In this document: in pieces, positions 1-64,000 of the stretch
Position numbering within the stretch: position 1 is the stretch's first letter
How the letters are laid out: each line of letters opens with the position of its first letter
Assembly (NCBI GenBank): GCA_977017645.1
Contig: OZ360229.1
Location: 26,288,001 to 26,352,000, forward strand
Length of the DNA stretch: 64,000 bases
From: Torpedo marmorata
Lineage: Eukaryota
Direction of reading: 5' to 3'
The notes under the pieces: generated by a model
Seen by the model: the letters and a program-made list of their open reading frames with translations, nothing else
Database searches by the model: none
Told to the model about the DNA's origin: nothing
Made by a program: the position numbers and the translations under genes

Positions 1-97
1 ACATATTGGACTTTGTTAGTAAATTAATTGAAACACGTCAAGAACAAGTATCTCACCTTGCCTCCAAGTGACTATTTGTTGGATTGAAGTCACTATA
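1..97 (+). repeat. 3' end of 5' LTR, BEL-derived copy 1
   Basis: Nearly identical to 10721-10817; the two diverge after position 98. Confidence 0.9.
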
Positions 98-559
98 TGT
101 TTAGTCAATGAAAGTGGTTGTTTGGAACAGAAAATTGAAGGAAAGAAGATAGAATAATCTCTCTGTGCTTTGGACTGATATTTAAAATAAAATGGTGGCC
201 ATCTTGGAGATGCCTCAAGTTAGGGGCAGTTTGTAATCCACATCCATCTGCCATGAATAACAGCCAGAGAGGGATTTAGAGCTTCAAATCTTTTTCTTTT
301 TTTTAAATTATTTTATTTAATTTTTTAAAATCACATAATACATAATTCAAAATATATAGTTTCCAAAATACAGTGATATAAATTTCCTCCCCCCACACCC
401 TCCCACCCCTCCCCAACCCCCCCAACCCCACTATTCTAAAAATAGAAATAGAAAAAGATAAAGAAAAAGAAAAAGAGATTAATAATGAGGAGAGAACCAT
501 CTGAAAACCAATTTTAATCTGGAGGTTAAACTCGCCAATAGATCTGATTTCCACAAATT

Positions 560-2886
560 TCAAATCCTCAAACCCATAACTCTCATATATGGGCTCCAAA
601 TTTTTAAAAAAGAATGATATTTATTACGTAAATTATAAGTAATTTTTTCCAAAGGAATACACGAACGAAGTTCTGCATGCCATCTATCTAAATTCAAATC
701 TAAATCTGATTTCCAAGTAATAGCAATACATTTTTTTGAAACAGCTAAAGCAATACGCAAAAATTCTACCTGATACATATTCAATCTATTCCTAATACTA
801 AATTTTCTAATATCTCCAAATAGAAATAACATAGGGTCCATTGGAAACCTAACATTAAAAACTCTCTCTAAAAAATTCTTAACTTTAAGCCAAAAATCTT
901 GAATCTTTGGACATAACCATGTAGAATGAACAAAAGAACCTACTTCATTCTTACATCTAAAACACAAATCCGACAATGTCGGATTAAATTTCTTTAATTT
1001 TTTTGGTGTTAAATATAATTGATGAAAAAAATTAAATTGTACCAATCTATACCTAACATTAATAACTTTAGTCATACTTAACTTACATAAATCTTCCCAA
1101 TGTTTTTGAGCTATATTAATATTTAAATCTAATTCCCATTTTAATCTTGATTTATGTAATCCTACTTTTGGCATTTTTCTCTGAAATAATTTATACATTT
1201 GAGAAATAAACTTATTAACATTTGCTTTAGTAATTAGTAATTCTAACTCATTATACCTTGGAGCAATCAAATTTTCTCCTAATTTCTCAACCATAAAAGC
1301 TTTAACCTGATAATAAACTAACCATGTATTATCTAATATATCAAATTTTTCTTTCAATCTTTGAAACGTAACAAATCTTCCCCTTCAAAACAATCTTTAA
1401 AATTTTTTATACCTTTTTGAAACCATGTTTTCAATAACTGATTATTCATAGTGAACAATAAAAGTGGATTTTGATATAATGGCATATTTAAAGAAATTAT
1501 TCCTTTCCCACCTATTTCTTTATCTACCTCTGTCCATACTTCCAATAAGTGTTTAATAATCGGTGAATTTTTCTTTTTTACTGATAATAATTTAGAATTC
1601 CACTTATAAATAATATCCTCTTTATAATTTTCTCCCATATTATTTAATTCTATATTAATCCAAGCAGAAGTTTTAGCTAAATCAAAAAATTCATTAACAA
1701 ATTTTAATTGAGCTGCTTTATAATAATATTGAAAATTAGGGAGTTGCATTCCTCCCATCTCATAATTCCATGTTAACTTCTCCATACTCACTCTTGCTAA
1801 CCCCTTTCCATAAAAATTTCCTAACTATAAATTTTAAATCTTAAAAAAAAATTTTTGGAATTCCAAAAGGAATTGATTGAAAAAGATATTGAATTCTTGG
1901 AAAAATATTCATCATAATACAATTTACTCTCCCCATTAAAGTTATAGGTAAATCTTTCCAATTTTCCAAATCTTTCTTTATTTTTGTAAATAAGGGTATA
2001 TAATTTAATTTATATAAATTTTCTAATTTTGTATCCACTTTTACTCCCAAATAATTAATTCCTTCTTTTGCCCACTTAAATTCCGTAACTTCTTTACATC
2101 TAGTATAATCACCTTGAGATAAAGCCATTATTTCACTTTTATCCGCATTAATTTTATATCCAGATATTTCACCATATTCTGTTAATATAATAGCTAAATG
2201 TTGAAGTGATAAAACTGATTTCATCATATATATTAATACATCATCTGCAAACAAACTAATCTTATGCTCTTCCATACCGACTTTAATCCCTACTATATTA
2301 GGATCTGTCCTAATCAATTCAGCTAAAGGTTCTATTGCCAAAACAAATAAAGCTGGTGATAAAGGACAACCCTGTCTTGTAGAACGCGTTAAAGAAAATT
2401 TTGACGATATTTGTCCATTTGTAATTACTTTAGCTGTAGGTTCCTTATATATAGTTTTAATCCAATTTATAAAAGTATTCCCAAAACCAAATTTTTCTAA
2501 CACCTTAAATAAAAAATTCCATTCTAATCTATCAAAAGCCTTTTCTGCATCCAACGTTACCACCAATGGTAAATCTTATTTCTTTTTATGAAAATTAATT
2601 AAACTTAATAATCTAGCTATATTATCTTTAGAATATCTATTTTTAATAAAACCCGCTTGATCTGAATGTATCAAATTTGGTAAATATTTAGCTATTCTAT
2701 TAGCCAAAATTTTTGCCATAATCTTATAATCTACATTTAATAAAGAAATAGGTCTATATGACTCCGTTTTTAATACATCTCTATCTTTCTTTGGTATAAC
2801 TGTAATAATAGCATTCAAAAAGGTTTTTGGTAATAAATGAGTTTCCGTAATCTGATTTAATACTTCCATATATAGGGGTATCAATA
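560..2886 (-). pseudogene. L1 ORF2 reverse transcriptase and C-terminal CCHC region, frameshifted
   Basis: YRPISLLN, LDAEKAFD, RQGCPLSP, LFADD, YLGV and CFRC..H..W.C spread over four ORF pieces. Confidence 0.92.
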
Positions 2887-2916
2887 ACTACAAAAATAGC
2901 GTCAGAGGTAACGCGC

Positions 2917-4044
2917 ATGCGCGAATCAGGAAGATCACGTGAAGCACAGCGACCTCCGTCACAGGAGTACGTTAGAAGAAAAGACGCTCCCCAGACTGTA
3001 TTACAGCTGGGGGAGCTAGAAACATTGTCGGAGTCGGAAACCAGAGAGAGAGAGGCCCAACAGTTTGAAGAAGGGGACAGTGAGGAGTATGAACCATACC
3101 CAGAAGAGGTTATAAAGGATATTGGATCTATAAAGAATACTCAACAAAGAATATTACAAGCCATTACTAGGCTTGAACAACATATGCAGAGTGAATTTAA
3201 AGAAGCAAAACAGAATATGAAGAAAATGGAAACAGCTATGGATAAGATGGAGGTGAGAATGCAAAAGATGGAAGATGATGCTAAAATTAATTATGATGAT
3301 TTTGTGGACTATAGAGAAAGAGTGGATAAATTGGATGATTCATTTACTGGCTGGGAAAAGCAAAGAGATCAGATATTACAAAAGATGGATCAGATGGAAA
3401 ATCAAAGCCGAAGAAATAATGTTAAGATATTGGGATTACCTGAAGGTATGGAGCCGCAAGATCCAACTCAATTTTTTCAAGATTGGCTTATGCAAATATT
3501 TACTTTGGATAAACCAGTGGAGTTGGAGAGAGCCCATAGAATTGGAAGACGAGATCAGATAGATCGGAGACCTCGTCCAGTTTTGCTGAAATGTCTTAGA
3601 TATCAAGATAGAGAAAAAATAATAAGAATGGTGATTCAGAAGTCAAGAGAAAGCGGGACTCCGTTGTTGATTGATGGTAACAGAGTGCTTTTTTATCCAG
3701 ATCTAAGCTCGGCTGTGGTTAATAAGCGGAAGGAGTTTAACCTTACGAAGCAAATATTATGGCAGAAAGGGTATAAGTTCTCGTTTAAATTTCCTGCGAC
3801 TTTGAGAATTCAAAATGATGGAGATAAATCTATCTTATTTATGGATCCCCAGCAAGCACTTATTCATGCGAGAAGTCTTCCTCGTTTGCCTGGAAGTTAT
3901 AATTTGATTGCACGGCGACAAGAGCAAAACCGAGAAGATCAGCAAGGTCAAGTGGTGCCACCGTTGGTTGCGTCAGGAGAAGAAAATATTTTGGTTCAAG
4001 TCGAAGGAGAACAAGAAGAACTGGATTTGGGAGGAGTTAATTGA
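2917..4044 (+). CDS. L1 ORF1p (coiled coil + RRM + CTD); open frame, extreme N-terminus possibly clipped at the inversion junction
   Basis: Heptad region followed by RRNNVKILGLPE, ELERAHR, RPRPVL and FYPDLS motifs typical of L1 ORF1. Confidence 0.85.
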   Translation: MRESGRSREAQRPPSQEYVRRKDAPQTVLQLGELETLSESETREREAQQFEEGDSEEYEPYPEEVIKDIGSIKNTQQRILQAITRLEQHMQSEFKEAKQNMKKMETAMDKMEVRMQKMEDDAKINYDDFVDYRERVDKLDDSFTGWEKQRDQILQKMDQMENQSRRNNVKILGLPEGMEPQDPTQFFQDWLMQIFTLDKPVELERAHRIGRRDQIDRRPRPVLLKCLRYQDREKIIRMVIQKSRESGTPLLIDGNRVLFYPDLSSAVVNKRKEFNLTKQILWQKGYKFSFKFPATLRIQNDGDKSILFMDPQQALIHARSLPRLPGSYNLIARRQEQNREDQQGQVVPPLVASGEENILVQVEGEQEELDLGGVN

Positions 4045-4309
4045 ATTTATACTGTATGGTTTTATATTGATCTATTGGGGGGGGGTGGATATATTGGTAC
4101 TTCTTCCGAACCAATCACCACCTTAGCGGCGGAAGCTGCTACTCGAACAATGGAGGGGGGTAACACTGAGTTATCTGTGTTTTTTCTAAAAGGGTTTTTC
4201 TTATTTCTTTTTCTTTCTTTTATTTCATTTGAGGAGAGAATAGTTAAAATGCAATTTAGGAGGGAATCGCTAATAGACATGATAGATAGACAAAGATTAC
4301 AATGTGGTT

Positions 4310-5749
4310 ATGATGGATTCTAGAAGTATAAATTTAGTAAGTATTAATATAAATGGGCTTAATAATCCAATAAAGAGGAAAAGAACTTTGGCATACATGA
4401 AAAAGTTGAAAGTAGATATAGCTTTTTTACAGGAAACTCATTTAACAGAGGTTGAGCATCAGAAATTAAAAAGAGATTGGGTTGGACATGTTGAAGCTTC
4501 AACATTTAATTCTAAAGCTAGAGGAGTTGCAATTTTAGTTAATAAGAAATTACCTTTTAAAATACAGTCGGTAGTAGTAGATGTGGTAGGTAGATACGTT
4601 TTGGTTAACTGACAGATTTATTCAGAATTTTAGACACTTATGAATTTATATGTTTCAAATCCAGATGATGAACAATTTATTCAAGATGCATTTTTACATT
4701 TATCAGATGCTAAAGATAATATTTTAATTAGGGGGGATTTTAATTGTTGTCTGGATTCAATCATGGATAGGACTTCTAGATCGTTAGTTAGGCCTAAAAT
4801 AGTTAAAAGAATTATAAATTTGATGAAAGATTTGAATTTAATAGATATTTGGAGGAAATTGAATCCTAGAGAGAAAGATTATTCCTTTTATTCTTTTAGA
4901 CATGATTCATATTCTAGGATAGATTTGTTTTTAATATCTTCGCAAATTCAAGATAGAATATCACAGGTATCATATAAAGCGAGAATAATTTCAGATCATT
5001 CACCTTTGTTAATGACATGTGTAATTCCAGAAAAAGAGAAAACTATATTTAATTGGAGATTTGATTCATCTTTATTGAAAAGGATAGATTTTTGTGAATA
5101 TATGAGAAGGGAAATTCAAGAATTTTTGAGGATAAATGATCAATCAATTAATGATAAATTTATAATTTGGGAAACTTTAAAGGCTTATCTTAGAGGTTTG
5201 ATAATAAGTTATTTGGCAAAAATTAAAAAAGATTATTTGAAAGAAGCAGAAAAATTAGAGAAAGAGATTGAGATTATGGAAAAAGATTTACAGAGAAATA
5301 AATCAATTCGTAAGAGAAATTGTTTAATGAGGAAAAAGTTACATTATAATTTATTACAAACGTATAAAACGGAAAAATTAATAGAAAGAATGAAACAAAG
5401 ATGTTATGAATTAGGAGAAAAGGCTCATAAAGTTTTAGCATGGCAATTGAAAAAGGAACAAGTTTCTAAAACTATAAATGCTATAAAGAAAAAAAATACT
5501 GGTGAAATAACTTATAAACCCCAAGAAATAAATGAATCTTTTAAAGATTATTATCAGAATTTATATAGATCTCAGGTTGTTCAGGATGATTTGAAAATTA
5601 ATAGATTCTTATCTAGAATTACTTTACCTAAATTAAATACTCAAAATAAAAATTTTTTAGACTTACCTTTTATGATGAGAGAAGTTAATGAAGTATTATC
5701 GACGTTAAAAAGTGGTAAATCCCCTGGTGATGATGGATTTCCAGTAGAG
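4310..5749 (+). pseudogene. L1 ORF2 APE endonuclease and linker (inverted segment)
   Basis: NINGLN, FLQETH, GDFN, SRIDLF, SDHSP, ending at KSPGDDGFPVE; two in-frame stops at about 4610-4635. Confidence 0.92.
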
Positions 5750-6020
5750 CTTCAAATCTTATAGTAAAGTGTACTATAAATACGTTGGAGAAACCATTTC
5801 TGGAAAATCAGCGATATAATTGATGGATGTTGTGGTGAAACTCGTTTGTTGAATAGCAGCACATTACATTCATCTGAAGTGGTAGGCATAAGTCTGTGGA
5901 TTCCTGTGTATCTTTGGCAAGTTAGAACACAGATTGGATTTGCTGCCGCTGGTCCATTGGGGACTGTTGATTTGGCTAGTGTTGTGTATGCTTGAAGGAC
6001 AGTGGAACAAGATGAGTAAA

Positions 6021-9000
6021 ATGGCTGCAGCAGCCGCTGACGCAGCAACCTCTGATGTTGCTGTTAAGGACCAATGTATTGAAGGCATGCAGGTTGCGGA
6101 TATTAAAGAAGAATTTAAGCGAATTAAACTAGATATAAGTGGAAATAAAAGGGTTCTCATCGCAAGACTGAAGCTGGCAAAGGAAGATGTGGTTTTGTTA
6201 GATGAACAAGAAGATAGCCAATGTGGAAATGGCTGAAATTATGTCACCAAATGATGAAGAAAATGAAGAGGATGAAGATGCAAAAGATGTACAATTCGAA
6301 TTGGTGAAGGAGGTAAGTAAGAAGACAACATATGATCTGCAGGACGAAATACAAGCAAGTGACAGTGTCTCAAATGCTGAAAGCAGGAGAAACAAACGAA
6401 GTTCTGGTTCGAGCTCCAGAGTTTCTCGTACTTCAAGTTCTGCATCGTCACATACAAAGATTGAAGTTGACTTGGCCGCTCTTATTGCACGACAAAATTC
6501 TCTTAAGGATAAACATGTTTTAGAAGAACAGGAGGAGGAAATAAGAGAATAGGAGGAACAGCTGAGGCAGACAACAGGAGGAGCAGCTGAGGCAGAGTCA
6601 ATAGGAGGAGCAGCTAAGGCAGAGCCAACAGGAGGAACAGCTGAGGCAGAGACAACAGGAGGAGCAGCTAAGGCAGAGTCAACAGGAGGAACAGCTAAGG
6701 CAGAGCCAACAGCTAAGGAAGAGACAAGAGCAGCTAAGAAAGAGAAAAGAGCAGCAGGAGCTGAAAACAAATATTGCTATTGCCATGGCCAGAAAGAAAG
6801 CAATAGAAGGCTCAATGGTATCTGGTGTTCAGAGTAAATTATCTAAAGTGTCTGATAATAAAAGGTCATATTTTAAAAAAGAGTCACAGGGAAAGAAACC
6901 AACCAAAAAGGTAGATATTTTAGCAACAGGGGTACAAGACTTGCAAATACAAGGACAAATCCTTCAAGAGCATAGTGGTATCGAGTCACATGTACCAGTG
7001 GTAGGTAACATCTGAAGACAAAGTTGCGGCTTGGGTTCGGTCGAACGATGCAGCTCCCTTGTCATTTGAGTCAAGCATCAGAAATATGGGAGGAACTACA
7101 CCAGTGAGGTTTCCAGATAAATTACCTGTAACAAGAGGTGGTGAACAGAGCAATGTATTGTCATCCAAGGGAAGACAAAATGAAATTGCTGCATCATTGA
7201 TTCAGTTACAGTCTCTCTCTTCTTTGCCTAAGAAAGAGATAAAAACATTTGATGGTGATCCACTTCAGTACCAAGCGTTCATGAGATCTTTCAAACGCAA
7301 TATTGAAAATAAATGCCAAGAAACTGATGAATGTCTTTATTATTTGGAAATGTTCACAGAAGGACATCCAAAAGAACTTGTAAAGAGTTGTCAACATATG
7401 TCCTCAGACAGAGCTAAATCTTTATTAAAACAACATTTTGGCAACAAGCATCGAATTGCTTTAGCTTATATGGATAAAGCTCTTAAATGGACATCAATAA
7501 AACAGAATGATGTAAAGGCTCTACAAGCATATACTCTATTTTTAAGAGGATGTTGTAATGCCATGGAAGATATCGATAATATTCATGAGCTTGAAGTGCC
7601 TGGTAATATGTGAATCATCTTAGAAAAATGATCTTACAAGTTGTGGGATAGATGGAGAAATTTGGCTTGTGATTTACAAGAAAAGTACAGTCGAAGAACT
7701 ACTTTAAAGGACTTGGTAAATTTTCTTGAACGACAGGTGTACATTGAAACAGATCCAATATATGGAAATACCAGAGACAATTCAATGGGGAACAAAGATG
7801 TAAGGAGGTCTAACTCACAGCCTAGTCCGAAATTGAAAAGGAGTACTTTTGCTACTAATGTGTCAGATTAAAAGATAAAGTAAATAAGGAAAAGGAAAGT
7901 TTGACTGATGAGAAGAGTTGTTTGTTCTGTAAAGGTGGACATACTTTGGAAATGTGTTTACGTTTGGGAAAAAAAGGAATATAATGAGATCGCTTTTTTA
8001 AAGGAAAATGGAATATGTTTTAGGTGTCTGTGTAAAGGGCACATCAGAAAAAACTGCGAGAAGCGAATTATCTGTAACATATGCAATTTGAAACATCCTA
8101 GAATTTTTCATATCCATCAAAGAAAGAAGGAATTGGAAAAGGAGCAAACAGAAACAAAGGAAACAACAGAAAACAATGTTATAACCTCGGTTCAGACAAG
8201 TGGTCTTACCGGGGTCGGTATAGATAACTGCGAACTTTTAATAGTGCCTGTACAAGTCAAGACCAATAAAGGGGATGCAACAGTACATACATATGCATTT
8301 CTTGACCTAGGCAGTACTGCATCTTTTTGCATGGAAGGACTAATGAACAAACTTAATATTCAAGGAAGAAGGTCAAGAATTATGTTGAAAACCATGGGAC
8401 AAGAAAAGGTCGGTGAAACCAGCATTGTGTCAGGCTTAGAAGTAGCTGGATTGGATGACAAAAAAATTTGTGATCTTCCAATGTTATATACTCAAAAGAC
8501 TATGCCTGTGCACGAAGGAAACATTCCTCATCAAAATGATTTCCATCATTTGTCTTATCTATGGAAGGTTTATTTACCTGAAGTTAACTCTGAGATAGAA
8601 ATGCTGATTGGTTCAGATGTACCAAAGGTTTTGGAACCACTAGAAGTAATATGGAGTAGAGGGAATGGACCTTACGCTGTTAGAACCAAGCTTGGTTGGA
8701 CAATCAATAGACCATTGGAAAGAAATAATGATATTGCTCAGGAACAGTTAGCGATAAATATTAACAGGATTTCGGTTGTGAAAGTTGATGAGTTAAGGGA
8801 AGAGCAAAAGACTGTGATTAAGAAAGTCACTTTTGAAGAAAAGAAAATAGATCAATGTGAAAATAAATCAAAGGTATTTAAAACAACATTGAAAGAATTA
8901 TTTTCATCAGAAATGGATGAAAATGAAGTATTAGAAGATGTTGCAAATAATACTATTGATTATTCATGTGTATTTGAATCAGATACAGGAATAAAACTAG

Positions 9001-9892
9001 TGACTGAGAACAAATTTGAAAGTAGGTTTTGTAGTTCGGAGGTTACAACAGACAAAGGCCATGAAGAAATGTTGCAATGTGGTGTAAAACTGGAGAACAC
9101 AGGAAATTGTGCTGCTCGGAATGAAGAAGAATGTGAATGATAATTTAAATGCAATTAAATTCAGAGAACAAAATGTTGAAAGGGGAATTGGAAATATTAG
9201 ATAATCATGAAAACAGTAAACAGAAAGATTTAATTGTAAGTAAAATTCGCAAAATCAGAAAGCGGAAGAAAGGAATGACTGCTGAAGAAATAAATACAGT
9301 TATTGAGGAAAGAGATTCAGCATTATCAAAATGTAAAAGGTTAGAGGAAGAGATTAATATTTTGAAAGAGAACAAGTTATTGGTTAAAACACAAAACAGT
9401 TGATTATAGAAAACAATCAAGAATGTAAATTGAATGTTCAGCTACAAACAATGAAAAAAGTGATATTGTATTGCAGAAATGTAACAAGCAAGATGAAGAA
9501 ATTCAAAAATTTCAAGTTTACCACAACAGGGTTGATAATAGAAACACCAATGTCTCACATAATATTTTCACTTCAGATCAAGTTATTAATTTCTCGCAAG
9601 GAACTGAGACGGAATTGAAAGCTGCAAAATTGGATTTGGAATTGCATGAAAAGGCAATAGAAATCAGAGTGGTTAAAGAGACTCGTTTATTAAAATCGAG
9701 AAGATCAGATAAATATTCAAATTCTAGTTCTAAGAGTTTAAATTCTTCACATGAGAAGTGGAATGCTGAAGAAAGGAATAAAGTGAAACGACATGCTGAA
9801 GAAGTGCCTCGTGTTAAATTTTGTTTGAGGAAGATTTGAGGTTTACTGGTCGACGTTTTAACTCAAATATTCTGGAGATAAAAGAACTTTGA
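6021..9892 (+). pseudogene. Chimeric polyprotein: SAP domain - BEL gag - zinc knuckles - aspartic protease - MIPOL1-like coiled coil (disrupted)
   Basis: ORF pieces at 5934, 6202, 6785, 7059, 7641, 7908, 9149, 9400 and 9471 are colinear with copy 2. AAAATGG start at 6021 and stop after KEL at 9890. Confidence 0.8.
6546..6765 (+). repeat. About 27-bp coding minisatellite (GGAGGAGCAGCTAAGGCAGAGCCAACA; EEQLRQSQQ)
   Basis: About six clear units plus degenerate ones read directly. Confidence 0.85.
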
Positions 9893-10074
9893 GGAGACAT
9901 TGTAATTATTATGGACGATTCAGCTCCTCGAAACTCCTGGATACTTGGAAAAATTATTAGACTATTCAGGACAAAAGGGGACTTGTGCGTCAAGTTCGAA
10001 TTAAAACTAAGACCGGCTTTCTAAATAGACCTATTAACAAGGTCTGCCTTCTGTTGGAGACAGAGGAACTTTGA
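9893..10074 (+). pseudogene. BEL integrase C-terminal tail remnant (DUF5641-like)
   Basis: GDIVIIMDDSAPRNSWILGKII..DKRGLVRQVRIKTKTGFLNRPINKVCLLLE. Confidence 0.8.
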
Positions 10075-10274
10075 TAAATACAACCTGACTTTATTTGTTG
10101 TTGTATACTTCACAGGTTACAGACTTTTGTTGATTCAGAGTTATGGTAAACTCTGGTCTTATGAAGAAAGAAGATTTGTATATTGTTTGAATGTTATATG
10201 GTTATTGTTATTTGTAATTGATTGTGTAGTTATTATTTAAGACATTGTGTCTCGTTATAATAATTAGGGGCCGG

Positions 10275-10817
10275 TGTAAGAGCCGTAGGTTTAGTTACAT
10301 ACCTTCTTCGCGGCGTTCCGATGGTCTCGGCGGGGTTCGGAGGAGTCGCGGTGTTTAGTAGTTCGTGCTGGGCCTATTTAGTACTCTGCACATGCGCGAG
10401 AGTGCCGACGGGCGCATGCGCAGTTGGGAAGTGACGGCAGTATGCGCGGTGGAGTATGCGCGGTGAGCATGCGCGAATCGGGGAAGAAAGAATAGAAAAA
10501 GATGGCGGCTTACAGGAGGGTGAGTGAGATCGCTATATCTTTCATTGACCGTCAAAAAAATGTCAAAAGAATGTTTAATGTAACGTTTAAAGGAAGTTTA
10601 TAGATGTTTTGAAGAATCGTTATTAATCATCGTTATCAAGAATTGTTTATATTTCATTAAAAAAGATATTTAAGTTATTGAAGATTGCTACAAGTCATCA
10701 TGTGTTAATAAACATTTTGAACATATTGGACTTTGTTAGTAAATTAATTGAAACACGTCAAGAACAAGTATCTCACCTTGCCTCCAAGTGACTATTTGTT
10801 GGATTGAAGTCTCTATA
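10275..10817 (+). repeat. 3' LTR of BEL-derived copy 1
   Basis: Starts TGTAAGAGCCGTAGG after the PPT; CpG-rich 5' part; AATAAA near 10707; end matches 1-97. Confidence 0.88.
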
Positions 10818-10899
10818 TCAATGAACAATTATCAGTAAGTAGCTGTTAGTTGTGGATCTGCTGTTGCAGCAGAGATGGTTTAGTGAACCTGAAACATTA

Positions 10900-12465
10900 G
10901 TGTTTTTTACATAGACTTCGCAGGATTTTACCATTAGTAAGAGTCGCCCGACATCCCGGCAGTGGTCGTTCACACAGGAACGACCAAACCTGCAAATCTC
11001 CGTTTCTGACCGCGAGTTTAGATAGCATACCGGCAGTGCGGTATGTAAAGAGGCGGGACATCGACCGCGACGTATAACATACGTGGGACGTACAGCGCCA
11101 CTGCGTTGACATCGACTGTGACGTGAATCATACGCGTCCGACATATCTTTCAAACAGTCAAGTGAAGTCAAGTCACCTTTATTGTCGTTCATTACCATAT
11201 ACACAGTAAGATGAGATAGCGTTTCTCCAGGACCATGGGCAGATGTACATAAATATCATAATACAATAGAAAAACTATAACATGCTAATACACATATATA
11301 TCTAGGAATTGAGGAGCCTGATGGCTTGGGGGAAAAAACTGTTGCACAATCTGGACGTACGAGCCCGACTGCTTCGGTACCTCCTTCCAGATGGCAAAAG
11401 GGAAAACAGTTTACCAAAGGGGTGTGAGAAGTCCTTCACAATGTTTTTAGCCTTCCTCATGCATCGTGTGTTGTAGATATCCGTCATAGTGGGGAGAGAG
11501 ACTCCAATAATTTTCTCCGCTGACCCCACTATCCTCTGCAGGGTCTTTCAGTCCGAGATGGTACAGTTTCCAAACCAAGCGGTGATGCAATTGCTCAGAA
11601 TACTCTCAATACATCCCCTGTAGAATGTAGTAAGGATAGGGGGTGGGAGATGAACTTTCCTCAGCCTTCGCAGGAAATAAAGACGCTGCTGGGCTTTCTT
11701 GACTATGGAACTGGTGTTGAGGGACCAGCTGAGACTCTCCGCCAAGTGCACTCCAAGAAACTTGGTACTCTTTACGACCTCAACGGAAGAACCGTCCATG
11801 GTCAATGGAGAATGATCCCCCCGGGCCCATCTTGAAGTCGACAACCAACTCTTTCGTTTTGTTCACATTCAGATGCAGGTTGTTGTTTCCGCACCGTTCC
11901 ATTAGCGACTGCACCTCATCTATGTATGCTGACTCATCATTCTTACTGATAAGGCCCACCATGGTCGTATCATCAGCGAACTTCATGATGTGATTCGAGC
12001 TGTGTTTTGCTGCACAGTCATGAGTCAGCAGGGTGAACAGCAATGGACTAAGCACACAGCCCTGGGGAGCCCCCGTGCTCAATGTAATGACCTTAGAAGT
12101 GCTGTTTCCAATCCGGACTGCCTGAGGTCATTCCCGTCAGGAAGTCTAGGATCCAATAGGAAAATGGCTGTTGATCCCGAGGTGCTTTTAAAGCTCGCAG
12201 CGACTATGTATAGCACTATTCAAATGCAGGTTAATTTCATGCGTATCATGCATGACTTCATGATGCGTCCGATGCTGAAAACTTAATGTCTGCTTGCTGC
12301 AAATTTGAAAATCGCCCGCTGCCAAGTCATGCGCTTTATGCGTCATCGCGACATCGTATTCATTAGTCCCTTGGTCACGGAATGCCTGCAGTTCAGTTTA
12401 GACTGCAGGCGTTCCGGGAAAATGGGAATAATTTCCTGCAACATTGCGGCTGTGTGAAAAAACTT
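10900..12465. mobile_element. Putative non-autonomous DNA transposon (Harbinger-like ends) split by a Rex1 insertion
   Basis: CpG-rich flanks on both sides of the Rex1 piece; imperfect inverted ends GTTTTTTACATAG.. / ..CTGTGTGAAAAAAC. Confidence 0.35.
11157..12153 (-). mobile_element. Rex1/Babar LINE, 5'-truncated
   Basis: [36 protein letters not shown]; (TTGAC)n-like tail. Confidence 0.88.
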
Positions 12466-13659
12466 AATTCTGTTTCTCTCTCCACAAATGTTGCCCAACC
12501 AGTTAAGTATATCCCACACATTCTGTTTAATTCACAGTCCATCACTACTTTCTTTGCTTGCTTTGTCATGTAAATCAGTCACACTCCCTGTTCCCACCAA
12601 TCCTCCCTTTTATTCTCTCTTCTGCATGATATCCCTCCCTCTCTGTGCAACCCACGACAGCCTTGTGACCCACAAAACTCTCCCCATACTCCTCGGCTCT
12701 GTACTTGCTCAAAAATCTGTTAAATCTCAAAGAAAATATTATCAAAAAGAGGCATTAGTCCTTTTTCTCTCTACGTATAAGTGAATGTGTATGCAGCATC
12801 AGTAAATTTTGCAATACAGGTATTACGTTCCGTTGTGGATCTGGAAATTCACACGCTCAGGTTAATGTGTGAACAGCAGTTTCAGCAAGTGCCTGGTTTA
12901 ACTGCTCCTCTTTGCAGAAGTCAATTATTCCCCTTTCCAGCCGTCAATACTGACAACAGCAGAATTACTGTAAGGTAGGTTTATCTTTATTTCTTTCTCT
13001 TGTATGCAGCAGTCTAATATTTTCCACTTTATTGAATTTTATTTCCTCGCAGCCCTGCTAAGAGGAAAGCCCCCGATAGTTTGCTTTAACGAGAAATTAA
13101 CCAAGGTGCCGCAGAATGTTTCCAGATGTGCTGGGGTGAGAAATATGCACCATTCACGTGGCAGTAGCAGATAGAGTCGTCTTCTGCAAGGATTGAGCTG
13201 TAAATGACGTAGGTTAAGGTCAGCTGAGAGTAAACCGTGAGATCGATTCGGGTCATCCGGTGAAAGCCCCGTTTCCTCTTTCTCTCTGTTCTGAGGTTTT
13301 GATAATCTTGCTGTGGTAAACCTGCCCATGTGTCTCTGTGTGCCTCGGGAGGAAATTGTCAATTCCTGTTCAACATACAACTTCTTCCTTGAAATTTCAT
13401 TTGATGATTAGGAACAGATTTTACTTTTTTTTTTGATGACGGAGGATTCTACAGAAGCCTTTCGAGAAATGCAAGGGGTTTCATTTTTCATGAGAATGTA
13501 CAATGATAGTCAGAGGTGCTCATTGTACCAAGAATTCTATCAAATGTGTGATGTCTGCTTTGCAAAGAAAGATACTCTTTCCTTTTTTTTATCTTCTCTC
13601 AGTTTTATTCTCGCAGAAATCAGGATTGTAGATGAGTTCTGCACCTACTCATGATTGAG

Positions 13660-14420
13660 TCAGTCATAGGGTGGCACAGCACAGAAATGCACCTGTCTGC
13701 CCAACTTATCCATGCCAACCATAATGCTCAACTACGCTCACCCATTTGCCCACTTAAGTCCATATTCCTGTATTCCTTTCCTATGTATTAAGTAGATGTC
13801 CGAATGCCTTTTAAACATTGTAATTGTATCTGCCACCACCACTTCCTTTGGCAGCTTGTTTTTTGTTTTTTTTTAAATATTTTATTTAAATTTTTAAATC
13901 ACAGAATACATAATTCAGAATATATAATCTCCAAAATACAGTGATATAAATTTCCTCCCCCCAAACCCTCCCTCCCCTCCCTAACCCCCCCAAACCCACT
14001 AATCTAAAAAAAAAGAAAAATAAAAAAAAAAGATAGATTAATAGTGAGGAGAGAACCATCTAAAAAACTTATGTTATCTTGGAGGTTAAACTCGCTAATA
14101 GACCTGATTTCTAAAAAATTTTTAGATCCTTAAACCCATAAGTCTCATGTATGGGCTCCAAATTTTTAAAAATGAATGATATTTATTACGTAAATTATAA
14201 GTAATTTTTTCCAAAGGAATACATGAACGAAGTTCTGCATGCCATCTATCTAAATTTAAATCTAAGTCTGATTTTCCTTTGGCAGCTTGTTCCATATACC
14301 CACTGCCTTCTGTGTGAAAACTTGGCTCCTCTTATCTTGCTTCTCAGAGCAATGTCTCCCCTCTCACCCAAACCAATGCCATCTAGTTTTAGAGCCTCCT
14401 ATCCCAGGAAAGAGACTCTG
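13660..14420 (-). mobile_element. Degraded CR1 3' fragment hosting an L1 tail
   Basis: Similar to the CR1 3' end at 19975-20300. Confidence 0.55.
13861..14273 (-). mobile_element. L1 3' end fragment (same family as 293-2886)
   Basis: Matches 295-715; TSD TTCCTTTGGCAGCTTGTT at 13843-13860 and 14274-14291. Confidence 0.9.
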
Positions 14421-14559
14421 ATTCTACTTTATTTCTATGGGGTTTGTAACAACCCAGTATTCGCTCACTGAATTAAACATGGGTATTTGAATATTTTTAA
14501 GACAGGCTCATAGAAGTCTCAACACAATGCAGGAGGCCAGCGAGCTACAGTAGTGGCTC

Positions 14560-14985
14560 ACATCTCTACAACCTCAGGCACAACTGCTGCAGACGTCAGA
14601 TCGGACTTCTGGGGCGTGAACCCATGGAAAACAACTGGCCAAGATGGAGTCCCTGAATGCATCCATCGAGCCTGCGCAGACCAGCTGATGGGAGTACTCA
14701 GACATCTCCAACCTCTCCCCGTTACAGGATAAAGTGCTTCAAGAAAGCCGCTGTCGTCCGAGAGCCGAGAAAGAACGGAGCTATGGTCCTAAATAACTAT
14801 CAGCCGGTGGCTCTGACATACACTATCATGAAGTGCTTTGTGTGGGTTAGCCATGCATCACATTAACTCCAGCCTCCCACCCACCCTCAACCCACTCCAA
14901 TTCGCGTACTGCTGCAACAAGTCCATGGCAGATGCCATCTCAGTGGCCCTACACTCATCTCTGTAACATCTGGTCAACAAGTCAG
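14560..14985 (+). mobile_element. Degraded Rex1/Babar RT fragment
   Basis: [17 protein letters not shown]; PLQFAY. Confidence 0.7.
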
Positions 14986-15004
14986 ACTATATATAAAAAA
15001 AAAA

Positions 15005-16155
15005 TGACAGCCTGCCGGAGCTGCTGCGATGTCATCACTGCTGATACGGACATGGGAGAGCAGGGAGCAGAGACGCAGCGCTGCTCCGCAGGGTCGTACC
15101 ACCTGGTCTTAATGTCGACGTCTCTGTACATGATTTAAATGGCCTGTTAAAGGAGCTGACGGTGTTTTATTTTTAAATCTTGCTACCGCGTGGTCTGTTC
15201 CCAAGATGGCGGTGCCTGTGCTGGCCAGCAGACCACGTGGGGTTGCAGACTCCAGGGGAGCAGCGTACCGGCGCAGGTCACCAGAAATGGGGAGAACACC
15301 CCCTGTTCAAAAGGAGGATCATAGGAGAAGACCCTACAGGCAGGTGACCACGGCAGCGGACCAGTGAGGGGCTCAGTGGCTGAAGGACCCACACATGCTG
15401 CGGGCTGCTGGCGACGTGGTCGAAGGACCCATACAGGCTGCGGGCTGCTGAAGACTGGTTCATGGGAACTAGGTATCGGAACCAGGATTCAAGAGGGTAC
15501 TGAGGGCAAGAAGGGCTCCCGAACTACCTCAGGCGCTGAAAGCTTCCTTATCGCATTGGAGGTTTGGATCTGGAGCTCGGGTTGCCGATCGATTGAACAG
15601 GAGTCTATGCAGCTGCAGAGGCTGCGGGAATGCTGGAGACGAATCCACAGATGCTCAGTGTCTCTGAAGGGACTCTCTTTTGCTTCTCTTTCTCTTACTG
15701 TTAGGGCCGCTGGGCAATGCTCGTGGCGACTCTGTTTGCCTTACAGCAGGCAAAAGGAAATTTTGTGTCCCCGGGTTACGAACAAGATCCGTTCCTATGT
15801 CTGTCTTTAAGTTGAATTTGTAGATAAGTCGGAACAGTTATATATGGTTCTTATTTAGCGTCAGTTAGTCAAATGTTTGACTTAGTACTGTAAAAAAAAT
15901 TAAAGAAACAGTTCTTAAAACAGTTTAGATAGAAAAAAAAAGAAAAAAGATCATGATTAAAAGTTAACACTTACTCTTGTTCCATTGATGTCTTGCATAC
16001 CGGAAGGGGCATTTGTGAGGTAACATTATGCGCATGCGGTAATTGGGGAACAATTTGTTGGTAAGTACGAGTTGTCCGTAAGTCGGACGTTCGTAACCCG
16101 GGGACTCCCTGTATTACATTTTTTGTATTACATGACAATAAAAGGAATCTTGGAT
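15005..16155 (+). mobile_element. Non-coding GC-rich retroposon with Rex1-like 3' tail, interrupted by a MITE
   Basis: Resembles the minus-strand sequence at 24465-24934 and 30938-31290; ends CATGACAATAAAAGGAATCTTG. Confidence 0.45.
15767..16111. mobile_element. Tigger/pogo-like MITE, left end clipped
   Basis: Inverted repeat GTCCCCGGGTTACGAAC ... GTTCGTAACCCGGGGAC, ending TCCCTG|TA. Confidence 0.75.
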
Positions 16156-16194
16156 CTCTTGGCTGTAGCTTCACCTTCACAATAGTACCAAGCA

Positions 16195-17070
16195 ATCTCA
16201 TCCCAAACTATGCGACCTTGGCATCAGCACTCCCATCCCCCCTGCAATAGGATCAATGGTTCCTATCCTGCAGGCCGCAATTGTGAGGATTGGTGGCAGC
16301 ACCATCTCCATGATCATCCTCAACACCAGGCTACCACAAGGCTGTGTACTCAGTCCCTTACCACTCTTCCTGTACACCCATGACTGCGTGGCCAAACACC
16401 GCTCCAACTCCATCTGTAAATTCATGGATGAGACCACCATGGTAGGCAGGATGTCTAATAATGATGAGACAGAGTGCACAATGGAGATAGAGGGACTTGT
16501 AGCCCAGTGCTTCGACAACCACCTCTCCCTCAATGTCAGCAAGACCAAGGAGCTGGTCATAGTTACGGAAGAGGCGCAACTCACCCCTGGGTCGGCATCA
16601 GCGATGCTGAGGTGGAGATAGTAGTGCCCTGCCCTGGTCCACCCAAATCAATACAATAGCCAGGAAAATACAGCAGCACTACTTCCTCAAAAGCCTGAAG
16701 AAATTTGGCGTGCCAACTGCACACCTCAATAACCTTTACAGATGCACCATTGAAAGCATCCTATCAGGGTACGGGTACTGCTCAGCCCAAACCTAGAAGA
16801 AATCACAAAGGGTTCTGATCATAGCTCAGTCCCATCACACAAACTCCCCTTCCCTCCATCGACTCCATTTACCGGTACAATTCCTACTGCCTTGGAAAAG
16901 AAGCCAACGTATTAAAAGATTCATCCCACCCCAGCCACCGCCCCCCTCAATCACCCCCACTCCCCTCCCCCACCCCTTCACGTCGGGAAGAAGATTCACA
17001 AGTGTGAGATCACGCACCACCAGATACTAGGACACTTTCTTTCCAGTTGTTATCAGATTCCTGAATGAAA
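16195..17070 (+). mobile_element. Degraded Rex1/Babar fragment
   Basis: [26 protein letters not shown]. Confidence 0.8.
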
Positions 17071-19085
17071 TTCAGAATCAAAATTTATTGTCATGGACAT
17101 GTCACGAAATTCGTTGTTTTGCGGCAGCATTACCGTGCAAACATTTACATAAACCATATTACAAAATAAATAAAAATAGTGCAAGAAAAAGAAAAAGACA
17201 AAGTAAGGCAGTGTCTGTGGTTCATTGTTCATTCAGGAATCTGATGGCAGCGGGGAAGAAGCTGTCCTTGTGCCGTTGAGTGCTCGTCTTCAGGCTCCTG
17301 TACCTTTTTCCCGATGGTAGCAGAGTGAAGAGGGCATGGCCTGGGTGGTAGGGGTCCTTGAGGATAGAGGCTGCTTCCTTAAGACACTGCTTCTTGTAGA
17401 TGTCCTCAATGGAGTGAAGACTGGTGCCCGTGATGTCGCAGGCCGAGTTGACAACCCTCTGGAATTTTTTCTTGTCCTGAGCATTAGCACCTCCATACCA
17501 GACAGTGATGCAGCCAACCAGAATGCTCTCCACAGTACACCTGTAGATGTTTTCAAGTGTCGTTGGTGATATACTGAATCCCATCAAATTCCTCACAAAG
17601 TGTAGCCGCTAGTGAGCCTTCTTCGTGATTGCATCAACATGGAGGTTCCAGGACAGATCCTCGGAGATGTTGAATTGTGCCTGGCTGCACAGTCATGGGT
17701 GTATAATGAGTAGAGCAGTGGGCTAAGCACGCATCCTTGAGGTGCACCTGTGTTGATCGTCAGTAAGGAGGAGATGTTTCCAATTCATACTGACTGTGAT
17801 CTTCCAATGAGGAAGTCAAGGATCCATTTGTAGAGGGGGTTGCAGAGGCCCAGGGTTTCGAACTTGTTGACCTGCACTGAGGAAATAATGGTGTTGAAGG
17901 CCGAGCTGTAGTCGATGAAGAGCAGCCGTATGTATGAGTTTCTGTTTTCTCCATGATCCAGAGCTGAGTAGAGAGCCAGTGATATTGCCTCTGCTGTGGA
18001 GCGATTGTGACAGCAGGCGAATGGCAGTGGGTTCAGTCCTTTACTTACCGAATTTGATGGCATATAAGACCCACTTTTTTCCCAAAAAATGGCTCAAAAA
18101 TATCCCCCGGGTCTTATATGCGCAGTTGAAATTAGGGTGATGATGGTGAGTAACGCCAACAGTGATCATCGTCGCTGCGTGGCTCACTCGCATCACCGCC
18201 ATCTATCATTGGGGGCTGGTGACTGACTGTCGGGAGACTCTCCCGGCGGCCCACTGTTAGTCCCTGCACTGGTCCCGCTGCCCCGCTCTCTCCCGGCGGC
18301 CTACTGTTGGTCCCAATACTGATCCCACCGCCCCGCTCTCCACCCCCCCCCCGACAGCCCACCACCAGTCCCCACACTGATCTCACCGCCCCGCTCCCCC
18401 CCCCCGGAAGTTAGCAGGGCAGCGCGATCAGTGCGGGGACCGACAGCGGGCCGCCAGGAGAGAGCAGGGCAGCGGGACCAGCGCGGGGACCAACAGCGGC
18501 AGTTTGTTTTTATGAAATGTTTTCTGCTATAGCTAAGCTGCTTTTCTTTTCTCTTGTAAATTACAGCAGTATTATTATTAAAAAGATTTTTCCTGTTGTC
18601 CTAGTTGCATGTTTTGTTCAAGTTTTTTTTCTGCTATACTGTAGCTACATATTTCAATAACGTTAAATGCTTACCCATAAATACACTAAAAAAATTCTTA
18701 ATATTCCCTGCTGAAATGGAGGGGGGGGTTTTATATGCTTGTGGGTCTTATATGCCATGAAATACGGTAGGTACATGTTAATTCTGGCCATGACCAACCT
18801 CTTAAAGCATATCATCACAGTAGATGTGAGGGCTACTGGGCGATAGTCGTTGAGGCAGCTCACCCTGCTCTTCTGGGGCATGATTGATGCCCTTTTGAAG
18901 CAGGTGGGAATCTCCGACTACAGCTGTAAGAGATTGAAAATGTCCGTGAACACTCCGGCTAGTTGGTTGGCACAGATATACAGTACCTTGCCAGGTACGC
19001 TGTCAGGGCCTAACGCCTTGCGAGGGTTCACCCTCTTGAATGATGTTCTGACGTCGGCTTCAGAGACAGATATCACAGGGTCCTC
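17070..19085 (-). mobile_element. Rex1/Babar LINE fragment with internal deletion, interrupted by a MITE
   Basis: [31 protein letters not shown]; (TTCTGA)n tail. Confidence 0.85.
18048..18767. mobile_element. Tc1/mariner (Tc2-type CCGTA ends) MITE
   Basis: 27-bp TIR CCGWATTTSATGGCATATAAGACCCAC. TA duplication at 18046 and 18768; removal restores Rex1 MYLSKG. Confidence 0.9.
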
Positions 19086-19249
19086 AGCCTTTCAATTATG
19101 TTACCTTTTCTCTTAACAACAGATCTCTATCTGTAACTCTTGCACTGTGCTTTACATGTTGTCATATGTATGGGATGTCTGGCTAGCCTGCTTGCAAAAC
19201 AAACTTTATCACTGCACCTTGCTAATTGTGACAATAAAACTTAAATACA

Positions 19250-19710
19250 ACTCTGGCTACCACACTGCAGAAAGGATGTGACGACACTGGAGAGGGTATA
19301 GAGGAAATTTATGCCAAGGATATAGTGGCTGGAGAAGTTTAATTATAAAAGATTTGGTGTTGTTTAGTTTTGAATATGGAAGGCTGAGGATACATTTCAC
19401 TCAATTGCTTAAATAATGTTCTCAAAGAAAAATTGACCAGGGAGAACTTATTTCCCTGAACATAGATCAATTGGAGGGCATAGGTTAAAGGTAATAGAAG
19501 GATTGGAGGGGAGTTCTTCAGGCAAGGGATAGTGAGGGTCTGAATTCCCTTTCTGAAAAACTACTGAAGACAGCAGTCATATTTTGAAAAGACTTAAATT
19601 AGGATTTGATATGTCATAGACCATCAGGCCACATTCTAAAAGCTGGGAAGTGGCATTAGTTCAGATAGACCTATTTTTGGCTGGTAAGGACACAATGGCC
19701 TGAATGACTT
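19250..19710 (+). mobile_element. Highly degraded CR1 3' fragment
   Basis: Weak similarity to the CR1 ORF2 end and tail. Confidence 0.5.
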
Positions 19711-19715
19711 TCTTT

Positions 19716-19968
19716 TAATTTTAAATTTAAATTTAGATATACAGCATGATGACAGCCCCATGAGCCCGTGCCGCCCGATTACAACCAATTAACCTCTAAC
19801 CCCTGTTCATTTTGAAGGGTGGGAGAAAACCGGAGCATCCGAAGGAAACCCACGTAGACACGGGGAGAACGTACAAACTCCTTACAGACAGCGCGGGATT
19901 CGAACCCCAGTCCCGATCGCTGGTGCTGTAACAGTGTTGCACTAACTGCTACGCCAACCGTGCCACCC
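19716..19968 (-). mobile_element. tRNA-derived V-SINE (HE1-like)
   Basis: Pol III A/B boxes (TGGCGTAGCAG, GTTCGAATCC), GGAGTTTGTACGTTCTCCCCGTG core, AAATTT tail. Confidence 0.85.
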
Positions 19969-19971
19969 ATT

Positions 19972-21882
19972 TTAACCATATATATAACCATATAACAATT
20001 ACAGCACGGAAACAGGCCATTAGGCCCTTCCAGTCCGCACCGAACCAAACATTCCTATCTAGTCCCACCTACCTGCACCCTGCCCATAACCCTCCACTTC
20101 CTTCTCATCCATATACTTGTCCAACTTTTTCTTAAATAATAAAATTGACTCTGCCGCCACTACTTCTCCTGGAAGCTCATTCCACACCGCTACCACTCTC
20201 TGAGTAAAGAAGTTCCCCCTCATGTTACCTCTAAACCTCTGCCCCTTAACTCTTAGCTCATGTCCTCTTGTTTCAATCTCTCCTATTCTTAATGGAAATA
20301 GTCTATCCACATCCACTCTGTCTATCCCTTTCATAATTTTAAATACCTCTATCAATTCCCCTCTCAACCTTCTACGCTCCAAAGAATAAAGACCTAATAT
20401 GCTCAATCTCTCCTTGTACTCTAGATTCTTAAACACAGGTAACATTCTGGTAAACCTTCTCTGCACTCTCTCCACTTTGTTGATATCCTTCCTATAATTT
20501 GGCGACCAGAACTGCACACAGAACTCTAAATTAGGCCGCACCAAAGCCTTATATAATCTCAACATCACTTCCCAACTCCTATATTCTATGCAATGATTGA
20601 TAAAGGCCAGCATACTAAAAGCCTTCTTCACCACCCTATTCACATGAGTTTTCACCTTCAGGGAACAATGCACCGTTATTCCTAAATCTTTCTGCTCTTC
20701 TGTATTCATCAATGCTCTCCCATTTACTACATATGTCCTGTTTTGATTCTTCTTACCAAAATGAAGCACCTCACACTTATCAGCATTAAACTCCATCTGC
20801 CATTTTTCAGCCCACTTTTCTAAGCAGCCCAAATCCCTCTGCAATCCTTGAAAACCTTCTTCATTATCCACTATTCCACCTATCTTAGTATCATCTGCAT
20901 ATTTACTAATCCAGTTTACCACCTGTTATGGACCATGACTGACCATTTGGACTGCGGACGGTCAGCAGGAAGGATGAATTCTTTTGGAGTATACACTGGG
21001 GCCAGGTACTGAAAGAGTTAACTTCCCCAGCTACTTGGTGTACCCAGACAAGATACATTGTTGCACTCTTGGTGTACCCAGACAGAGAGAGACCAGAGAG
21101 AGAGAGACAGGCTAGACAAGATACATTTGTTTCACTTCTGCAAAAAGCAGGGGCAGATCTCTGCAAAGCACACAGTTGTGAGTTGCAAGGCTACAAGACA
21201 CAGCCAAATCCAGGTGTGTGCAAAGTCAGAGAAAGACTGACAGAATAGCACATGGCCTCCTGTCTCAGAGAAATTCTGAGAAAAAGCAACTTCTGTGGAG
21301 AACAGGCGTGAGATCAGCGAGACTATCTGTGAGATTCAAGCATACGCCTAAATCAGTGGTATACTGATCTGGAACTTGCAATCCTTATGAACCTACAAGA
21401 AGGGAACGTCATCAGAGAAGAAAACAAGTATTTGTAAGCATAAACAGTCATTGTCTCTCTCCAACGTTCATTCAGAAGTACTTCTACCAGACACAGAGTT
21501 GAATTGAAGCCTGAACTTAGAGAGTGGATCTTGTGGACTGTATTATTCTCTTGTTTTGACTGACTTGTTTTTTTATGACTGACCTGGGGTTTTTTTTTTG
21601 GGAAAGTTTTTCCATTTTTACATAAGGGTTGGGCACAGACTGTAATGGTCTGGGCTTTACACACACACACATACACCGTTTAGATAAGAATAGAGTTTAT
21701 AGATGTTTATAGTGGGGTTAATTGTTGTGAAATTATATGTTTACTTGTGTTTAATAAATAATAATTTCAATTTTACCCCTTTTGCATTGCGTCTTCTGTC
21801 GTTGCTGGTTTGATTTTGTAACACACCCCATCATCTAGATCATTGATATATATAACGAACAACAATGGGCCCAATACAGATC
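19972..21882 (-). mobile_element. CR1 LINE, 5'-truncated, interrupted by a solo LTR
   Basis: ORF 20059-20922 (KYADDTK, QFWSP, LERRRLRG) continues at 21824-21882 (GSVLGPLLF); (TATGGTTA)n tail. Confidence 0.92.
20924..21823 (+). mobile_element. Solo LTR, 900 bp
   Basis: TGTTA...TAACA ends, 4-bp TSD CACC, AATAAA near 21752; second copy at 26478-27369. Confidence 0.92.
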
Positions 21883-21999
21883 CAAGTTTCTGTAATATCG
21901 TGATTCTATTCAGTCTGTTTGCAATGTTGGCTCTTAGGGAGAGGTTCAATTGGTTTGACTGTCTATATAGTCTCCACAGCTCTGGGATCATCTCCTTTT

Positions 22000-23030
22000 C
22001 AAGTGTTTATCCTATTCCATTTTAAGGATACCATTGATCTACTTTTCCCTGTCCTTTTGGTGCATTGCAGGTCATATCTCCACTGGGTACACCTTGGTAA
22101 TTTTTCCAGTTGTCTAAAGTCTGTCAGAATTTTGAACATCTTTATTAACTTGTACCTGAATGAGAATAATACCAGCTTCACCCTGAATGCTTTAGAACTA
22201 TTCGCAGTATCAGTAAATCCCCTACGCTCTCTCTCCAAGGTATTTACTTCAATATGGTGCCCAGAAAATGACACAATGCTCCAGGTGAATACTAACCACT
22301 GATTTATAAAAGATTGCAATTTTTTGCTAACACAGACAGGGAAGATTTCCATTCCTTTACTCAAAATAGAACATTTGTTTCTAAACTAGAATAAACTATT
22401 CATGATCTTGCTCCTACTCCATAGACTTAATGACCTGACTTTTAGATTCAGCAGAGCTATTCTCAGTGTTGTGGTCTTGTAGCCAATGGGCGGTTCGATG
22501 TTCTCAGTGGAATGTACGTCAGCATGAATCTGGTGATTGGGCAGTGGTTTCTCTTCCCCAGAGATTTCTAAAACGTTTGATGATCATATCAGTTGGGACT
22601 CAATGGGCAGCTTATTCACTTCCATATGACTAGAGTTCTAGAGTTATACAGCATGGAAACAGGCCACTTGGCCCATCATGTTCACGCCACCCAGTAAGCA
22701 CCAATCTGCACTAATCCCATCTTCCAGACTTGGACCAGAGCCTTCGATGCTTAGGTGTCTACACACTTCCTAAATGCTGTCAGTGACTCTGATTCCACCA
22801 CTCCCTCAACCAGTATATTCAAGGTGCTCACCACTCACTTGGTGGAATAGGACACCCCAGCAGATCGCTTGTAAATGTCTTATCCCTTACAGTGATTTTT
22901 ATGTCCTCTCATTTTATCTACCTCTGATAGAGGGAAACTTTTCCTGCAGTCTATCCTGTCTATACTCTTCATGATTTTATATACCTTGATCAAGTCCCCT
23001 CCTCACCTTTTGCCATCTTAAAAGCCTTTG
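22000..23030 (-). mobile_element. Two degraded CR1 3' fragments (about 22000-22400 and 22640-23030)
   Basis: Remnants of the CVQFWSP region and CR1 tail motif. Confidence 0.5.
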
Positions 23031-23039
23031 ACTTCGATG

Positions 23040-23777
23040 TAGAACACCTTCCTCAAATTTCCATGCTGAAATTCAAAGTTATTTTATATTTGTCCCTCAA
23101 CAGTATTCAAGCCATTCTAGCTCAGGAGTCCACAACGTCACTGATCTCCATGAAGAGTGGTGTCAAACAAGGCTGCACCATTGTCCCGACTCTTCTTCCA
23201 ATCTTTATCTTCCAACGAACCTGGTGAAAACAAAAGAAGAAAATGCTGGAAACAATGGCAGGTGAGCCAGTGTCTTTGTAAAGAGAAAATAATTGAATGT
23301 TTCAGGTCAAAGACCCTTTGTTGGTGTGACTGCTCCCTTAATTTTCCACAGAGCTGTTGCAGAGGGTGGATCATATCCACTATGCCACTTGATGGACAAA
23401 ATCCACAGCAACAATTCAGGAAGAAGCTCTTTCAAGTTCTAATGAAGGCTCTTGGCCCTGGAACATTAATTCTATTTCTCGTTCCATAGATGCTGCCTGT
23501 GCAGTATTTGTAGCATTTTCTGTTTTTATTTCAGATTTCTAGCATCTGTAGCTTTTTGGTTTTCAAGTTCCCATGGGAGTGGACCTAATCTTCAGAGCTC
23601 ATGGGAAACAGTCCAATGTGCGGCAACTATACTCCAGAAACAAAGTCAGTCAAAGCTCTGTAGTTGAACTACAGTTTACACACTCTCAGAGATCAAGCTC
23701 CAAGCTATTACTGATAAGTTCACTGGAACATACATGATGATGGACCTCATCCTAAATATCTGAAAGGCAAAGTCAAA
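23040..23777 (+). mobile_element. Degraded RTE-like RT fragment with short interspersed insertions
   Basis: GVKQGCTIVPTL at about 23157-23195. Confidence 0.45.
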
Positions 23778-24045
23778 GGCGGCACAGTTGGCGTAGCGGT
23801 TAGCGCAATGCCTTTACAGCGCCAGCGATCGGGACCGGACCGGGGTTCGAATCCCGCGTTGTCTGTAAGGAGTTTGTACGTTCTCCCCGTGTCTGCGTGG
23901 GTTTTCTCCGGGGGCTCCAGTTTCCTCCCACCGTTCAAAAACGTACTGGGGGTGTAGGTTAATGGAGAGTAAATTGGCGGCATGGACTCGTGGGCCAAAA
24001 TGGCCTGTTACTGTGCTGTGTATCTAAATTTAAAATTTATTTTTA
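23778..24045 (+). mobile_element. V-SINE (HE1-like)
   Basis: Same head, core and tail as the other copies. Confidence 0.88.
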
Positions 24046-24128
24046 AAAAGACAGCTCAGTGGAGCAGCTGGTAGAATTTCTGCCTCATTGTGCCAGAGAT
24101 TCACCTTCAATTCTGACCTCTGGTGCTG

Positions 24129-24407
24129 TTAAATTTTTAATTTAATTTTTGAAAATTTAGACATCAAGCACAGTAACAGACCCTTTCGGCCCACAAGCCC
24201 GTGCCATCCAATCACGCTCAATTGACCTACAACCCCCCCCCACCCCCCCGTCTTGAACGGTGGGAGGAAACTGGAGCACCCAGAGGAAACCCGTGCAGAC
24301 GTGGAGAGAATGTACAAACTCTTTACAGACAGCGCCGGACTCGAACCCCAGTCCAGGGCATTGGCTCTGTAACAGCATTGCGCTAACCACTATGCTAACC
24401 GTGCCGC
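24129..24407 (-). mobile_element. V-SINE inserted in an older SINE (about 24050-24470)
   Basis: Family consensus on the minus strand; flanks join into a degenerate SINE. Confidence 0.8.
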
Positions 24408-25399
24408 TGTCTGTGTGGAGTTTGCATTTCTCCCGGTGACACTCAGGTTTCCTTCAGCTGCTCTGGTTCAAGGTTCCTTTATTGTCATGTATATAAATAT
24501 ACAAAATCTGTTTACTTTTGTTTGCTCATAAAGGCACACAAAGAGGTGCCACTAGTCCGTCCCCCTTACCAAGAAGAGAAGAGAACCCAAAGAGAGTCCC
24601 TTCAGAGACAGAGTGTCTGAATCTCGCCACCTCCTCCAATGCCGTCACCCCCTGCGCTCCTGGAGTGTGTCCTGGATGCTCTGGTTCACCGCGCTGACTC
24701 CTATCTGGTCCAGTGGTGAACCCGAACATCCATGACACCCTCCTCGTCCCCTGGTTCCGAACCCCTGATACGATTAGGAAGCTGCCAGCGCCTGAGGCCC
24801 TTTGGGAGCCCTGCTCACCACTAGCACCCTCCTGAGTCACGGTCCTGAGTCCAGGTTCAAAGTCTCTAGCAGTCCACAGCCTGGTGTGAGGCATTTGGCT
24901 GCCAAGCCCCACGGTGGTCCGTTGCTGTGGTCTCTGTTATGGGAACGCGCATGCGCGCGTGATGTCAGGTACGCGGAGTGTTGTGGGAACGAGCATGCAC
25001 GGGTGATGTCAGGTACGCGTTGTGCATTGTGGGGAGAGTTTCAGTTTGGTGCCATCTTCAAATGAATAAAGACACGCTTACCGCTTCTCTCGAGTGATGT
25101 TATTTTCAAAGGGAAAATACACGACAAAGTGGCAACGAGGATAAACTCCGGACAACAGGATCTACAGGATTTCGGGGTAAAAGGACGGCGGAGGTGGAAA
25201 TTGAGTGAAAAAAAAGGAACGACGTCGGGCTACAGCGAGATGGAAGCACGTGCTCGGCAGCAGAAAGAAAGGAAAAGGGAAGAAACTCGAGAGGAAGACG
25301 ACAAAAAAGTGAGAATAAATTCTGGATTTACTTTGTTACTGAATAATAAGTACCGGCAGTTAAAATGACGGAAGGACGATTTGGAGAATATAAAGAAAC

Positions 25400-26135
25400 G
25401 GAAAACTGGTATGATTATGTGGATAGGTTTGATATGTACTGCATTGCCCATGATGTGAGGGATACAGAAACCTGCAAGAAAAAATAGGCACTGTTTTTAA
25501 GCGAGGTGGGGAGCAGAACATACAGTCTGATCAAGACCCTATTGGCACCGGGAAAACCAAATACCAAGTCTTATGAAGAGTTATGTGACCTGGTTGGAGA
25601 GCATCTGTCCCCAAAACCAGTGGTGATCGCGGAAAGATACAAATTCTACGCCCGAAAGCAAAAGACAGGCGAAACGGTGAGCCAATATTTTGCCGAATTG
25701 CGTAAGTTGTCGGAGACATGTAGTTTTGGAAATTTTTTGGATGAGGCCCTGAGACACAAGTTGGTAATCGGTCTGGCTGACCGCCATGCCCAACAACGAT
25801 TGTTGAGCAGGAAAAGTTTGGACATTAAGTCCGCCTATGAGATAGCATTGAGTTTCGAAATGGCCGATCGTAACATTGATATTATACAAGGGGAGCAAAT
25901 GGTGAAGAGAATGGACCGACGAGAATGCTTCCGCTGTGGTAGGAATAACCACAGTCCTGATAACTGTTATCAGAAAAGGAACAAGTGCTATTTATGTGAC
26001 AAGGAGGGACACATCAAGTCAAAGTGTCCAAGACAGAAAGAAAATAGAGAAAAAGAGGGTCACCGAGGGAAGAAAAACAAGAAATTGAAGTATAAAAAAA
26101 CAATCTTCCAAGATAAAAAACCTCAGGGGAAATGA
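25400..26135 (+). pseudogene. Gypsy 1 gag
   Basis: IAERYKFYARKQ; knuckles CFRCGRNNHSPDNC and CYLCDKEGHIKSKC. Confidence 0.88.
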
Positions 26136-26477
26136 CAAAAGTTCCAGCAGTGAGCCAGAGTACCAAAGCGACTCCAAGGATGATGGGGCATTGGCAGTAA
26201 AGTACATCCGTAGTGTAGTTGATCGCAGGTCAGAAATGTTTGTTCATATTAAAGTTAACAATGAACCGGTCCAGATGGAACTCGACACAGGGGCGGCTGT
26301 GTCATTAATGTCGAAAGATCTGAAAGACAAACTACTGCCCAAACTTGAAATGAAACGGTCGGACATAGTGTTAAAGACGGTTATCGGAGAGAAAGTCAAA
26401 GTGCTAGGGAAATGTAAAGTAGACATCGAGTATAAGGGACAGACAAAGAAAGGATTACCCCTTTACATTGTACATAC

Positions 26478-27369
26478 TGTTACAAATTCAAACCAGCAAC
26501 GACAGAAGACGCAATGCAAAAGGGGTAAAATTGAAATTACTATTTATTAAACACAATTAAACATGTAATTTCACAACAATTAACCCCACTATAAACGTCT
26601 ATAAACACTATTCTTATCTAAAAGGTGTGTGTGTGTGTAAAGCCCAGACCATTACAGTCTGTGCCCAACCCTTATGTAAAAATGGAAAAACTTTCCCCAA
26701 AAAACCCCAGGTCAGTCATAAAAAACAAGTCAGTCAAAAAAACAAAAGAATAATTCAGTCCACAAGATTCACTCTCTAAGTTCAGGCTTCAATTCAGCTC
26801 TGGGTCTGGTAGAAGTACTTCTGAATGAACGTTGGAGAGAGACAATGACAGTTATGCTTACAAATACTTGTTTTCTTCTCTGATGACGTCCCCTTCTTGT
26901 AGGTTCATAAGGATTGCAAGTTCCAGATCAGTATACCACTGATTTAGGCGTATGCTTGAATCTCACAGCTAGTCTCGCTGATCTCACGCCTGTTCTCCAC
27001 AGAAGTTGCTTTTTCTCAGAATTTCTCTCTGAGACAGGAGGCCATGTGCTATTCTGTCAGTCTTTCTCTGACTTTTGCACACGCCTGGATTTGGCTGTGT
27101 CTTGTAGCCTTGCAACTCACAACTGTGTCTGCTTTGCAGAGATCTGCCCCTGCTTTTTGCAGAAGTGAAACAAATGTATCTTGTCCAGGCTGTCTCTGTC
27201 TCTCTCTCTGTCTGGGTACACCAAGAGTGCAACAATGTATCTTGTCTGGGTACACCAAGTAGCTGGGGAAGTTAACTCTTTCAGTACCTGGCCCCAGTGT
27301 ATACTCCAAAAGAATTCTTCCTTCCTGCTGACCGTCCGCAGTCCAAATGGTCAGTCATGGTCCATAACA
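26478..27369 (-). mobile_element. Solo LTR, 892 bp, in Gypsy 1 protease
   Basis: Reverse complement of 20924-21823; TSD ATAC; removal restores LYIVHTKGPALFG. Confidence 0.92.
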
Positions 27370-29645
27370 ATACAAAAGGACCCGCCTTGTTTGGAAGGGA
27401 TTGGTTGTCGCACATCCAACTGGATTGGAAGGAAATTGTTGTGGTGAATAACATACAAACTATGGGCGAAAAGAAATCAAAGCTGAAGCAGATGCTTCAG
27501 AAGTGTCAGACAGTTTTTGAGAAGGACCTGGAAAAAATTCAGGGAGTCCAGGTAAAATTGCAATTGGAACCGGAAGCCAAACCTAAGTTCTTTAAGCCAA
27601 GGACGGTACCTTTCGCGATTTAAAAAAAGGAATTGAGACGGAGCTCAACAGATTAGAAAACGAAGGAATACTCGAGAAACTTCAGTACAGCGACTGGGCA
27701 GCTCCTATTGTGCCGGTCAGAAAACCCAATGGTGAAATTCGAATTTGTGGGGACTATAAGGTCACAATTAACCAAGCACTGCAAGTTCCCGGACATCCCA
27801 TTCCGAGAGCAGAGGAATTATTTCAAGCTCTAAATGGTGGGAAAAAGTTCACGAAATTGGACTTATCACAAGCGTATCAACAAGTCGAATTGGACCCCGA
27901 ACCAAGGAAGTATGGGGCTATCAACACTCACCTGGAATTGTTCACTTACACCAGGATGCCATATGGGATATCATCAGCTCCAGCAATATTTCAAGCTGTC
28001 ATGGTCAAACTATTGCAAGGACTAAATGTTGGATGTTACCTAGATGACATCATCATAACACGTCGGGACGACGCAGAGCATCTAACAAACCTGGAAAAGG
28101 TCCTTGCCAGGTTAGAACAGGCTAAAGTCCGACTGCATCAAGACAAGTGTGTATTTATGGTACCCTCAGTAACGTATTTGGGATTTATGATTGACCGTGA
28201 AGGAGTCAGGATGGATACAGCTGGCACCGAAGCCGTTTGCCGTGCACCTTGCCCATCGAATCGAGCTGAGTTACAATCGTTTTTAGGTTTGGTTAACCAT
28301 TATCGGAAGCACATCCCTAACATGTCAACGCTGTGCAACCCGCTCAACCAATTGTTAAAAAAAGACCAGAAATGGTGCTGGAATGCGGAAACCGACAAAG
28401 GTTTCAATTGCTTGAAGAAATTGCTGATCTCAAGGGACAATGTTCTCGTTCATTACGACCCAGACAAGGAAGTGACCCTGGCTGTTGATGCTTCACCTAT
28501 TGGTTTAGGTGCGGTATTGTCACAAGTCACGGAAAAGGAGAACAACCGGTTGCATATGCTTCCCGCTCCTTGACGGCCTGTGAACGGAACTATGCGCAAC
28601 TGGAGAAGGAAGGACTAGCCATAATCTTTGGGCTTAAGCGATTTCACCAATACCTATATGGTAGGATGTTTACTTTAGTGACGGACAATAAACCACTGAG
28701 CTTGTTCTTAGGCCCCAAGAAAGGCATTCCTGTGTTAGCGGCGGCGAGAATGAAAGATGGGCGATGGAGCACGCGGCGTACGATTATGACCTAAAGCATC
28801 GTCCGGCAGACAAGAACAGCCATGCGGATGCATTATCGCGCTTACCTCTGCCTGTGACAGAACAGGCGGAAGGGAACATTAATTGGACAACGGAAGCCAC
28901 AGCGATCATCCAGGAACAACTTCACCACTTGCCTATTACAGCGAAGGCTATCAGCAAAGATGTACAGAAAGAAGCTAAACTGTCGAAGATTCTATACTTC
29001 ACCTTGAATGGGTGGCCAGAGGCCGACAGTATTACCCCCGAATTGAAAGCTTATCACACGGGGCGAAACAAAATATCAATTGAAGAGGGTTGCCTGTTGT
29101 GGGGAACAAGAACAATCATCCCCAAGAAATGGCAAGAGGCCATGCTAAAAGAGCTCCACACCAATCATCCAGATGAAGGCGCTGGCACGCATGCATGTCT
29201 GGTGGCCATCGATTGACAGTGACATTGAACAGATGGTGCGGAGATGTCACATCTGCCAAGAAATGCAACCGAAGGCACCCCAGGCCATGGAAATGGTCAT
29301 CACAACCATGGCACCGAATTCACATTGATTTCGCTGGTCCATTTATGGGGGGAAATTTTCTGATTATTGTGGATGCACACTCTAAATGTAGTGCCAATGC
29401 GGTCAATGACAACGGAAAAAAACAATTGAGGAACTACGAGGTGTGTTCACAGGGTATGGATTCCCCATAGAACTGGTTTCAGACAATGGACCTCAATTTG
29501 TGTCAGATGCTTTCAAACAATTTCTGCGAGGCAACAATGTGCGACACATATTATCTGCACCCTACCACCCTAGTACTAATGGGGAAGCGGAGCACTTCGT
29601 GCAGACGTTTAAAAGAGCAATGAAAGCAAAGAAGTCATGTACATA

Positions 29646-29898
29646 GGGCGGCACGGTTTGCTTAGTGGTTAGCGTAACGCCTTTACAGCGCCAGCGATCG
29701 GGACCGGACCTGGGTTCGAATCCCGCGCTGTCGGTAAGGAATTTGTACGTTCTCCCCGTGTCTGCGTGGGTTTTCTCCGGGGGCTCCGGTTTCCTCCCAC
29801 CTTTCAAAAATGTACCGGGGGTGTAGGTTAAAGGGGTGTAAATTGGGTGGCACGAACTCGTAGGGCCGAAATGGCCTGTTACAGTGCTGTATGTCTAA
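29646..29898 (+). mobile_element. V-SINE inside Gypsy 1 integrase
   Basis: Family consensus; absent at the equivalent site of Gypsy 2 (about 46495). Confidence 0.88.
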
Positions 29899-31625
29899 AA
29901 TATCATGGAACCATAAAATTGCAGACTTTCTGTTATCATACAGAACAACACCGCACTCCACTACAAAATGCACGCCGGCAGAACTGATGTTTGGACGCAA
30001 CTTGAGAACCCGATTTACTGCAGTGCACCCAAACATCGGACCGTATTCAACAGTCGACATCCCCGAGTAAGCCAACAAGAGCACTGGAGATTGGAGAAAG
30101 AGTATTAGTAAGGGATTACTGGGAGAATAAAGAAACATGGATAAGACGCGTGCTCCTAAAGAAACCAAGTCCATGTTCATATTCGGTACTAGTGGGGGAC
30201 AAGATATGGAAACGACACATCGACCATTTAAAAGCAATCGAGGACTCCATCTCCGTTCCAATGGCGGACGATCCCCCAGACGTTCCGGTTTGGGCACAAC
30301 CCGACGATGATGCCCCTGAGATAGCCCCGGTACCGGCGGCATAGAAGCAAGATGCCGGTCAAATACCGGACACACAGCTAGTAGTGCCAGCCAGCGAGGA
30401 GAAGTTATCTGCTCCAGAGGAGTTGAAAAGTCGTACTCCAGCTCGGTGTTCTTCATTCCCGAGAAGATCCAAGAGAGAAAGACACCTCCAGTACATCTAA
30501 AATACTGTGCAGTGACTTAAAGACTTTATTCAATACATCTCAAAGACTATGGGCGGCGACTTTAAGACTTTGTATGTTTCCAGTAGAGTGGGATCTATAA
30601 TTACCATGATTAGTGAAAGTTATAGTTAAATTCTCTGTAGTGTTAACCTCGTTAAATTCTATGTAGTGTCAGCATCGTTAATTTTAACTTTATACTTATT
30701 TACCAGTAAGTTCAAAACATTTTTTTTTGAGGGGGAAGAGTGTTATGGGAACGCGCATGCACGCGTTACGTCAGGTATGCGGAGTGTTGTGGGAACACGC
30801 ATGCATGGGTGACGTCAGGTACACGGTGTGCATTGTGGGGAGAGTTTCAGTTTGGCGCCATCTTCGAATGAATAAAGACACGCTTACCGCTTCTCTCGAG
30901 TGATGTTATTTTCAAAGGGAAAATACACGACTGTCTCCTATCCTGCAGACTCTGCTCCCAGACCTTCTTGGTGGGAGGGGGGTGGGGGGTGGATGCTCTC
31001 CCACTCTGGTGCCCTGCGCCGGTCCGTTGCTCCCGCGGAGGCCGCAACCCTCATGGTCTGGGCTTCCAAGCATGGGCGCCGCCATCTTGGACACGAACCT
31101 CCGAGGATTCGCTGGTGTAAAATAAAACACCACCAGCCCCGTGCTACAGGTGGTTATACCTGTACAGGCCACCAGGCATAACGACAGAGCAGTCAGACCT
31201 CATGAAGGAGTGCTGGAAAACATGTCTCCACTCCTCCTGGATCCACACCAGTGGCAGCGCTGATGCTACAATGTGCTAATTGTCCACTGTACAGTTGCCT
31301 CCAGTGTGTGGGTGATCGACAGAAATTGGGGGGAGCTGATAGAATGTAAGGAGAATAAAAAAATAAGATTAATGTTGGACTAGTATAAATGAATGTTTAA
31401 TGCTCAATGAGGACGATAGGCTGAAGGGCCTATTTCTATTCTGTTCCTTTCTAGGACTCTCTGACTATGATCCTTTACGACCCCTGCTACACTACACTGC
31501 ACTTTAAAGGATCATGGCTAAACTGCAGAAAACATGGACCATTTCCCATATCACTAAAGTAATGCAAGGCAGGGAGTTTCCAGGTTTAAACAGTGACAAC
31601 ACTAGAAGAGTGATGTCTCTCCAAC

Positions 31626-32927
31626 CAGTGCCGGATTAAGGTATTGCGGGGCCTGTATCATATATTTTTAAAGGGGCCCTAAGTAGTGCCGGCTGGCGCA
31701 TGCGCGGTGAGGGGGAAGAGTGACGGCAGCGCACGAAGTGCCGGCTGGCACATGCACAATGAGGGGGAAGAGGGGAAACTCATTCAGCTCTTTAATTCGT
31801 GCTTGTAAACCACTATACTTGCCACTCATGTTGCTGCCATTGTCATAACTTTGACCACAGCAGTCTTTTATATCAATGCCATTTTCCTATAAAAAGTCAA
31901 GTAAACTTTGAGCGAGCTGTTCAGCACTATGACCTTCCATATCGAAAAACTTCACAAATCTTTCAACTGGTCCAGATGGCAAAATGTAGCATACAGTCAA
32001 AGTCAGCCGGTCCACATTAGATAAATCTGGAGTAGAATCCAATGAAACAGAATAATACTTGTATTTCTTCACTTCACAGATAATGTGATCCAGTATGCCG
32101 GATCCAATCAAATTGATGAATTCCTCACATGTTGTTTTAGATTGGTATGATTTATGTCCCCTTCCTTTGTTTGCATGAGTATTTATGTGCTCTGCCAGAA
32201 AAGGGTCAAACTTGGCCAGTAATTCTTAAAACCCCAAGTAATTTCCATTGAGGAGAGCCAACAGTTTCATCACTACCACGAAATGAAAGGCCTCGTTCTG
32301 CTAAACACTTTACAACTTCAATTATTCGCTCTAGAAGTGTGCCCCAATACTTTTGTTCAGTCTCCATTTCTTTCACAAGTTGGGAATCGTCACTTCTGCC
32401 GCATTAGTACTAGTTGTTCCTATATTTCCAGCTTCAGCCGTTATAGCACCATCACCATGAACATCAAAATATTCTGTCAATTTATGTGTTTTTGACATCA
32501 CAGGTTGGTCTCTTCTTTCTTTTTCTTCCTTCACTTTACGTTTTGCACTTCCAGAAGCATAATGACGTCCAATATCTCCGGCTCTACTGCCCATCATTGC
32601 TATCTTCAATCCTCCGACGTGTAAACGAATCCAGGCAGCTGACTGAGGGCCTGAGGATTATTTTTTGTTCCGCTAAGGCGCGTTTCCGTTTACATTTTTG
32701 TTTTCATCTTTGTGCAACGGCTATGAAATTTAAGGTTAGCGATTTTAGCCAATTATCAGCTTTAATCGGGGTTATTAACACAGACTATCAGTGTGGTATC
32801 TCATAGCCGCTGCACAAAGATGAAAACAAAAATGTTTCTCATAATTCATAGTACATAAATGCGGGGCCCTTGAAAATCTGGGGCCCATAGCATATGCTAC
32901 TTTCGCTACTACGTTAATCTGGCCCTG
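31626..32927 (-). mobile_element. hAT (Tip100/ZMYM1-type) transposon, internally deleted
   Basis: TIRs CAGTGCCGGATTAA / TTAATCTGGCCCTG; 8-bp TSD TCTCCAAC; transposase piece FRG..GNY..YYSVSLDSTPDLSNVD..ERFVKF at about 31880-32300. Confidence 0.92.
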
Positions 32928-33507
32928 TCTCCAACTCAGGATGATGGGTAACTTGAGAGGAATATTTCAATGGAGGTGTTTTCTCATGCCCTTGTCTTGA
33001 GTAGTGGAAGCAGCAGATTCAGGAGATGCTGTGAAAGAAGATTTGCTGCATTTTCATTGAGTGTTTGGTGTACCACTAGTGGCTGGAGTGAATGTTTATT
33101 GTTGTGGGAACGCGTTACGTCATCACGCAAGTTACGTGGGTGACGGGATTACATAAGCGACATGGCAAGGGCGCGGTTTAGTTTTGTGTGCACCATTTTA
33201 CTTAGTGAATAAAGTATGCCAACTGCTCCACAAGAAGTGTCTGAATTAATGTGGATATGACAGACTGGCGACGAGGATTAAAAAAAAATCCAAACTCCGG
33301 ACGACGGAGCTACAGGATTTCAGCTAAAAAGAAATCAGAAGTAAAGGAATTTCGTCGGAATTAATGTCAGAAGACAACAGAACTTCTAAGAAAAGACTAT
33401 CTCTCTATATTGTAGGGACGAAAGGACCCGCATTGTTGGGAAGAGATTGGTTGACACACATTCCACTAGATTGGAAGGAAATTTGGGCCGTGAAGAAGGT
33501 ACAAACA

Positions 33508-35608
33508 AGATTTACCATTAGTATTAACGCTAGATGCTGAAAAGGCTTTTGATAAATTAGAGTGGAATTTTTTATTTAAGGTATTGGAGAAATTTGGCTT
33601 CGGAACTACATTTATTAATTGGATTAAAACTATATATAAAGAACCATCTGCTAAAGTAATTACAAATGGACAAATTTCTTCAAGATTTCCCCTGACTAGA
33701 TCTACTAGACAAGGATGTCCTTTGTCACCAGTGTTATTTACTTTGGCGATAGAACCTTTGGCAGAATTAGTTAGAAAAGATGTTAAAATTGTAGGTATTA
33801 AAGTTGGAACGGAAGAAGATAAAATTAGTTTATTTGCAGATGATGTATTGATATATATGACAAAACCTATTACATCTTTAGTACAATTGTCTGCTTTATT
33901 GAGAGAGTATGGGGAAATATCTGGATATAAAATTAACTCTGATAAAAGTGAAATTATGGCATTATCACAAGGGGATTATAGTAAATGTAAAGATATTACA
34001 CAATTTAAATGGGCAAAAGAAGGAATTAAATATTGGGAATAAAGATTGATACAAAATTGGCTAATTTATATAAATTAAATTATTTACCATTGTTTATGAA
34101 AATAAAAAAAATTTAGAAAATTGGAAAGATTTACCTATAACTTTAATGGGAAGAGTAAACTGTATTAAAATGAATGTTTTTCCAAGAATTCAATATCTTT
34201 TTCAATCAATTCCTTATGATTTAACTAAATCTTCTGCTTGGATTAGAATAGAATTAAATAATATAGGAGAAGATACTAAAGAAGGAGTTATTTATAAATG
34301 GGATTCTAAATTAATATCAACAAAAAGGAAAAATTCTCCTATTCTTAAACATCTGTTAGAAATTTGGAGTAAGATGGATAAAGAAATAGGAGGAAAAGGA
34401 ACGATTTCTCCTGATGCCTTTATATCAAAATGAACTTATTCCATTTACTATTAATAATCAATTATTTAAAATTTGGTTTCAAAAAGGAATTAAGAAAATA
34501 AATAATTGTTTTGAAGCTGGGAAATTTATTACTTTTCAAAGAATGAAAGATAAATTTAATATATTGGATAATACACTTTTTTCTTATTATCAAATTAGAG
34601 CATTTTTGGTTGAGAAATTAGGTTATAATCTGATTCTACCAAGACAGAATGAATTAGAATTATTAGTTACTAAAGGAGATGTAAATAAATTTATCTCTCA
34701 AATGTATAAATTGTTTCAGAGAAAAGTTCCTAAAGTAGGAATTCATAAATCAAGATTAAAGTGGGAATTAGATTTGAATGTAATAATAGATGAAAATCAT
34801 TGGAAAGAATTATGTAAGTTAAGTATGACGAAGATTATTAATGTCAGATATAGATTAGTACAATATAATTTTTTTTCATCAATTATATTTAACACCCAAA
34901 AAATTAAAGAAATTTAATCCGACATTATCAGGTTTATGTTTTAGATGTAATAAAGAGGAAGGTTCTTTTGTACATTCTACATGGTTTTGTCCAAAAGTTT
35001 ATGATTTTTGGTTGAAAGTTAAAATGTTTTTAGATAAAGTATTTAAGATTACATTTCCAATGGACCCTATGTTATTTTTATTTGGAGATATTAAAAAACT
35101 TAGTATTAAGATGAAATTAAATATGTATCAAATAGAATTTTTGCAAATTGCTTTAGCTGTTTCAAAGAAATGTATTGCTATTACTTAGAAATCTGATGTA
35201 GATTTAGGGTTAGAAAGATGGCATGCAGAACTTCGTTCATGTATACCACTTGAAAAAATTACTTACAATTTACGCAATAAGTATCATTTCTTTTTAAAAA
35301 TTTGGAGCCCATATATGAAAGTTGTTGGTTTAAGAATTTGAAAATCTCTGGATATCGGATCTCTGGCGAACCTAACCTCCATAATAGAATTAGTTTATAG
35401 ATTTAATTTTTAGATTGACATTCTCCTTATTCTATCTTTTTCTTTCTTTCTTTTTATTTTTATTTTATTAGATTAGTAGGGATGGGAGGGTTAGGGAGGG
35501 GAGGGTGGGAGAGGGGGTGAAAATATATCACAAGTATTTTGATAATTTTATATTTTATCTTATGTATTTTGTGATTTAAAATTTTAAATAAAATATTTTT
35601 TTAAAAAA
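33508..35608 (+). mobile_element. L1 LINE, 5'-truncated (RT to poly(A))
   Basis: LDAEKAFD, RQGCPLSP, LFADD; 15-bp TSD AAGAAGGTACAAACA at 33493-33507 and 35609-35623. Confidence 0.92.
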
Positions 35609-35623
35609 AAGAAGGTACAAACA

Positions 35624-36480
35624 GTGGATGACGAGAAATCAAAGTTACAACAAGTGCTTTTGAAATATCAATCCGTGTTTGGAAAAAGCCTGGGAAAAAT
35701 TCAAGGAGTCCAAGTCAAATTACAAGTAAAACCTGAAGCAAAAGCTAAGTTTTTTAAACCAAGGCCAGTATCTTTTGCGATAAAGAGGGGAATTGAGACC
35801 GAACTGAATAGACTAAAAGCGGAAGGAATAATTGAAAAACTTCAATATAGTGACTGGGCTGCTCCTATCGTACCGGTCAGAAAACCCAGCGGCAAAATAA
35901 GAATTTGTGGCGATTACAAGGTCACAATAAACCAAGCCCAACAAGTGCCCGGACATCCAATTCCGAGAGCGGAAGAACTATTTCAAGCCCTGAATGGCGG
36001 AAAAAAGTTCACTAAGTTAGACTTATCGCAAGCGTACCTACAAGTTGAAATGGATCCGGAATCAAAAAAATATGTGGCTATCAACACCCACCTAGGATTG
36101 TTTACGTATACGAGAATGCCATATGGGATCTCATCAGCACCTGGAATATTTCAGTCAGTGATGGATAAGTTATTACAAGGAATAAATGTTGGATGCTACT
36201 TAGACGACATTATCATAACGGGTTAGGACGACGCAGAACACCTAACTACCCTGGAAAAGGTCCTAGCCAGGCTAGAACAGGCTAAAGTTCGACTGCGTCA
36301 AGACAAGTGTGTCTTTATGGTGCCCTCAGTAACATATTTGGTGTTCACAATTGACCACGAAGGGGTCAGAATGAATACAGCGGGCACCGAAGCCGTTCGC
36401 AGAGCACCCTGCCCATCAAACCGAGTGGAGTTGCAATCCTTCTTGGGATTGGTTAATCATTATCAGAAGCACATTCCTAA
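35624..36480 (+). pseudogene. Gypsy 2 pol, RT part
   Basis: WAAPIVPV, ICGDYK, YLDD. Confidence 0.9.
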
Positions 36481-38293
36481 TATAACCATATAACCATATA
36501 ACAATTACAGCACGGAAACAGGCCATTGGGCCCTTCCAGTCTGCACCGAACCAAACATTCCTATCTAGTCCCACCTACCTGCACCCTGCCCATAACCCTC
36601 CACTTCCTTCTCATCCATATACTTGTCCAACTTTTTCTTAAATAATAAAATTGACTCTGCCGCCACTACTTCTCCCGGAAGCTCATTCCACACCGCTACC
36701 ACTCTCTGAGTAAAGAAGTTCCCCCTCATGTTACCTCTAAACCTCTGCCCCTTAACTCTTAGCTCATGTCCTCTTGTTTCAATCTCTCCTACTCTTAATG
36801 GAAATAGTCTATCCACATCCACTCTGTCTATCTCTTTCATAATTTTAAATACCTCTATCAAATCCCCTCTCAACCTTCTACGCTCCAAAGAATAAAGACC
36901 TAATAGGCTCAATCTCTCCTTGTACTCTACCTTCTTAAACCCAGGTAACATTCTGGTAAACCTTCTCTGCACTCTCTCCACTTTGTTGATATCCTTCCTA
37001 TAATTTGGCGACCAGAACTGCACACAGAACTCTAAATTAGGCCGCACCAAAGCCTTATATAATCTCAACATCACTTCCCAACTCCTATATTCTATGCAAT
37101 GATTGATAAAGGCCAGCATACTAAATGCCTTCTTCACCACCCTATTCACATGAGTTTCCACCTTCAGGGAATGATGCACCGTTATTCCTAAATCTTTCTG
37201 CTCTTCTGTATTCATCAATGCTCTCCCATTTACTACATATGTCCTGTTCTGATTCTTCTTACCAAAATGAAGCACCTCACACTTATCAGCATTAAACTCC
37301 ATCTGCCATTTTTCAGCCCACTTTTCTAACCAGCCCAAATCCCTCTGCAATCCTTGAAAACCTTCATTATCCACTATTCCACCTATCTTAGTATCATCTG
37401 CATATTTACTAATCCAGTTTACCACCCCATCATCTAGATCATTGATATATATAACGAACAACAATGGGCCCAATACAGATCCCTGAGACACACCGCTGGT
37501 CACCGGCCTCCAACCTGACAGACAATTATCCACTACCACTCTCTGGCCTCTCCCTTCCAGCCAATGTTCAATCCATTTGACTATCTCAGAATTTATACCT
37601 AAAGACTGCACCTTCCTAACTAACCTTCCATGCGGAACCTTATCGAAGGCCTTACTGAAGTCCATATAGACAACATCCACTGTGCTACCCACATCCACAT
37701 TCCTAGTCACCTCTTCAAAAAATTCAATCAGATTGGTGAAACAGGACCTTCCGCTCACAAATCCGTGTTGAGAGTTCCTGATCAGACCCTGCCTATCCAG
37801 ATATTTATAAGTACTATCTCTGAGAACTTTCTCCATTAATTTACCTACCACAGACGTCAAACTTACAGGCCGATAATTGCCAGGCTTCCTCCTTGAACTC
37901 TTTTTAAATAACGGAACCACATGCGCAATACGCCAATTCTCCGGCACTATCCCCATCTCTAATGACATTTGGAAAATCACCATCAGAGCCTCTGCTATTT
38001 CTTCACTTACTTCTTAAAGGTCCTGGGGAAGATCCCGTCGGGTCCCGGAGACTTATCCACCTTTATATGCCTCAAAAGCCCTAACACTACATCTTTCGTA
38101 ATCCCTATATTCTCCATATTTACCCAATTTGCTTTTTTTATCTCGCATATCTCAATATCCTTCTCCTTGGTGAATACCGAAGAAAAGAAACTGTTCAATA
38201 TCTCCCCCATTTCTCTAGGCTCCACACACAGTTTTCCGCTCTGATTCTCTAAGGGACCAATTTTGTCCCTCGCTTTCCTTTTACCATTAACGT

Positions 38294-38869
38294 TATTATG
38301 GTGACTTCGATCCAACAATAGTCACCTGGAGGCTAAGTGATATACTTGTCTTTGACGCGTTTTAATTAATTTACCAACAAAGTCCAATATGTTCAAAAGT
38401 CTTTATTTACACACGTGACTTGCAGTAATCTTCAATGACTTAAATATAAACAGTTCTTGAAAACGATGTATGATGAGTTTCTTTAAATGATTCTTTAACC
38501 AATTCCAAACTACAAAGTAACCAGTTCAATGTTCTGAAACGATGTATAAGACGTTATAAAACGGTCAATAAAGATATGGAAATTTCACTCACCCTCCTAC
38601 ATCTTATTCTTTCTCCTATTCTCTCATTCGCGCATGCCCCGTCGCTCCCATACCACTGCGCACCCTCCATCGCGCATACTACATTTCCCAATATACACCG
38701 CGCAAAATGACGTCACTCCAGACTGCGCATGCGCCCGTCGGCACTCCAGCGCATGCGCAGAGCACAGAACGGGCCGAGGACAGCCTACAGACAACGCGAG
38801 CGCTCCACAACCCGACGAGACATCGGAGCGCCGCAGCAAAGGTAAGTTAATGAGCCTACGGCTCTTACA
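38294..38869 (-). repeat. 3' LTR of BEL-derived copy 2
   Basis: Direct repeat of 43527-44101. Confidence 0.95.
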
Positions 38870-39065
38870 CCGGCCCCTAATTATTATAATTAGATGCAAT
38901 GTCTTGAATAATAATTACACTATAAATTATAAATAACAATAACCATAACATTCAAACAATACAAATCTTCTTTCTTCCTTGTTCATAAACCTAGAGTTTA
39001 CCATAACTCTGAAAAGTCTGTAACCTGTGAAATATACAACAACAAATAAAGTCAGTTTATATTTA

Positions 39066-39250
39066 TCAAAGTTCCTCTGACTCCAACAAAAGAGACAGAC
39101 CTTGTTAATAGGTCTGTTTAAAAAACCAGTCTTAGTTTCAATTCACACTTGACGCACAAGTCCCCTTTTGTCTTGAAAAGTCTCAATAATTTTTCCAAGT
39201 AACCAGGAGTTTCTTGAAGTTGAATCATCCATTATAATCACAATGTCTTT
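39066..39250 (-). pseudogene. BEL integrase C-terminal tail remnant
   Basis: DIVIIMDDSTSRNSWLLGKIIETFQDKRGLVRQV..KTGFLNRPINKVC. Confidence 0.8.
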
Positions 39251-42200
39251 TTAAAGTTCTTTTATCTCCATAATCTTTGAGTTAAAACGTCAACCAGTAA
39301 ACCTCAAATCTTCCTCAGACAAAATAGATACAGTTTTTCTTTTGAATTTAACACAAGGCACTTCTTCAGCATGTCGTTTCACTTTATTCCTTTCTTCAGC
39401 ATTCCACTTCTCATGTGAAGAATTTAAACTCTTAGAACTAGAATTTGAATATTTATCTGATCCTTTCGATTTTAATAAACACGACTGTTTAACCACTCTG
39501 GTTTCTATTGCTCTTTCCTGCAATTCCAAATCCAATTTTGCAACTTTCAATTCAGTCTCAGTTCTTTCTGAGAAATTAATAATTTGATCTGAAGTCAAAA
39601 TATCATGTGATACATTGATATTTCCATTGTCAATCCTGTTGCGACAAACTTGAAATTTTTTAATTTCTTCATCTTGTTTGTTACATTTCTGCAATGCAAT
39701 ATCACATTCTTTCTGCATTGTTAATTGTTGAACATTCAATTTACATTCTTGATTGGTTTTTAAAGACAACTGTTTTGTGTTATTAACCAATAACTTGTTC
39801 TCTTTCAAAACATTAATCTCTTCCTCCAAACTTTTACATTTTGATAATGCTGAATCTCTTTCCTCAATAACTGTATTCATTTCTTCAGCAGTTATTCTTT
39901 TCTTCCGCTTTCTGACTTTGCGAGTTTTACTTACAATTAAATCTTTCTGTTTACTGTTTTCTTGATTATCTAATATTTCCAATTCCCCTTTAAACATTTT
40001 GTTCTCTGAATTCAATTGCATTAAATTATCATTCACATTATTCTTTATTCCATCAGCACAATTTTCTGTGTTTTCCAGTTTTACATCACATTGCAATATT
40101 TCTTCATTAGTTTTGTCTTTTGTAATCTCTGAACTACAAAATCTACATTCAGATTTGTTTTCAGTCACTTGTTGTATTCCTGTATCTGATTCAATTACAC
40201 ATGATCAATAGTATTATTTGCAACATCTTCTAATACCTCACTTTCATCCATTTTTGATGAAAATAATTCCTTCAATGTTGTTTTAAATACCTTTGATTTA
40301 TTTTCACATTGATCAGTTTTCTTTTCTTCAAAAGTGATTTTCTTATTCACAGTATTTTGCTCTTCGCTTAACTCTTCAACTTTCACAACCGAAATTCTAT
40401 TAATATTTATCGCTAACTGTTCCTGAGCAATATCATTATTTCTTTCCAGTGGTCCATCGATTGTCCAACCAAGCATGGTTTTAACAGCATAAGGTCCATT
40501 CCTTTTACTCTCTATTACTTCTTTTGGTACCAAAACCTTTGGCACATCTGAACCAATCAGCATTTCTATCTCAGAATTAATTTCAGGTAAATAAACCTTC
40601 CACAGATAAGCTAAATGATGAATATCCCTTTGATGAGGAATATTTCCTTCATTCACAGGCATAGTCTTCTGAGTATATACACTTGGAAGATCACAAAATT
40701 TTTTGTCATCCAATCCAGCAACCTCTAAGCCTGAAACAATGTTAGTTTCAACAACCTTTTCTTGTCCCATGGTTTTTAACATAATTCTTGATCTTTTTCC
40801 TTGAATATTAAGTTTATTCATTAGTCCTTCCGTGCAAAAAGATGCAGTGCTGCCTGGATCTAGAAATGCATATGTTATTACTATTGCATCCCCTTTCTTG
40901 GTCTTGACTTGTACAGGCACTATCGAAAGTTTGCAGTTATTCACACCGGCCCCGGTAAGACCACTTGTCTGAACCGAGGTTATAACATTATTTTCTGTTG
41001 TTTCCTTTGTTTCTGTTTGCTATTTTTCCAATTCCTTGTTTCTGTTATGGATATGAAAAATTCTAGGATGTTTCAAATTGCATATGTTACAATTAATTCG
41101 CTTCTCGCAGTTTTTACTGATGTGTCCTTTACACAGATAGCTAAAACATATTCCATTTTCCTTTAAGAAAGCGATCTTTTCCTTATGTTCCTTCTTTTCC
41201 AATCGTAATCACATTTCCAAAGCATGTCCACCTTTACAGAACAAACAACTCTTTTCATCAGGCAAACTTTCCTTTTCCTTATTTACTTTGTCCTTTTCTT
41301 TACTTATAACTTGCACATTAGTAGCAAAAGTACTCCTTTTCACTTCGGACTAGACTGTGTGTTAGACTTCCTTACATCTTTGCCGATTGAATTATCTCTG
41401 GTATTTCCATATAGTGGATCCATTTCAACGTACACCTGTCGTTCAAGAAAATTTACCAAATCCTTTAAGGTAATTTTTCGACCGTAATTTACTTGTAAAT
41501 CACAAGCCAAATTTCTCCATCTATCCCATAACTTGTAAGGTAATTTTTCTAAGATGATTCGCATATTACTATGCTCTTCAAGCTCACGAATATTATCGAT
41601 TTCTTCCATAGCATTACAACATCCTCTTAAAAACAGAGTATATTCTTGCAGAGCCTTTACATCATTTTGTTTTATTGATGTCCATTTAAGAGCTTTATCC
41701 ATATAAGCTAAAGCAATTCGATGCTTGTTGCCAAAATATTGTTCCAGTAAAGCCTTAGCTTTGTCTAATCCTCTTTTTGAAGACATTTGTTTACAACTCT
41801 TTACCAGTTCTTTTGGATGTCCCTTTGTGAACATTTCCAAATAATAAAGACATTCATCACAATCTTGGCATTTATCTTCAATATTGCGTTTGAAAGATCT
41901 CATAAATGATTGATATTGAAGTGGATCACCATCAAAAATTTGTATCTCCTTCTTGGGTAAAGAAGAGAGAGACTGTAACTGAAACAATGATGCAGCAATT
42001 TCATTTTGTCTTTCCTTGGATGACAATACATTGCTCTGTTCACCGTCTCTTGTTGCATGCAATGTATCTGGAAACCTCACTGGTGTAGTTTCTTCCATAT
42101 TTCTGATGCTTGACTCAAATAACAAAGAAGCTGCTTCGTTCGACCGAACCCAAGCCGCAGCTTTGCTTTCAGATGTTACCATTGATACATGTGACTCGAT

Positions 42201-43070
42201 ACCAATATGTTCTTGAAAGGTTTGTCCTTGTATTTGCAAATCTTGTATCCTTGATTCTAAAATATCTATCCTTTTGGTTGGTTTCTTTTCCTGTGATTCT
42301 TTTTTTAAATATGACCTTTTATTATCAGACACTTTAGATAATTTACTTCTAGCACCAGATACCATTGAGCCTTCTATTGCTTTCTTTTCTACCTTGGCAA
42401 TAGCAATGTTTGCTTCCAGCTCCTGCTGTTCTTTTATCTGCCTTAGCTGCTCCTTCTCTTGTCTTAGCTGCTCCTCCTCTTGTTTTAGCTGCTCCTTTAT
42501 CTGCACCTCCTTTTGTCTTATCTGCTCCTCCTTTTGTTCTAAAATATGTTTATTCTTAAGCGTTTTTTGTTGTGCAAGAAGAGCGGCCAATTGAACATCA
42601 ACCTTTGTACGTGACGATGCAGAACTTGAAGTACGAGAAACTCTGGAGCTCGAACCAGAACTTCTTTTGCTTCTCCTGTTTTCAGCATTTGAGACACTGT
42701 CACTTGCTTGTATTTCGTCCTGCAGTTCATATGTTGTCTTCATACTTACCTCTTTATCCAATTCAAATTGTATATCCTTTGCATCTTCAACCACTTCAAT
42801 TTCTTCATCATTTGTTGACACAATTTCAGCCATTTCCATTTTATCTTCTTGTTCATCTAATGAAGCTGCCTCTTCATCCTTTGCCTGCTTCAATCTTTCG
42901 ATAAGAACCTTTTTATTTCCACTTATGTCCTTTTTCAGTCGCTTCAATTCTTCTTTAATATCCGAAACCTTCATGTCTTCAATACGTTGGTCCTCAACAG
43001 CAACATCAGCGGTTGCTGCGTCAGCTGCTGATACATCAGTAGCTGCTGTATCAGAGACTGCTGCGGCCAT
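39251..43070 (-). pseudogene. Chimeric polyprotein: SAP - BEL gag - zinc knuckles - protease - MIPOL1-like coiled coil (few lesions)
   Basis: ORFs 41340-43157, 41020-41202, 40195-40944 and 39290-40168 join once lesions absent from copy 1 are corrected; protease AFLDPGS. Confidence 0.85.
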
Positions 43071-43526
43071 TTTACTCGTCTTGTTCCTCTTTCCTTCAAG
43101 CATACACAACACTAGCCAAATCAACAGTCCCCAATGGACCAGCGGCAGCAATTCCAATCTGTGTTCTTACTTGCTAAAGATACACAGAAGGAGTCCAAAG
43201 ACTTATGCCTACCACTTCAAATGACTGTAATGTGCTGCAATCCACAAACGAGTTTCAACCACAACATCTGTCAATAATATCACTGATTTTCCAAAAATGG
43301 TTTCTCCAACGTATTTATAGGACACTTTACTATAAGATTTGAAGCTTTAAATCCCTCTCTGGCTGTTATTCATGGCAGATGGATGTGGATTACAAACTGC
43401 CTCCAACTCGAGGCATCTTCAAGATGGCCACCATTTTATTTTAAATATCAGTCCAAAGAACAGAGAGATTATTCTATCTTCTTTCCTTCAATTTTCTGTT
43501 CCAAACAGCCAGCTCTTTATTGACTA

Positions 43527-44101
43527 TATTATGGTGACTTCGATCCAACAATAGTCACCTGGAGGTTAAGTGCGATACTTGTCTTTGACGCGTTTTAATT
43601 AATTTACCAACAAAGTCCAATATGTTCAAAAATCTTTATTTACACACGTGACTTGCAGTAATCTTCAATGACTTAAATATAAACAGTTCTTGAAAACGAT
43701 GTATGATGAGTTTCTTTAAATGATTCTTTAAACAATTCCAAACTACAAAGTAACCAGTTCAATGTTCGAAACGATGTATAAGACGTTATAAAACGGTCAA
43801 TAAAGATATGGAGATCTCACTCACCCTCCTACATCTTATTCTTTCTCCTATTCTCTCATTCGCGCATGCCCCGTCGCTCCCATACCACTGCGCACCCTCC
43901 ATCGCGCATACTACATTTCCCAATATACACCGCGCAAAATGACGTCACTCCAGACTGCGCATGCGCCCGTCGGCACTCCAGCGCATGCGCAGAGCACAGA
44001 ACGGGCCGAGAACGGCCTACAGACAACGCGAGCGCTCCACAACCCGACGAGACATCGGAGCGCCGCAGCAAAGGTAAGTTAATGAGCCTACGGCTCTTAC
44101 A
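43527..44101 (-). repeat. 5' LTR of BEL-derived copy 2
   Basis: Begins TGTAAGAGCCGTAGG on the minus strand; direct repeat of 38294-38869. Confidence 0.95.
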
Positions 44102-45172
44102 AACGTATTTGTAAAAACCTTTTGGATTAATTTTCACCCTGCTTGCTATAGTCTCTTCATACCTTCTTTTAGCTTTCCTAATTCCTCTTTTAAGATTCTT
44201 TTTACATTCAATGTATTTTTCAAACATCTCCTTATTTCCATGCTTCTTATACTTAATGTACGCCTCCCTTTTTTTTCGAACCAAGTTTCCAATATTCCTC
44301 GAAAACCACGGCTCTCTCAAACCTTTTGCCCCTCCTTTTAACCTAACGGGAACATAAAGCTTTTGCACTCTCAAAATTTGATCTTTAAAAGAATTCCATC
44401 TCTCTACTACATCCTGTCCATAAAACAAATTGTCCCAATGCACACCCTGTAAGTCCTTTCGCATCTCCTCAAATCTAGCTTTTCCCCAATCAAAAACCTC
44501 AACCCTTGGCCCTGACTTATCTCTTTCCATAATGACATTGAAGCTGATGGCATTATGATCACTGGACCCGAAGTGCTCGCCAACACAAACCTCCATCACT
44601 TGACCTATCTCATTTGCTAACAGTAGATCTAACACTGCTCCTTCTCAGGTCGGTACCTCTACATATTGTTATAAAAAACTATCCTGCACACATTTCACAA
44701 ACTCCAACCCATCCAGCCCTTTCACAGAATGTGTTTCCCAATCTATATGTGGAAAATTAAAATCTCCCATAATCACAACCCTGTGCTTATCACAAATATC
44801 CACTACCTCCCTACAGATTTGCCCCTCTAGGTCTCGGTCCCCTCCGGGTGGTCTATAATACACCCCTACAAGTGTAACTTCTCCTTTCCCACTTCTCAGT
44901 TCCACCCAAATAGCCTCTGTGGACGAGCCCTCTAATCTATCCTGCCTAAGCACCGCTGTAATATTCTCCCTGACAAGCAATGCAACACCACCTCCTCTTG
45001 CCCCTCCGACTCTATCACACCTAAAGCAACGAAACCCAGGGATATTCAGCTGCCAATCACATCCCTCCTGCAACCATGTCTCACTGATTGCTACCACCTC
45101 ATACTTCCAAGTATCAATCCACACCTTCAGCTCATCCACCTTTTTTACAATACTCCTGGCATTAAAATATAT

Positions 45173-47229
45173 ATGTCCACCCTTTGCAGCCCGCTAAACC
45201 ATTTATTAAAAAAAGATCATAAATGGTGCTGGAATGATGAAACGGACAAAGTTTTTAATCGGTTGAAGGAACTGTTGACCTCAAATGATAATGTTCTTAT
45301 CCACTATGAGCCAGATAAAGAAGTGACTTTAGCTGTCGATGCTTCACCAACCACAGAAAAAGGGGAACAGCCAGTGGCATATGCGTCCCGCTCCTTAACG
45401 GCATGCGAAAGAAATTATGCACAAATAAAAAAGGAAGGACTGGCCATTATATTTGGTCTTAAACAATTTCACCAATACTTATACGGTAGAAAGTTCATTT
45501 TGTTGACTGATAACAAACCACTGAGTTTAATTTTAGGACTGAAGAAAGGTATCCCGGTATTAGCGGCGGCAAGAATCCAAAGGTGGGCGATGGAGCTTGC
45601 AGCGTATGATTATGATATAAAACATCGCTCTGTGGACAAGAACGGGCATGCGGACGCATTATCACGCTTATCCCTGCCCACAACAGAACAGAGGGAAGGG
45701 AATATCAATTGGATGGCAGAAGCCACAGACATCAACCAAGAACAACCGCATCAATTACCAATCACATCTAAGGCCATCAGCCAAGAAGTAAGAAAGGAGG
45801 CTACATTGTCAAAAGTTATGCACCTCACCTTAAATGGGTGGCCAGACGGCAAGAGCATCACCCCCGAACTAAGGCCGTTTTACACAAGGCGAAATGAAAT
45901 ATCCATTGAAGAGGGTTGCCTGCTGTTGGGGACAAGAACGATCATTCCACAAAAATGGCAGGAGGCTTTGTTACAGGAGATCCACACCAATCATCCCGGA
46001 ATGGTGCGGATGAAGGCGCTGGCACGTATGCACGTCTGGTGGCCAGAAATTGATAGGGACATTGAACAGCTGGTACGGAGGTGCCACATCTGTCAAGAAA
46101 TGCAACCAAAGGCACCTCATGCAGAAGCCAATCCATGGAAATGGCCGTCACAACCATGGCATAGGATTCACATCGATTTCGCTGGGCCATTCATGGGAGA
46201 AACCTTCCTAATTATTGTGGATGCACACTCCAAATGGCCTATTGTGTGGCTGATGCGATCAACAACAACAGAAAAGACCATCGAGAAATTACGCAGTGTG
46301 TTCGCAGAGTATGGGTTACCGATACAGCTGGTCTCGGACAATGGGCCTCAATTTGTATCGGATGCTTTCAAACGATTTCTAAGAAAAAACAATGTGAAAC
46401 ACATATTATCGGCACCATACCACCCGAGTACCAATGGGGAAGCCGAGCGTTTTGTACAGACTTTTAAAAGGGCAATGAAGGCCAGAAAGTCAAATGGAGC
46501 ATCCTGGAACCATAACATTGCAGATTTTCTGCTGTCATATAGAACAACGCCGCACTCGCCCACAAAACGCACGCCAGTGGAACTGATGTTTGGACGGAAC
46601 TTAAGAACACGACTTACTGCAGTACACCCAAATATCGGACTCCACATCCAACAATCAACATTACCAAACAAATCAACCAGATCTCTGGAGATTGGGGAAC
46701 CAGTACTTGTAAGAGATTATAGACAAAATAAAGAGACTCGGTAAGAGGCGTGCTCTTAAAAAAACTAAGCCCATGTTCATATTCTGTACTGGTTGGAGAC
46801 AACATATGGAAAAGACACATAGACCAGATAAGAGCAGTCGAAGACTACAGTTTCAATACAGCCACGGAAGAGCTCTTAGACGTTCCGGTTTGGACACAGC
46901 CAGATTTTGTGGCCCCTTGGAAAGCCCCGGTACCGGTTACAGAAATACCAGCAGGGAAGGCTGCGCCAGGGCACGAGGCTAGCCAAGCATCCGAAAGACA
47001 AACCATTGTGCCAAGGAACGAGGAGAATTTAGCTTCGAAAAGATCGGAAACTCGTACCCCTGTTCGGTGTTCTCCACTCCCAAGGAGATCCATGAGAGAA
47101 ATGAACGAGGAGAATTTAGCTGCTCCGGAAAGGTCAGAAACTCGTACCCCTGTTCGGTGTTCTTCACTCCCAAGGAGATCCCAAAGAGAAAGACACCCCC
47201 CAGCACATCTTAAGGATTATGTGCAGTGA
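45173..47229 (+). pseudogene. Gypsy 2 pol, RNase H and integrase
   Basis: VDASP, HPG..M...AR..VWWP..CHIC, DFAGP, DNGPQF, GEAERFV. Confidence 0.92.
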
Positions 47230-47539
47230 CTTAAAGACATAAGAAGGGGGTGAAAGATGATTAATAATAATAATAGTTTGGGTAGAATCACAAATATATA
47301 TATATACTTTAGTTGTTAATTTAGTTAGACTTGTTATCTATGTACTACTATTTTGAGGGGGGGAAGAGTGTTGTGGGAAAGCGTTACGTCATCACGCAAG
47401 TTATGCGGGTGACGGGATTACGTAAGCGATGCGGTAAGGGTGTGGTTCATTTTTGTGTGAACCATTTTACTTAGTGAATAAAGTATGCCAACTGCTCCAC
47501 AAGAAGTGTCTGAATTAATGTGGATATGACATTTATGAC

Positions 47540-48070
47540 AGAAAATCTGGTGCAAATCAATCAAGCTGCCTTGTCCTGAATAGTGTTGAGTCCCATCAGT
47601 GCTGCCAGAGCCCCACTGATCCTGCAAAATGAAGGACCTGATTTGTCCTTTGTCAAATGGTGGAAATGCTTTGGGTAATCAGAGGGTCACTTGCTTGCTG
47701 GAGAACACCAAGCCAGTGACTTGCTCTTATCGGTATAGTATTTATTTGGTGTTGTTAAGTTTAATGAAGCTCCAGCAATAGTGATGTGGATGACTGTTAA
47801 GAGGAGATGGTTGGACACTCACGTGGTTGACTATTTCTTGCAGAAGGAACTGAACATCATGCAATCACAAATGAACATCCCCACCAAATGTCACATGTGG
47901 ATGAATTAAGGCAGCAGCTCACGATGGTTAAATTTAGAGCACTAACCTGAGGAGTTGTTCCATCTCTATCCTGAGGCTGAGAGAGTTGATCTCTACAACC
48001 ACACTGATCGTTCTTTGAGCTAGGTATAAATCCGGCCGTAAAACTCCAGCTTTTGATTCCTCTAGCATTT
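47540..48070 (-). mobile_element. Highly degraded LINE RT remnant
   Basis: Vestige of an antisense GVPQGSVLGP region at about 47935-47975. Confidence 0.4.
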
Positions 48071-48289
48071 CAATTTTTATCCTGTTTCTATTTATTTCAC
48101 GCTTTATTTTGAAGGTGAGGCAGGGAGATACGTTTATATGAACAATTTGATATTGAGAACAAATGTGTGGGTTACATTTGCATTCCAGGATACTGCTGAG
48201 AGAGCAGTGCTCAGTAGTGCACAGTTCGGAAAATAAGAATGCAGTAAAGGTGGGATCTGATTGGGAGACTTTAATTCCAGGATGTGTAC

Positions 48290-50740
48290 ACATATCTCCT
48301 CACTTGTCAGGAAGGCGCAACAGTGACTACACTTCCTGAGAAGACTGAAGCAGGCAAGGCTACCGGCCACCATCATGTCAGCCTTCAGCATAAGCTCTAT
48401 TGAGAGTGCCTTGGCCAGCTGCCTCGCAGTGTGGTACGGTTGCTGTAGAGAATTGGATTGGAGGTCAATCCACAGGACCATAAGAGTGGCAGAGAGGATC
48501 TGTTGGAGTTCTTTGAGCAAGTAATGAATAGGACAGACAAAGGAGAGTCAGTGGATGTTGCTTACTTGGATTTTCAGAAGGTCTTTGACAAGGTGCCGCA
48601 CACGAGGTGCTAAATAAAATAGGAGCTCACGGTATTACAGGAAAGGTACTAGCATGGATAGAAGAGTGGCTGACTGGTAGAAGGCAAAGAATAAGAATAA
48701 AGGGGGTCTCTTCCAGCTGGATGCCTGTGACTAGTGATGATTCAGATTCAGATTTAGATTTCAGATTTATTGTCAGATAAAGATTTCAGAGTAAATACAT
48801 GACATCACATACAACCCTAAGATTCCTTTTTCCTGCGGGCACGGCAGAATTACCACTAATTGCTAGTGCAAAAAATAAACTGTACACAGCGTAAACATGT
48901 AAACAAATAAAAGAACTGTAAACAGATAACGAATGTAAACAATGACTGTGCAATACAGAGAGAACAGAAGAAAATCAATAAAGTGCACAAGTAAGAGTCC
49001 TTAAATGAGTCTCTGATTGTGTTTGTCGTTGAGGAGTCTGATGGTGGAGGGGTAGCAGCTGTTCCTGAACCTGGTGGTGCGAGTCTTGTGGCACCTATAC
49101 CTCTTTCCTGATGTTCCGCAGAGGTCGGTGTTGGAATCGTTTCTTTTCACGCTGTATGTAAATGATTTAGATGACGGAATTGATGGCTTTGTGGCCAAGT
49201 TTGCGGATGATACGAGATAGGTGGAGGGGCGGGTAGTTTTGAGGAAGCAGGGAGTTTGTAGTGGGGCTTGGATAGGTTGGGTTGGAAGGATGATCAAAGA
49301 AGTGGCAGATGGAATACAGCCTGGGAGATGGAATAAAGAAGTAAACTATTTTCTGAATGGGGAGAAGGGATGCTTAGTGCAGGAATTGAAGATTGAGTTG
49401 GAAGTAAGGAAGGCAAATGCAATGTTGGCATTCATTTTGAGAGGACAAGAATGTAAAGGCAACGATGTAATGCTGAGGCTTTACGAGGCATTGGTCAGAC
49501 TATATTTGGAGTATTGTGAGCGCGCAAAGGGACACGACTGATACTGAGAGTGTGCTTTCACTCATGGTCTGTGGAATCATAATGCACAATAATAGAATAT
49601 GTGATCCTCATTTCTCCATATCGTAATATGGTGCTGTAATTAAAGGCAAACGGCATGCTTGATCTCGCTCATTCAGCAGGAGTTTGCAATGTAGTTGGTG
49701 TATATTTAATTGTAGCACATGGCCCCAGTTGTCGAAATGTAATGCTAGAAATGGCATTTGCAGTATATTTAAGAAAGCAGGAATAAAAGGAAGTGTAGAA
49801 TAAAAAGTGAAGTGCACAAGAGAAATAAAAAGTTGTGGTTTAACGTCAGGTCACCGTAAGGACAAGAACAAGGTGTGTCTGAAGTGGAAAAGAGATCTGA
49901 TGTTATATCAGTTTCAAAAACATAGAAATTAATAAGTGATAAAAAGATATTTGTTCTGGTTTTTTTGCATTATACAACAATAATGGAGCTGAACACCTTT
50001 TATGCTCACTTTGAGAAGGAGAACTCAACGATACCTATGAGAATCCCTGCAGAAGATGGTGACTCTATGACATCTGTCTCTGAGGCCAACGTCAGAACAT
50101 CCTTCAAGAGGATGAACCCTCGCAAGGCATGGTACTGAAATTCTGTGCCAACCAACTAGCCGGGGTGTTCACGGACATTTTCAACCTCTCATTGCTGCAG
50201 TCGGAGGTTCCCACCTGCTTCAAAAGGGCCATCAATCATCCCGGTGCCCTAGAAGAGCAGAATGAGCTGCCTCAATGACTATCACCCAGTAGCACTCACA
50301 TCTACTGTGATGAAATGCTTTGGGTTCGTCATGGCCAGAATTAACTTGCACCTAAGTAATGATCTGGACCAACTGCAATTCGCCTACCGTTACAATTGCT
50401 CCACAGCAGATGCAATATCACTGGCTCTCCACTCAGCTCTGGATCACCTAGACTACAGCAACTCATACATCAGGCTACTCTTCATCGACTACAGTTCAGC
50501 TGTAAGGAGGTACGGGAGCCTGAAGACGAACATCCAGTGGCACAAGGACAGCTTCTTCCCTTCTACCATCAGATTTCTGAATGGACAATGAACCACAGAC
50601 ACTACCTCACTTTCTCTTATTTTTGCACAAATTTATTTATTCTTAAATGCAATTTTAGAGAAATATTTGCACTGTAATGCTGCTGCAAAACAATGAATTT
50701 TGTGATATGTTCATGACAATAAATTCTCATTCTGATTCTG
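48290..50740. mobile_element. Cluster of Rex1 (48290-48510 +, 48740-49110 -, 49985-50740 +) and CR1 (48510-49520 +) fragments
   Basis: DFQKVFDKVPH and KFADDT (CR1); [11 protein letters not shown] and SGKRYRCHK (Rex1). Confidence 0.7.
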
Positions 50741-50794
50741 AGCTATAGACTGATAGTATGAATCAATCCATGGACTTTGGGTAGAGCGCTTTGG

Positions 50795-51147
50795 ACAGTG
50801 GTGGATTAACTACCACCCGAGCTCCTAGGCTGAGCTTTAGTAAGGCTCCCCCTGACCTTGCCCCCCTTCCCCACCCTTCGTTGAATAGAATAAAGTGACG
50901 TTAAGTTACGTTAAATATATCGTTGTACTATGTATAATGTACTACATGTATAATATCATAAAGTTATATGAATCAATTACAGCCCTTTTATTCAATTATT
51001 TTTCATTTTCTTTACATTTGTACTTAAACAACTTCCGTGTTTGTTGGTTTACAAAAGTGTCGATAACAGCATGTAAATCAACAGATCGAAGCATATCTGA
51101 TTCAATGTGCATGAGTGCCAGACGACTAAGTTTCTCATTTGAGGTCG
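50795..51147 (-). mobile_element. hAT transposon 3' end with dimerisation-domain remnant
   Basis: End CAGTGGTGGATTAA; minus-strand translation NEKLSRLALMHIESDMLRSVDLHAVIDTF. Confidence 0.7.
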
Positions 51148-52410
51148 GGATTTGCTGCCAATTTCCACCCCGACCTCAAATTCACTTGGTCCATCTTTAG
51201 CAACAGTCTTCCTTTCCTTGATCTCTCTGTCTCCATCTCAGGAGACAAACTCTCGACAGAAATCTTCTATAAACCCACCAACTCCCACAGCTACCTCGAC
51301 TACACCTCTTCCCACCCTGTCCCCTGTAAGGATTCCATTCCATTCTCTCAACTCCTCTGTCTCTGTTGCATCTGCACCCAGGATGAGGACTTCCATGCCA
51401 GATCATCAGAGATGTCCTCCTCCTTCAAACAACGTGGCTTTCCCTCTACCACCATCAACTCAGCACTCACCCGCATATCCTCCATTACCCACACATCTGC
51501 CCTGGCCCCCTCTGCCCCCACGCGCAACAAGGACAGGATTCCTCTTGTCCTCACCTACCACCCCACCAGCCTCCGCATCCAACACATCCGCTTCCGCCAC
51601 GTACTACGTGATCCCACCACTAGACACATATTCCCCTCTCCTCCCCTCTCCGCCTTCCGCAAGGACCGCTCCCTCCGTGACTCCCTTGTCCACTCCACCC
51701 TCCCCACCAATCGTCCCCTTGGGACCTACCCCTGTGACTGCAGGAGATGCTCCACTTGCGCCCACACCTCCTCCCTTAGCACCATTCGGGGCCCCAAACA
51801 GTCCTTCCAAGTGAAGCAACATTTCACTTGTGAATCTGCAGGGGTCATCTACTGCATCCGGTGCTCCCGCTGTAGTCTCCTCTACATTGGAGAGACTGGA
51901 CGCAGACTGGGAGATCACTTTGTTGAGCACCTCAGCTCTGTCCGCCGCAATAGCGTGGATCTCCCAGTGGTCACCCATTTTAATTCTCCATCCCATTCCC
52001 TTGACGACATGCCTGTCCATGGTCTCATGCACTTCCAGACTGAGACCACCTGTAAATTGAAGGAACAACACCTCAACTACCGACTGGGCACCCTCCAACT
52101 GGATGGTATTAATATCGACTTCTCTGGCTTTTGTTAAACCCCCCCCCGTCGTCTCTCCATTCCCTGTCTCCTTTCGCACAGTCATGATAAATTCTCACGT
52201 AGTCCCTTATCATATTCAATTAACACCTTTTGTTGCTCTGGACTCCTCCCCCATTGTTTGAATTCTGAGACTTTCTGATATATCCTGCTTCTGCCTTTTC
52301 TGATTTTTCCTTGAAGAAGGGCTCAGGCCCAAAACGTCAGCAATATATCTTTGTCTCCTTTAGATGCTGAAAAGACCGGCTGAGTTCCTCCAGCATTTTG
52401 CTTTAGTTTT
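51148..52410 (+). mobile_element. Penelope-like element, 5'-truncated (RT C-terminus and GIY-YIG endonuclease)
   Basis: LPFLDL, FYKPTNSHSYLDYTSSHP, GVIYCIRC..C..LYIGETGR. Confidence 0.9.
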
Positions 52411-52419
52411 AAACCCTTC

Positions 52420-53900
52420 TGAAGAAAAGTTGCTCATTATCTAAATAAATTATAAATCATAACTTATCTTATATAAATTATTATGCCACTCATAATTTTG
52501 TATGTCTCAGTCAGACCCACCCACCCCCCCCCCCCGCACAAACCTCCTCCCAACCCTTCATGCTTCTCTGCTCCAAGCTAAACAAATCCAACTTATTCTC
52601 TTCACAACTGAAACTCTCCAGCCCAGGCAACAGTCCAGGGATTCTTAGCTGCACTCTCTCCAGGGCAATTCTGCCCTTCCTATAGTGTGGCAACAACAAC
52701 TATGATTCATCTGTGGCATAACTAATGTTTTACAAAGTTGTACCATTACCACTGGCTCATGAAAGCAAGTATCCCCAATGCCTTCCTCAACACCCTATCT
52801 ACTGTGCTGCCACCTTCAGGAATCCTTGAACCTGTGCACTCAGGGGTCTGTTCTTAATACAGGTATACCCAGTTTTACGAATACAGTACACGCTTTACAA
52901 AAATTCGCTTTTACGATGAAACCTGTGTTCGCTTTTACGAAAGTATTTGAATGGGTTTTGAATGGGTTTTCGCTTTTACGAAAATAGCCTTCAATAGTAG
53001 TGAATGGGTCTTTGCTTTACGCCATTTTGGCTTACAAAAGGTTTCATAGGAACGCTCTAGTTTTGTAAAGCGGGGTATACCCGTACTCCCCAGGACCTTA
53101 TTATTAATTGTAAATGTCTTAGCCTTATTAGTCCTCTTAAGAACCATCACCCCACATTTATCAGGATTGTCCATCTACCGGTGCTCAGCCCACCTTAGCA
53201 ACACTAAATCCTCCTGTGCCCTAAAGTCCTTTTCTCTATCAACAACACAGCCATATTTTGTGTCATCTGCATACTTATTCATCAAACTTCGTACATTCAT
53301 ATCCAAATCATGAATCTATCTAATGAACAGCGAGGGACTCAGTACTGATCACTGTGTTATGCCGCTAGTCACAGGCTTCCAATCCCAAAATCAATCCTCC
53401 ACCATCACCTCCTCGTGCCAAGCCAATTGCCCTGAATCCCACTTACTCCAGCAGTCTCCCATGTGGGACCATGTCGAAATCCTTACTGAAGTCCAGGTGG
53501 CCAACATCAAATGCATTACCCTCATCAATATGCTTTGTAACATTATCAAAAATTTCAGCGAAACTGGTTAAACGGGTCGTCTCTCTCTAACAAAGCCATG
53601 CTGACTATTTCCCACCTTTCTAAGTATAGAATTAATTATGTCCCTCAAATGTTTTGCAGTATATTCCCTACTATTGACATTAACTTCAAAGGCTGTATTC
53701 TAAGTGTCTCTTCCATGTCTCTTCCAGTGGGTATCATGCTTAGAATAGTGGTTAGCAGGGCTACAAAACTTGAAACTGCTAAATTTATTTTAAATTGCAA
53801 GAATAAGTAATACGTCAATCTTTGATTATCTTTCTCAAATACAAAAGAAAATATTTTGGCACACAAATCATTTTGAACTAAAGGGCACTCGGTAGAATGC
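52420..53900 (-). mobile_element. Degraded CR1 fragment(s)
   Basis: ALERVQ, LFSLEQR and KYADDTK remnants. Confidence 0.65.
52860..53083. mobile_element. Tigger-like MITE
   Basis: TA|CAGGTATACCC ... GGGTATACCCG|TA. Confidence 0.8.
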
Positions 53901-54329
53901 ATACCTCCGCCAAGGGCAACACAACATTAAAACCTTTTACTTCACACACCTTTCCAGTGATGAAAATGGAGAACTTGCTCCCAGATGGGTTAGTTGAATC
54001 AATTAGCAAAACATGTTAATGGGAAAAGAAATGAGGAAGGAAGTTGATGCCATTAAAATGAAATGAAGAGTGTGGGAAGAGACTTGATTTGAGCACAAAC
54101 TTCGCGGCCAAGCATTTGGGCTGAATACCCCCTATCTTTGCTGTAACTTCAATGTAATTCAATAAAGCTAGAAGAGATATACCACTGAGCCTAGATCCAG
54201 AACCCTGGCTTACCTTTTACACTGATAACAGATGCCATGTTACGAGTTAATAGAGAGTAGTTGAGACAGTTCTTAGAATAATACCTTATGGAACCATCCA
54301 CCCAGGGTTTAGCGTTGAACAGGAGCTCG

Positions 54330-54736
54330 GGGGGAAGCTGGGGTGGGGAGAGTGGGAACCGGGGGGGTGGGGGAGCAGGGACCGGGGAGGGGTGACCGGG
54401 ACCATGGAAGGATGGAACGGGGACTGGGGGGGAAGCGAGGGGGTGAAGTGGGGAGAGGGGGGAGGGAGAGCGGGGACCGGGGAGAGAGGGAGAGACATGC
54501 TGGGCTCCAGCGACCCAGCACCGAGCCAATGTGGCCAGGGGCCAGCGAGGGCATTTGCACCCCCCCCCTGCCCCCTCCCTCGGGGAGCCGCTGTCCCGTT
54601 GCCCTCCCCGAGCCCCTCACTCACCGGACAGCACCTCGATCACCCTGATCGCTGCGAGTTGGTCGGGGCACAGCGCCCCTCTGTGGTCTGCGCCCTAGGT
54701 GGCTGCCTTGTTCGCTTAATGGTAGTGCCGGCCCTG
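54330..54736 (-). mobile_element. GC-rich hAT-like non-autonomous end
   Basis: Terminus ..CGCCCTAGG..TAATGGTAGTGCCGGCCCTG resembles hAT CAGGGCCGG ends. Confidence 0.5.
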
Positions 54737-54942
54737 GTGGTTACAGCACCAGCGATCGGGACCAGGGATCAAATCCCGTGCTATCTGTAAGGAGTTTGTA
54801 CGTTCTTCCCGTGTCTGCGTGGGTTTTCCCCGGGGGCTCCGGTTTCCTCCCATCATTCAAAACGTACTGGGGGTTGTAGGTCAATCGAGTGTAATTGGGC
54901 GGCACGGGCTCATAGGCCGAAAGAGCCTGTTACTGTGCTGTA
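54737..54942 (+). mobile_element. V-SINE, head clipped
   Basis: Family core and tail. Confidence 0.8.
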
Positions 54943-55526
54943 TTCAGATTTATTGTCAGAGTTCATACATGACATCACATACAACCCTGAGATTCTTTTT
55001 CCTGCGGGCGAGCCAGTATTACCACTTATTGGCATTGCAAAAAAAAAACGGACTCAACGTACAGATGTAAACAAATAAAGAAATGTAAACAAACTGACTG
55101 TACAATACAGAGAAAAAAAATTATACCGCAGCTGCACCATTAAATAGTGCGTCATTTCTGCCTGTGAGGTTAGAGGGGGAATATGGAGAAGTTTCCTGTG
55201 TATTTATTGAGACAAGACAGTTCAAAGCCAGTATAAAAGGAACATGAACAACAGAGACTCAGGAAATTCTTCAGTGCCTGCTGGTATAGAATTCTGGTAA
55301 GCAATTCCAAAATGTGGCTAAACACTATCTGCTGGAGGAATTCAGTGGGTCGAGCAGCATCAGTGGGAGATAAAGAGTGGTCAATGATGAGGACTGGAAC
55401 TCTTCACCCTGATGAAGTGTCCGACCCACAACATTGACCATTCTTTTCCTCCCACTGATGCTGCATGATCTGCTAAGTTCTTCCAGCAGATTGTGTTTAG
55501 CTTCAGATTCCAGTATCTGCAGTTAC

Positions 55527-55658
55527 CTGTGTTCCTCCAGAAACTTGGCTTCTCTATTATATTTTTCTATCAAATTTTGCATCGCACTTCCAGGTTGAAT
55601 CAGTGGGACGTTGGCCTGGGGCAATAATTCCTTCTTCATCAGTTCCATATCTGATGAG
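55527..55658 (-). CDS. Candidate internal exon of an unidentified host gene (132 nt, phase 2-2)
   Basis: Acceptor CTTCCTTCCACCACAG, donor CAG|GTAACT, open frame SSDMELMKKELLPQANVPLIQPGSAMQNLIEKYNREAKFLEEHR; not a repeat I recognise. Confidence 0.45.
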
Positions 55659-55734
55659 CTGTGGTGGAAGGAAGCATTTAAGGTGGGTGATACAATGTAA
55701 AAGATTGAGAGAAGATCTATACTGTAAGAGTGAT

Positions 55735-56270
55735 TCAAAGTTCAAAGTTCAGGTTTATTGTCAGAGTACATACTGTACATGACATCACATACAATCTTGA
55801 GATTCTTTTCCTACGGGCCAGGCAGAATTGCTCCTTATAGATAGTACAAAAAACTGTACAAAAGAGAGAAATGTAAACAAACTGTGCAATACAGAAAAAA
55901 AAAATTCAGTAATAAATAATGTGCAAAGTAAGAGTCCTTAAATGAGTCTCTGATTGAGTTTTGTTTAGGAGTCTGATGGTGGAGGGGTAGCAACACTTCC
56001 TGAACCTGGTGGTGTGAGTCTTGTGACACCTATACCTCTTTCCTGATGGCAGCAGCGAGAACAGAGCGTGTCCTGGGTGGTGTAGAACCTTGATGATTGC
56101 TGCTGCTCTCCGACGGTAGAGTTCCATGTAGATGTTCTCGATGGTGGGGAGAGTTTTTTCTGTGATGTACTGGGCTGTGTCCACTACCTTTTGCAGAGCA
56201 TTTCACTCAGAGGTATTGGTGCCCTCATACCAGGCCGTGAATCAGCTGGTCAGCACACTTTCCACTACAC
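55735..56270 (-). mobile_element. Rex1/Babar 3' fragment
   Basis: [18 protein letters not shown] and tail. Confidence 0.85.
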
Positions 56271-57371
56271 ATTCAACTTTGCATTGTCTTTTTCCACCTC
56301 TTAATATTTTACATACGGTAACTTCGTGCTGAATTGTACAGTTGTGGTTCACTCTACTTTCTGACTCAGATGTCTGTGGGTTCCGATTTCACTCTGGGAT
56401 CTTGAGCACAAATATTTAGTCTGGTGCTTCAACCGCATTCGGAATGCTGCACTGAAGGATGTCAATTGTTTAAATAGTGGTCTTGAACTGAAGCTCGTGT
56501 AAAAAATCCTACAGTGCTTTTTGAAAGGGTTACAGCAGAGTCCCAAACAAAATGTAATGAAACAGATGCTTCTCGCACTGTTGTATGGTTCATATCTTTC
56601 CGTTATTGCCTCTTCAAGACTTCTTTAGGCAGGTAGTGCTGCTGCCTCAAATCTCCAGAGACACAGGCTCAAACCCTGACCTTCATTGACGTCTCTGGGG
56701 TTTGCACATTCTTGCTGCAAAGGTGTGGGTTTTCTCCCATGTGATCTGGTTTCTTCCCACATCTCAGTTATGTTGAATGTTCAGTTAATTGGCCAAATCA
56801 GCCATTCTCAACAGGGGCCTTTGGGGCCACAGCACATTTAAGTAAAAGCCTTGCTTTCTTTCCAACTCACGTAACATAAATATTTTTTTTATGTAGTCTG
56901 TAGGAGAGAAGTATGGAAAAACCAAAACTTGACTGCTTCACAGGGAAAGGGACCCATAAACTTTAAGCAGAGTTGTAAGGGGGACATAGTCAAAAAAAGG
57001 TTGAGAGGTTGAGAAAAGGTTAGGTTGGTGGTAGGAGATGGTTTATAGGGAAACTGGGGAAAAGGAGATTGATGAGAAGCTGGGGGAAAGGAGGTTGATT
57101 AGATCCCTCTCAGAGCTCAAAGCGAGACTGAATGGCGTCCTTCTACGTTGTGAAGTAATATAAAAATATGCGAAGCGGTAGGTGTTAAAAGGTTTTGGGA
57201 TGGCCTGAAGAGGTGACAGTGAAACACAGCAAGATAACGTTTCATATTCACCACGTTAAAACTGCCTCAAATAACTTCCTATAAACGTTGCATGTGAAGC
57301 ACTCTGCCACTCCGGCACTTGTAGACAGCCTCATAAGGTGGTTCAGCCGGTTCAATGAACAGCGGTGCCTT

Positions 57372-57945
57372 GTTCAGATTTCAGATTTATTGTCAGAGTA
57401 CATACATGACATCACAGACAACCCTGAGATTCTTTTTTCCTGCGGGCGCTGCAGAATTACCACTAATTGGTAGTGCAAAAAAAATGTACACAGCGTAAAC
57501 ATGTAAACAAATTAAGAACTGTAAACAGATAATGAATGTAAACAAACTGACTGTGCAATACAGAGAGAACAAAAAGAAAATCAATAAAGTGCACAAGTAA
57601 GAGTCCTTAAATGAGTCTCTGATTGAGTTTGTCGTTGAGGAGTCTGATGGTGGAGAGGTAGCAGCTGTTCCTAAACCTGGTGGTGTGAGTCTTGTGGTAC
57701 CTATACGTCTTTCCTGATGGCAGCAGCGAGAACAGAGTGTGTGCTGGGTGGTGAGGGTCTTTGATGAATGCTGCTGCTCTCCGACGTCAGTGTTCCCTGT
57801 AGATGTACTCAATAGTGGGGAGGGTTTTTCCTGTGATGTCCTGGGCTGTGTCCACTACCGTTTGGAGGGCTTTACGCTCAAGGGTATTGGTGTTTCCATA
57901 CTAGAACGTGATGCAGCCGGTCAGCACACTTTTCACCACACTTTC
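57372..57945 (-). mobile_element. Rex1/Babar 3' fragment
   Basis: Same family as 55735-56270 and 48740-49110. Confidence 0.85.
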
Positions 57946-58118
57946 CAATGTACATTGTCCGTAACACAGGGAGAGCTCCGAGCAGAGGCCATAGGTACTG
58001 CCAAAACTGAGGAAATCTGGGCTAGAAATGCCTTCATTGCAATTTCCACAGCAGAATTATATTACATTATAATGTTGGGATGGAGCAAAGGCAACATAAT
58101 TTTACTATTTGGGGGCTA

Positions 58119-59675
58119 CAGTGTGAGCTGCCTCAACGACTATCGCCCAGTAGCACTAACATCTACTGTGATGAAATGGTTTGAGAGGTTGGTCATGGCC
58201 AGAATTAATATGTACCTAAGCAAAGGTCTGGACCCACTGCAATTCGCCTATCATCACAACCACTCCACAGCATACACAATATCGCTGACTCTCCACTCAG
58301 CTCTGGAACACCTTGAAAACAGCAACTCATACATACGGCTGCTCTTCATGGACTACAGCTCAGCCTTCAACACCATTATTCCCTCAGTGTTGGTCAAGAA
58401 GATCCAAACCCTGGATCTCTGTACCCCCCTCTGCAACTGGATCTGTGACTTCCTCATCGGAAGACCACAGTCAGTACGAATTGGAAACAATGTCTCCTCC
58501 TCACTGACTATCAACACAGGCGCACCCCAAGGATGCGTGCTTAGCCCACTGCTCTACTTACTATACACTCATGACTGTGTGGCCAGGCACGATTCCAATG
58601 CTATCTGGGGCGGCACGTTTGGTGTAGCGGTTAGCGCAATGCCTTTACAGCGCCAGCGATAGGAATCGGGGTTCGAATCCCGCGCTGTCTGTAAGGAGTT
58701 TGTTCGTTCTCCCCATGTCTGCATGGGTTTTCCCCGGAGGATCCGGTTTCCTCCCACCATTCGAAACGTACCAGGGATGTAGGTTAATTGGGTGTAAATT
58801 GGGTGGCATGGACTTGTGGGCCAATATGGCCTGTTACCATTCTGTATATCTAAATTTTTAAAAAATTTGAATACAAATTTGCCGATGACACCACAGTTGT
58901 CGGCAGAATCACAAACGGCAATAAGGAAGCGTACAGGAGGGAGATAGATCAGCTCGTTATGGTGTCACGCCAACAACCTTGCGCTCAACATTAGCAAAAC
59001 CAAGGAGATGATTGTGGGCTTCAGGAGGAAGTCAGGAGAACAGGATCCAGTCCTCATTGAGGGCTCATTAGTGGAGAGGGTCAAGAACTTCAACTTTCTG
59101 GGTGTCAACATCTCCGAGGATCTATCCTGGAGCCTCCATGTCGATGCAATCACGAAGAAGGCTCGTCAGCGGCTATACTTTGTGAGGTGTTTGACGAGAT
59201 TCGGTATGTCACCGAAGACTCTCAAAGAACTTTTACAGGTGTAACGTGGAGAGCATTGTGGCTGGTTGCATCACTTTCTGTTACGGAGGTGCCAACGCTC
59301 AGGACAAGAAAAAACTCCAGAGGGTTGTTAACTCGGCCTGCAACATCACGGGCACCAGACTTCACTTCATCGAGGACATCTACAAGAGGTGGTGTCTTAA
59401 GAAATCAGCCTCTATCCTCAAGGACCCCCACCACCCAGGCCATGCCTTCTTCACACTGCTACCATCGAGAAAAAGGTACAGGAGCCTGAAGACGAGCACT
59501 CAGCAGCACAAGGACAGCTGCTTCCCTGCTGCCATCAGATTCCTGAATGATTAATAAACCAAAGACACTGCATTACTTTGACTTTTCGTGTACTATTTTT
59601 ATTTATTGTTGTAAGGTGGTTTATATGAATGTTTGCACTGTGATAATAAATTCTGATTCTGATTCTGATTCTCAT
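58119..59675 (+). mobile_element. Rex1/Babar LINE fragment interrupted by a SINE
   Basis: [25 protein letters not shown], (TTCTGA)n tail. Confidence 0.9.
58607..58868 (+). mobile_element. V-SINE
   Basis: Family consensus; splits the Rex1 AI|YKFADD motif. Confidence 0.88.
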
Positions 59676-59679
59676 CCAG

Positions 59680-60580
59680 CCATCTGATAATGACAGGAAG
59701 GAAACTGTCCTTGAATCTGGTGGTGGGTGATAACACACTTGTCAAACTTCCTCCTCTTTGGTGGGCGGGGGGGGGGGTGGTGGGAGGTGTGGTGACAAGA
59801 GTGTGGCTGGGGTGGGATGAGTATTTTAATATGGTGGCTACTTTTCCAAGGCAGCAGAAGGTATAGGTGGAGTCAATGGAAGGGAGTGCGAGTATGTTTG
59901 ATGGTCTGAGCCACATTCACAACCCTTTGCAGCTTCTTGGGCGAAGCAGTTCGTGTCCCACACAGTGATTCACCCTGATAGGATACGGTTGGCGTAGCAG
60001 TTAGCGTAACGCCTTTACAGCGCCAGCGATCGGGACCGGACCTGGGTTCGAGTCCCGCACTGTCTGTAAGGAGTTTGTACGTTCTCCCCGTGTCTGCGTG
60101 GGTTTTCTCCGGGGGCTCCGGTTTCCTCCCACCCTTCAAAATGTACTGGGGGTGTTGGATAATGTGGTGTAAATTGGGCGGCACGGACACGTAGGGCCGA
60201 AATGGCCTGTTACAGTGCTGTAAGTCTAAATTTAAAATTTAAAATTCAATGATGCACCTGTGGAAGTTGTTAAGAGACGCCGGTGACCCACCAACTGTCC
60301 TCAGTCTTCTGGGGAAGTAGGGGTGCATGTGATGTTTCTTGGACATTGCATCAACATGGGTTGACCAGAACGAGTCACGAGAGATGTTTACGCCCCCCCC
60401 CCCATGAACTTAAAGCTGTCCACTATCTTCACCTGGACACTGTTGACGCGGACCAGGGAGTGGGCTTCACGCCTCTTCCAGATGTCTACAACCAGCTCAT
60501 TGGCCTGCTGATATTGAGAGGTTGCTGTGCTAGCACCAAGCCACAGTTCCCTCTATTCTGTAGTCCGCTTTATCATTGTT
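59680..60580 (-). mobile_element. Degraded Rex1-type fragment containing a V-SINE (59984-60246 +)
   Basis: KKLQRVVNVAQ, RFKDSF; SINE consensus. Confidence 0.75.
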
Positions 60581-60795
60581 AGAGATTCTGGTACATGAAT
60601 AGGAAAGGTTTAGAGGTATATGGGCTGAACGCATGCAAATGGGATTAGCTTGAGAAAGCAACTTAGTCAGCATGGACAAGTTGGGCTGAAGGGCCTCTTT
60701 CCATGTTGTAAAACTCTATGCCTTCGGCCTATCCAAATTATATGGCCAGCACCTTCAGGGAGTCAGACTGGTCGGGCCAACTAATGAAGAGCATA

Positions 60796-61425
60796 GCCTT
60801 GCATCTGGTGCTCCCGTTGTGGTCTCCGCTACATCGGAGAGACTGGGCGCAGACAGGGAGATCGCTTTATTGAGCATCTCGACTATGTCCGCCGCAATAG
60901 CGCGGATCTCCCAGTAACCACCCATTTAAATTCCCCATCCCATTCCTTTGCTGACATGTCTGTCCATGGTCTCATGCACTGCCAGACTGAGACCACCTGC
61001 AAATTGGAGGAGGAACACCTCATCATCCGTCTTGGCACCCTGCATCCGGATGGCATTAACATCGACTTCTCCAGTTTCCATTAAACCAACCCCCCCCCAA
61101 CTTCTTCCCCCGTTGCCTTCCCCCATCTCTATCCCTTTTCCCTCTGTCTCCTTTCACACAAACAAAATCAATTCTCACCTCTCCCCTTATCGTATCCAAT
61201 GAACAGCTTTTGTTGGTCTGGACTCCTCCCCCAGCCAGCACTGTCTCTATTCTGAGATTTCCTGTTTTATGCTTATTCTTTGCTTATTCCTTGAAGAAAG
61301 GCTCAGGCCTGAAACATCGGCAATATATCTATCTCCTATGGACGCTGCAAGACCGGCTGAGTTCGTCTAGCATTTCGATGTGTTTTTGCTGCAATCACAG
61401 CGTCAGCAAACTTCCGTGTTTCACT
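60796..61425 (+). mobile_element. Penelope-like 3' fragment
   Basis: YIGETGR..HFNSPSH, similar to 51850-52400. Confidence 0.85.
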
Positions 61426-62674
61426 CGTGGCCTTGCTCTTGCTACAGATGACTCTGGTCACCGAACAACAGTCCTTTGTGGAGTCCAGCAATGAGCAGTC
61501 AAGCTCATTTCAAACAAAATCATTTCCAAGTGATTTACTGGGGCCTTTCTGGCAAAATATCCTACAATTGTACTGTCCTTTTGTGCTTGCGTTTTGGTAA
61601 TCATGTGACACCTCATACTCCGTCCACTATTAGGGTCGTTTAAGGAACATAGAAATGAGAACACATCAGTCAGCCACTTGAATCTGTTCTGTCATTCATT
61701 GTCTAATTTGCATCTCCACTGATTTGCACTCCTTCATTCTGCAATCTTGCAATAAATAAAACCCTTATCTCAACAAAGATCTACCAGTGCTCGGTTTTGA
61801 AATTTTCACTTCACCCTCAGCAGCCTTTCGGGAGCAGGTTCCAAATTGCCATCCACTTTGTATGAAGTAGTGCTACCTGCACAAGCAAATGTGTCATTCT
61901 CACCATAACATTTTTAACAACAATAACAATTTGCTTTGATGTAGTGCCTTTTATGTCGTGGAAACTTCCCAAACCATTTTACAGGATGATGTATTGAACT
62001 GAGCCACATAAAAGAATATTGAGAGAGAAAAAGGGGTGAAAAAGTGCCACCAAATTTTACCTCCCTTTGTCCCAAATTCTTACATCTGAGGGATCCATTT
62101 CCCTTTCAACTCCTTCATTCTTTTTGAACACCTGAATACCTCTTAACTTCCTCAGCTTGAGGAATGCAAGATATGAATGTGGTTCAGGTGGAAAAGATTG
62201 CCTCAATCAGATTGACTTAATCACACTGACATAAAGTTGCTCCTGGTCTAGCAATACTCACGTCCGTAAGAGTTACATTGAAATCTCACCATGACTTTGT
62301 CTCTTCCTGTCTCTGTAACTTCCTCTAGCCCTACAAGCCTCGACGAACACAGTCCTCCACTGACCATGGTTGGTGGTCAAGCTAACAGAAGCCTGATTCC
62401 TCCCTGAAACCTCTCATTTTGTCACTAAGACTTCACTAAGAACCATATCACTTTGCCCACATTCTTTTTCTATCCTAGTGCTTTTGTATGTGACCCAGTG
62501 TTAAGTTTTGTTTATTACATCACCTTCAAAATACTTTGAGATATTTTACTACATTAAAGACACTATCAAAGCAAGTTGTTATTGTTAAAAATCTTCTGCT
62601 GAGAATGACACATTGTACCTTGGCCAAACTCATGTATGTAACTGAGAATTCCTACTTATCTCTCCTTATCAGAA

Positions 62675-64000
62675 CCTATCAGAATCAGAATTTATTGTCA
62701 TGAACAAGTCATGAAATTCGTTGTTTTGCGGCAGCATCATAGTGCAAACATTCATATTATAACCATCTTACGACATTACTATAAAAATATATAAATAATA
62801 GTGCACGAAAAGTAAGGCAGTGTCTTTGGTTCATTGGTTATTCAGGAATCTGATAGCAGCGGGGAAGAAGCTATCCTTGTGCCATTGAGTGCTCGTCTTT
62901 AGGTTCCTGTACCTTTTTCCTGATGGTAGCAGAGTGAAGAGGGCATGGCCTGGGTGGTGGGGGTCTTTGAGGACAGAGGCTGCTTTTTTAAGACACCGCC
63001 TTATGTAGATGTCCTCGATGGAGTGAAGTCTGGTGCCTGTGATGTCACAGGCCGAGTTAACAACCCTCTGGAGTTTATTCTTGTCCTGAGAGTTGGCGCC
63101 TCCATACCAGGCAGTGATGCAACCAGCCAGAATGCTCTCCACGGTACACCTGTAGAAGTTTACGAGAGTCTTCGGTAACATACCGAATCTCCTCAGACAC
63201 CTCACAAAGTATCGCCGCTGGCGAGCCTTCTCTGTGATTACATCAACGTGGAGGCTCCAGGACAGATCCTCGGAGATGTTGACACCCAGGAATTTGAAGT
63301 TCTTGACCCTCTCCACTACTGAGCCCTCGATGAGGACTGGGTCATGTTCCCTGACTTCCTCCTGAAGTCCACAATCATCTCCTTGGTTTTGCTGACGTTG
63401 AGCGCAAGGTTGTTGTCGTTTCACCATTCAACGAGCTGATCTATCTCCCTCCTGTACGCTTCCTCATTGCCGTTTGTGATTCTGCCAACAACTGTGGTGT
63501 CATCGGCAAACTTGTAGATGGCATTGGAATTGTGCCTGGCCACACAGTCATGGGTGTATAACGAGTAGAGCAGTGGGCATCCTTGGGGTGCGCCTGTGTT
63601 GATAATCAGTGAGGAGGAAACGTTGTTTCCTATTCGTACTGACTGTGGTCTTCCAATGAGAAAGTCAAGGATTCAGTTGCAGAGGGGGATACAGATGCCT
63701 AGAGTTTGTAGCTTCTTGACCAGCACTGAGGGAATAATGGTATTGAAGACCGAGCTGTAGTCGATGAAGAGCAGCTGTATGTATGAATTGCTGTTTTCGA
63801 GGTGATCCAGAGCTGAGTGGAGAGCCAGCGATATTGTATCTTCTGTGGAGCGATTGTGACGATAGGCGAATTGCAGTGGGTCCAGATCTTTGCTTAGGTA
63901 CGTGTTAATTCTGGCCATGACCAGCCTCTCAAAGCATTTCATCACAGTAGAAGTTACTGCTACTGGGCGGTAGTTGCTGAGGCAGGTCACACTTCTCTTC
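62675..64000 (-). mobile_element. Rex1/Babar LINE (runs off window end)
   Basis: YRPVAVTS, FIDYSS, KFADDTT, LLPSGKRYR, (TTCTGA)n tail. Confidence 0.9.

Follow-up and report, generated by a model that had tools for sequence, protein, structure and literature searches.

A non-autonomous BEL/Pao family of Torpedo marmorata with pieces of three host genes, one probably of circular RNA origin, in an open frame that drifts at near-neutral rates

The window analysed here, a stretch of 64,000 nucleotides of Torpedo marmorata DNA (contig OZ360229.1), contains two members of a non-autonomous BEL/Pao LTR family that has at least 12,700 copies in this genome. Behind a SAP-gag-protease start, pieces of BRCA1, MIPOL1 and Elongin A lie in one frame and replace the reverse transcriptase (RT), RNase H and most of the integrase. 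As an overall explanation, we consider it likely that such a non-autonomous element was made by template switching inside a BEL particle. Comparison of the copies indicates, almost certainly, that over three successive masters (groups C, A and B, defined below) the cargo became shorter and changed its amino acids at neutral rates, with stops and frameshifts being avoided.

Results

Two colinear copies with a BEL backbone

The first-pass annotation of this DNA had described two colinear copies with the same SAP start. Both observations hold, as positions 5745-10817 align with 43349-38297 at 84-85%, and SAP and DUF1759 were found in each copy. The features of the two copies are as follows.

Copy 1
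1..97, plus strand: end of the 5' LTR, whose start lies at -464, beyond the window; target duplication TCAAT
293..5744: L1-like LINE inserted in the 5' leader, not part of the family; 16-base target duplication
6021..8807, plus strand: BEL-derived SAP (6078-6173), coiled coil, DUF1759 capsid, three Cys-His boxes and protease, broken at several places
8808..9226, plus strand: BRCA1-derived piece, about residues 241-380 of ray BRCA1 P0241
9227..9671, plus strand: MIPOL1-derived piece, exons F(part)-G-H followed by B(part)-C, with a back-splice-type junction between 9526 and 9527
9672..9871, plus strand: Elongin A-derived remnants, P0121 residues 420-471 and 516-533
9890..10074, plus strand: end of the chimeric frame (stop 9890-9892), then a BEL integrase-tail (DUF5641) remnant
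10275..10817, plus strand: 3' LTR

Copy 2
43519..44101, minus strand: 5' LTR, 97.8% to its own 3' LTR; target duplication ACGTT
40357..43070, minus strand: BEL-derived SAP-gag-protease, 93-94% identical to the full BEL element L137
39944..40356, minus strand: BRCA1-derived piece
39494..39943, minus strand: MIPOL1-derived piece, with the H-B junction between 39639 and 39638
39272..39493, minus strand: Elongin A-derived remnants; the frame ends at the stop 39292-39290
39066..39248, minus strand: BEL integrase-tail remnant, out of frame
38286..38869, minus strand: 3' LTR

Both copies have paired LTRs and 5-base target duplications, and the LTR ends are TG..TA, not CA. The LTRs of copy 1 are 93.8% identical over 563 columns (5' -464..97 against 3' 10275-10817), and its 5' LTR is separated from its gene by the 5.4-kb LINE insertion, which we take to be an L1 from its translations. 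SAP (Pfam PF02037) was matched with E values of 2.7e-7 and 3.5e-9, and three Cys-His boxes were read from the translation of each copy. A DUF1758-type protease match reached only E 0.003, below the cut-off, and weak Pfam matches at E above 0.005 (LPD13, OGG_N, YpM, TK) were treated as chance. The 5' LTR of copy 1, the BRCA1 and Elongin A pieces and the scrambled MIPOL1 exon order go beyond the first-pass annotation.

A full BEL element as the likely helper

Two full BEL elements of the same genome (L137 and L138) have RT, Peptidase_A17 and integrase together with the same LTR, SAP and gag, and are without host cargo. Compared with these elements, RT, RNase H/Peptidase_A17 and most of the integrase are absent from both window copies, which are non-autonomous BEL derivatives and not autonomous members. 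The previously noted loss of RT, RNase H and integrase is thus correct except that an integrase-tail remnant remains; the DUF5641 tail was scored on loci L012 and L137, and the remnant in the window was recognised by DNA match. Copy 1 is 85.6% identical to L137 up to 8807, and the match of copy 2 to the full BEL runs up to 40357 and resumes, again at 93-94%, from 39248, with the three host pieces between. Because the full BEL also carries SAP, this domain was ruled out as a captured host domain.

Relative to copy 2, the LTR, SAP, DUF1759 gag, protease and 3' end of the full BEL are 89-95% identical, and in a gag-protease tree the full BEL nests among copy-2-like loci. Locus L012 is a recent recombinant with the full BEL, in which 563 bases are 99.6% identical and the MIPOL1 block is absent. 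The shared LTRs, this exchange of sequence and the target duplications point to mobilisation in trans, and the full BEL very probably supplies RT and integrase to the family.

Family size and succession of groups

A genome-wide match of exact one-junction patterns, carried out on 6.2 Gb, gave 250 places with the host form and 12,493 with the derived form, and reversed controls gave 0. DNA searches with each window copy returned dozens of colinear loci, and the best 30 from each search were taken as group A (copy-1-like) and group B (copy-2-like). A third group, C, which is nearer to the host gene, was found by a stingray MIPOL1 search; 20 of its loci were taken as short sequences and 20 as long ones, and the two sets have 19 places in common. 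All three groups are the best-scoring hits of their queries and not a random sample. The median identity of LTR pairs was 97.9% in 14 group B loci and 90.3% in 15 group A loci, the latter value being noisy from partial alignments. FastTree analysis of unchanged stretches (70 of 82 loci for gag-protease and 63 for the cargo, rooted on one group C locus and without a clade test) gave a ladder of C, then A, then B, which suggests successive masters, not two sister lineages. The best protein matches of the element pieces are from rays, and searches of the open-access literature found no description of this element.

Three captured pieces and a back-splice junction

Behind the protease, the BRCA1 piece (residues 241-382 in the window copies) matched shark or ray BRCA1 in six out of six cases, with a best E value of 1e-56, and ray BRCA1 was again the top match in a search without a word index. 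Elongin A is represented by remnants in both window copies; Pfam PF06881 scored above the cut-off in two group C frames, and the best matches are ray Elongin A. Natural open frames join protease, BRCA1 and MIPOL1 (L117), MIPOL1 and Elongin A (L072 and L126), and BRCA1, MIPOL1 and Elongin A (40204-39290 in copy 2), and across L117, L072 and copy 2 all three captured pieces are in their host reading frames.

The block that the first-pass annotation had called MIPOL1-like proved to be MIPOL1, with stingray MIPOL1 as the best match (E 1.7e-25). Of the 120 matches listed, those with a name are called MIPOL1 with two exceptions, and the same pair of Pfam families is present in every one of the 120. 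Chance coiled-coil likeness was ruled out by DNA comparison, in which older copies are 94-95% identical to host exons. The host gene lies on the minus strand of contig C40 of the Torpedo assembly (G000), where exons A to H were mapped within 350 kb; exons B to H have AG and GT edges, and each exon is single within this interval. In the element the order is F(part)-G-H-B-C-D(start), intron-free, and in L066 and L068 a gapless match of 587 bases runs across these exons at 94-95% to the host. The end of H and the start of B meet exactly at splice edges that lie about 206 kb apart in the genome in reversed order. This junction is ungapped in 74 of the 80 loci examined (27 of 30 in A, 27 of 30 in B, where the other three are without the block, and 20 of 20 in C), and in nine of 20 group C loci it is identical to the host edges at 24 of 24 letters.

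The host B-C intron has a single match in the whole genome. For exons B-C this rules out a tandem duplication within the host gene as the source of the reversed order. The 3' side of the MIPOL1 piece joins Elongin A directly, with no poly(A) tail, and a protein search of the examined loci revealed clear exon A or post-H sequence in none of them. We read the H-B join as a back-splice junction of the circular RNA type. Exons B-H sum to 780 bases, which can be read for two rounds with no stop, and the element retains 590 of them; exon E is absent from all copies examined. This piece was probably copied from a circular RNA of exons B-H, and a trans-spliced linear RNA would leave the same mark in the sequence.

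The chimeric frame stayed open

To score breaks, one unchanged copy was used as a ruler. Most distinct breaks are confined to a single locus (150 of 184 in group A and 66 of 75 in group B); the widely shared ones are situated ahead of the start codon, are peculiar to the ruler itself or form compensating pairs in a repeat. Breaks of the private type average 2.8 per copy in B and 7.7 in A. Inside the ruler frame, no stop is common to more than three loci in any of the three groups. Within groups, 3.8% of differences are stops. At this rate the 166 net B-C cargo changes should include 6.4 (P about 0.002), and 26 shared stops would be expected over the whole frame; the A-B cargo test alone is not significant (1.3 expected, P 0.26). 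Against the host exons, group A shows 0.3 stop-making changes per copy, whereas the same spectrum of base changes predicts 5.0. When 12 group C loci are compared with the window copies, length differences recur in the cargo; their modal sizes, from which individual loci depart through slips of their own, are 285, 24, 120, 81, 195 and 111 bases. All six are multiples of three, for which the chance is one-third to the sixth power, or 0.0014. The deficit of shared stops and the length changes in multiples of three together argue that, in the lineage that went on replicating, a single frame stayed open from SAP to the end of the MIPOL1 block.

Such a continuous ancestral frame had been proposed in the first-pass annotation. 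In copy 1 it does not reach 10074 but ends at 9890, before the integrase-tail remnant. The frame-ending TGA at 9890 is present in 17 of 24 copy-1-like loci, and the frame end is loose: most group A loci stop at 9890, 14 of 16 group B loci stop 13 codons before this point, and group C loci stop beyond it. The distance from stop to 3' LTR is 152-390 bases in 13 group A loci and 385-425 bases in 12 group B loci, and could be measured in one of nine group C loci; the C-terminus has moved. The same annotation had held nine lesions (about 6215, 6550, 7610 and 9115 in copy 1, and 41340, 41208, 41020, 40200 and 39290 in copy 2) to be private. All nine are at these places and none is common to both window copies, but not all are private genome-wide: the stop near 7610 recurs in three other loci, the 39290 stop is found in 14 of 16 copy-2-like loci, and the 4-base loss at about 40200 is found in six of 29. 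Fixed stops or frameshifts upstream of the MIPOL1 block had been named in that annotation as findings that would refute its inference; no lineage-wide stop precedes the block, but the 40200 frameshift in the six group B loci does lie upstream of it. Two rare alleles are common to four of these six loci, so that a frameshifted version may have given rise to a few further copies. As a set, however, the six show no more mutual similarity than random sets do (P 0.2-0.97), and in many group B loci the site consists of a 4-base tandem repeat and is slip-prone.

Amino acids of the cargo drift

Selection was estimated as net pairwise dN/dS between groups, with intervals. For the MIPOL1 block the values are 1.41 (0.71-4.79), 1.07 (0.62-2.07) and 1.20 (0.68-2.24), and comparison of copies with the host MIPOL1 exons gave 0.99 (C), 1.28 (A) and 1.27 (B). 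Under the observed base-change spectrum, silent changes are not overrepresented in F-G-H (median P 0.55-0.86) or in B-C, which rules out a mutation bias hiding constraint. Values near 1 indicate that the amino acids of the MIPOL1 block are not conserved and have drifted approximately neutrally; weak constraint may still act, as the intervals are wide, with lower bounds of 0.55-0.76. The BRCA1 linker gave 0.61-1.00, with intervals that span 1. The first-pass annotation had deduced selection on the chimeric protein, and had expected values well below 1 in the SAP and MIPOL1-like blocks. Silent and replacement counts in the MIPOL1 block equal the neutral expectation and do not support that deduction; SAP is lower (0.48-0.58), with intervals that include 1, and is inherited from the full BEL.

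Lower ratios were obtained for the protease (0.32 between B and C, 0.20-0.48), the capsid (0.58, 0.38-0.85) and the zinc-knuckle region (0.53). Protease and capsid appear constrained, but this signal can come from swaps with the helper. Because the full BEL lies inside group B and L012 is a recombinant, the chimera cannot be taken as the source of the constraint seen in gag and protease, and these ratios were set aside as proof for it. The F-G-H coiled coil has lost only 3 bases, whereas the BRCA1, exon B-C and Elongin A pieces have lost 81-285; the kept length of F-G-H fits a structural role. Purifying selection on captured coding sequence, by which domesticated genes are recognised, was not found, and the chimeric element is not a domesticated gene.

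Discussion

The RT-RNase H-integrase region of the family has been replaced by sense, intron-free or exonic pieces of three host transcripts. In the origin that we propose, the capture would have been a double template switch in a particle with three RNAs, one of them back-spliced, following the model of Tan et al. (PMC5131818), and a MIPOL1 circle of exons B-H would have been the template for the piece with the H-B junction. The full BEL with the same LTR and gag has exchanged sequence with the family and would provide RT and integrase in trans. It seems improbable to us that the H-B junction arose without a circle, whether in a linear RNA with trans-spliced or repeated exons or because RT happened to jump from one linear MIPOL1 mRNA to another. 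Sequence alone cannot separate a circle from a trans-spliced RNA, both exon ends share AG microhomology, and other routes to non-colinear junctions are noted by Dong et al. (PMC4897178); however, both sides lie exactly at splice edges about 206 kb apart, the piece covers 590 of the 780 circle bases with clear exon A or post-H sequence in no locus, and genomic duplication is excluded for exons B-C.

As to why the frame stayed open, we see about an even chance that the open cargo is a track for ribosomes and not a protein. With the stop some 150-430 bases from the 3' LTR, the full-length RNA would escape nonsense-mediated decay and could be packaged. This reading is favoured by the position of the stop, which in the 25 group A and B loci measured is 152-425 bases away from the 3' LTR, and by the finding that premature gag stops lower unspliced Rous sarcoma virus RNA via Upf1 (PMC2925335). 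A stop right after the protease would leave only about 2 kb of 3' UTR and need not trigger decay; in human, according to the same paper, the distance from stop to poly(A) tail is 2 kb or less in 80% of cases. A search of the open-access literature gave no direct precedent for a non-autonomous element whose frame is held open by decay. The main rival is a sequence-tolerant structural role of the coiled coil, in which the cargo works as a protein: dimerisation or assembly of the gag-protease polyprotein, or recruitment of helper Pol, would be aided by the coiled coil of MIPOL1 or simply by the tail's bulk, and helix character and length would suffice. The open frame, the near-intact F-G-H beside trimmed BRCA1, exon B-C and Elongin A pieces, and replacements in F-G-H slightly milder than random (mean BLOSUM 0.36 against 0.14 in A and 0.22 against 0.10 in B, without a significance test) agree with such a role, yet we hold it to be unlikely, given the MIPOL1 dN/dS of 0.99-1.41, the lack of silent excess in F-G-H (median P 0.55-0.86), a frame that is also open through disordered-looking BRCA1 and Elongin A remnants, and the existence of L012 without the block. 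That the open frame is chance or a sampling artefact, the cargo being a passive passenger without any selection, is very improbable. The loci are the best-scoring hits of three queries and not random, six of 29 group B loci have a frameshift in common and the A-B cargo test alone gave P 0.26, but the B-C cargo test (P about 0.002), the six in-frame length changes (0.0014) and three capture joins in host frame all speak against chance; moreover the DNA queries did not select open frames, and copies average 2.8 (B) and 7.7 (A) breaks of the private type. A bolder and doubtful proposal is that an endless-frame MIPOL1 B-H circular RNA (260 codons) was packaged in a BEL particle and joined the translated polyprotein, and that an advantage conferred by the cargo, in assembly or by interference with BRCA1, Elongin A or MIPOL1 through protein or small RNA, led to more than 12,000 copies across related species.

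Defective retroviruses that transform acutely, such as E26 (gag-myb-ets), carry gag in frame with more than one host piece, have lost pol and depend on a helper, and their cargo protein is selected for function. The Torpedo family likewise fuses gag to several host pieces and has lost pol; unlike these viruses, its cargo drifts neutrally and it bears no sign of an envelope or of infection.

In maize, the LTR element Bs1 took up segments from three host genes, which were joined in a single new chimeric frame, and the product was copied again (PMC13317346, PMC5131818); it has one to five copies and is reported to be transcribed and translated. The Torpedo family similarly has pieces of three host genes in one gag-fused frame that replaces pol, and differs in its copy number of at least 12,700, vertebrate host, BEL backbone, neutral cargo dN/dS and back-spliced junction. 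The mouse circRFWD2 pseudogenes (Dong et al. 2016, PMC4897178) have a non-colinear junction at splice edges, no poly(A) and flanks of an LTR element (MMERVK10C-int), with 33 high-confidence copies; they are described as pseudogenes of unknown mechanism. The Torpedo MIPOL1 piece shows the features by which Dong et al. recognise retrocopies derived from circular RNA, namely a reversed junction at splice edges, exons only with neither introns nor poly(A), and no tandem duplication in the host. Its junction, unlike that of circRFWD2, lies inside an open gag-fused frame, its carrier and likely helper are identified, and its copy number is several hundredfold higher. In the LTR-mediated retrocopies of animals described by Tan et al. 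(2016, PMC5131818), internal frames are replaced by partial mRNAs via template switches, sometimes from several genes (a four-gene mouse locus), with one mosquito BEL case and secondary re-copying. These are single or few loci, and in the accessible portion of that paper a long-lived succession of subfamilies is not described and the word 'circular' is absent from the main text. It is unusual to find a back-spliced junction within a gag frame that was kept open, together with pieces of three host genes and over 12,000 copies in a vertebrate.

The route by which circular RNAs are retrotransposed was left open by Dong et al. (PMC4897178). In a single genome, and in thousands of copies, the Torpedo family displays the carrier, both points of switching, a likely helper and what happened to the captured piece afterwards. 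With more than 12,000 fragments of MIPOL1, BRCA1 and Elongin A in the genome, gene annotation and the calling of circular RNAs in these fish will be led astray, and the fragments could give rise to small RNAs directed at these three genes. In this family an open frame comes apart from a conserved protein, two things that are usually read together, and this makes it testable whether RNA surveillance alone can hold the frame of a transposon open.

Surroundings of the two copies

Copy 1 of the chimeric element has been interrupted by a LINE, and copy 2 is itself the innermost member of a nest, as listed here in window coordinates.

293-5744, halves on opposite strands: L1-like LINE in copy 1 (label based on translations)
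35588-47229: nest of three levels, with copy 2 in a CR1-like LINE in a Gypsy-like element

The LINE in copy 1 is flanked by a 16-base target duplication. From the translations, we take the minus strand to carry its 3' half with reverse transcriptase, with poly-T at 293, and the plus strand presumably holds the ORF1-endonuclease half; the opposite strands of these two putative halves resemble a twin-primed inversion. The host element of copy 2 spans 36488-45172 and splits the Gypsy-like element, whose halves match window 27454-29637 in alignment. Both family labels in this nest, CR1-like and Gypsy-like, are putative.

Host genes related to the cargo

The 350 kb of sequence analysed at the host MIPOL1 locus contain four family copies (G000:C40:64.34-64.50 Mb; loci L096/L097, L105 and L112), at least three of which sit in introns of this gene. 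This is about the density given by the genome-wide count, to within a few-fold. Host exon B (G000:C40:64591881) has a tandem acceptor, TAG-CAG, and the upstream acceptor is the one used by the captured MIPOL1 RNA. For BRCA1, residues 1-173 of P0241, the N-terminal start of a public ray isoform, show 40% identity to a retrotransposon frame within locus L128, and the Pfam list of this protein is without a RING family. P0241 is possibly a gene model that has absorbed transposon sequence.

Recombination and recent activity of the full BEL element

One locus joins the chimera to the full BEL element, which shares its LTR and gag and is likely its helper.

G000:C54:8200052-8206582: L012, recombinant of chimera front and full BEL integrase end

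The front half of L012 comes from the chimera, with the complete BRCA1 piece as its last part, after which 563 bases match the full BEL integrase end at 99.6% identity and in frame; the MIPOL1 and Elongin A pieces are missing. When L012:960-1500 was used as query in G000, 40 of the 40 scored integrase-end matches were 99-100% identical, which argues that the full BEL family has expanded very recently.

Divergence and spread of the chimeric family

In the MIPOL1 block of copy-1-like and copy-2-like loci, G>A, C>T and C>A make up ~70% of host-to-element base changes, with a strong shift towards A and T compared with the host. The gag coiled coil of copy 1 contains an expanded 33-base 'EEQLRQ' repeat (window 6540-6740), the length of which differs among many loci. 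At G000:C1:1498497-1518374, five junction matches are spaced by exactly 4,964 bases, reflecting either a tandem array of the chimeric element or an assembly repeat. All 30 bins of window 39040-41000 were covered by runs X2, X4 and X5, from three other organisms, and a 930-base X2 contig spans the protease, BRCA1 and MIPOL1 pieces of this region. Judged from these sequences, the coverage and the contig indicate that the chimeric BEL family extends beyond the T. marmorata assembly.

Follow-up and report, generated by a model that had tools for sequence, protein, structure and literature searches.

The 64,000-nucleotide stretch of Torpedo marmorata contig OZ360229.1 that we analysed (the window) contains a BEL/Pao element in which pol has been replaced by a spliced, sense-oriented, in-frame cassette that combines pieces of the host genes BRCA1, MIPOL1 and Elongin A, and within this cassette two MIPOL1 pieces are joined in reversed exon order exactly at splice sites. 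The element has 576-nt LTRs, a 5-bp target site duplication (TSD) and a Gag-protease region, in which a BEL-type Gag (DUF1759), Cys/His knuckles and the protease belong to one frame (Table 1). Our preferred explanation, which we regard as probable, is a non-autonomous BEL/Pao chimera that assembled spliced and circular host RNAs by template switching, changed its backbone and was spread by a helper, with the cassette carried as translated filler.

The initial annotation had described a complete element with near-identical LTRs, a purine tract and a 5-bp TSD, and this description held: 566 of 575 aligned LTR bases are identical with 1 gap, AACGT flanks the element at either end, and the 3' LTR is directly preceded by a purine tract. 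BEL/Pao LTRs usually have TG...CA termini, and the short TSD of these elements is 5 bp; TG...TA termini were found in the window element, the tested copies and the pol-bearing relatives, and one LTR of subfamily B (see below) ends in CA. The insertion lies in a CR1 LINE, the frame of which resumes beyond it. An assembly artefact was ruled out, since 26-30 of 30 bins are covered by four runs that carry four other organism labels. The second, diverged copy reported in the window is also present and about 85% identical, but some 5.45 kb of its span is an L1-type LINE with a 15-bp TSD (approximately 293-5745), and the edge of the window cuts its 5' LTR. The reported lack of a reverse transcriptase, RNase H and integrase core was borne out, as the match to a pol-bearing relative ends at window position 40357 and restarts at 39248. 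The order protease, reverse transcriptase, RNase H, integrase was absent from the window element and the cassette-bearing loci and present in relative L066. DUF5641 was not detected by Pfam in the window piece tested; the integrase tail was recognised through its DNA identity to the relative.

Table 1. Features of the window element and of the second copy.
Feature	Position	Strand	Remarks
5' LTR	43527..44101	-	TG...TA ends; TSD AACGT at 44102-44106
Stretch abutting 5' LTR (primer-site position)	43508..43526	-	very similar in pol-bearing relatives; does not begin with TGG
SAP domain	42882..42983	-	native to the pol-bearing family; acidic and Ser-rich region follows
BEL/Pao Gag core (DUF1759)	41514..41936	-	Cys/His knuckles next, ~41060-41250
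Aspartic protease	40378..40935	-	LDPGS at 40849-40863; identical motif in relative
BRCA1 piece	39944..40356	-	shortened; corresponds to ~aa 200-350 of skate BRCA1; spans a splice acceptor of the host
MIPOL1 piece 1, downstream exons	39639..39943	-	~aa 349-452 of stingray MIPOL1; ends exactly at host donor
Back-splice junction	39638..39639	-	downstream exon end fused to upstream exon start
MIPOL1 piece 2, upstream exons	39494..39638	-	starts at aa 193/194; internally shortened
Elongin A stub	39249..39493	-	frame stop at 39292
Integrase-tail remnant, untranslated	39070..39248	-	91% DNA identity to pol-bearing relative
Purine tract before 3' LTR	38870..38882	-	identical in pol-bearing relative and copy 2
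3' LTR	38294..38869	-	TSD AACGT at 38289-38293
Second, diverged copy	1..10817	+	~85% identical; same cassette; junction 9526/9527

The single reading frame of about 1,270 codons that had been reconstructed can be followed from the first in-frame Met at 43103 to its stop, but the window copy holds it in four pieces of 608, 61, 274 and 304 residues. None of the breaks, near 41345, 41208 and 40204, is common to most copies. Pfam searches with this frame returned SAP (E 3.8e-9), DUF1759 (E 6e-6) and, at only E 0.094, Asp_protease_2. The protease thus stays under the Pfam cut-offs, yet its DNA is about 92% identical to that of a relative with Peptidase_A17, RVT_1 and rve, and the previously noted LDPGS motif was recovered. 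Three Cys/His knuckles had been proposed; the knuckle region was found, but in the window copy one knuckle terminates in a stop and one lacks a Cys.

The SAP domain had been taken for a captured host module that replaces pol, an interpretation that we abandoned because the pol-bearing relative has SAP as well (Pfam E 5.2e-8). Autonomous members of the family already contain this segment, and dN between the relative and the window family is 0.04. Since pol-bearing relatives of the same genome share the SAP N-terminus, SAP is not part of the cargo. A host source was not found among 359 candidates of 458-2000 residues (0 matches), Atlas matches were all below 0.9, and the sole match of the SAP query in the PDB was the SAP domain of MKL1 (E 8e-5). 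The autonomous lineage may have captured SAP at an older date.

The region downstream of the protease had been read as a MIPOL1-like coiled coil. The MIPOL1 match is genuine (182 protein matches; best 52% over 123 residues, E 1.7e-25, which is a significant host-protein match), but the region is made up of a BRCA1 piece, two MIPOL1 pieces in scrambled order and the stub of Elongin A. The intron-bearing host genes were located in this genome, MIPOL1 on C40, BRCA1 on C61 and Elongin A on C41. The pieces of all three genes are intronless, partial and in sense orientation, and splice sites of the host are crossed in each of the three genes. For Elongin A, the element joins two exons that lie 10.7 kb apart in the host, with 92-97% identity to them, and an Elongin A paralog on C25 has just 77% identity to the element piece. 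The Elongin A core domain is retained only in an older subfamily with a longer cassette, B, whose cargo matches the host exons at 89-97% identity; the corresponding value for the subfamily of the window element, A, is 71-85%. Among the 100 of 126 matches listed, the point of entry into host Elongin A was not found, and for most joins only one parent was retrieved. A fused protein was seen neither among the 120 of 182 near-length MIPOL1 matches listed, nor among 8 longer matches (all 8 with MIPOL1 Pfam domains), nor among 3 matches to the BRCA1 piece, all 3 of which are BRCA1.

At the MIPOL1 junction, the end of the donor exon is fused to an acceptor exon that lies 206 kb upstream in host MIPOL1, and the fusion is exact to the base. 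In the whole genome the donor pattern is matched once, and therefore no tandem duplication of that exon exists in this assembly; the acceptor pattern has 3 matches, one of which is that in host MIPOL1. The exons abut without a gap in the window element, in copy 2 and in subfamily B, as well as in 26 of 26 A-type copies that span the junction. The acceptor is a tandem TAG-CAG, of which the element and the stingray gene model use the proximal AG and the Narcine model the distal AG. The MIPOL1 cargo lies wholly inside the exons of the implied circle, comprising residues 345-452 followed by 194-280 of P0001, and has no poly(A). A base-exact reversal of donor and acceptor exon order is characteristic of back-spliced circular RNAs, and the best reading of these sequences is that the MIPOL1 cargo derives from such a circRNA, the circle being implied by the junction.

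Genome-wide marker searches, for which reversed controls gave 0, returned 24,047 matches for subfamily A, 1,367 for pol-bearing relatives (RT marker) and 126 for subfamily B; copy numbers given here are marker matches. Of 29 further copies fetched, 8 were tested; all 8 have a 5-bp TSD, and their LTR pairs are 97-98% identical. In the pol-bearing relatives, the termini, the stretch that follows the 5' LTR and the purine tract agree with those of the window element. The helper-dependent BEL/Pao family that had been proposed, with its own Gag-protease and host sequence in place of pol, is supported by these common termini. Pol-bearing partners with matching ends were likewise found, as L066, L022 and L028-L030 share the start, the purine tract and LTRs at 81-95% identity. 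The top eight DUF5641 loci belong to a different BEL family and are 71-78% identical to L066. Over gag-protease, subfamily A is 91-99% identical to a relative, falling to 88% and 75% in places close to the 3' end, whereas A and B are 67-83% identical to each other. Synonymous divergence between A and B is 0.55-0.59 in gag-protease but 0.24 in the cassette. A PDB search with the pol region gave no sequence match. Literature searches returned no description of the family; a Repbase or Dfam entry is possible.

Before copies were counted, L029 and L030 were set aside as near-duplicates in tandem with L028, as were L035 and L041 (the same places as L052 and L053); the shared/singleton and codon-position tests on the cassette additionally left out L022, L025 and L028, which have no cassette. 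Ahead of the terminal stop, no stop is common to more than 2 of 25 copies, against a neutral expectation of 5.8-7.2 (P(0) <= 0.003), and two fixed stops occur within the final 15 codons of the cassette. The shared indels that separate A from B measure 3, 24, 120, 81, 195 and 3 nt, although with two of four comparators the 195-nt deletion comes out at 191 and at 194-197 nt. Of 65 private indels, only 14 have a length divisible by three. The ratio of changes at position 3 to those at positions 1 and 2 is 0.91 in the cassette (CI 0.65-1.23), 1.50 in gag and 2.26 in the protease, and host-polarised fixed sites in the cassette are distributed 27/20/29 over the codon positions. Over the long term the amino acids of the cassette drift while the frame stays open. 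The net NG86 omega of the cassette is slightly under 1 (0.64, CI 0.45-0.94). In a set of 25 recent copies, the cassette variants found in more than one copy comprise 20 nonsynonymous and 17 synonymous changes and singletons 123 and 33 (Fisher p 0.003). Of the 12 shared variants in the MIPOL1 part, which was one of 7 regions tested, 9 lie at position 3 (p 0.004). Some protein-level constraint on the cassette may therefore exist; for the protease (13:3), and for gag and protease pooled (p 0.54), the same shared-variant test in recent copies showed none.

Most likely, judging from the sequences, the cassette is a translated filler whose amino acids are largely free to drift. The same origin could instead have been followed by exaptation of the cargo as protein, with the MIPOL1 coiled coil, or the Elongin A core in B, oligomerising Gag-protease or binding host factors, for example. 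Every piece is in sense and in its native frame, as such a function would have it, and the net omega, the position-3 bias of recent shared MIPOL1 variants with their low ratio of nonsynonymous to synonymous changes, and the retention in B of the Elongin_A domain, which passes the Pfam cut-off at 136 places including host exons, point the same way. However, long-term fixed changes are even across codon positions, the successful subfamily lost large parts of each piece together with the Elongin A core, and core-retaining subfamily B has about 190-fold fewer marker matches, so that we consider exaptation unlikely. We give very little credence to camouflage, in which pieces of essential genes make small-RNA silencing costly to the host, an idea put forward for maize gene captures (PMC13317346). 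The donors are indeed housekeeping or genome-maintenance genes and the B cargo is close to the host exons, but the cargo of the amplified subfamily is probably too distant from them for small-RNA cross-talk, and camouflage does not predict a preserved frame.

The scrambled MIPOL1 order could also have arisen from two template switches on linear mRNA, or go back to a trans-spliced transcript or a linear one with an exon repeat, given that the circle is implied and that non-colinear junctions can have other causes (PMC4897178). A 3-nt similarity, AGC, spans the join, so a template switch at the back-splice point is permitted as well. We nevertheless find a non-circular source improbable, because both junction ends fall exactly on splice sites, the single-copy donor leaves no tandem exon duplication in this assembly, and MIPOL1 sequence outside the implied circle is absent; a mouse circ-Mipol1 is reported in PMC9888537.

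Under the preferred template-switching origin, a spliced BRCA1 mRNA, a back-spliced MIPOL1 circle and a spliced Elongin A mRNA would have been co-packaged, and serial template switching during reverse transcription would have exchanged reverse transcriptase, RNase H and integrase for these pieces, each in sense orientation and in its native frame. That the back-splice junction lies within a complete LTR element and is flanked by two other captured RNAs points to this combination of co-packaging and template switching. The cassette would first have arisen in the older backbone of subfamily B, been transferred by recombination onto a newer helper backbone and shrunk through in-frame deletions. 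Amplification to ~24,000 copies would have relied on reverse transcriptase and integrase supplied in trans by the ~1,400 pol-bearing relatives; we infer this trans-mobilisation because young, TSD-flanked copies lack pol. A stop codon held near its native site before the 3' LTR may allow the RNA to escape long-3'UTR decay. In a stronger version, which we hold to be less likely than not, the circRNA was packaged in the particle and copied across the back-splice, which would provide a base-exact mechanism for circRNA retroposition; the cassette was selected, with a frame that has to stay open and possible use of the MIPOL1 coiled coil as protein, and the helper was outgrown ~18-fold to ~2% of the genome.

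If the preferred origin is correct, the locus would preserve a cartilaginous-fish circRNA as a genomic fossil. LTR chimeras with pieces of several genes were previously known as rare and low-copy, and here one grew into a family of ~24,000 copies, amounting to ~140 Mb or ~2% of the assembly provided that copies are near full length. Fragments of BRCA1, MIPOL1 and Elongin A are thereby spread genome-wide, which is expected to confound gene annotation and read mapping for all three. The thousands of copies form a natural experiment on whether a frame is kept open for RNA stability or for protein.

Plant TR-GAG elements are non-autonomous. These and autonomous BEL/Pao elements (PMC3118150, in which a SAP N-terminus is mentioned 0 times) resemble the window family in Gag-protease, LTRs, short TSD and helper dependence, but in the window family pol is replaced by host cargo, not plainly deleted, and the ends are TG...TA. 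The nearest counterparts of the window family are maize Bs1 and the mouse circRFWD2 pseudogenes (Dong et al. 2016, PMC4897178). The latter likewise have a non-colinear exon junction in DNA, no poly(A) and an LTR nearby. There are 33 high-confidence copies, their LTR link is a flank enrichment, and that paper called the mechanism mysterious and left open how circRNAs enter genomes. Here, in contrast, the circle piece lies in the Gag-protease frame of a complete LTR element and is flanked by two other captured RNAs. The animal chimeric retrocopies of Tan et al. 2016 (PMC5131818) also have intronless sense host pieces between LTR-element arms and are sometimes multi-gene, with one mosquito BEL case; the words 'circular' and 'circRNA' occur 0 times in that text. 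They are mostly young and low-copy, whereas the window chimera is a dominant mobile family that changed its helper backbone. Maize Bs1 (PMC5131818, PMC13317346) is an LTR element with partial exonic pieces of three host genes, one chimeric frame and shared switch points, but it is a plant element with 1-5 copies and one piece out of frame, while the window family is a vertebrate BEL/Pao family with ~24,000 marker matches, all pieces in frame and one donor back-spliced.

The initial annotation described a complete LTR element in the window, and this was confirmed: its LTRs of 576 and 575 nt share 566 identities, the TSD is AACGT, and a purine tract lies 5′ of the 3′ LTR. The element splits a CR1 LINE, whose frame continues past the insertion site. 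The SAP and DUF1759 domains predicted in its ORF were both detected by Pfam. The proposed single ORF of ~1,270 codons held for the span from the first in-frame Met, but in the window copy it is interrupted, falling into four natural pieces; these frame breaks are absent from most other copies. The longest natural open stretch per locus was 477-1,216 codons in 12 loci, so none of these 12 carries a complete frame.

The window element was rejected as an autonomous BEL/Pao member. Its proposed dependence on a helper gained support from the pol-bearing relative L066, whose LTR start and purine tract match those of the window element; identity between the two is 89-92% from the 5′ part to the protease end and 91% in the integrase tail. 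Pfam detected SAP, DUF1759, RVT_1, Peptidase_A17, integrase and DUF5641 in L066, which is one of several frames of ~2,000 codons among the matches listed in a Pfam DUF5641 search of the genome. The idea that SAP is a host module captured in place of pol had to be abandoned, since L066 carries SAP too and the domain thus belongs to the autonomous family. In that family SAP is N-terminal and accompanied by an acidic region; its source was not found in protein-database and PDB searches, and the excerpts considered here of a BEL/Pao account (PMC3118150) nowhere mention SAP. LTRs in this lineage end in TA instead of CA (window element, L022, L028 and L066), and the stretch 3′ of the 5′ LTR lacks an initial TGG; both priming and recognition by integrase may depart from the standard. 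The window element is probably a helper-dependent derivative of BEL/Pao, functioning as LTR-mediated chimeric retrocopies do.

The host-like cargo in place of pol was upheld, but not as a region of MIPOL1 only, as BRCA1 and Elongin A pieces are also present. Among 1.84 billion representative proteins, the first part of the cassette in the longer-cassette subfamily B matched just three, each of them BRCA1. The window pieces matched skate BRCA1 in pairwise tests (E 4e-17 and 9e-14). Identity to the host BRCA1 exon is 89-91% for B and 77% for the window, and the element's sequence runs across the acceptor of this exon. The last part of the B cassette matched human Elongin A (E 1e-54) and Pfam Elongin_A, and the element fuses two host Elongin A exons that lie 10.7 kb from each other. 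Of the two Elongin A paralogs located, both with introns, the gene on contig C41 is the donor. The window element retains only a stub of Elongin A, which aligns with B across 61 residues. Subfamily B, as seen at L051, L052 and L053, has LTRs of a different kind and several cassette deletion variants, all in frame; some retain the first half of the Elongin_A domain in full.

The best protein matches to the MIPOL1 piece were rays (66% Narcine, 52% stingray), which makes a batoid the probable host, and a genome search with stingray MIPOL1 returned intronless matches of up to 86%, all assigned to subfamily B. Residues 345-452 precede residues 194-280 in the element, which crosses three ordinary MIPOL1 exon junctions. 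At the junction TACTACAG/CAGGGCTGAAAGC, a donor is fused to an acceptor 206 kb upstream in host MIPOL1. This back-splice join is present without a gap in the window, in the diverged copy 2, in B and in 26/26 A-type copies (subfamily A being that of the window). Both splice sites are phase 2, and the implied circle of ~259-260 codons would therefore itself be in frame, judging from the MIPOL1 proteins P0001 and P0136. The 3-nt similarity at the join would allow a double template switch to have scrambled MIPOL1 instead of a circle, a possible but unlikely route. A mouse circ-Mipol1 is listed in PMC9888537.

Coordinates of features in the window and the genome assembly (host MIPOL1 exons in transcription order; a slash marks a junction)
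Feature	Location	Detail
Window element	window 38294-44101 (-)	LTR ends at 38294 and 44101
Copy 2	window 1-10817 (+)	diverged copy
Back-splice join	window 39639/39638	
L1/Tx1-type LINE	window 293-5745	15-bp TSD
Related L1/Tx1-type copy	window ~33500-35350	
Inverted repeat arms	window 20924-21823 / 26478-27369	95-99% identity, ~5-6 kb apart
Host MIPOL1, 1st	C40	large exon, end ATAAG/gt
Host MIPOL1, 2nd	C40:64,591,881	exon start taatag/CAGGGCTGAAAGC
Host MIPOL1, 3rd	C40	exon start cag/TTCTAG
Host MIPOL1, 4th	C40:64,385,712	exon end TACTACAG/gt
Host MIPOL1, 5th	C40	exon start cag/CTTA
Elongin A paralog	C41:39013234-39024252	with introns
Elongin A paralog	C25:175318134-175337048	with introns
SAP and acidic region	L066:1016-1345	pol-bearing relative
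Cassette tandem array	C1:1498241-1518124	five markers, 4,964-bp period
Pol-bearing tandem array	C22 (L028-L030)	period ~7,325 bp

B copies are older; identity is 88-93% within their LTR pairs and 89-97% between their cargo and the host exons. Subfamily A tracks the pol-bearing relative through gag-PR and diverges from it just 5′ of the cassette; its 3′ join is new and its integrase tail longer. A-B synonymous divergence is lower in the cassette (0.24) than in gag-PR (0.55-0.59). The pattern fits a move of the cassette onto a newer helper backbone. Base content (window 39293-40356) is A 0.44 and C 0.10 in subfamily A and A 0.36 and C 0.17 in B; the A-rich, C-poor cassette of A suggests mutational bias during replication.

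Long-term cassette divergence is even over codon positions (position-3/(1,2) ratio 0.91, CI 0.65-1.23; host-polarised changes 27/20/29), with ratios of 1.50 in gag and 2.26 in protease, a gag-PR signal that may be that of the helper lineage and not of the non-autonomous copies. Despite this evenness, the cassette frame is conserved. No internal stop is common to more than 2 of 25 copies, versus 5.8-7.2 expected, and the two fixed stops both lie within the last 15 codons. Shared indels (3, 24, 120, 81, 195 and 3 nt) all preserve the frame, as do only 14/65 private ones. Pure drift is argued against by the net omega of the cassette (0.64, CI 0.45-0.94), by shared recent variants (20:17, versus 123:33 for singletons) and by shared MIPOL1 variants, 9/12 of which fall at codon position 3. 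The protease showed no constraint in the shared-variant test (13:3).

Host RNAs co-packaged with the element would have been copied into it by template switching, a process shown for LTR-mediated retrocopies in PMC5131818. An open cassette would leave the stop codon about as far from the 3′ LTR as in the native arrangement, and nonsense-mediated decay targets retroviral RNAs with long 3′ UTRs, according to PMC5580461 and PMC2925335. We infer that the frame is most likely kept open to hold the stop near the 3′ LTR, away from decay.

A DNA search of the 6.2-Gb genome scored 39/19,070 candidates. Of 29 further loci retrieved, 24 have the cassette, 4 run on into pol and 1 has neither. All 8 copies examined carry a 5-bp TSD and TG...TA termini, with 97-98% identity between paired LTRs. 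A cassette-specific 28-mer had 24,047 genome matches at <=2 mismatches, an RT 28-mer from pol-bearing relatives 1,367, and a subfamily B 27-mer 126 at <=1 mismatch; these are marker counts and not curated copies, and would be halved if the assembly duplicates haplotypes. Reversed controls for all three gave 0 matches. Tandem arrays of cassette-bearing and pol-bearing forms were also seen. Each of four public runs from four other organism labels covered 26-30 of 30 bins of the element. In run X2 it lies in long contigs with a uniform depth of about 18, which suggests very few copies in that organism. Runs X4 and X5 have thousands-fold depth over the element and differ in the terminal stop site.

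A literature search, with Repbase, Dfam and paper supplements outside its scope, returned no account of the family, and no fused protein was among the listed protein-database matches to the MIPOL1 and BRCA1 pieces. Maize Bs1 likewise has three donors but only 1-5 copies, according to PMC5131818 and PMC13317346. Mouse circRFWD2, according to PMC4897178, has 33 copies with LTR-rich flanks, the mechanism being left open there. New here are the probable circRNA donor, the backbone change and the scale. Elsewhere in the window, the LINE within copy 2 is divided between strands (5′ part on +, RT part on -), an inverted, twin-priming-like arrangement, and the long inverted repeat arms may be a DNA transposon or a pair of inverted LINEs.

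Follow-up and report, generated by a model that had tools for sequence, protein, structure and literature searches.

The question raised by this locus is which RNA supplied the MIPOL1-like sequence that stands in an LTR retroelement of a ray at the place of the reverse transcriptase (RT). The window, by which we mean the whole stretch of 64,000 nucleotides that was analysed, encodes at 39644-39940 on the minus strand a peptide of 99 residues, which a preliminary description had read as a MIPOL1 coiled coil, free of introns, in frame with Gag and protease and captured from spliced mRNA. Its identity as MIPOL1 is borne out by the protein search which that description had called for. The best match, from 5.8 billion proteins, is MIPOL1 of Narcine bancroftii (E 8.2e-28; the single match among longer proteins), and a pairwise comparison aligns the two without gaps, with 67 of 102 residues identical (66%). 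Best matches of this kind point to a ray near the electric rays as the probable host. A phmmer search of the whole library returned 37 matches at E <= 0.001, ten of which were looked up (six named MIPOL1, two hypothetical or uncharacterized, two nameless), and MIPOL1 is also the top match in the ESM Atlas. The 304-aa open reading frame had no match among proteins of 167-532 aa, the only lengths in that search; Narcine MIPOL1 has 651 aa. Pfam, in a copy that lacks the MIPOL1 C-terminal model, returned generic coiled-coil matches and none to MIPOL1. Coiled-coil noise is nevertheless excluded because the segment is 80-82% identical to the mipol1 exons of the same genome at the DNA level, and the exact splice boundaries described below rule out the same artefact. 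Horizontal transfer, which a 3-nt deletion in common with Narcine MIPOL1 might have indicated, was considered and rejected: two old copies (L063, L071) are without the deletion, and the codon lost in the element differs from that missing in Narcine.

The peptide is part of a non-autonomous BEL/Pao LTR element at 38294-44101 on the minus strand, which together with an older copy in the same window has the following parts:

43527..44101, minus: 5' LTR of about 576 nt with TG...TA ends, 98.3% identical to the 3' LTR
41340..43166, minus: Gag part, broken in the window copy (Pfam E 3.8e-9 and 6.1e-6)
about 42983-42882, minus: SAP domain (Pfam)
about 41936-41514, minus: DUF1759 (Pfam, over its cut-off)
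40357..41019, minus: aspartic protease region; the backbone in common with the helper ends here (Pfam weak, E 0.094)
39937..40361, minus: BRCA1-derived piece, spliced over at least one host exon junction
39839..39944, minus: mipol1 exon F, 3' part (host exon map)
39734..39838, minus: mipol1 exon G, one codon missing (host exon map)
39639..39733, minus: mipol1 exon H to its splice donor (host exon map)
39638..39639, minus: junction of back-splice type, from the donor of exon H to the acceptor of exon B
39566..39638, minus: first 73 nt of mipol1 exon B; an in-frame deletion of 81 nt comes next
39494..39563, minus: mipol1 exon C, part (91% nucleotide identity)
39273..39494, minus: piece derived from Elongin A (ELOA), without the BC-box that old copies have
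39292-39290, minus: stop codon of the family, inside the ELOA piece
38870..39248, minus: untranslated remnant of the integrase C-terminus (DUF5641) and 3' leader, 89% nucleotide identity to the helper L113
38294..38869, minus: 3' LTR, with a short purine-rich tract before it
38289..38293, partner 44102-44106: target-site duplication of 5 bp
5745..10820, plus: second, older element with the same cassette, its MIPOL1 piece at 9209-9671

Paired LTRs, a 5-bp duplication and a Gag with DUF1759 followed by a protease place the element with BEL/Pao. RT, Peptidase_A17/RNase H and most of the integrase are absent from the window element and from three intact siblings, and it is therefore a non-autonomous derivative, in which the MIPOL1 segment does stand in place of RT, as had been proposed. 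LTR elements of the TRIM and LARD types are defined by having no coding capacity; the present family does not fit this definition, with frames of 1304-1370 aa in 20 copies that were picked for long frames. Over 44063-40357 the window element is 91.6% identical in nucleotides to the autonomous helper L113, in which DUF5641 is also found, and in the protease region 96%. The expected continuous frame is present in sibling copies; in the window copy the frames of Gag (41340-43166), protease (40195-41019) and the MIPOL1 segment (39290-40204) are three different ones, with frame-shifting indels near 43121, 41345 and 40204, so that the claim of an in-frame fusion holds for the family and fails for this copy. 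The element is inserted into older LINE-like sequence, the flanking open reading frames being ones that we take to be LINE-like. No tRNA gene was found in the 64-kb window. LTRs usually end in TG...CA, and those at 38294 and 44101 end in TG...TA instead.

The host mipol1 gene lies on contig C40, where exons A to I were mapped as single copies over 323 kb; all nine have GT donors, and the eight from B to I have AG acceptors. The captured segment is indeed intronless and spans two host exon junctions (39839/39838 and 39734/39733), so that the alignment to the host gene, likewise called for by the preliminary description, reveals crossed exon junctions and not one exon plus intron. The order of the exons in the element is F-G-H-B-C. 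The block of MIPOL1 residues 295-376 thus comes after, not before, the block 449-550, and the H-B junction lies five bases beyond the end of the peptide segment. An origin from spliced RNA stands, but the template was most likely not a linear mRNA, since exon H joins the upstream exon B.

Older copies preserve this arrangement, residue 553 of MIPOL1 directly adjoining residue 295 without a gap. Twenty-seven of them, selected as top MIPOL1 matches (L031-L050 were selected for long frames instead), were fetched and 26 tabulated; L072, with gaps near the junction, was left out. Exon H is exact to its donor in 25 of the 26 (29-30 of 30 nt), the remaining one having a short duplication beside the junction, and all 26 run on into exon B (23-30 of 30 nt matching) as opposed to exon I (6-9 of 30). 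Exons B to H total 780 nt and would form a stop-free circle, in frame. In the longest old copies circle positions 454-780 are followed by 1-260 in one 587-nt alignment at 92-96% identity, while the others are shortened or interrupted by insertions. Neither the window nor any of 32 loci contains exon A or exon I sequence beyond 1-2 nt, and there is no poly(A) tail, the ends of the arc joining BRCA1 and ELOA pieces. A true donor joined to an upstream acceptor, circle exons only and the lack of poly(A) are what characterizes circRNA retrocopies. Of the two AGs in a NAGNAG acceptor the junction takes the upstream one, and both of its boundaries are marked independently by Narcine isoforms. Microhomology at the junction amounts to 3 nt; among backward switches with at least 3 nt of microhomology only 9 of 18,928 products (about 5e-4) are splice-exact, and we therefore regard the junction as made by splicing.

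Back-splicing is the ordinary route to such a junction. Judging from these sequences, the MIPOL1 template was a circular RNA captured by the element, with a probability of roughly 0.8. Only one arc was copied, with no rolling-circle repeat. Among 20 intron pairs, 8 kb each, no special inverted repeats were found flanking exons B and H, and no sequencing run recorded as RNA contains the stretch. As side observations, one old copy (L068:7336-8455) carries a tandem duplication with a 405-nt unit across the back-splice junction, and at G000 C1:1498490-1518378 five junction matches occur at a spacing of 4,964 nt.

Several other origins of the junction have to be weighed against a circular template. 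A linear RNA with repeated exons, arising by trans-splicing or from a transient tandem duplication of exons B to H, would yield an identical splice-exact junction and would fit the capture of a single arc, and other origins of non-colinear junctions are treated by Dong et al. (PMC4897178). Against it stand the host locus of today, with one copy per exon, the failure of any exon outside B to H to be captured, and the circular Mipol1 RNAs that are listed by name for mouse and human in the accessible parts of two reports (PMC9888537, PMC8783515), the former including a check by divergent primers in mouse; we consider such an RNA unlikely. The accessible part of a further report concerns a lncRNA only (PMC7186711). 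A LINE may also have turned the circle into a processed pseudogene first, which the LTR element took up later via a read-through transcript, an order of events which the LINE-like open reading frames abundant in the window would permit and for which circRNA pseudogenes outside LTR elements provide a precedent (PMC4897178). In every copy examined, however, the arc is free of poly(A) and flanked by BRCA1 and ELOA (a lone pseudogene could hide among thousands), and the branch of 1.6% to the host circle would leave little time for an intermediate, which makes a LINE-borne detour quite improbable. Two separate switches on linear mipol1 mRNA, meeting at exon ends by coincidence, would draw on the microhomology of 3 nt and on the many switches and deletions that the cassette underwent; in view of the rarity of splice-exact products among the possible ones, this coincidence deserves hardly any credence.

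The segment has a BRCA1 piece before it and an Elongin A piece after it in a cassette of three genes, with all pieces in sense orientation. The BRCA1 piece (E 3.4e-70) matches the Narcine protein at residues about 201-413 and crosses the spliced junction of a 149-nt host exon with the large exon, a mapping that covers the piece beyond its first 30 or so residues; its nucleotide identity to the host exons is 72-77% in the window and about 91% in old copies. The Elongin A piece (E 6.7e-40; Pfam 1.4e-17) consists of sequence from five host exons spliced together, at 90-98% identity, and in old copies retains an intact motif, presumably the BC-box. DNA searches for the host exons of ELOA and BRCA1 were flooded by copies of the element. 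The ELOA donor is a gene on C41; a second Elongin A-like host gene (L120, C25:175336600-175338599) is 67-78% identical to the captured piece and is not the donor. Six old copies were translated: in L069 all three pieces lie in a stop-free frame of 550 aa, and in L057, L058 and L063 a single frame with isolated stops runs from the protease through the three pieces. The replacement of internal open reading frames by spliced sense host RNA is the hallmark of LTR-mediated retrocopies. Because three copies (L110, L124, L125) hold an additional 5' ELOA piece ahead of BRCA1, at two different junctions, the data suggest a once longer ELOA capture and a cassette assembled in several switches. Microhomology, measured to the present host gene, is 2 nt at the BRCA1-MIPOL1 switch point; one pol-BRCA1 junction has 5 nt, the ELOA-BRCA1 join has an overlap of 9-10 nt in two variants, and the MIPOL1-ELOA join includes about 20 nt that match neither gene.

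Two further observations concern these pieces. Over aligned codons of the cassette (39273-40361) the GC content drops from 39% to 29%, with G>A, C>T and C>A as the prevailing changes, a drift that points to strongly biased mutation when the element replicates. Narcine BRCA1 isoform X2 (P0065, residues 1-180) is without the RING Pfam matches of its relatives and has an N-terminus that looks Gag-like to us, possibly an annotation artefact.

The element is highly abundant. A 33-nt pattern of the young junction has 8,087 exact matches in the 6.2-Gb genome (control 0) and the matching pattern of the autonomous helper 262, about 30-fold fewer, both numbers being floors and not copy numbers. An open frame of at least 1200 aa occurs in 70 among the best 150 genomic matches, and the LTR pairs of 20 long-frame copies are 98.2-100% identical; the family is therefore young. 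Of 26 old copies, 7 have long direct repeats with 88-93% identity, which presumably are their LTRs. Autonomous BEL/Pao elements were represented by five loci fetched among 150 listed. Four of them (L113, L114, L116, L117) resemble the cargo element in their LTRs, SAP-Gag-protease part and 3' end, at about 90-97% identity, and differ from it in keeping RT, Peptidase_A17 and integrase; in L113 these lie in a frame of 2046 aa, and L114 retains RT, Peptidase_A17/RNase H and integrase as well. A young cargo copy is about 95% identical to L113 up to the cassette and again past it, as against only 65-77% in old cargo copies, for which no parent helper was found, L115 being alike at only 72-73%.

Two trees, the bootstraps of which are not fully settled, describe this history differently. 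In the protease tree (33 rows, two short rows dropped) the older copy at 5745-10820 of the window falls outside a clade (100/99) that unites the young cargo copies with four helpers. In the MIPOL1/cassette tree (38 rows) the order runs from the host and old copies through L109 and the 5745-10820 copy to the young copies, with the host circle inside the star of old copies on a branch of 1.6%. A single cassette lineage with exchange of its backbone would explain both discordant trees. The cassette region is also covered by four public runs with four organism labels. Listed contigs bridge the H-B junction in X2 (three pieces) and X11 (one piece, at the 31-nt limit, in what may be an RNA run) and contain the MIPOL1-ELOA join in X1, X2 and X11, and the BRCA1-MIPOL1 deletion joint is found in X1, X11 and X12. 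The element thus probably spans several species, and one of the runs may be from the source organism. At one locus (L055) a young cargo copy lies beside or inside an old one.

What the host sequences are kept for can be approached through the pattern of change. The window copy, which was not selected for its frame, differs from the host exons by 136 changes in 235 codons, spread over codon positions as 50/42/44. Under a simple neutral model, base-specific and position-blind, it has 86 amino acid changes against 91 +/- 7 expected and no stop codon against 8.5 expected (P about 1e-4). The three intact siblings give the same picture: none of the 5000 simulations for each was free of stops, and their amino acid change fits neutrality (P 0.13-0.27). 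The large deletions in the four copies compared (24, 120, 81 and 195 nt) have lengths divisible by three and keep the frame. Since residues drift neutrally and yet no stops appear where about eight are expected, selection appears to act on the open frame and not on the protein, and a conserved function of the MIPOL1 coiled coil is unsupported because the residues evolve neutrally. Purifying selection, as it might be read from a dN/dS of about 0.65, was rejected, the value being indistinguishable from neutral simulation.

A function of the tail protein may still have kept the frame open, as a coiled-coil or acidic spacer in particle assembly or, in old copies, through an Elongin A BC-box bringing in a Cullin ligase in the manner of Vif. 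The three pieces were captured in sense and in frame, for which the chance is 1 in 27 with three random junctions, the motif is intact in old copies, and the Nei-Gojobori dN/dS of the cassette is 0.64-0.72. Old decaying copies, however, show similar ratios of 0.5-0.9, the changes are even over codon positions with neutral amino acid change, and the BC-box is lost from the most expanded family, so that we regard a selected protein function as rather doubtful. Whether the cassette serves instead as translatable filler, holding the stop codon close to the 3' LTR, is, in our estimate, an even bet. From its stop codon to the 3' LTR there are about 420 nt, compared with about 200 nt in the helper, and a stop at the end of the protease would leave about 1.5 kb. 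Long-3'UTR decay acts on unspliced retroviral RNA. Post-termination ribosomes guide the piRNA processing of 3'UTRs, according to the available part of one study (PMC8514520). The filler may allow the unspliced RNA to escape either process.

The proposed route begins in a BEL/Pao particle, where pol would have been replaced as RT switched templates onto co-packaged host RNAs, namely spliced BRCA1 RNA, spliced Elongin A RNA and a circular mipol1 RNA of exons B to H, from which RT would have copied the 587-nt arc across the back-splice junction. The element would then make its own Gag-protease polyprotein with the host cassette as its tail and would borrow RT and integrase from an autonomous sibling, as the similarity between them suggests. 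Gag-protease and 3' ends would have been swapped with the autonomous lineage by recombination, in one direction or the other. The anatomy of the element, the map of host exons, the junction, the numbers of matches, the neutral drift free of stops and the disagreement of the trees are observed; the circle as an RNA, its co-packaging, the use of a helper and the reason for the open frame are what we infer. Taken as a whole, the account of a circle copied in a BEL/Pao particle, and of a BRCA1- and Elongin A-joined cassette that is required and translated but free in its sequence, recombined across helper lineages and multiplied to thousands of copies in several species, remains tentative, at somewhat less than even odds.

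The closest known case are the circRFWD2 pseudogenes of the mouse, with 33 high-confidence copies linked to MMERVK10C-int (Dong et al., 2016, PMC4897178), a study that left the mechanism of circRNA retroposition open. Both share the reversed exon-exon junction, circle exons only, the lack of poly(A), the LTR context and multiple copies. In the mouse, however, a mammalian ERVK carries a single-gene cargo in 33 copies, whereas here a BEL/Pao element of a ray carries a three-gene cargo with at least 8,087 exact junction matches, and the mouse report is without in-frame fusion, helper exchange or selection. LTR-mediated retrocopies as described in the accessible text of Tan et al. (2016, PMC5131818) are alike in the replacement of internal open reading frames by partial spliced RNA, in multi-gene chimeras, in sense bias and in later rounds as non-autonomous elements, and include one BEL example, from mosquito. 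Their examples are young or decaying, in contrast to the ray cargo, which stays open through about 20% divergence, and the main text as available contains no word starting with 'circ'. Maize Bs1, an LTR element with pieces of three unlinked cellular genes, is similar too, but it is a plant element and is described there without a circular template (PMC5131818). Packaging of circRNAs in HIV-1 and MLV particles is reported in the accessible part of a preprint (10.64898/2026.01.21.700838). Known already are thus circRNA pseudogenes with an LTR element in mouse and multi-gene LTR-mediated retrocopies; the novelty lies in a BEL/Pao element as carrier, in a cartilaginous fish as host, in a cassette that joins three genes in frame, in the number of copies, in the exchange with helpers and in selection that keeps a frame open. 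In the open-licence literature searched (listings and abstracts) the element is undescribed.

Because the LTR backbone, the switch points, the parent exons, the likely helper and a graded series of copies are present in one genome, the template-switch route is directly testable. The junction records a specific back-splice of a cartilaginous fish, including its NAGNAG choice, and neutral residues without stops point to a mobile element that is selected for the openness of its frame alone. A circle-derived cassette free in its sequence would, if real, preserve an ancient back-splice as a fossil and let selection for translation itself be studied in nature. At full length, 8,087 or more copies would make roughly 47 Mb. 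In the species concerned, the BRCA1, MIPOL1 and ELOA sequence in these copies can mislead the annotation of genes, the calling of circRNAs and the mapping of small RNAs, and it could give rise to piRNAs directed at host genes.

Some smaller features of the window complete the description. The older copy is apparently split, with an LTR end and leader at 1-292 and, between these and the rest, inserts at 303-5752 that we take to be L1-like. Its Gag Q/E-rich linker is lengthened by six copies of a 27-nt tandem repeat (6542-6739), and this linker is variable among young copies too. Retroelement fragments are repeated within the window, 33466-36226 with 558-2581, and 27596-29216 with 35588-36226 and 44936-46744; we presume them to be LINE-like and Gypsy-like RT frames.

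Follow-up and report, generated by a model that had tools for sequence, protein, structure and literature searches.

How did the Gag of a BEL/Pao retrotransposon in Torpedo marmorata come to begin with a SAP domain, and does this domain serve the element that carries it? The question arises from a 64,000-nucleotide stretch of contig OZ360229.1 (positions 26,288,001 to 26,352,000), referred to here as the window. The initial annotation of this locus proposed that the domain was taken from a gene of the SAFB/SLTM type in a second capture, that this capture supplied the Gag start codon, and that the resulting protein could be tethered to chromatin.

The SAP-bearing element is a non-autonomous derivative of a BEL/Pao LTR retrotransposon, and the window holds two copies of it, A on the minus strand and B on the plus strand (Table 1). 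It has the LTRs, short target-site duplication, DUF1759 Gag and protease of BEL/Pao LTR retrotransposons. The two LTRs of copy A agree in 563 of 572 aligned columns, and the copy is flanked by a 5-bp target-site duplication (44102-44106 and 38289-38293) within what we take to be a CR1-like LINE. The surrounding repeats resemble those of a cartilaginous fish. Mapping of the layout with 6 of the 35 BEL relatives described below gave the same order in both copies: BEL Gag, zinc knuckles, protease, approximately 1.1 kb without a BEL match, and the last 53 codons of the BEL polyprotein. The reverse transcriptase (RT), RNase H and integrase core are missing: about 1050 residues of the relative P0004 (897-1943) find no counterpart in the two copies. 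The Gag frame of copy A is open from 43070 to 41343 (-), giving 576 aa; none of the 4 breaks falls inside it, and the openness of these 576 codons does not reach significance (p=0.09). Two further features of the element were observed: the sequence after the 5' LTR opens with TAGTCAA and not with the usual TGG (43515-43526 (-) and about 100-112 (+)), and the Gag coiled coil (42442-42537 (-) and about 6540-6760 (+)) contains 21- and 33-nt tandem repeats whose copy number differs between A and B.

Table 1. Positions of the two element copies and their parts in the window.
Feature	Position	Strand	Remarks
Copy A, whole element	38294-44101	-	
Copy A, 5' LTR	43527-44101	-	575 bp; TG start, TA end
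Copy A, 5' untranslated region	43071-43526	-	5 upstream ATGs; ATG at 43103 in frame with Gag
Copy A, strong-context ATG and Ala/Asp-rich leader, aa 1-28	42987-43070	-	short tandem repeat
Copy A, SAP domain, aa 30-63 of Gag frame	42882-42983	-	Pfam PF02037; ungapped MKL1 match
Copy A, post-SAP acidic segment, aa 65-79	42834-42878	-	in register with human SAFB1 66-80
Copy A, BEL Gag proper	41343-42752	-	homology clear from about aa 107-119
Copy A, DUF1759 (BEL Gag)	41514-41936	-	Pfam, aa 379-519 of SAP-bearing frame
Copy A, zinc-knuckle region and aspartic protease	40357-41343	-	frame change near 41340; two stops
Copy A, non-BEL segment replacing RT, RNase H and integrase core	39250-40356	-	
Copy A, MIPOL1-like coiled coil	within about 39632-39994	-	Atlas
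Copy A, integrase tail (last 53 codons of BEL polyprotein)	39089-39247	-	downstream of stop codon
Copy A, 3' LTR	38294-38869	-	
Copy B, 5' LTR end and start of 5' untranslated region	1-292	+	96/97 identical to 3' LTR of B
Copy B, remainder	5745-10820	+	layout as copy A; several frameshifts and stops
Copy B, SAP domain	6078-6173	+	Pfam
Copy B, 3' LTR	10275-10820	+	TG...CA

Copy B extends from before the first base of the window to 10820, and its 5' untranslated region is split by a 5.45-kb insertion bounded by a 16-bp duplication (277-292 = 5745-5760). The segment 1-292 is not a third copy; it belongs to the 5' end of copy B, which the insertion has separated from the rest. The insertion itself (293-5744) is presumably L1-like, with a part on the minus strand at about 294-2581 and, on the plus strand, what we take to be ORF1 (2917-4044) followed by the start of ORF2. 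The reading frame of copy B shifts directly after the SAP domain. The two copies are about 90% identical internally and 81.5% identical over aligned LTR columns, which indicates that they represent two subfamilies, each inserted fairly recently. Their frame breaks lie at different positions, and this suggests that the frame of the family once continued from the SAP domain via the protease and on into the foreign segment. Although a stop precedes it in both copies, the integrase tail (about 9893-10047 (+) in copy B) has a dN/dS of 0.09 with a dS of 0.50; taken with the more diverged LTRs, these values suggest that the 3' ends of the subfamilies derive from different autonomous helpers.

The SAP domain at the front of this BEL Gag is real, and the match is well beyond chance. 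The reading in the initial annotation of an AAAATGG start (43073-43067 (-)), followed by MAAA, the SAP string that it quoted and an acidic tract, was borne out, and a Pfam scan of the whole copy A protein matched PF02037 at aa 30-63 (E 3.5e-9, 36.5 bits). The second occurrence, in copy B, likewise stood (6021-6215 (+); SAP E 2.2e-7, 30.8 bits). Cut down to their 40-aa cores, the domains score 42.3 bits (A) and 32.6 bits (B) against a Pfam gathering cut-off of 23.9, covering positions 2-35 (A) and 2-33 (B) of the 37 in the profile, and the core pattern of a hydrophobic helix 1, Gly-x-Lys and Leu-x-x-Arg-Leu is present ungapped. The best match in the PDB is the SAP domain of MKL1 (2kvu), also ungapped (E 9.1e-5 for A, 0.0053 for B), which has Leu at the position of aa 47, as does copy B, where copy A has Lys. 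According to PMC9958909, a structure of SAFB was not yet available at the time of its publication. Both of two AlphaFold runs returned one long helix and not a helix-loop-helix, which is weak evidence given that the input was two-sequence alignments. The best NCBIfam hit was unrelated (E 0.03), and no PHROGs family matched. A profile of the two copies found no further SAP domain in the six frames of the 64-kb window; two degraded elements which we take to be Gypsy-like (26236-29216 and 45173-46744 (+)) do not match it either.

To place this domain relative to the native BEL Gag, we used 35 BEL relatives obtained from a Gag-core search among proteins of 1009-2880 aa. PF02037 is present in none of these long relatives according to precomputed Pfam annotation, and a profile of the window SAP found nothing in them (best i-E 0.16). 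A common N-terminal domain of approximately 120 residues, helical by sequence, precedes the region of homology to the window Gag in 29 of the 35; a profile built from 27 relatives scores two outside it at 4.6e-32 and 1.2e-6. Five of the other six are truncated or deleted at this domain, and one is a distant outlier. The helical domain was not found in protein P0001 (best i-E 0.12) or in the whole window (0.36), and the window Gag aligns clearly with BEL Gags from about aa 107-119 onward. The relatives are 27-56% identical to the window element, the closest being 49-56% identical in the Gag core, and those that are named are from teleosts. In a protease tree the window copies group with five BEL relatives (SH-aLRT 95, quick search), and they do so with the same five in a Gag tree (87/88, midpoint root), on a long stem of 0.30-0.58 changes per column.

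Comparison with the fish BEL/Pao polyproteins P0002 and P0004-P0007, for which we assume the family name Belpaoviridae, illustrates the exchange. These share with the window element the Gag from about aa 107-119, the zinc knuckles, the protease, the integrase tail, the LTRs and the 5-bp target duplication; they differ from it in having the conserved helical N-terminal domain and no SAP, and P0004, P0006 and P0007 differ further in having RT and integrase-region domains (precomputed Pfam). The N-termini of BEL relatives had been singled out as the place where a native SAP should appear throughout related BEL families, and the count there is 0/35. Since no relative has the SAP, 29 of the 35 have another domain in its place and the window copies are nested among them, the SAP is very probably a derived replacement of the shared helical N-terminal domain; the autonomous partner of the family is not among the sampled relatives.

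We compared the domain with candidate donors by eye, taking human peptides and residue names from the literature and letting the SAP set the register. Published supplements supplied letters for SAFB1 61-91 (PMC5003815) and SLTM (PMC8501107), with PMC6018634 and PMC6581911 also consulted; the tables searched for the SAP core of SAFB or SLTM yielded no letters for it. Human SAFB1 has seven acidic positions within 66-80 (PMC5003815), all of which are acidic in the window protein and five of which are identical (hypergeometric 0.0012, shuffle 0.0007), a post hoc result for a human sequence with hnRNPU as the sole control tail. At the acidic positions beyond the SAP helix the agreement is 4/4 (0.010 hypergeometric, 0.020 shuffle; also post hoc). 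P0001 contains the SAFB1-type acidic pattern a single time, and the 35 BEL N-termini lack it. At the 23 positions for which SAFB letters could be sourced, SAFB has 10 identities and hnRNPU 6, again by eye. As in the window protein, the SAP of SAFB1, SAFB2 and SLTM is preceded by a low-complexity leader and starts some 20-30 residues into the protein (PMC9958909; PMC10901741). Four of the 14 SAFB2 residues named in PMC9958909 (Arg29, Val35, Asn52 and Lys53) are identical in copy A, at identical residue numbers, while Ser31, Arg45 and Ser54 are not kept in the window SAP. The window protein differs from SAFB1, SAFB2 and SLTM in having neither an RRM nor an ER-rich region. The Gly-Gly-x-Pro that follows the helix in SAFB1, and generally in the SAFB family, is also absent, and copy A has A-A-S-L there. 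The SLTM string given in the initial annotation has 23/39 identities by eye and was left out of the evidence.

Database searches added little to these comparisons. Word-seeded searches with the SAP region returned 0/1030 candidates at E up to 1e-3 among proteins of 316-1008 aa and 0/106 at E up to 10 among proteins of 526-2000 aa, and an Atlas search with the SAP gave no usable match; a named SAFB or SLTM protein came up neither in these searches nor in the PDB search. A profile search of the library returned 46 unnamed matches of 27-52% identity, none below 1e-10 and none longer than 1023 aa. The evidence leans toward the proposed SAFB/SLTM origin: the register of the acidic tail argues for it, while hnRNPU and MKL1 also match the domain well. 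Judging from human letters, we favor a SAFB-family gene as the likelier donor of the SAP.

The leader that precedes the domain is less informative. It comprises aa 1-28 in copy A and 18 aa in copy B, and has a GC content of 54%, where the remaining measured segments have 27-39%. This is in keeping with a first exon from a host gene, although Ala codons alone also raise GC. The N-terminal peptide of SLTM is Ala-rich (PMC8501107), and the window leader is of low complexity. No BEL relative among the 35 opens with MAA; a low-complexity leader as such, of 10-47 aa, is native to BEL Gags. Compared with 23 BEL leaders as a test for retained BEL sequence, the window leader gave a best shuffle p of 0.013-0.017, which is not significant when 23 targets are allowed for, and the acidic linker gave 0.10-0.11 against 27 BEL linkers before correction for targets. 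A second in-frame ATG, in a weaker context, lies 33 nt farther upstream in each copy (43103 in A, 5988 in B), and one more is present at 6012 in copy B. With these upstream ATGs and the leaders of native BEL Gags, the proposed supply of the start codon by the capture is conjectural.

Other origins for the domain have to be set against a SAFB-family donor. The profile of the two copies also matches Hsp70 nucleotide-binding domains (E 0.016), with a short, striking run of identity in the SAP loop (42870-42989 (-)); this match requires two one-residue gaps, is about 2000-fold weaker than the ungapped match to MKL1 (8.7e-6), and disappears in single-copy searches and in Pfam at E up to 10, where SAP scores 5.5e-11. 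We judge the resemblance to be chance, and an Hsp70 fragment or a fortuitous helix-loop-helix look-alike in place of a SAP is highly improbable. Among host SAP genes, hnRNPU shares 17 of 34 visible positions with the window SAP, 8 of 10 within helix 1 (aa 34-43) among them, and has an acidic region downstream, and MKL1, besides being the best PDB match, is identical at 17 of 39 positions without gaps. The SAP leader of hnRNPU is nevertheless only 7 residues long and its tail fits at one of the two acidic positions beyond the helix; Val55 of both window copies is Glu in hnRNPU and in MKL1, and neither has Asn52 or Lys61, so that a donor such as hnRNPU or an MRTF/myocardin gene appears unlikely. 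SAP-headed Gypsy-type Gags exist in invertebrates, and the domain might have come from such an LTR Gag, or from a Zisupton or Penelope-like element, by recombination of co-packaged RNAs. SAP domains are indeed reported as accessory domains of mobile elements in Zisupton and in a Chlamys Penelope-like element, Chlamys-1_pPol (PMC8557442), which, compared by description, belong to other element classes and have the SAP at other positions. The window contains no other SAP, and the SAFB1-like register of the tail and the weak, short library matches also speak against a mobile-element source, which we consider rather unlikely. It is also improbable that the defective family merely inherited the SAP from an autonomous BEL lineage which is present in this host group, is absent from the databases and had acquired the domain at an earlier time. 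The long stem of the window pair, the lack of any relative closer than 56% and the folding of proteins into 50%-identity clusters in the representative library would all accommodate such a history; the empty SAP-region searches among proteins of 316-1008 and 526-2000 aa count against it, as weak evidence given that many full BEL polyproteins exceed 2000 aa. A SAFB-family donor to the present family remains our preferred reading.

Divergence between the copies bears on what the domain does. The Gag core has a dN/dS of 0.38 (p=3e-4) and the zinc-knuckle/protease region one of 0.36 (p=2e-5); Gag core and protease are under purifying selection. Constraint was not detected in the SAP (dN/dS 0.66, p=0.52), where 37 codons in two copies are compatible with weak selection, nor was it significant for aa 1-112 pooled (p=0.20) or for the 3' foreign segment (p=0.15). 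The dN of the SAP is 0.145, against about 0.07 in the Gag core and protease (Fisher p=0.03), and its amino-acid change is indistinguishable from the pooled synonymous divergence (p=0.87). In SAFB2, the R45A mutation unfolds the SAP domain and K53A/S54A abolishes binding (PMC9958909). Lys53 is kept in the window SAP, and the positions of Arg45 and Ser54 are changed in both copies.

These results weigh against the suggestion that the domain tethers Gag to chromatin: the SAP shows no detectable constraint and lacks two residues on which folding or binding depends in SAFB2, and for tethering of an integrase the element encodes no integrase to tether. A selected tether would bring Gag or the cDNA complex to chromatin by binding AT-rich dsDNA, in replacement of the lost N-terminal domain, and it is still conceivable because two subfamilies that differ internally by about 10% both retain the SAP in frame and recognizable, with scores exceeding the Pfam cut-off. 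Gly51, Lys53, Leu56, Arg59 and Leu60 are invariant between the copies, the Gag core and protease downstream are under purifying selection, and the SAFB2 SAP binds dsDNA via Lys53, which is kept here, and Ser54 (PMC9958909). Set against this are a dN twice that of the Gag core and protease, the altered Arg45 and Ser54 positions, the single helix in both AlphaFold runs (weak, from two-sequence alignments) and the merely micromolar affinity of the isolated SAFB2 SAP (PMC9958909). Moreover, copy B, whose frame is broken just after the SAP and whose LTR ends differ at 1 of 97 positions, may have moved without a Gag of its own. A selected chromatin tether is accordingly unlikely, and we regard the SAP as probably a tolerated passenger.

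The segment that replaces the RT, RNase H and integrase core bears on whether the SAP would be an isolated event. The top Atlas match for part of it is MIPO1 (0.96), with 147 of 256 features in common where 170 are typical of same-family matches, on a score that is uncalibrated for protein parts. This assignment agrees with what is known of the MIPOL1 protein, which we take the piece to resemble; the corresponding fragment in copy B is at about 9180-9540 (+). The non-BEL, coding-like flanks of the MIPOL1 piece (39293-39630 and 40022-40356 (-)) have no convincing match in Pfam or NCBIfam, and may be one or more additional captures. The MIPOL1-like fragment implies that the family takes up host sequence, and the description of the SAP as a second capture is reasonable in an element that holds another host-like fragment.

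We propose that a non-autonomous BEL/Pao family was rebuilt twice by capture of cellular mRNA and carries the SAP as a passenger, an account which, taken as a whole, we hold to be evenly balanced between right and wrong. Each swap would have occurred by template switching of reverse transcriptase onto a host mRNA packaged in the particle, as in LTR-mediated retroposition. For the SAP, the template would most likely have been the 5' part of an mRNA of the SAFB/SLTM family, extending past the SAP by about 15 residues or more. Since the frame stayed open, translation would have placed the SAP at the head of Gag; it would be carried chiefly because it is tolerated, rather than through selection for chromatin tethering, and copying would depend on RT and integrase provided in trans. 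Capture of mRNA by LTR elements through template switching, giving multi-gene chimeras, has been described by Tan et al. 2016 (PMC5131818), including a case in mosquito, BEL18_AG, and onward spread as non-autonomous elements. The mark of such LTR-mediated retrocopies, replacement of part of the internal ORF by foreign sequence between two LTRs, host mRNA in the published cases (PMC5131818), is present here. The window family differs from them in having two separate replacements, one of which is an in-frame swap of the Gag N-terminal domain, and in having split into subfamilies while the Gag core and protease are still under purifying selection.

Capture of host genes by LTR elements is thus already known. 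In the literature searched, which included few subscription journals and no Repbase descriptions, we came across no earlier description of this family or of a BEL Gag with a SAP at its head, and a BEL survey (PMC3118150) contains no word beginning 'SAP'. In a preprint (10.64898/2026.06.26.734816), MIPOL1 heads the list of the five genes with most retrocopies among cartilaginous fishes, and the profiles of different lineages are discussed in terms of selective filtering. The MIPOL1 retrocopy counts may have a simpler cause, amplification within this BEL family, and we consider such a consequence likelier than a role in tethering. A bolder and improbable combination of the two starts from SAFB as a host suppressor of L1 and LTR elements (PMC10901741): the SAP of SAFB would anchor particles or cDNA to AT-rich chromatin, or compete with SAFB, allowing an element without pol to spread to high copy number, and the family would explain the listing of MIPOL1 among the most retrocopied genes of these fishes. 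What is unusual in this family is that a conserved Gag N-terminal domain was swapped in frame for a host-like DNA-binding module and that the family replicated on. Such a swap would illustrate one way in which retroelement proteins acquire accessory chromatin-binding domains.
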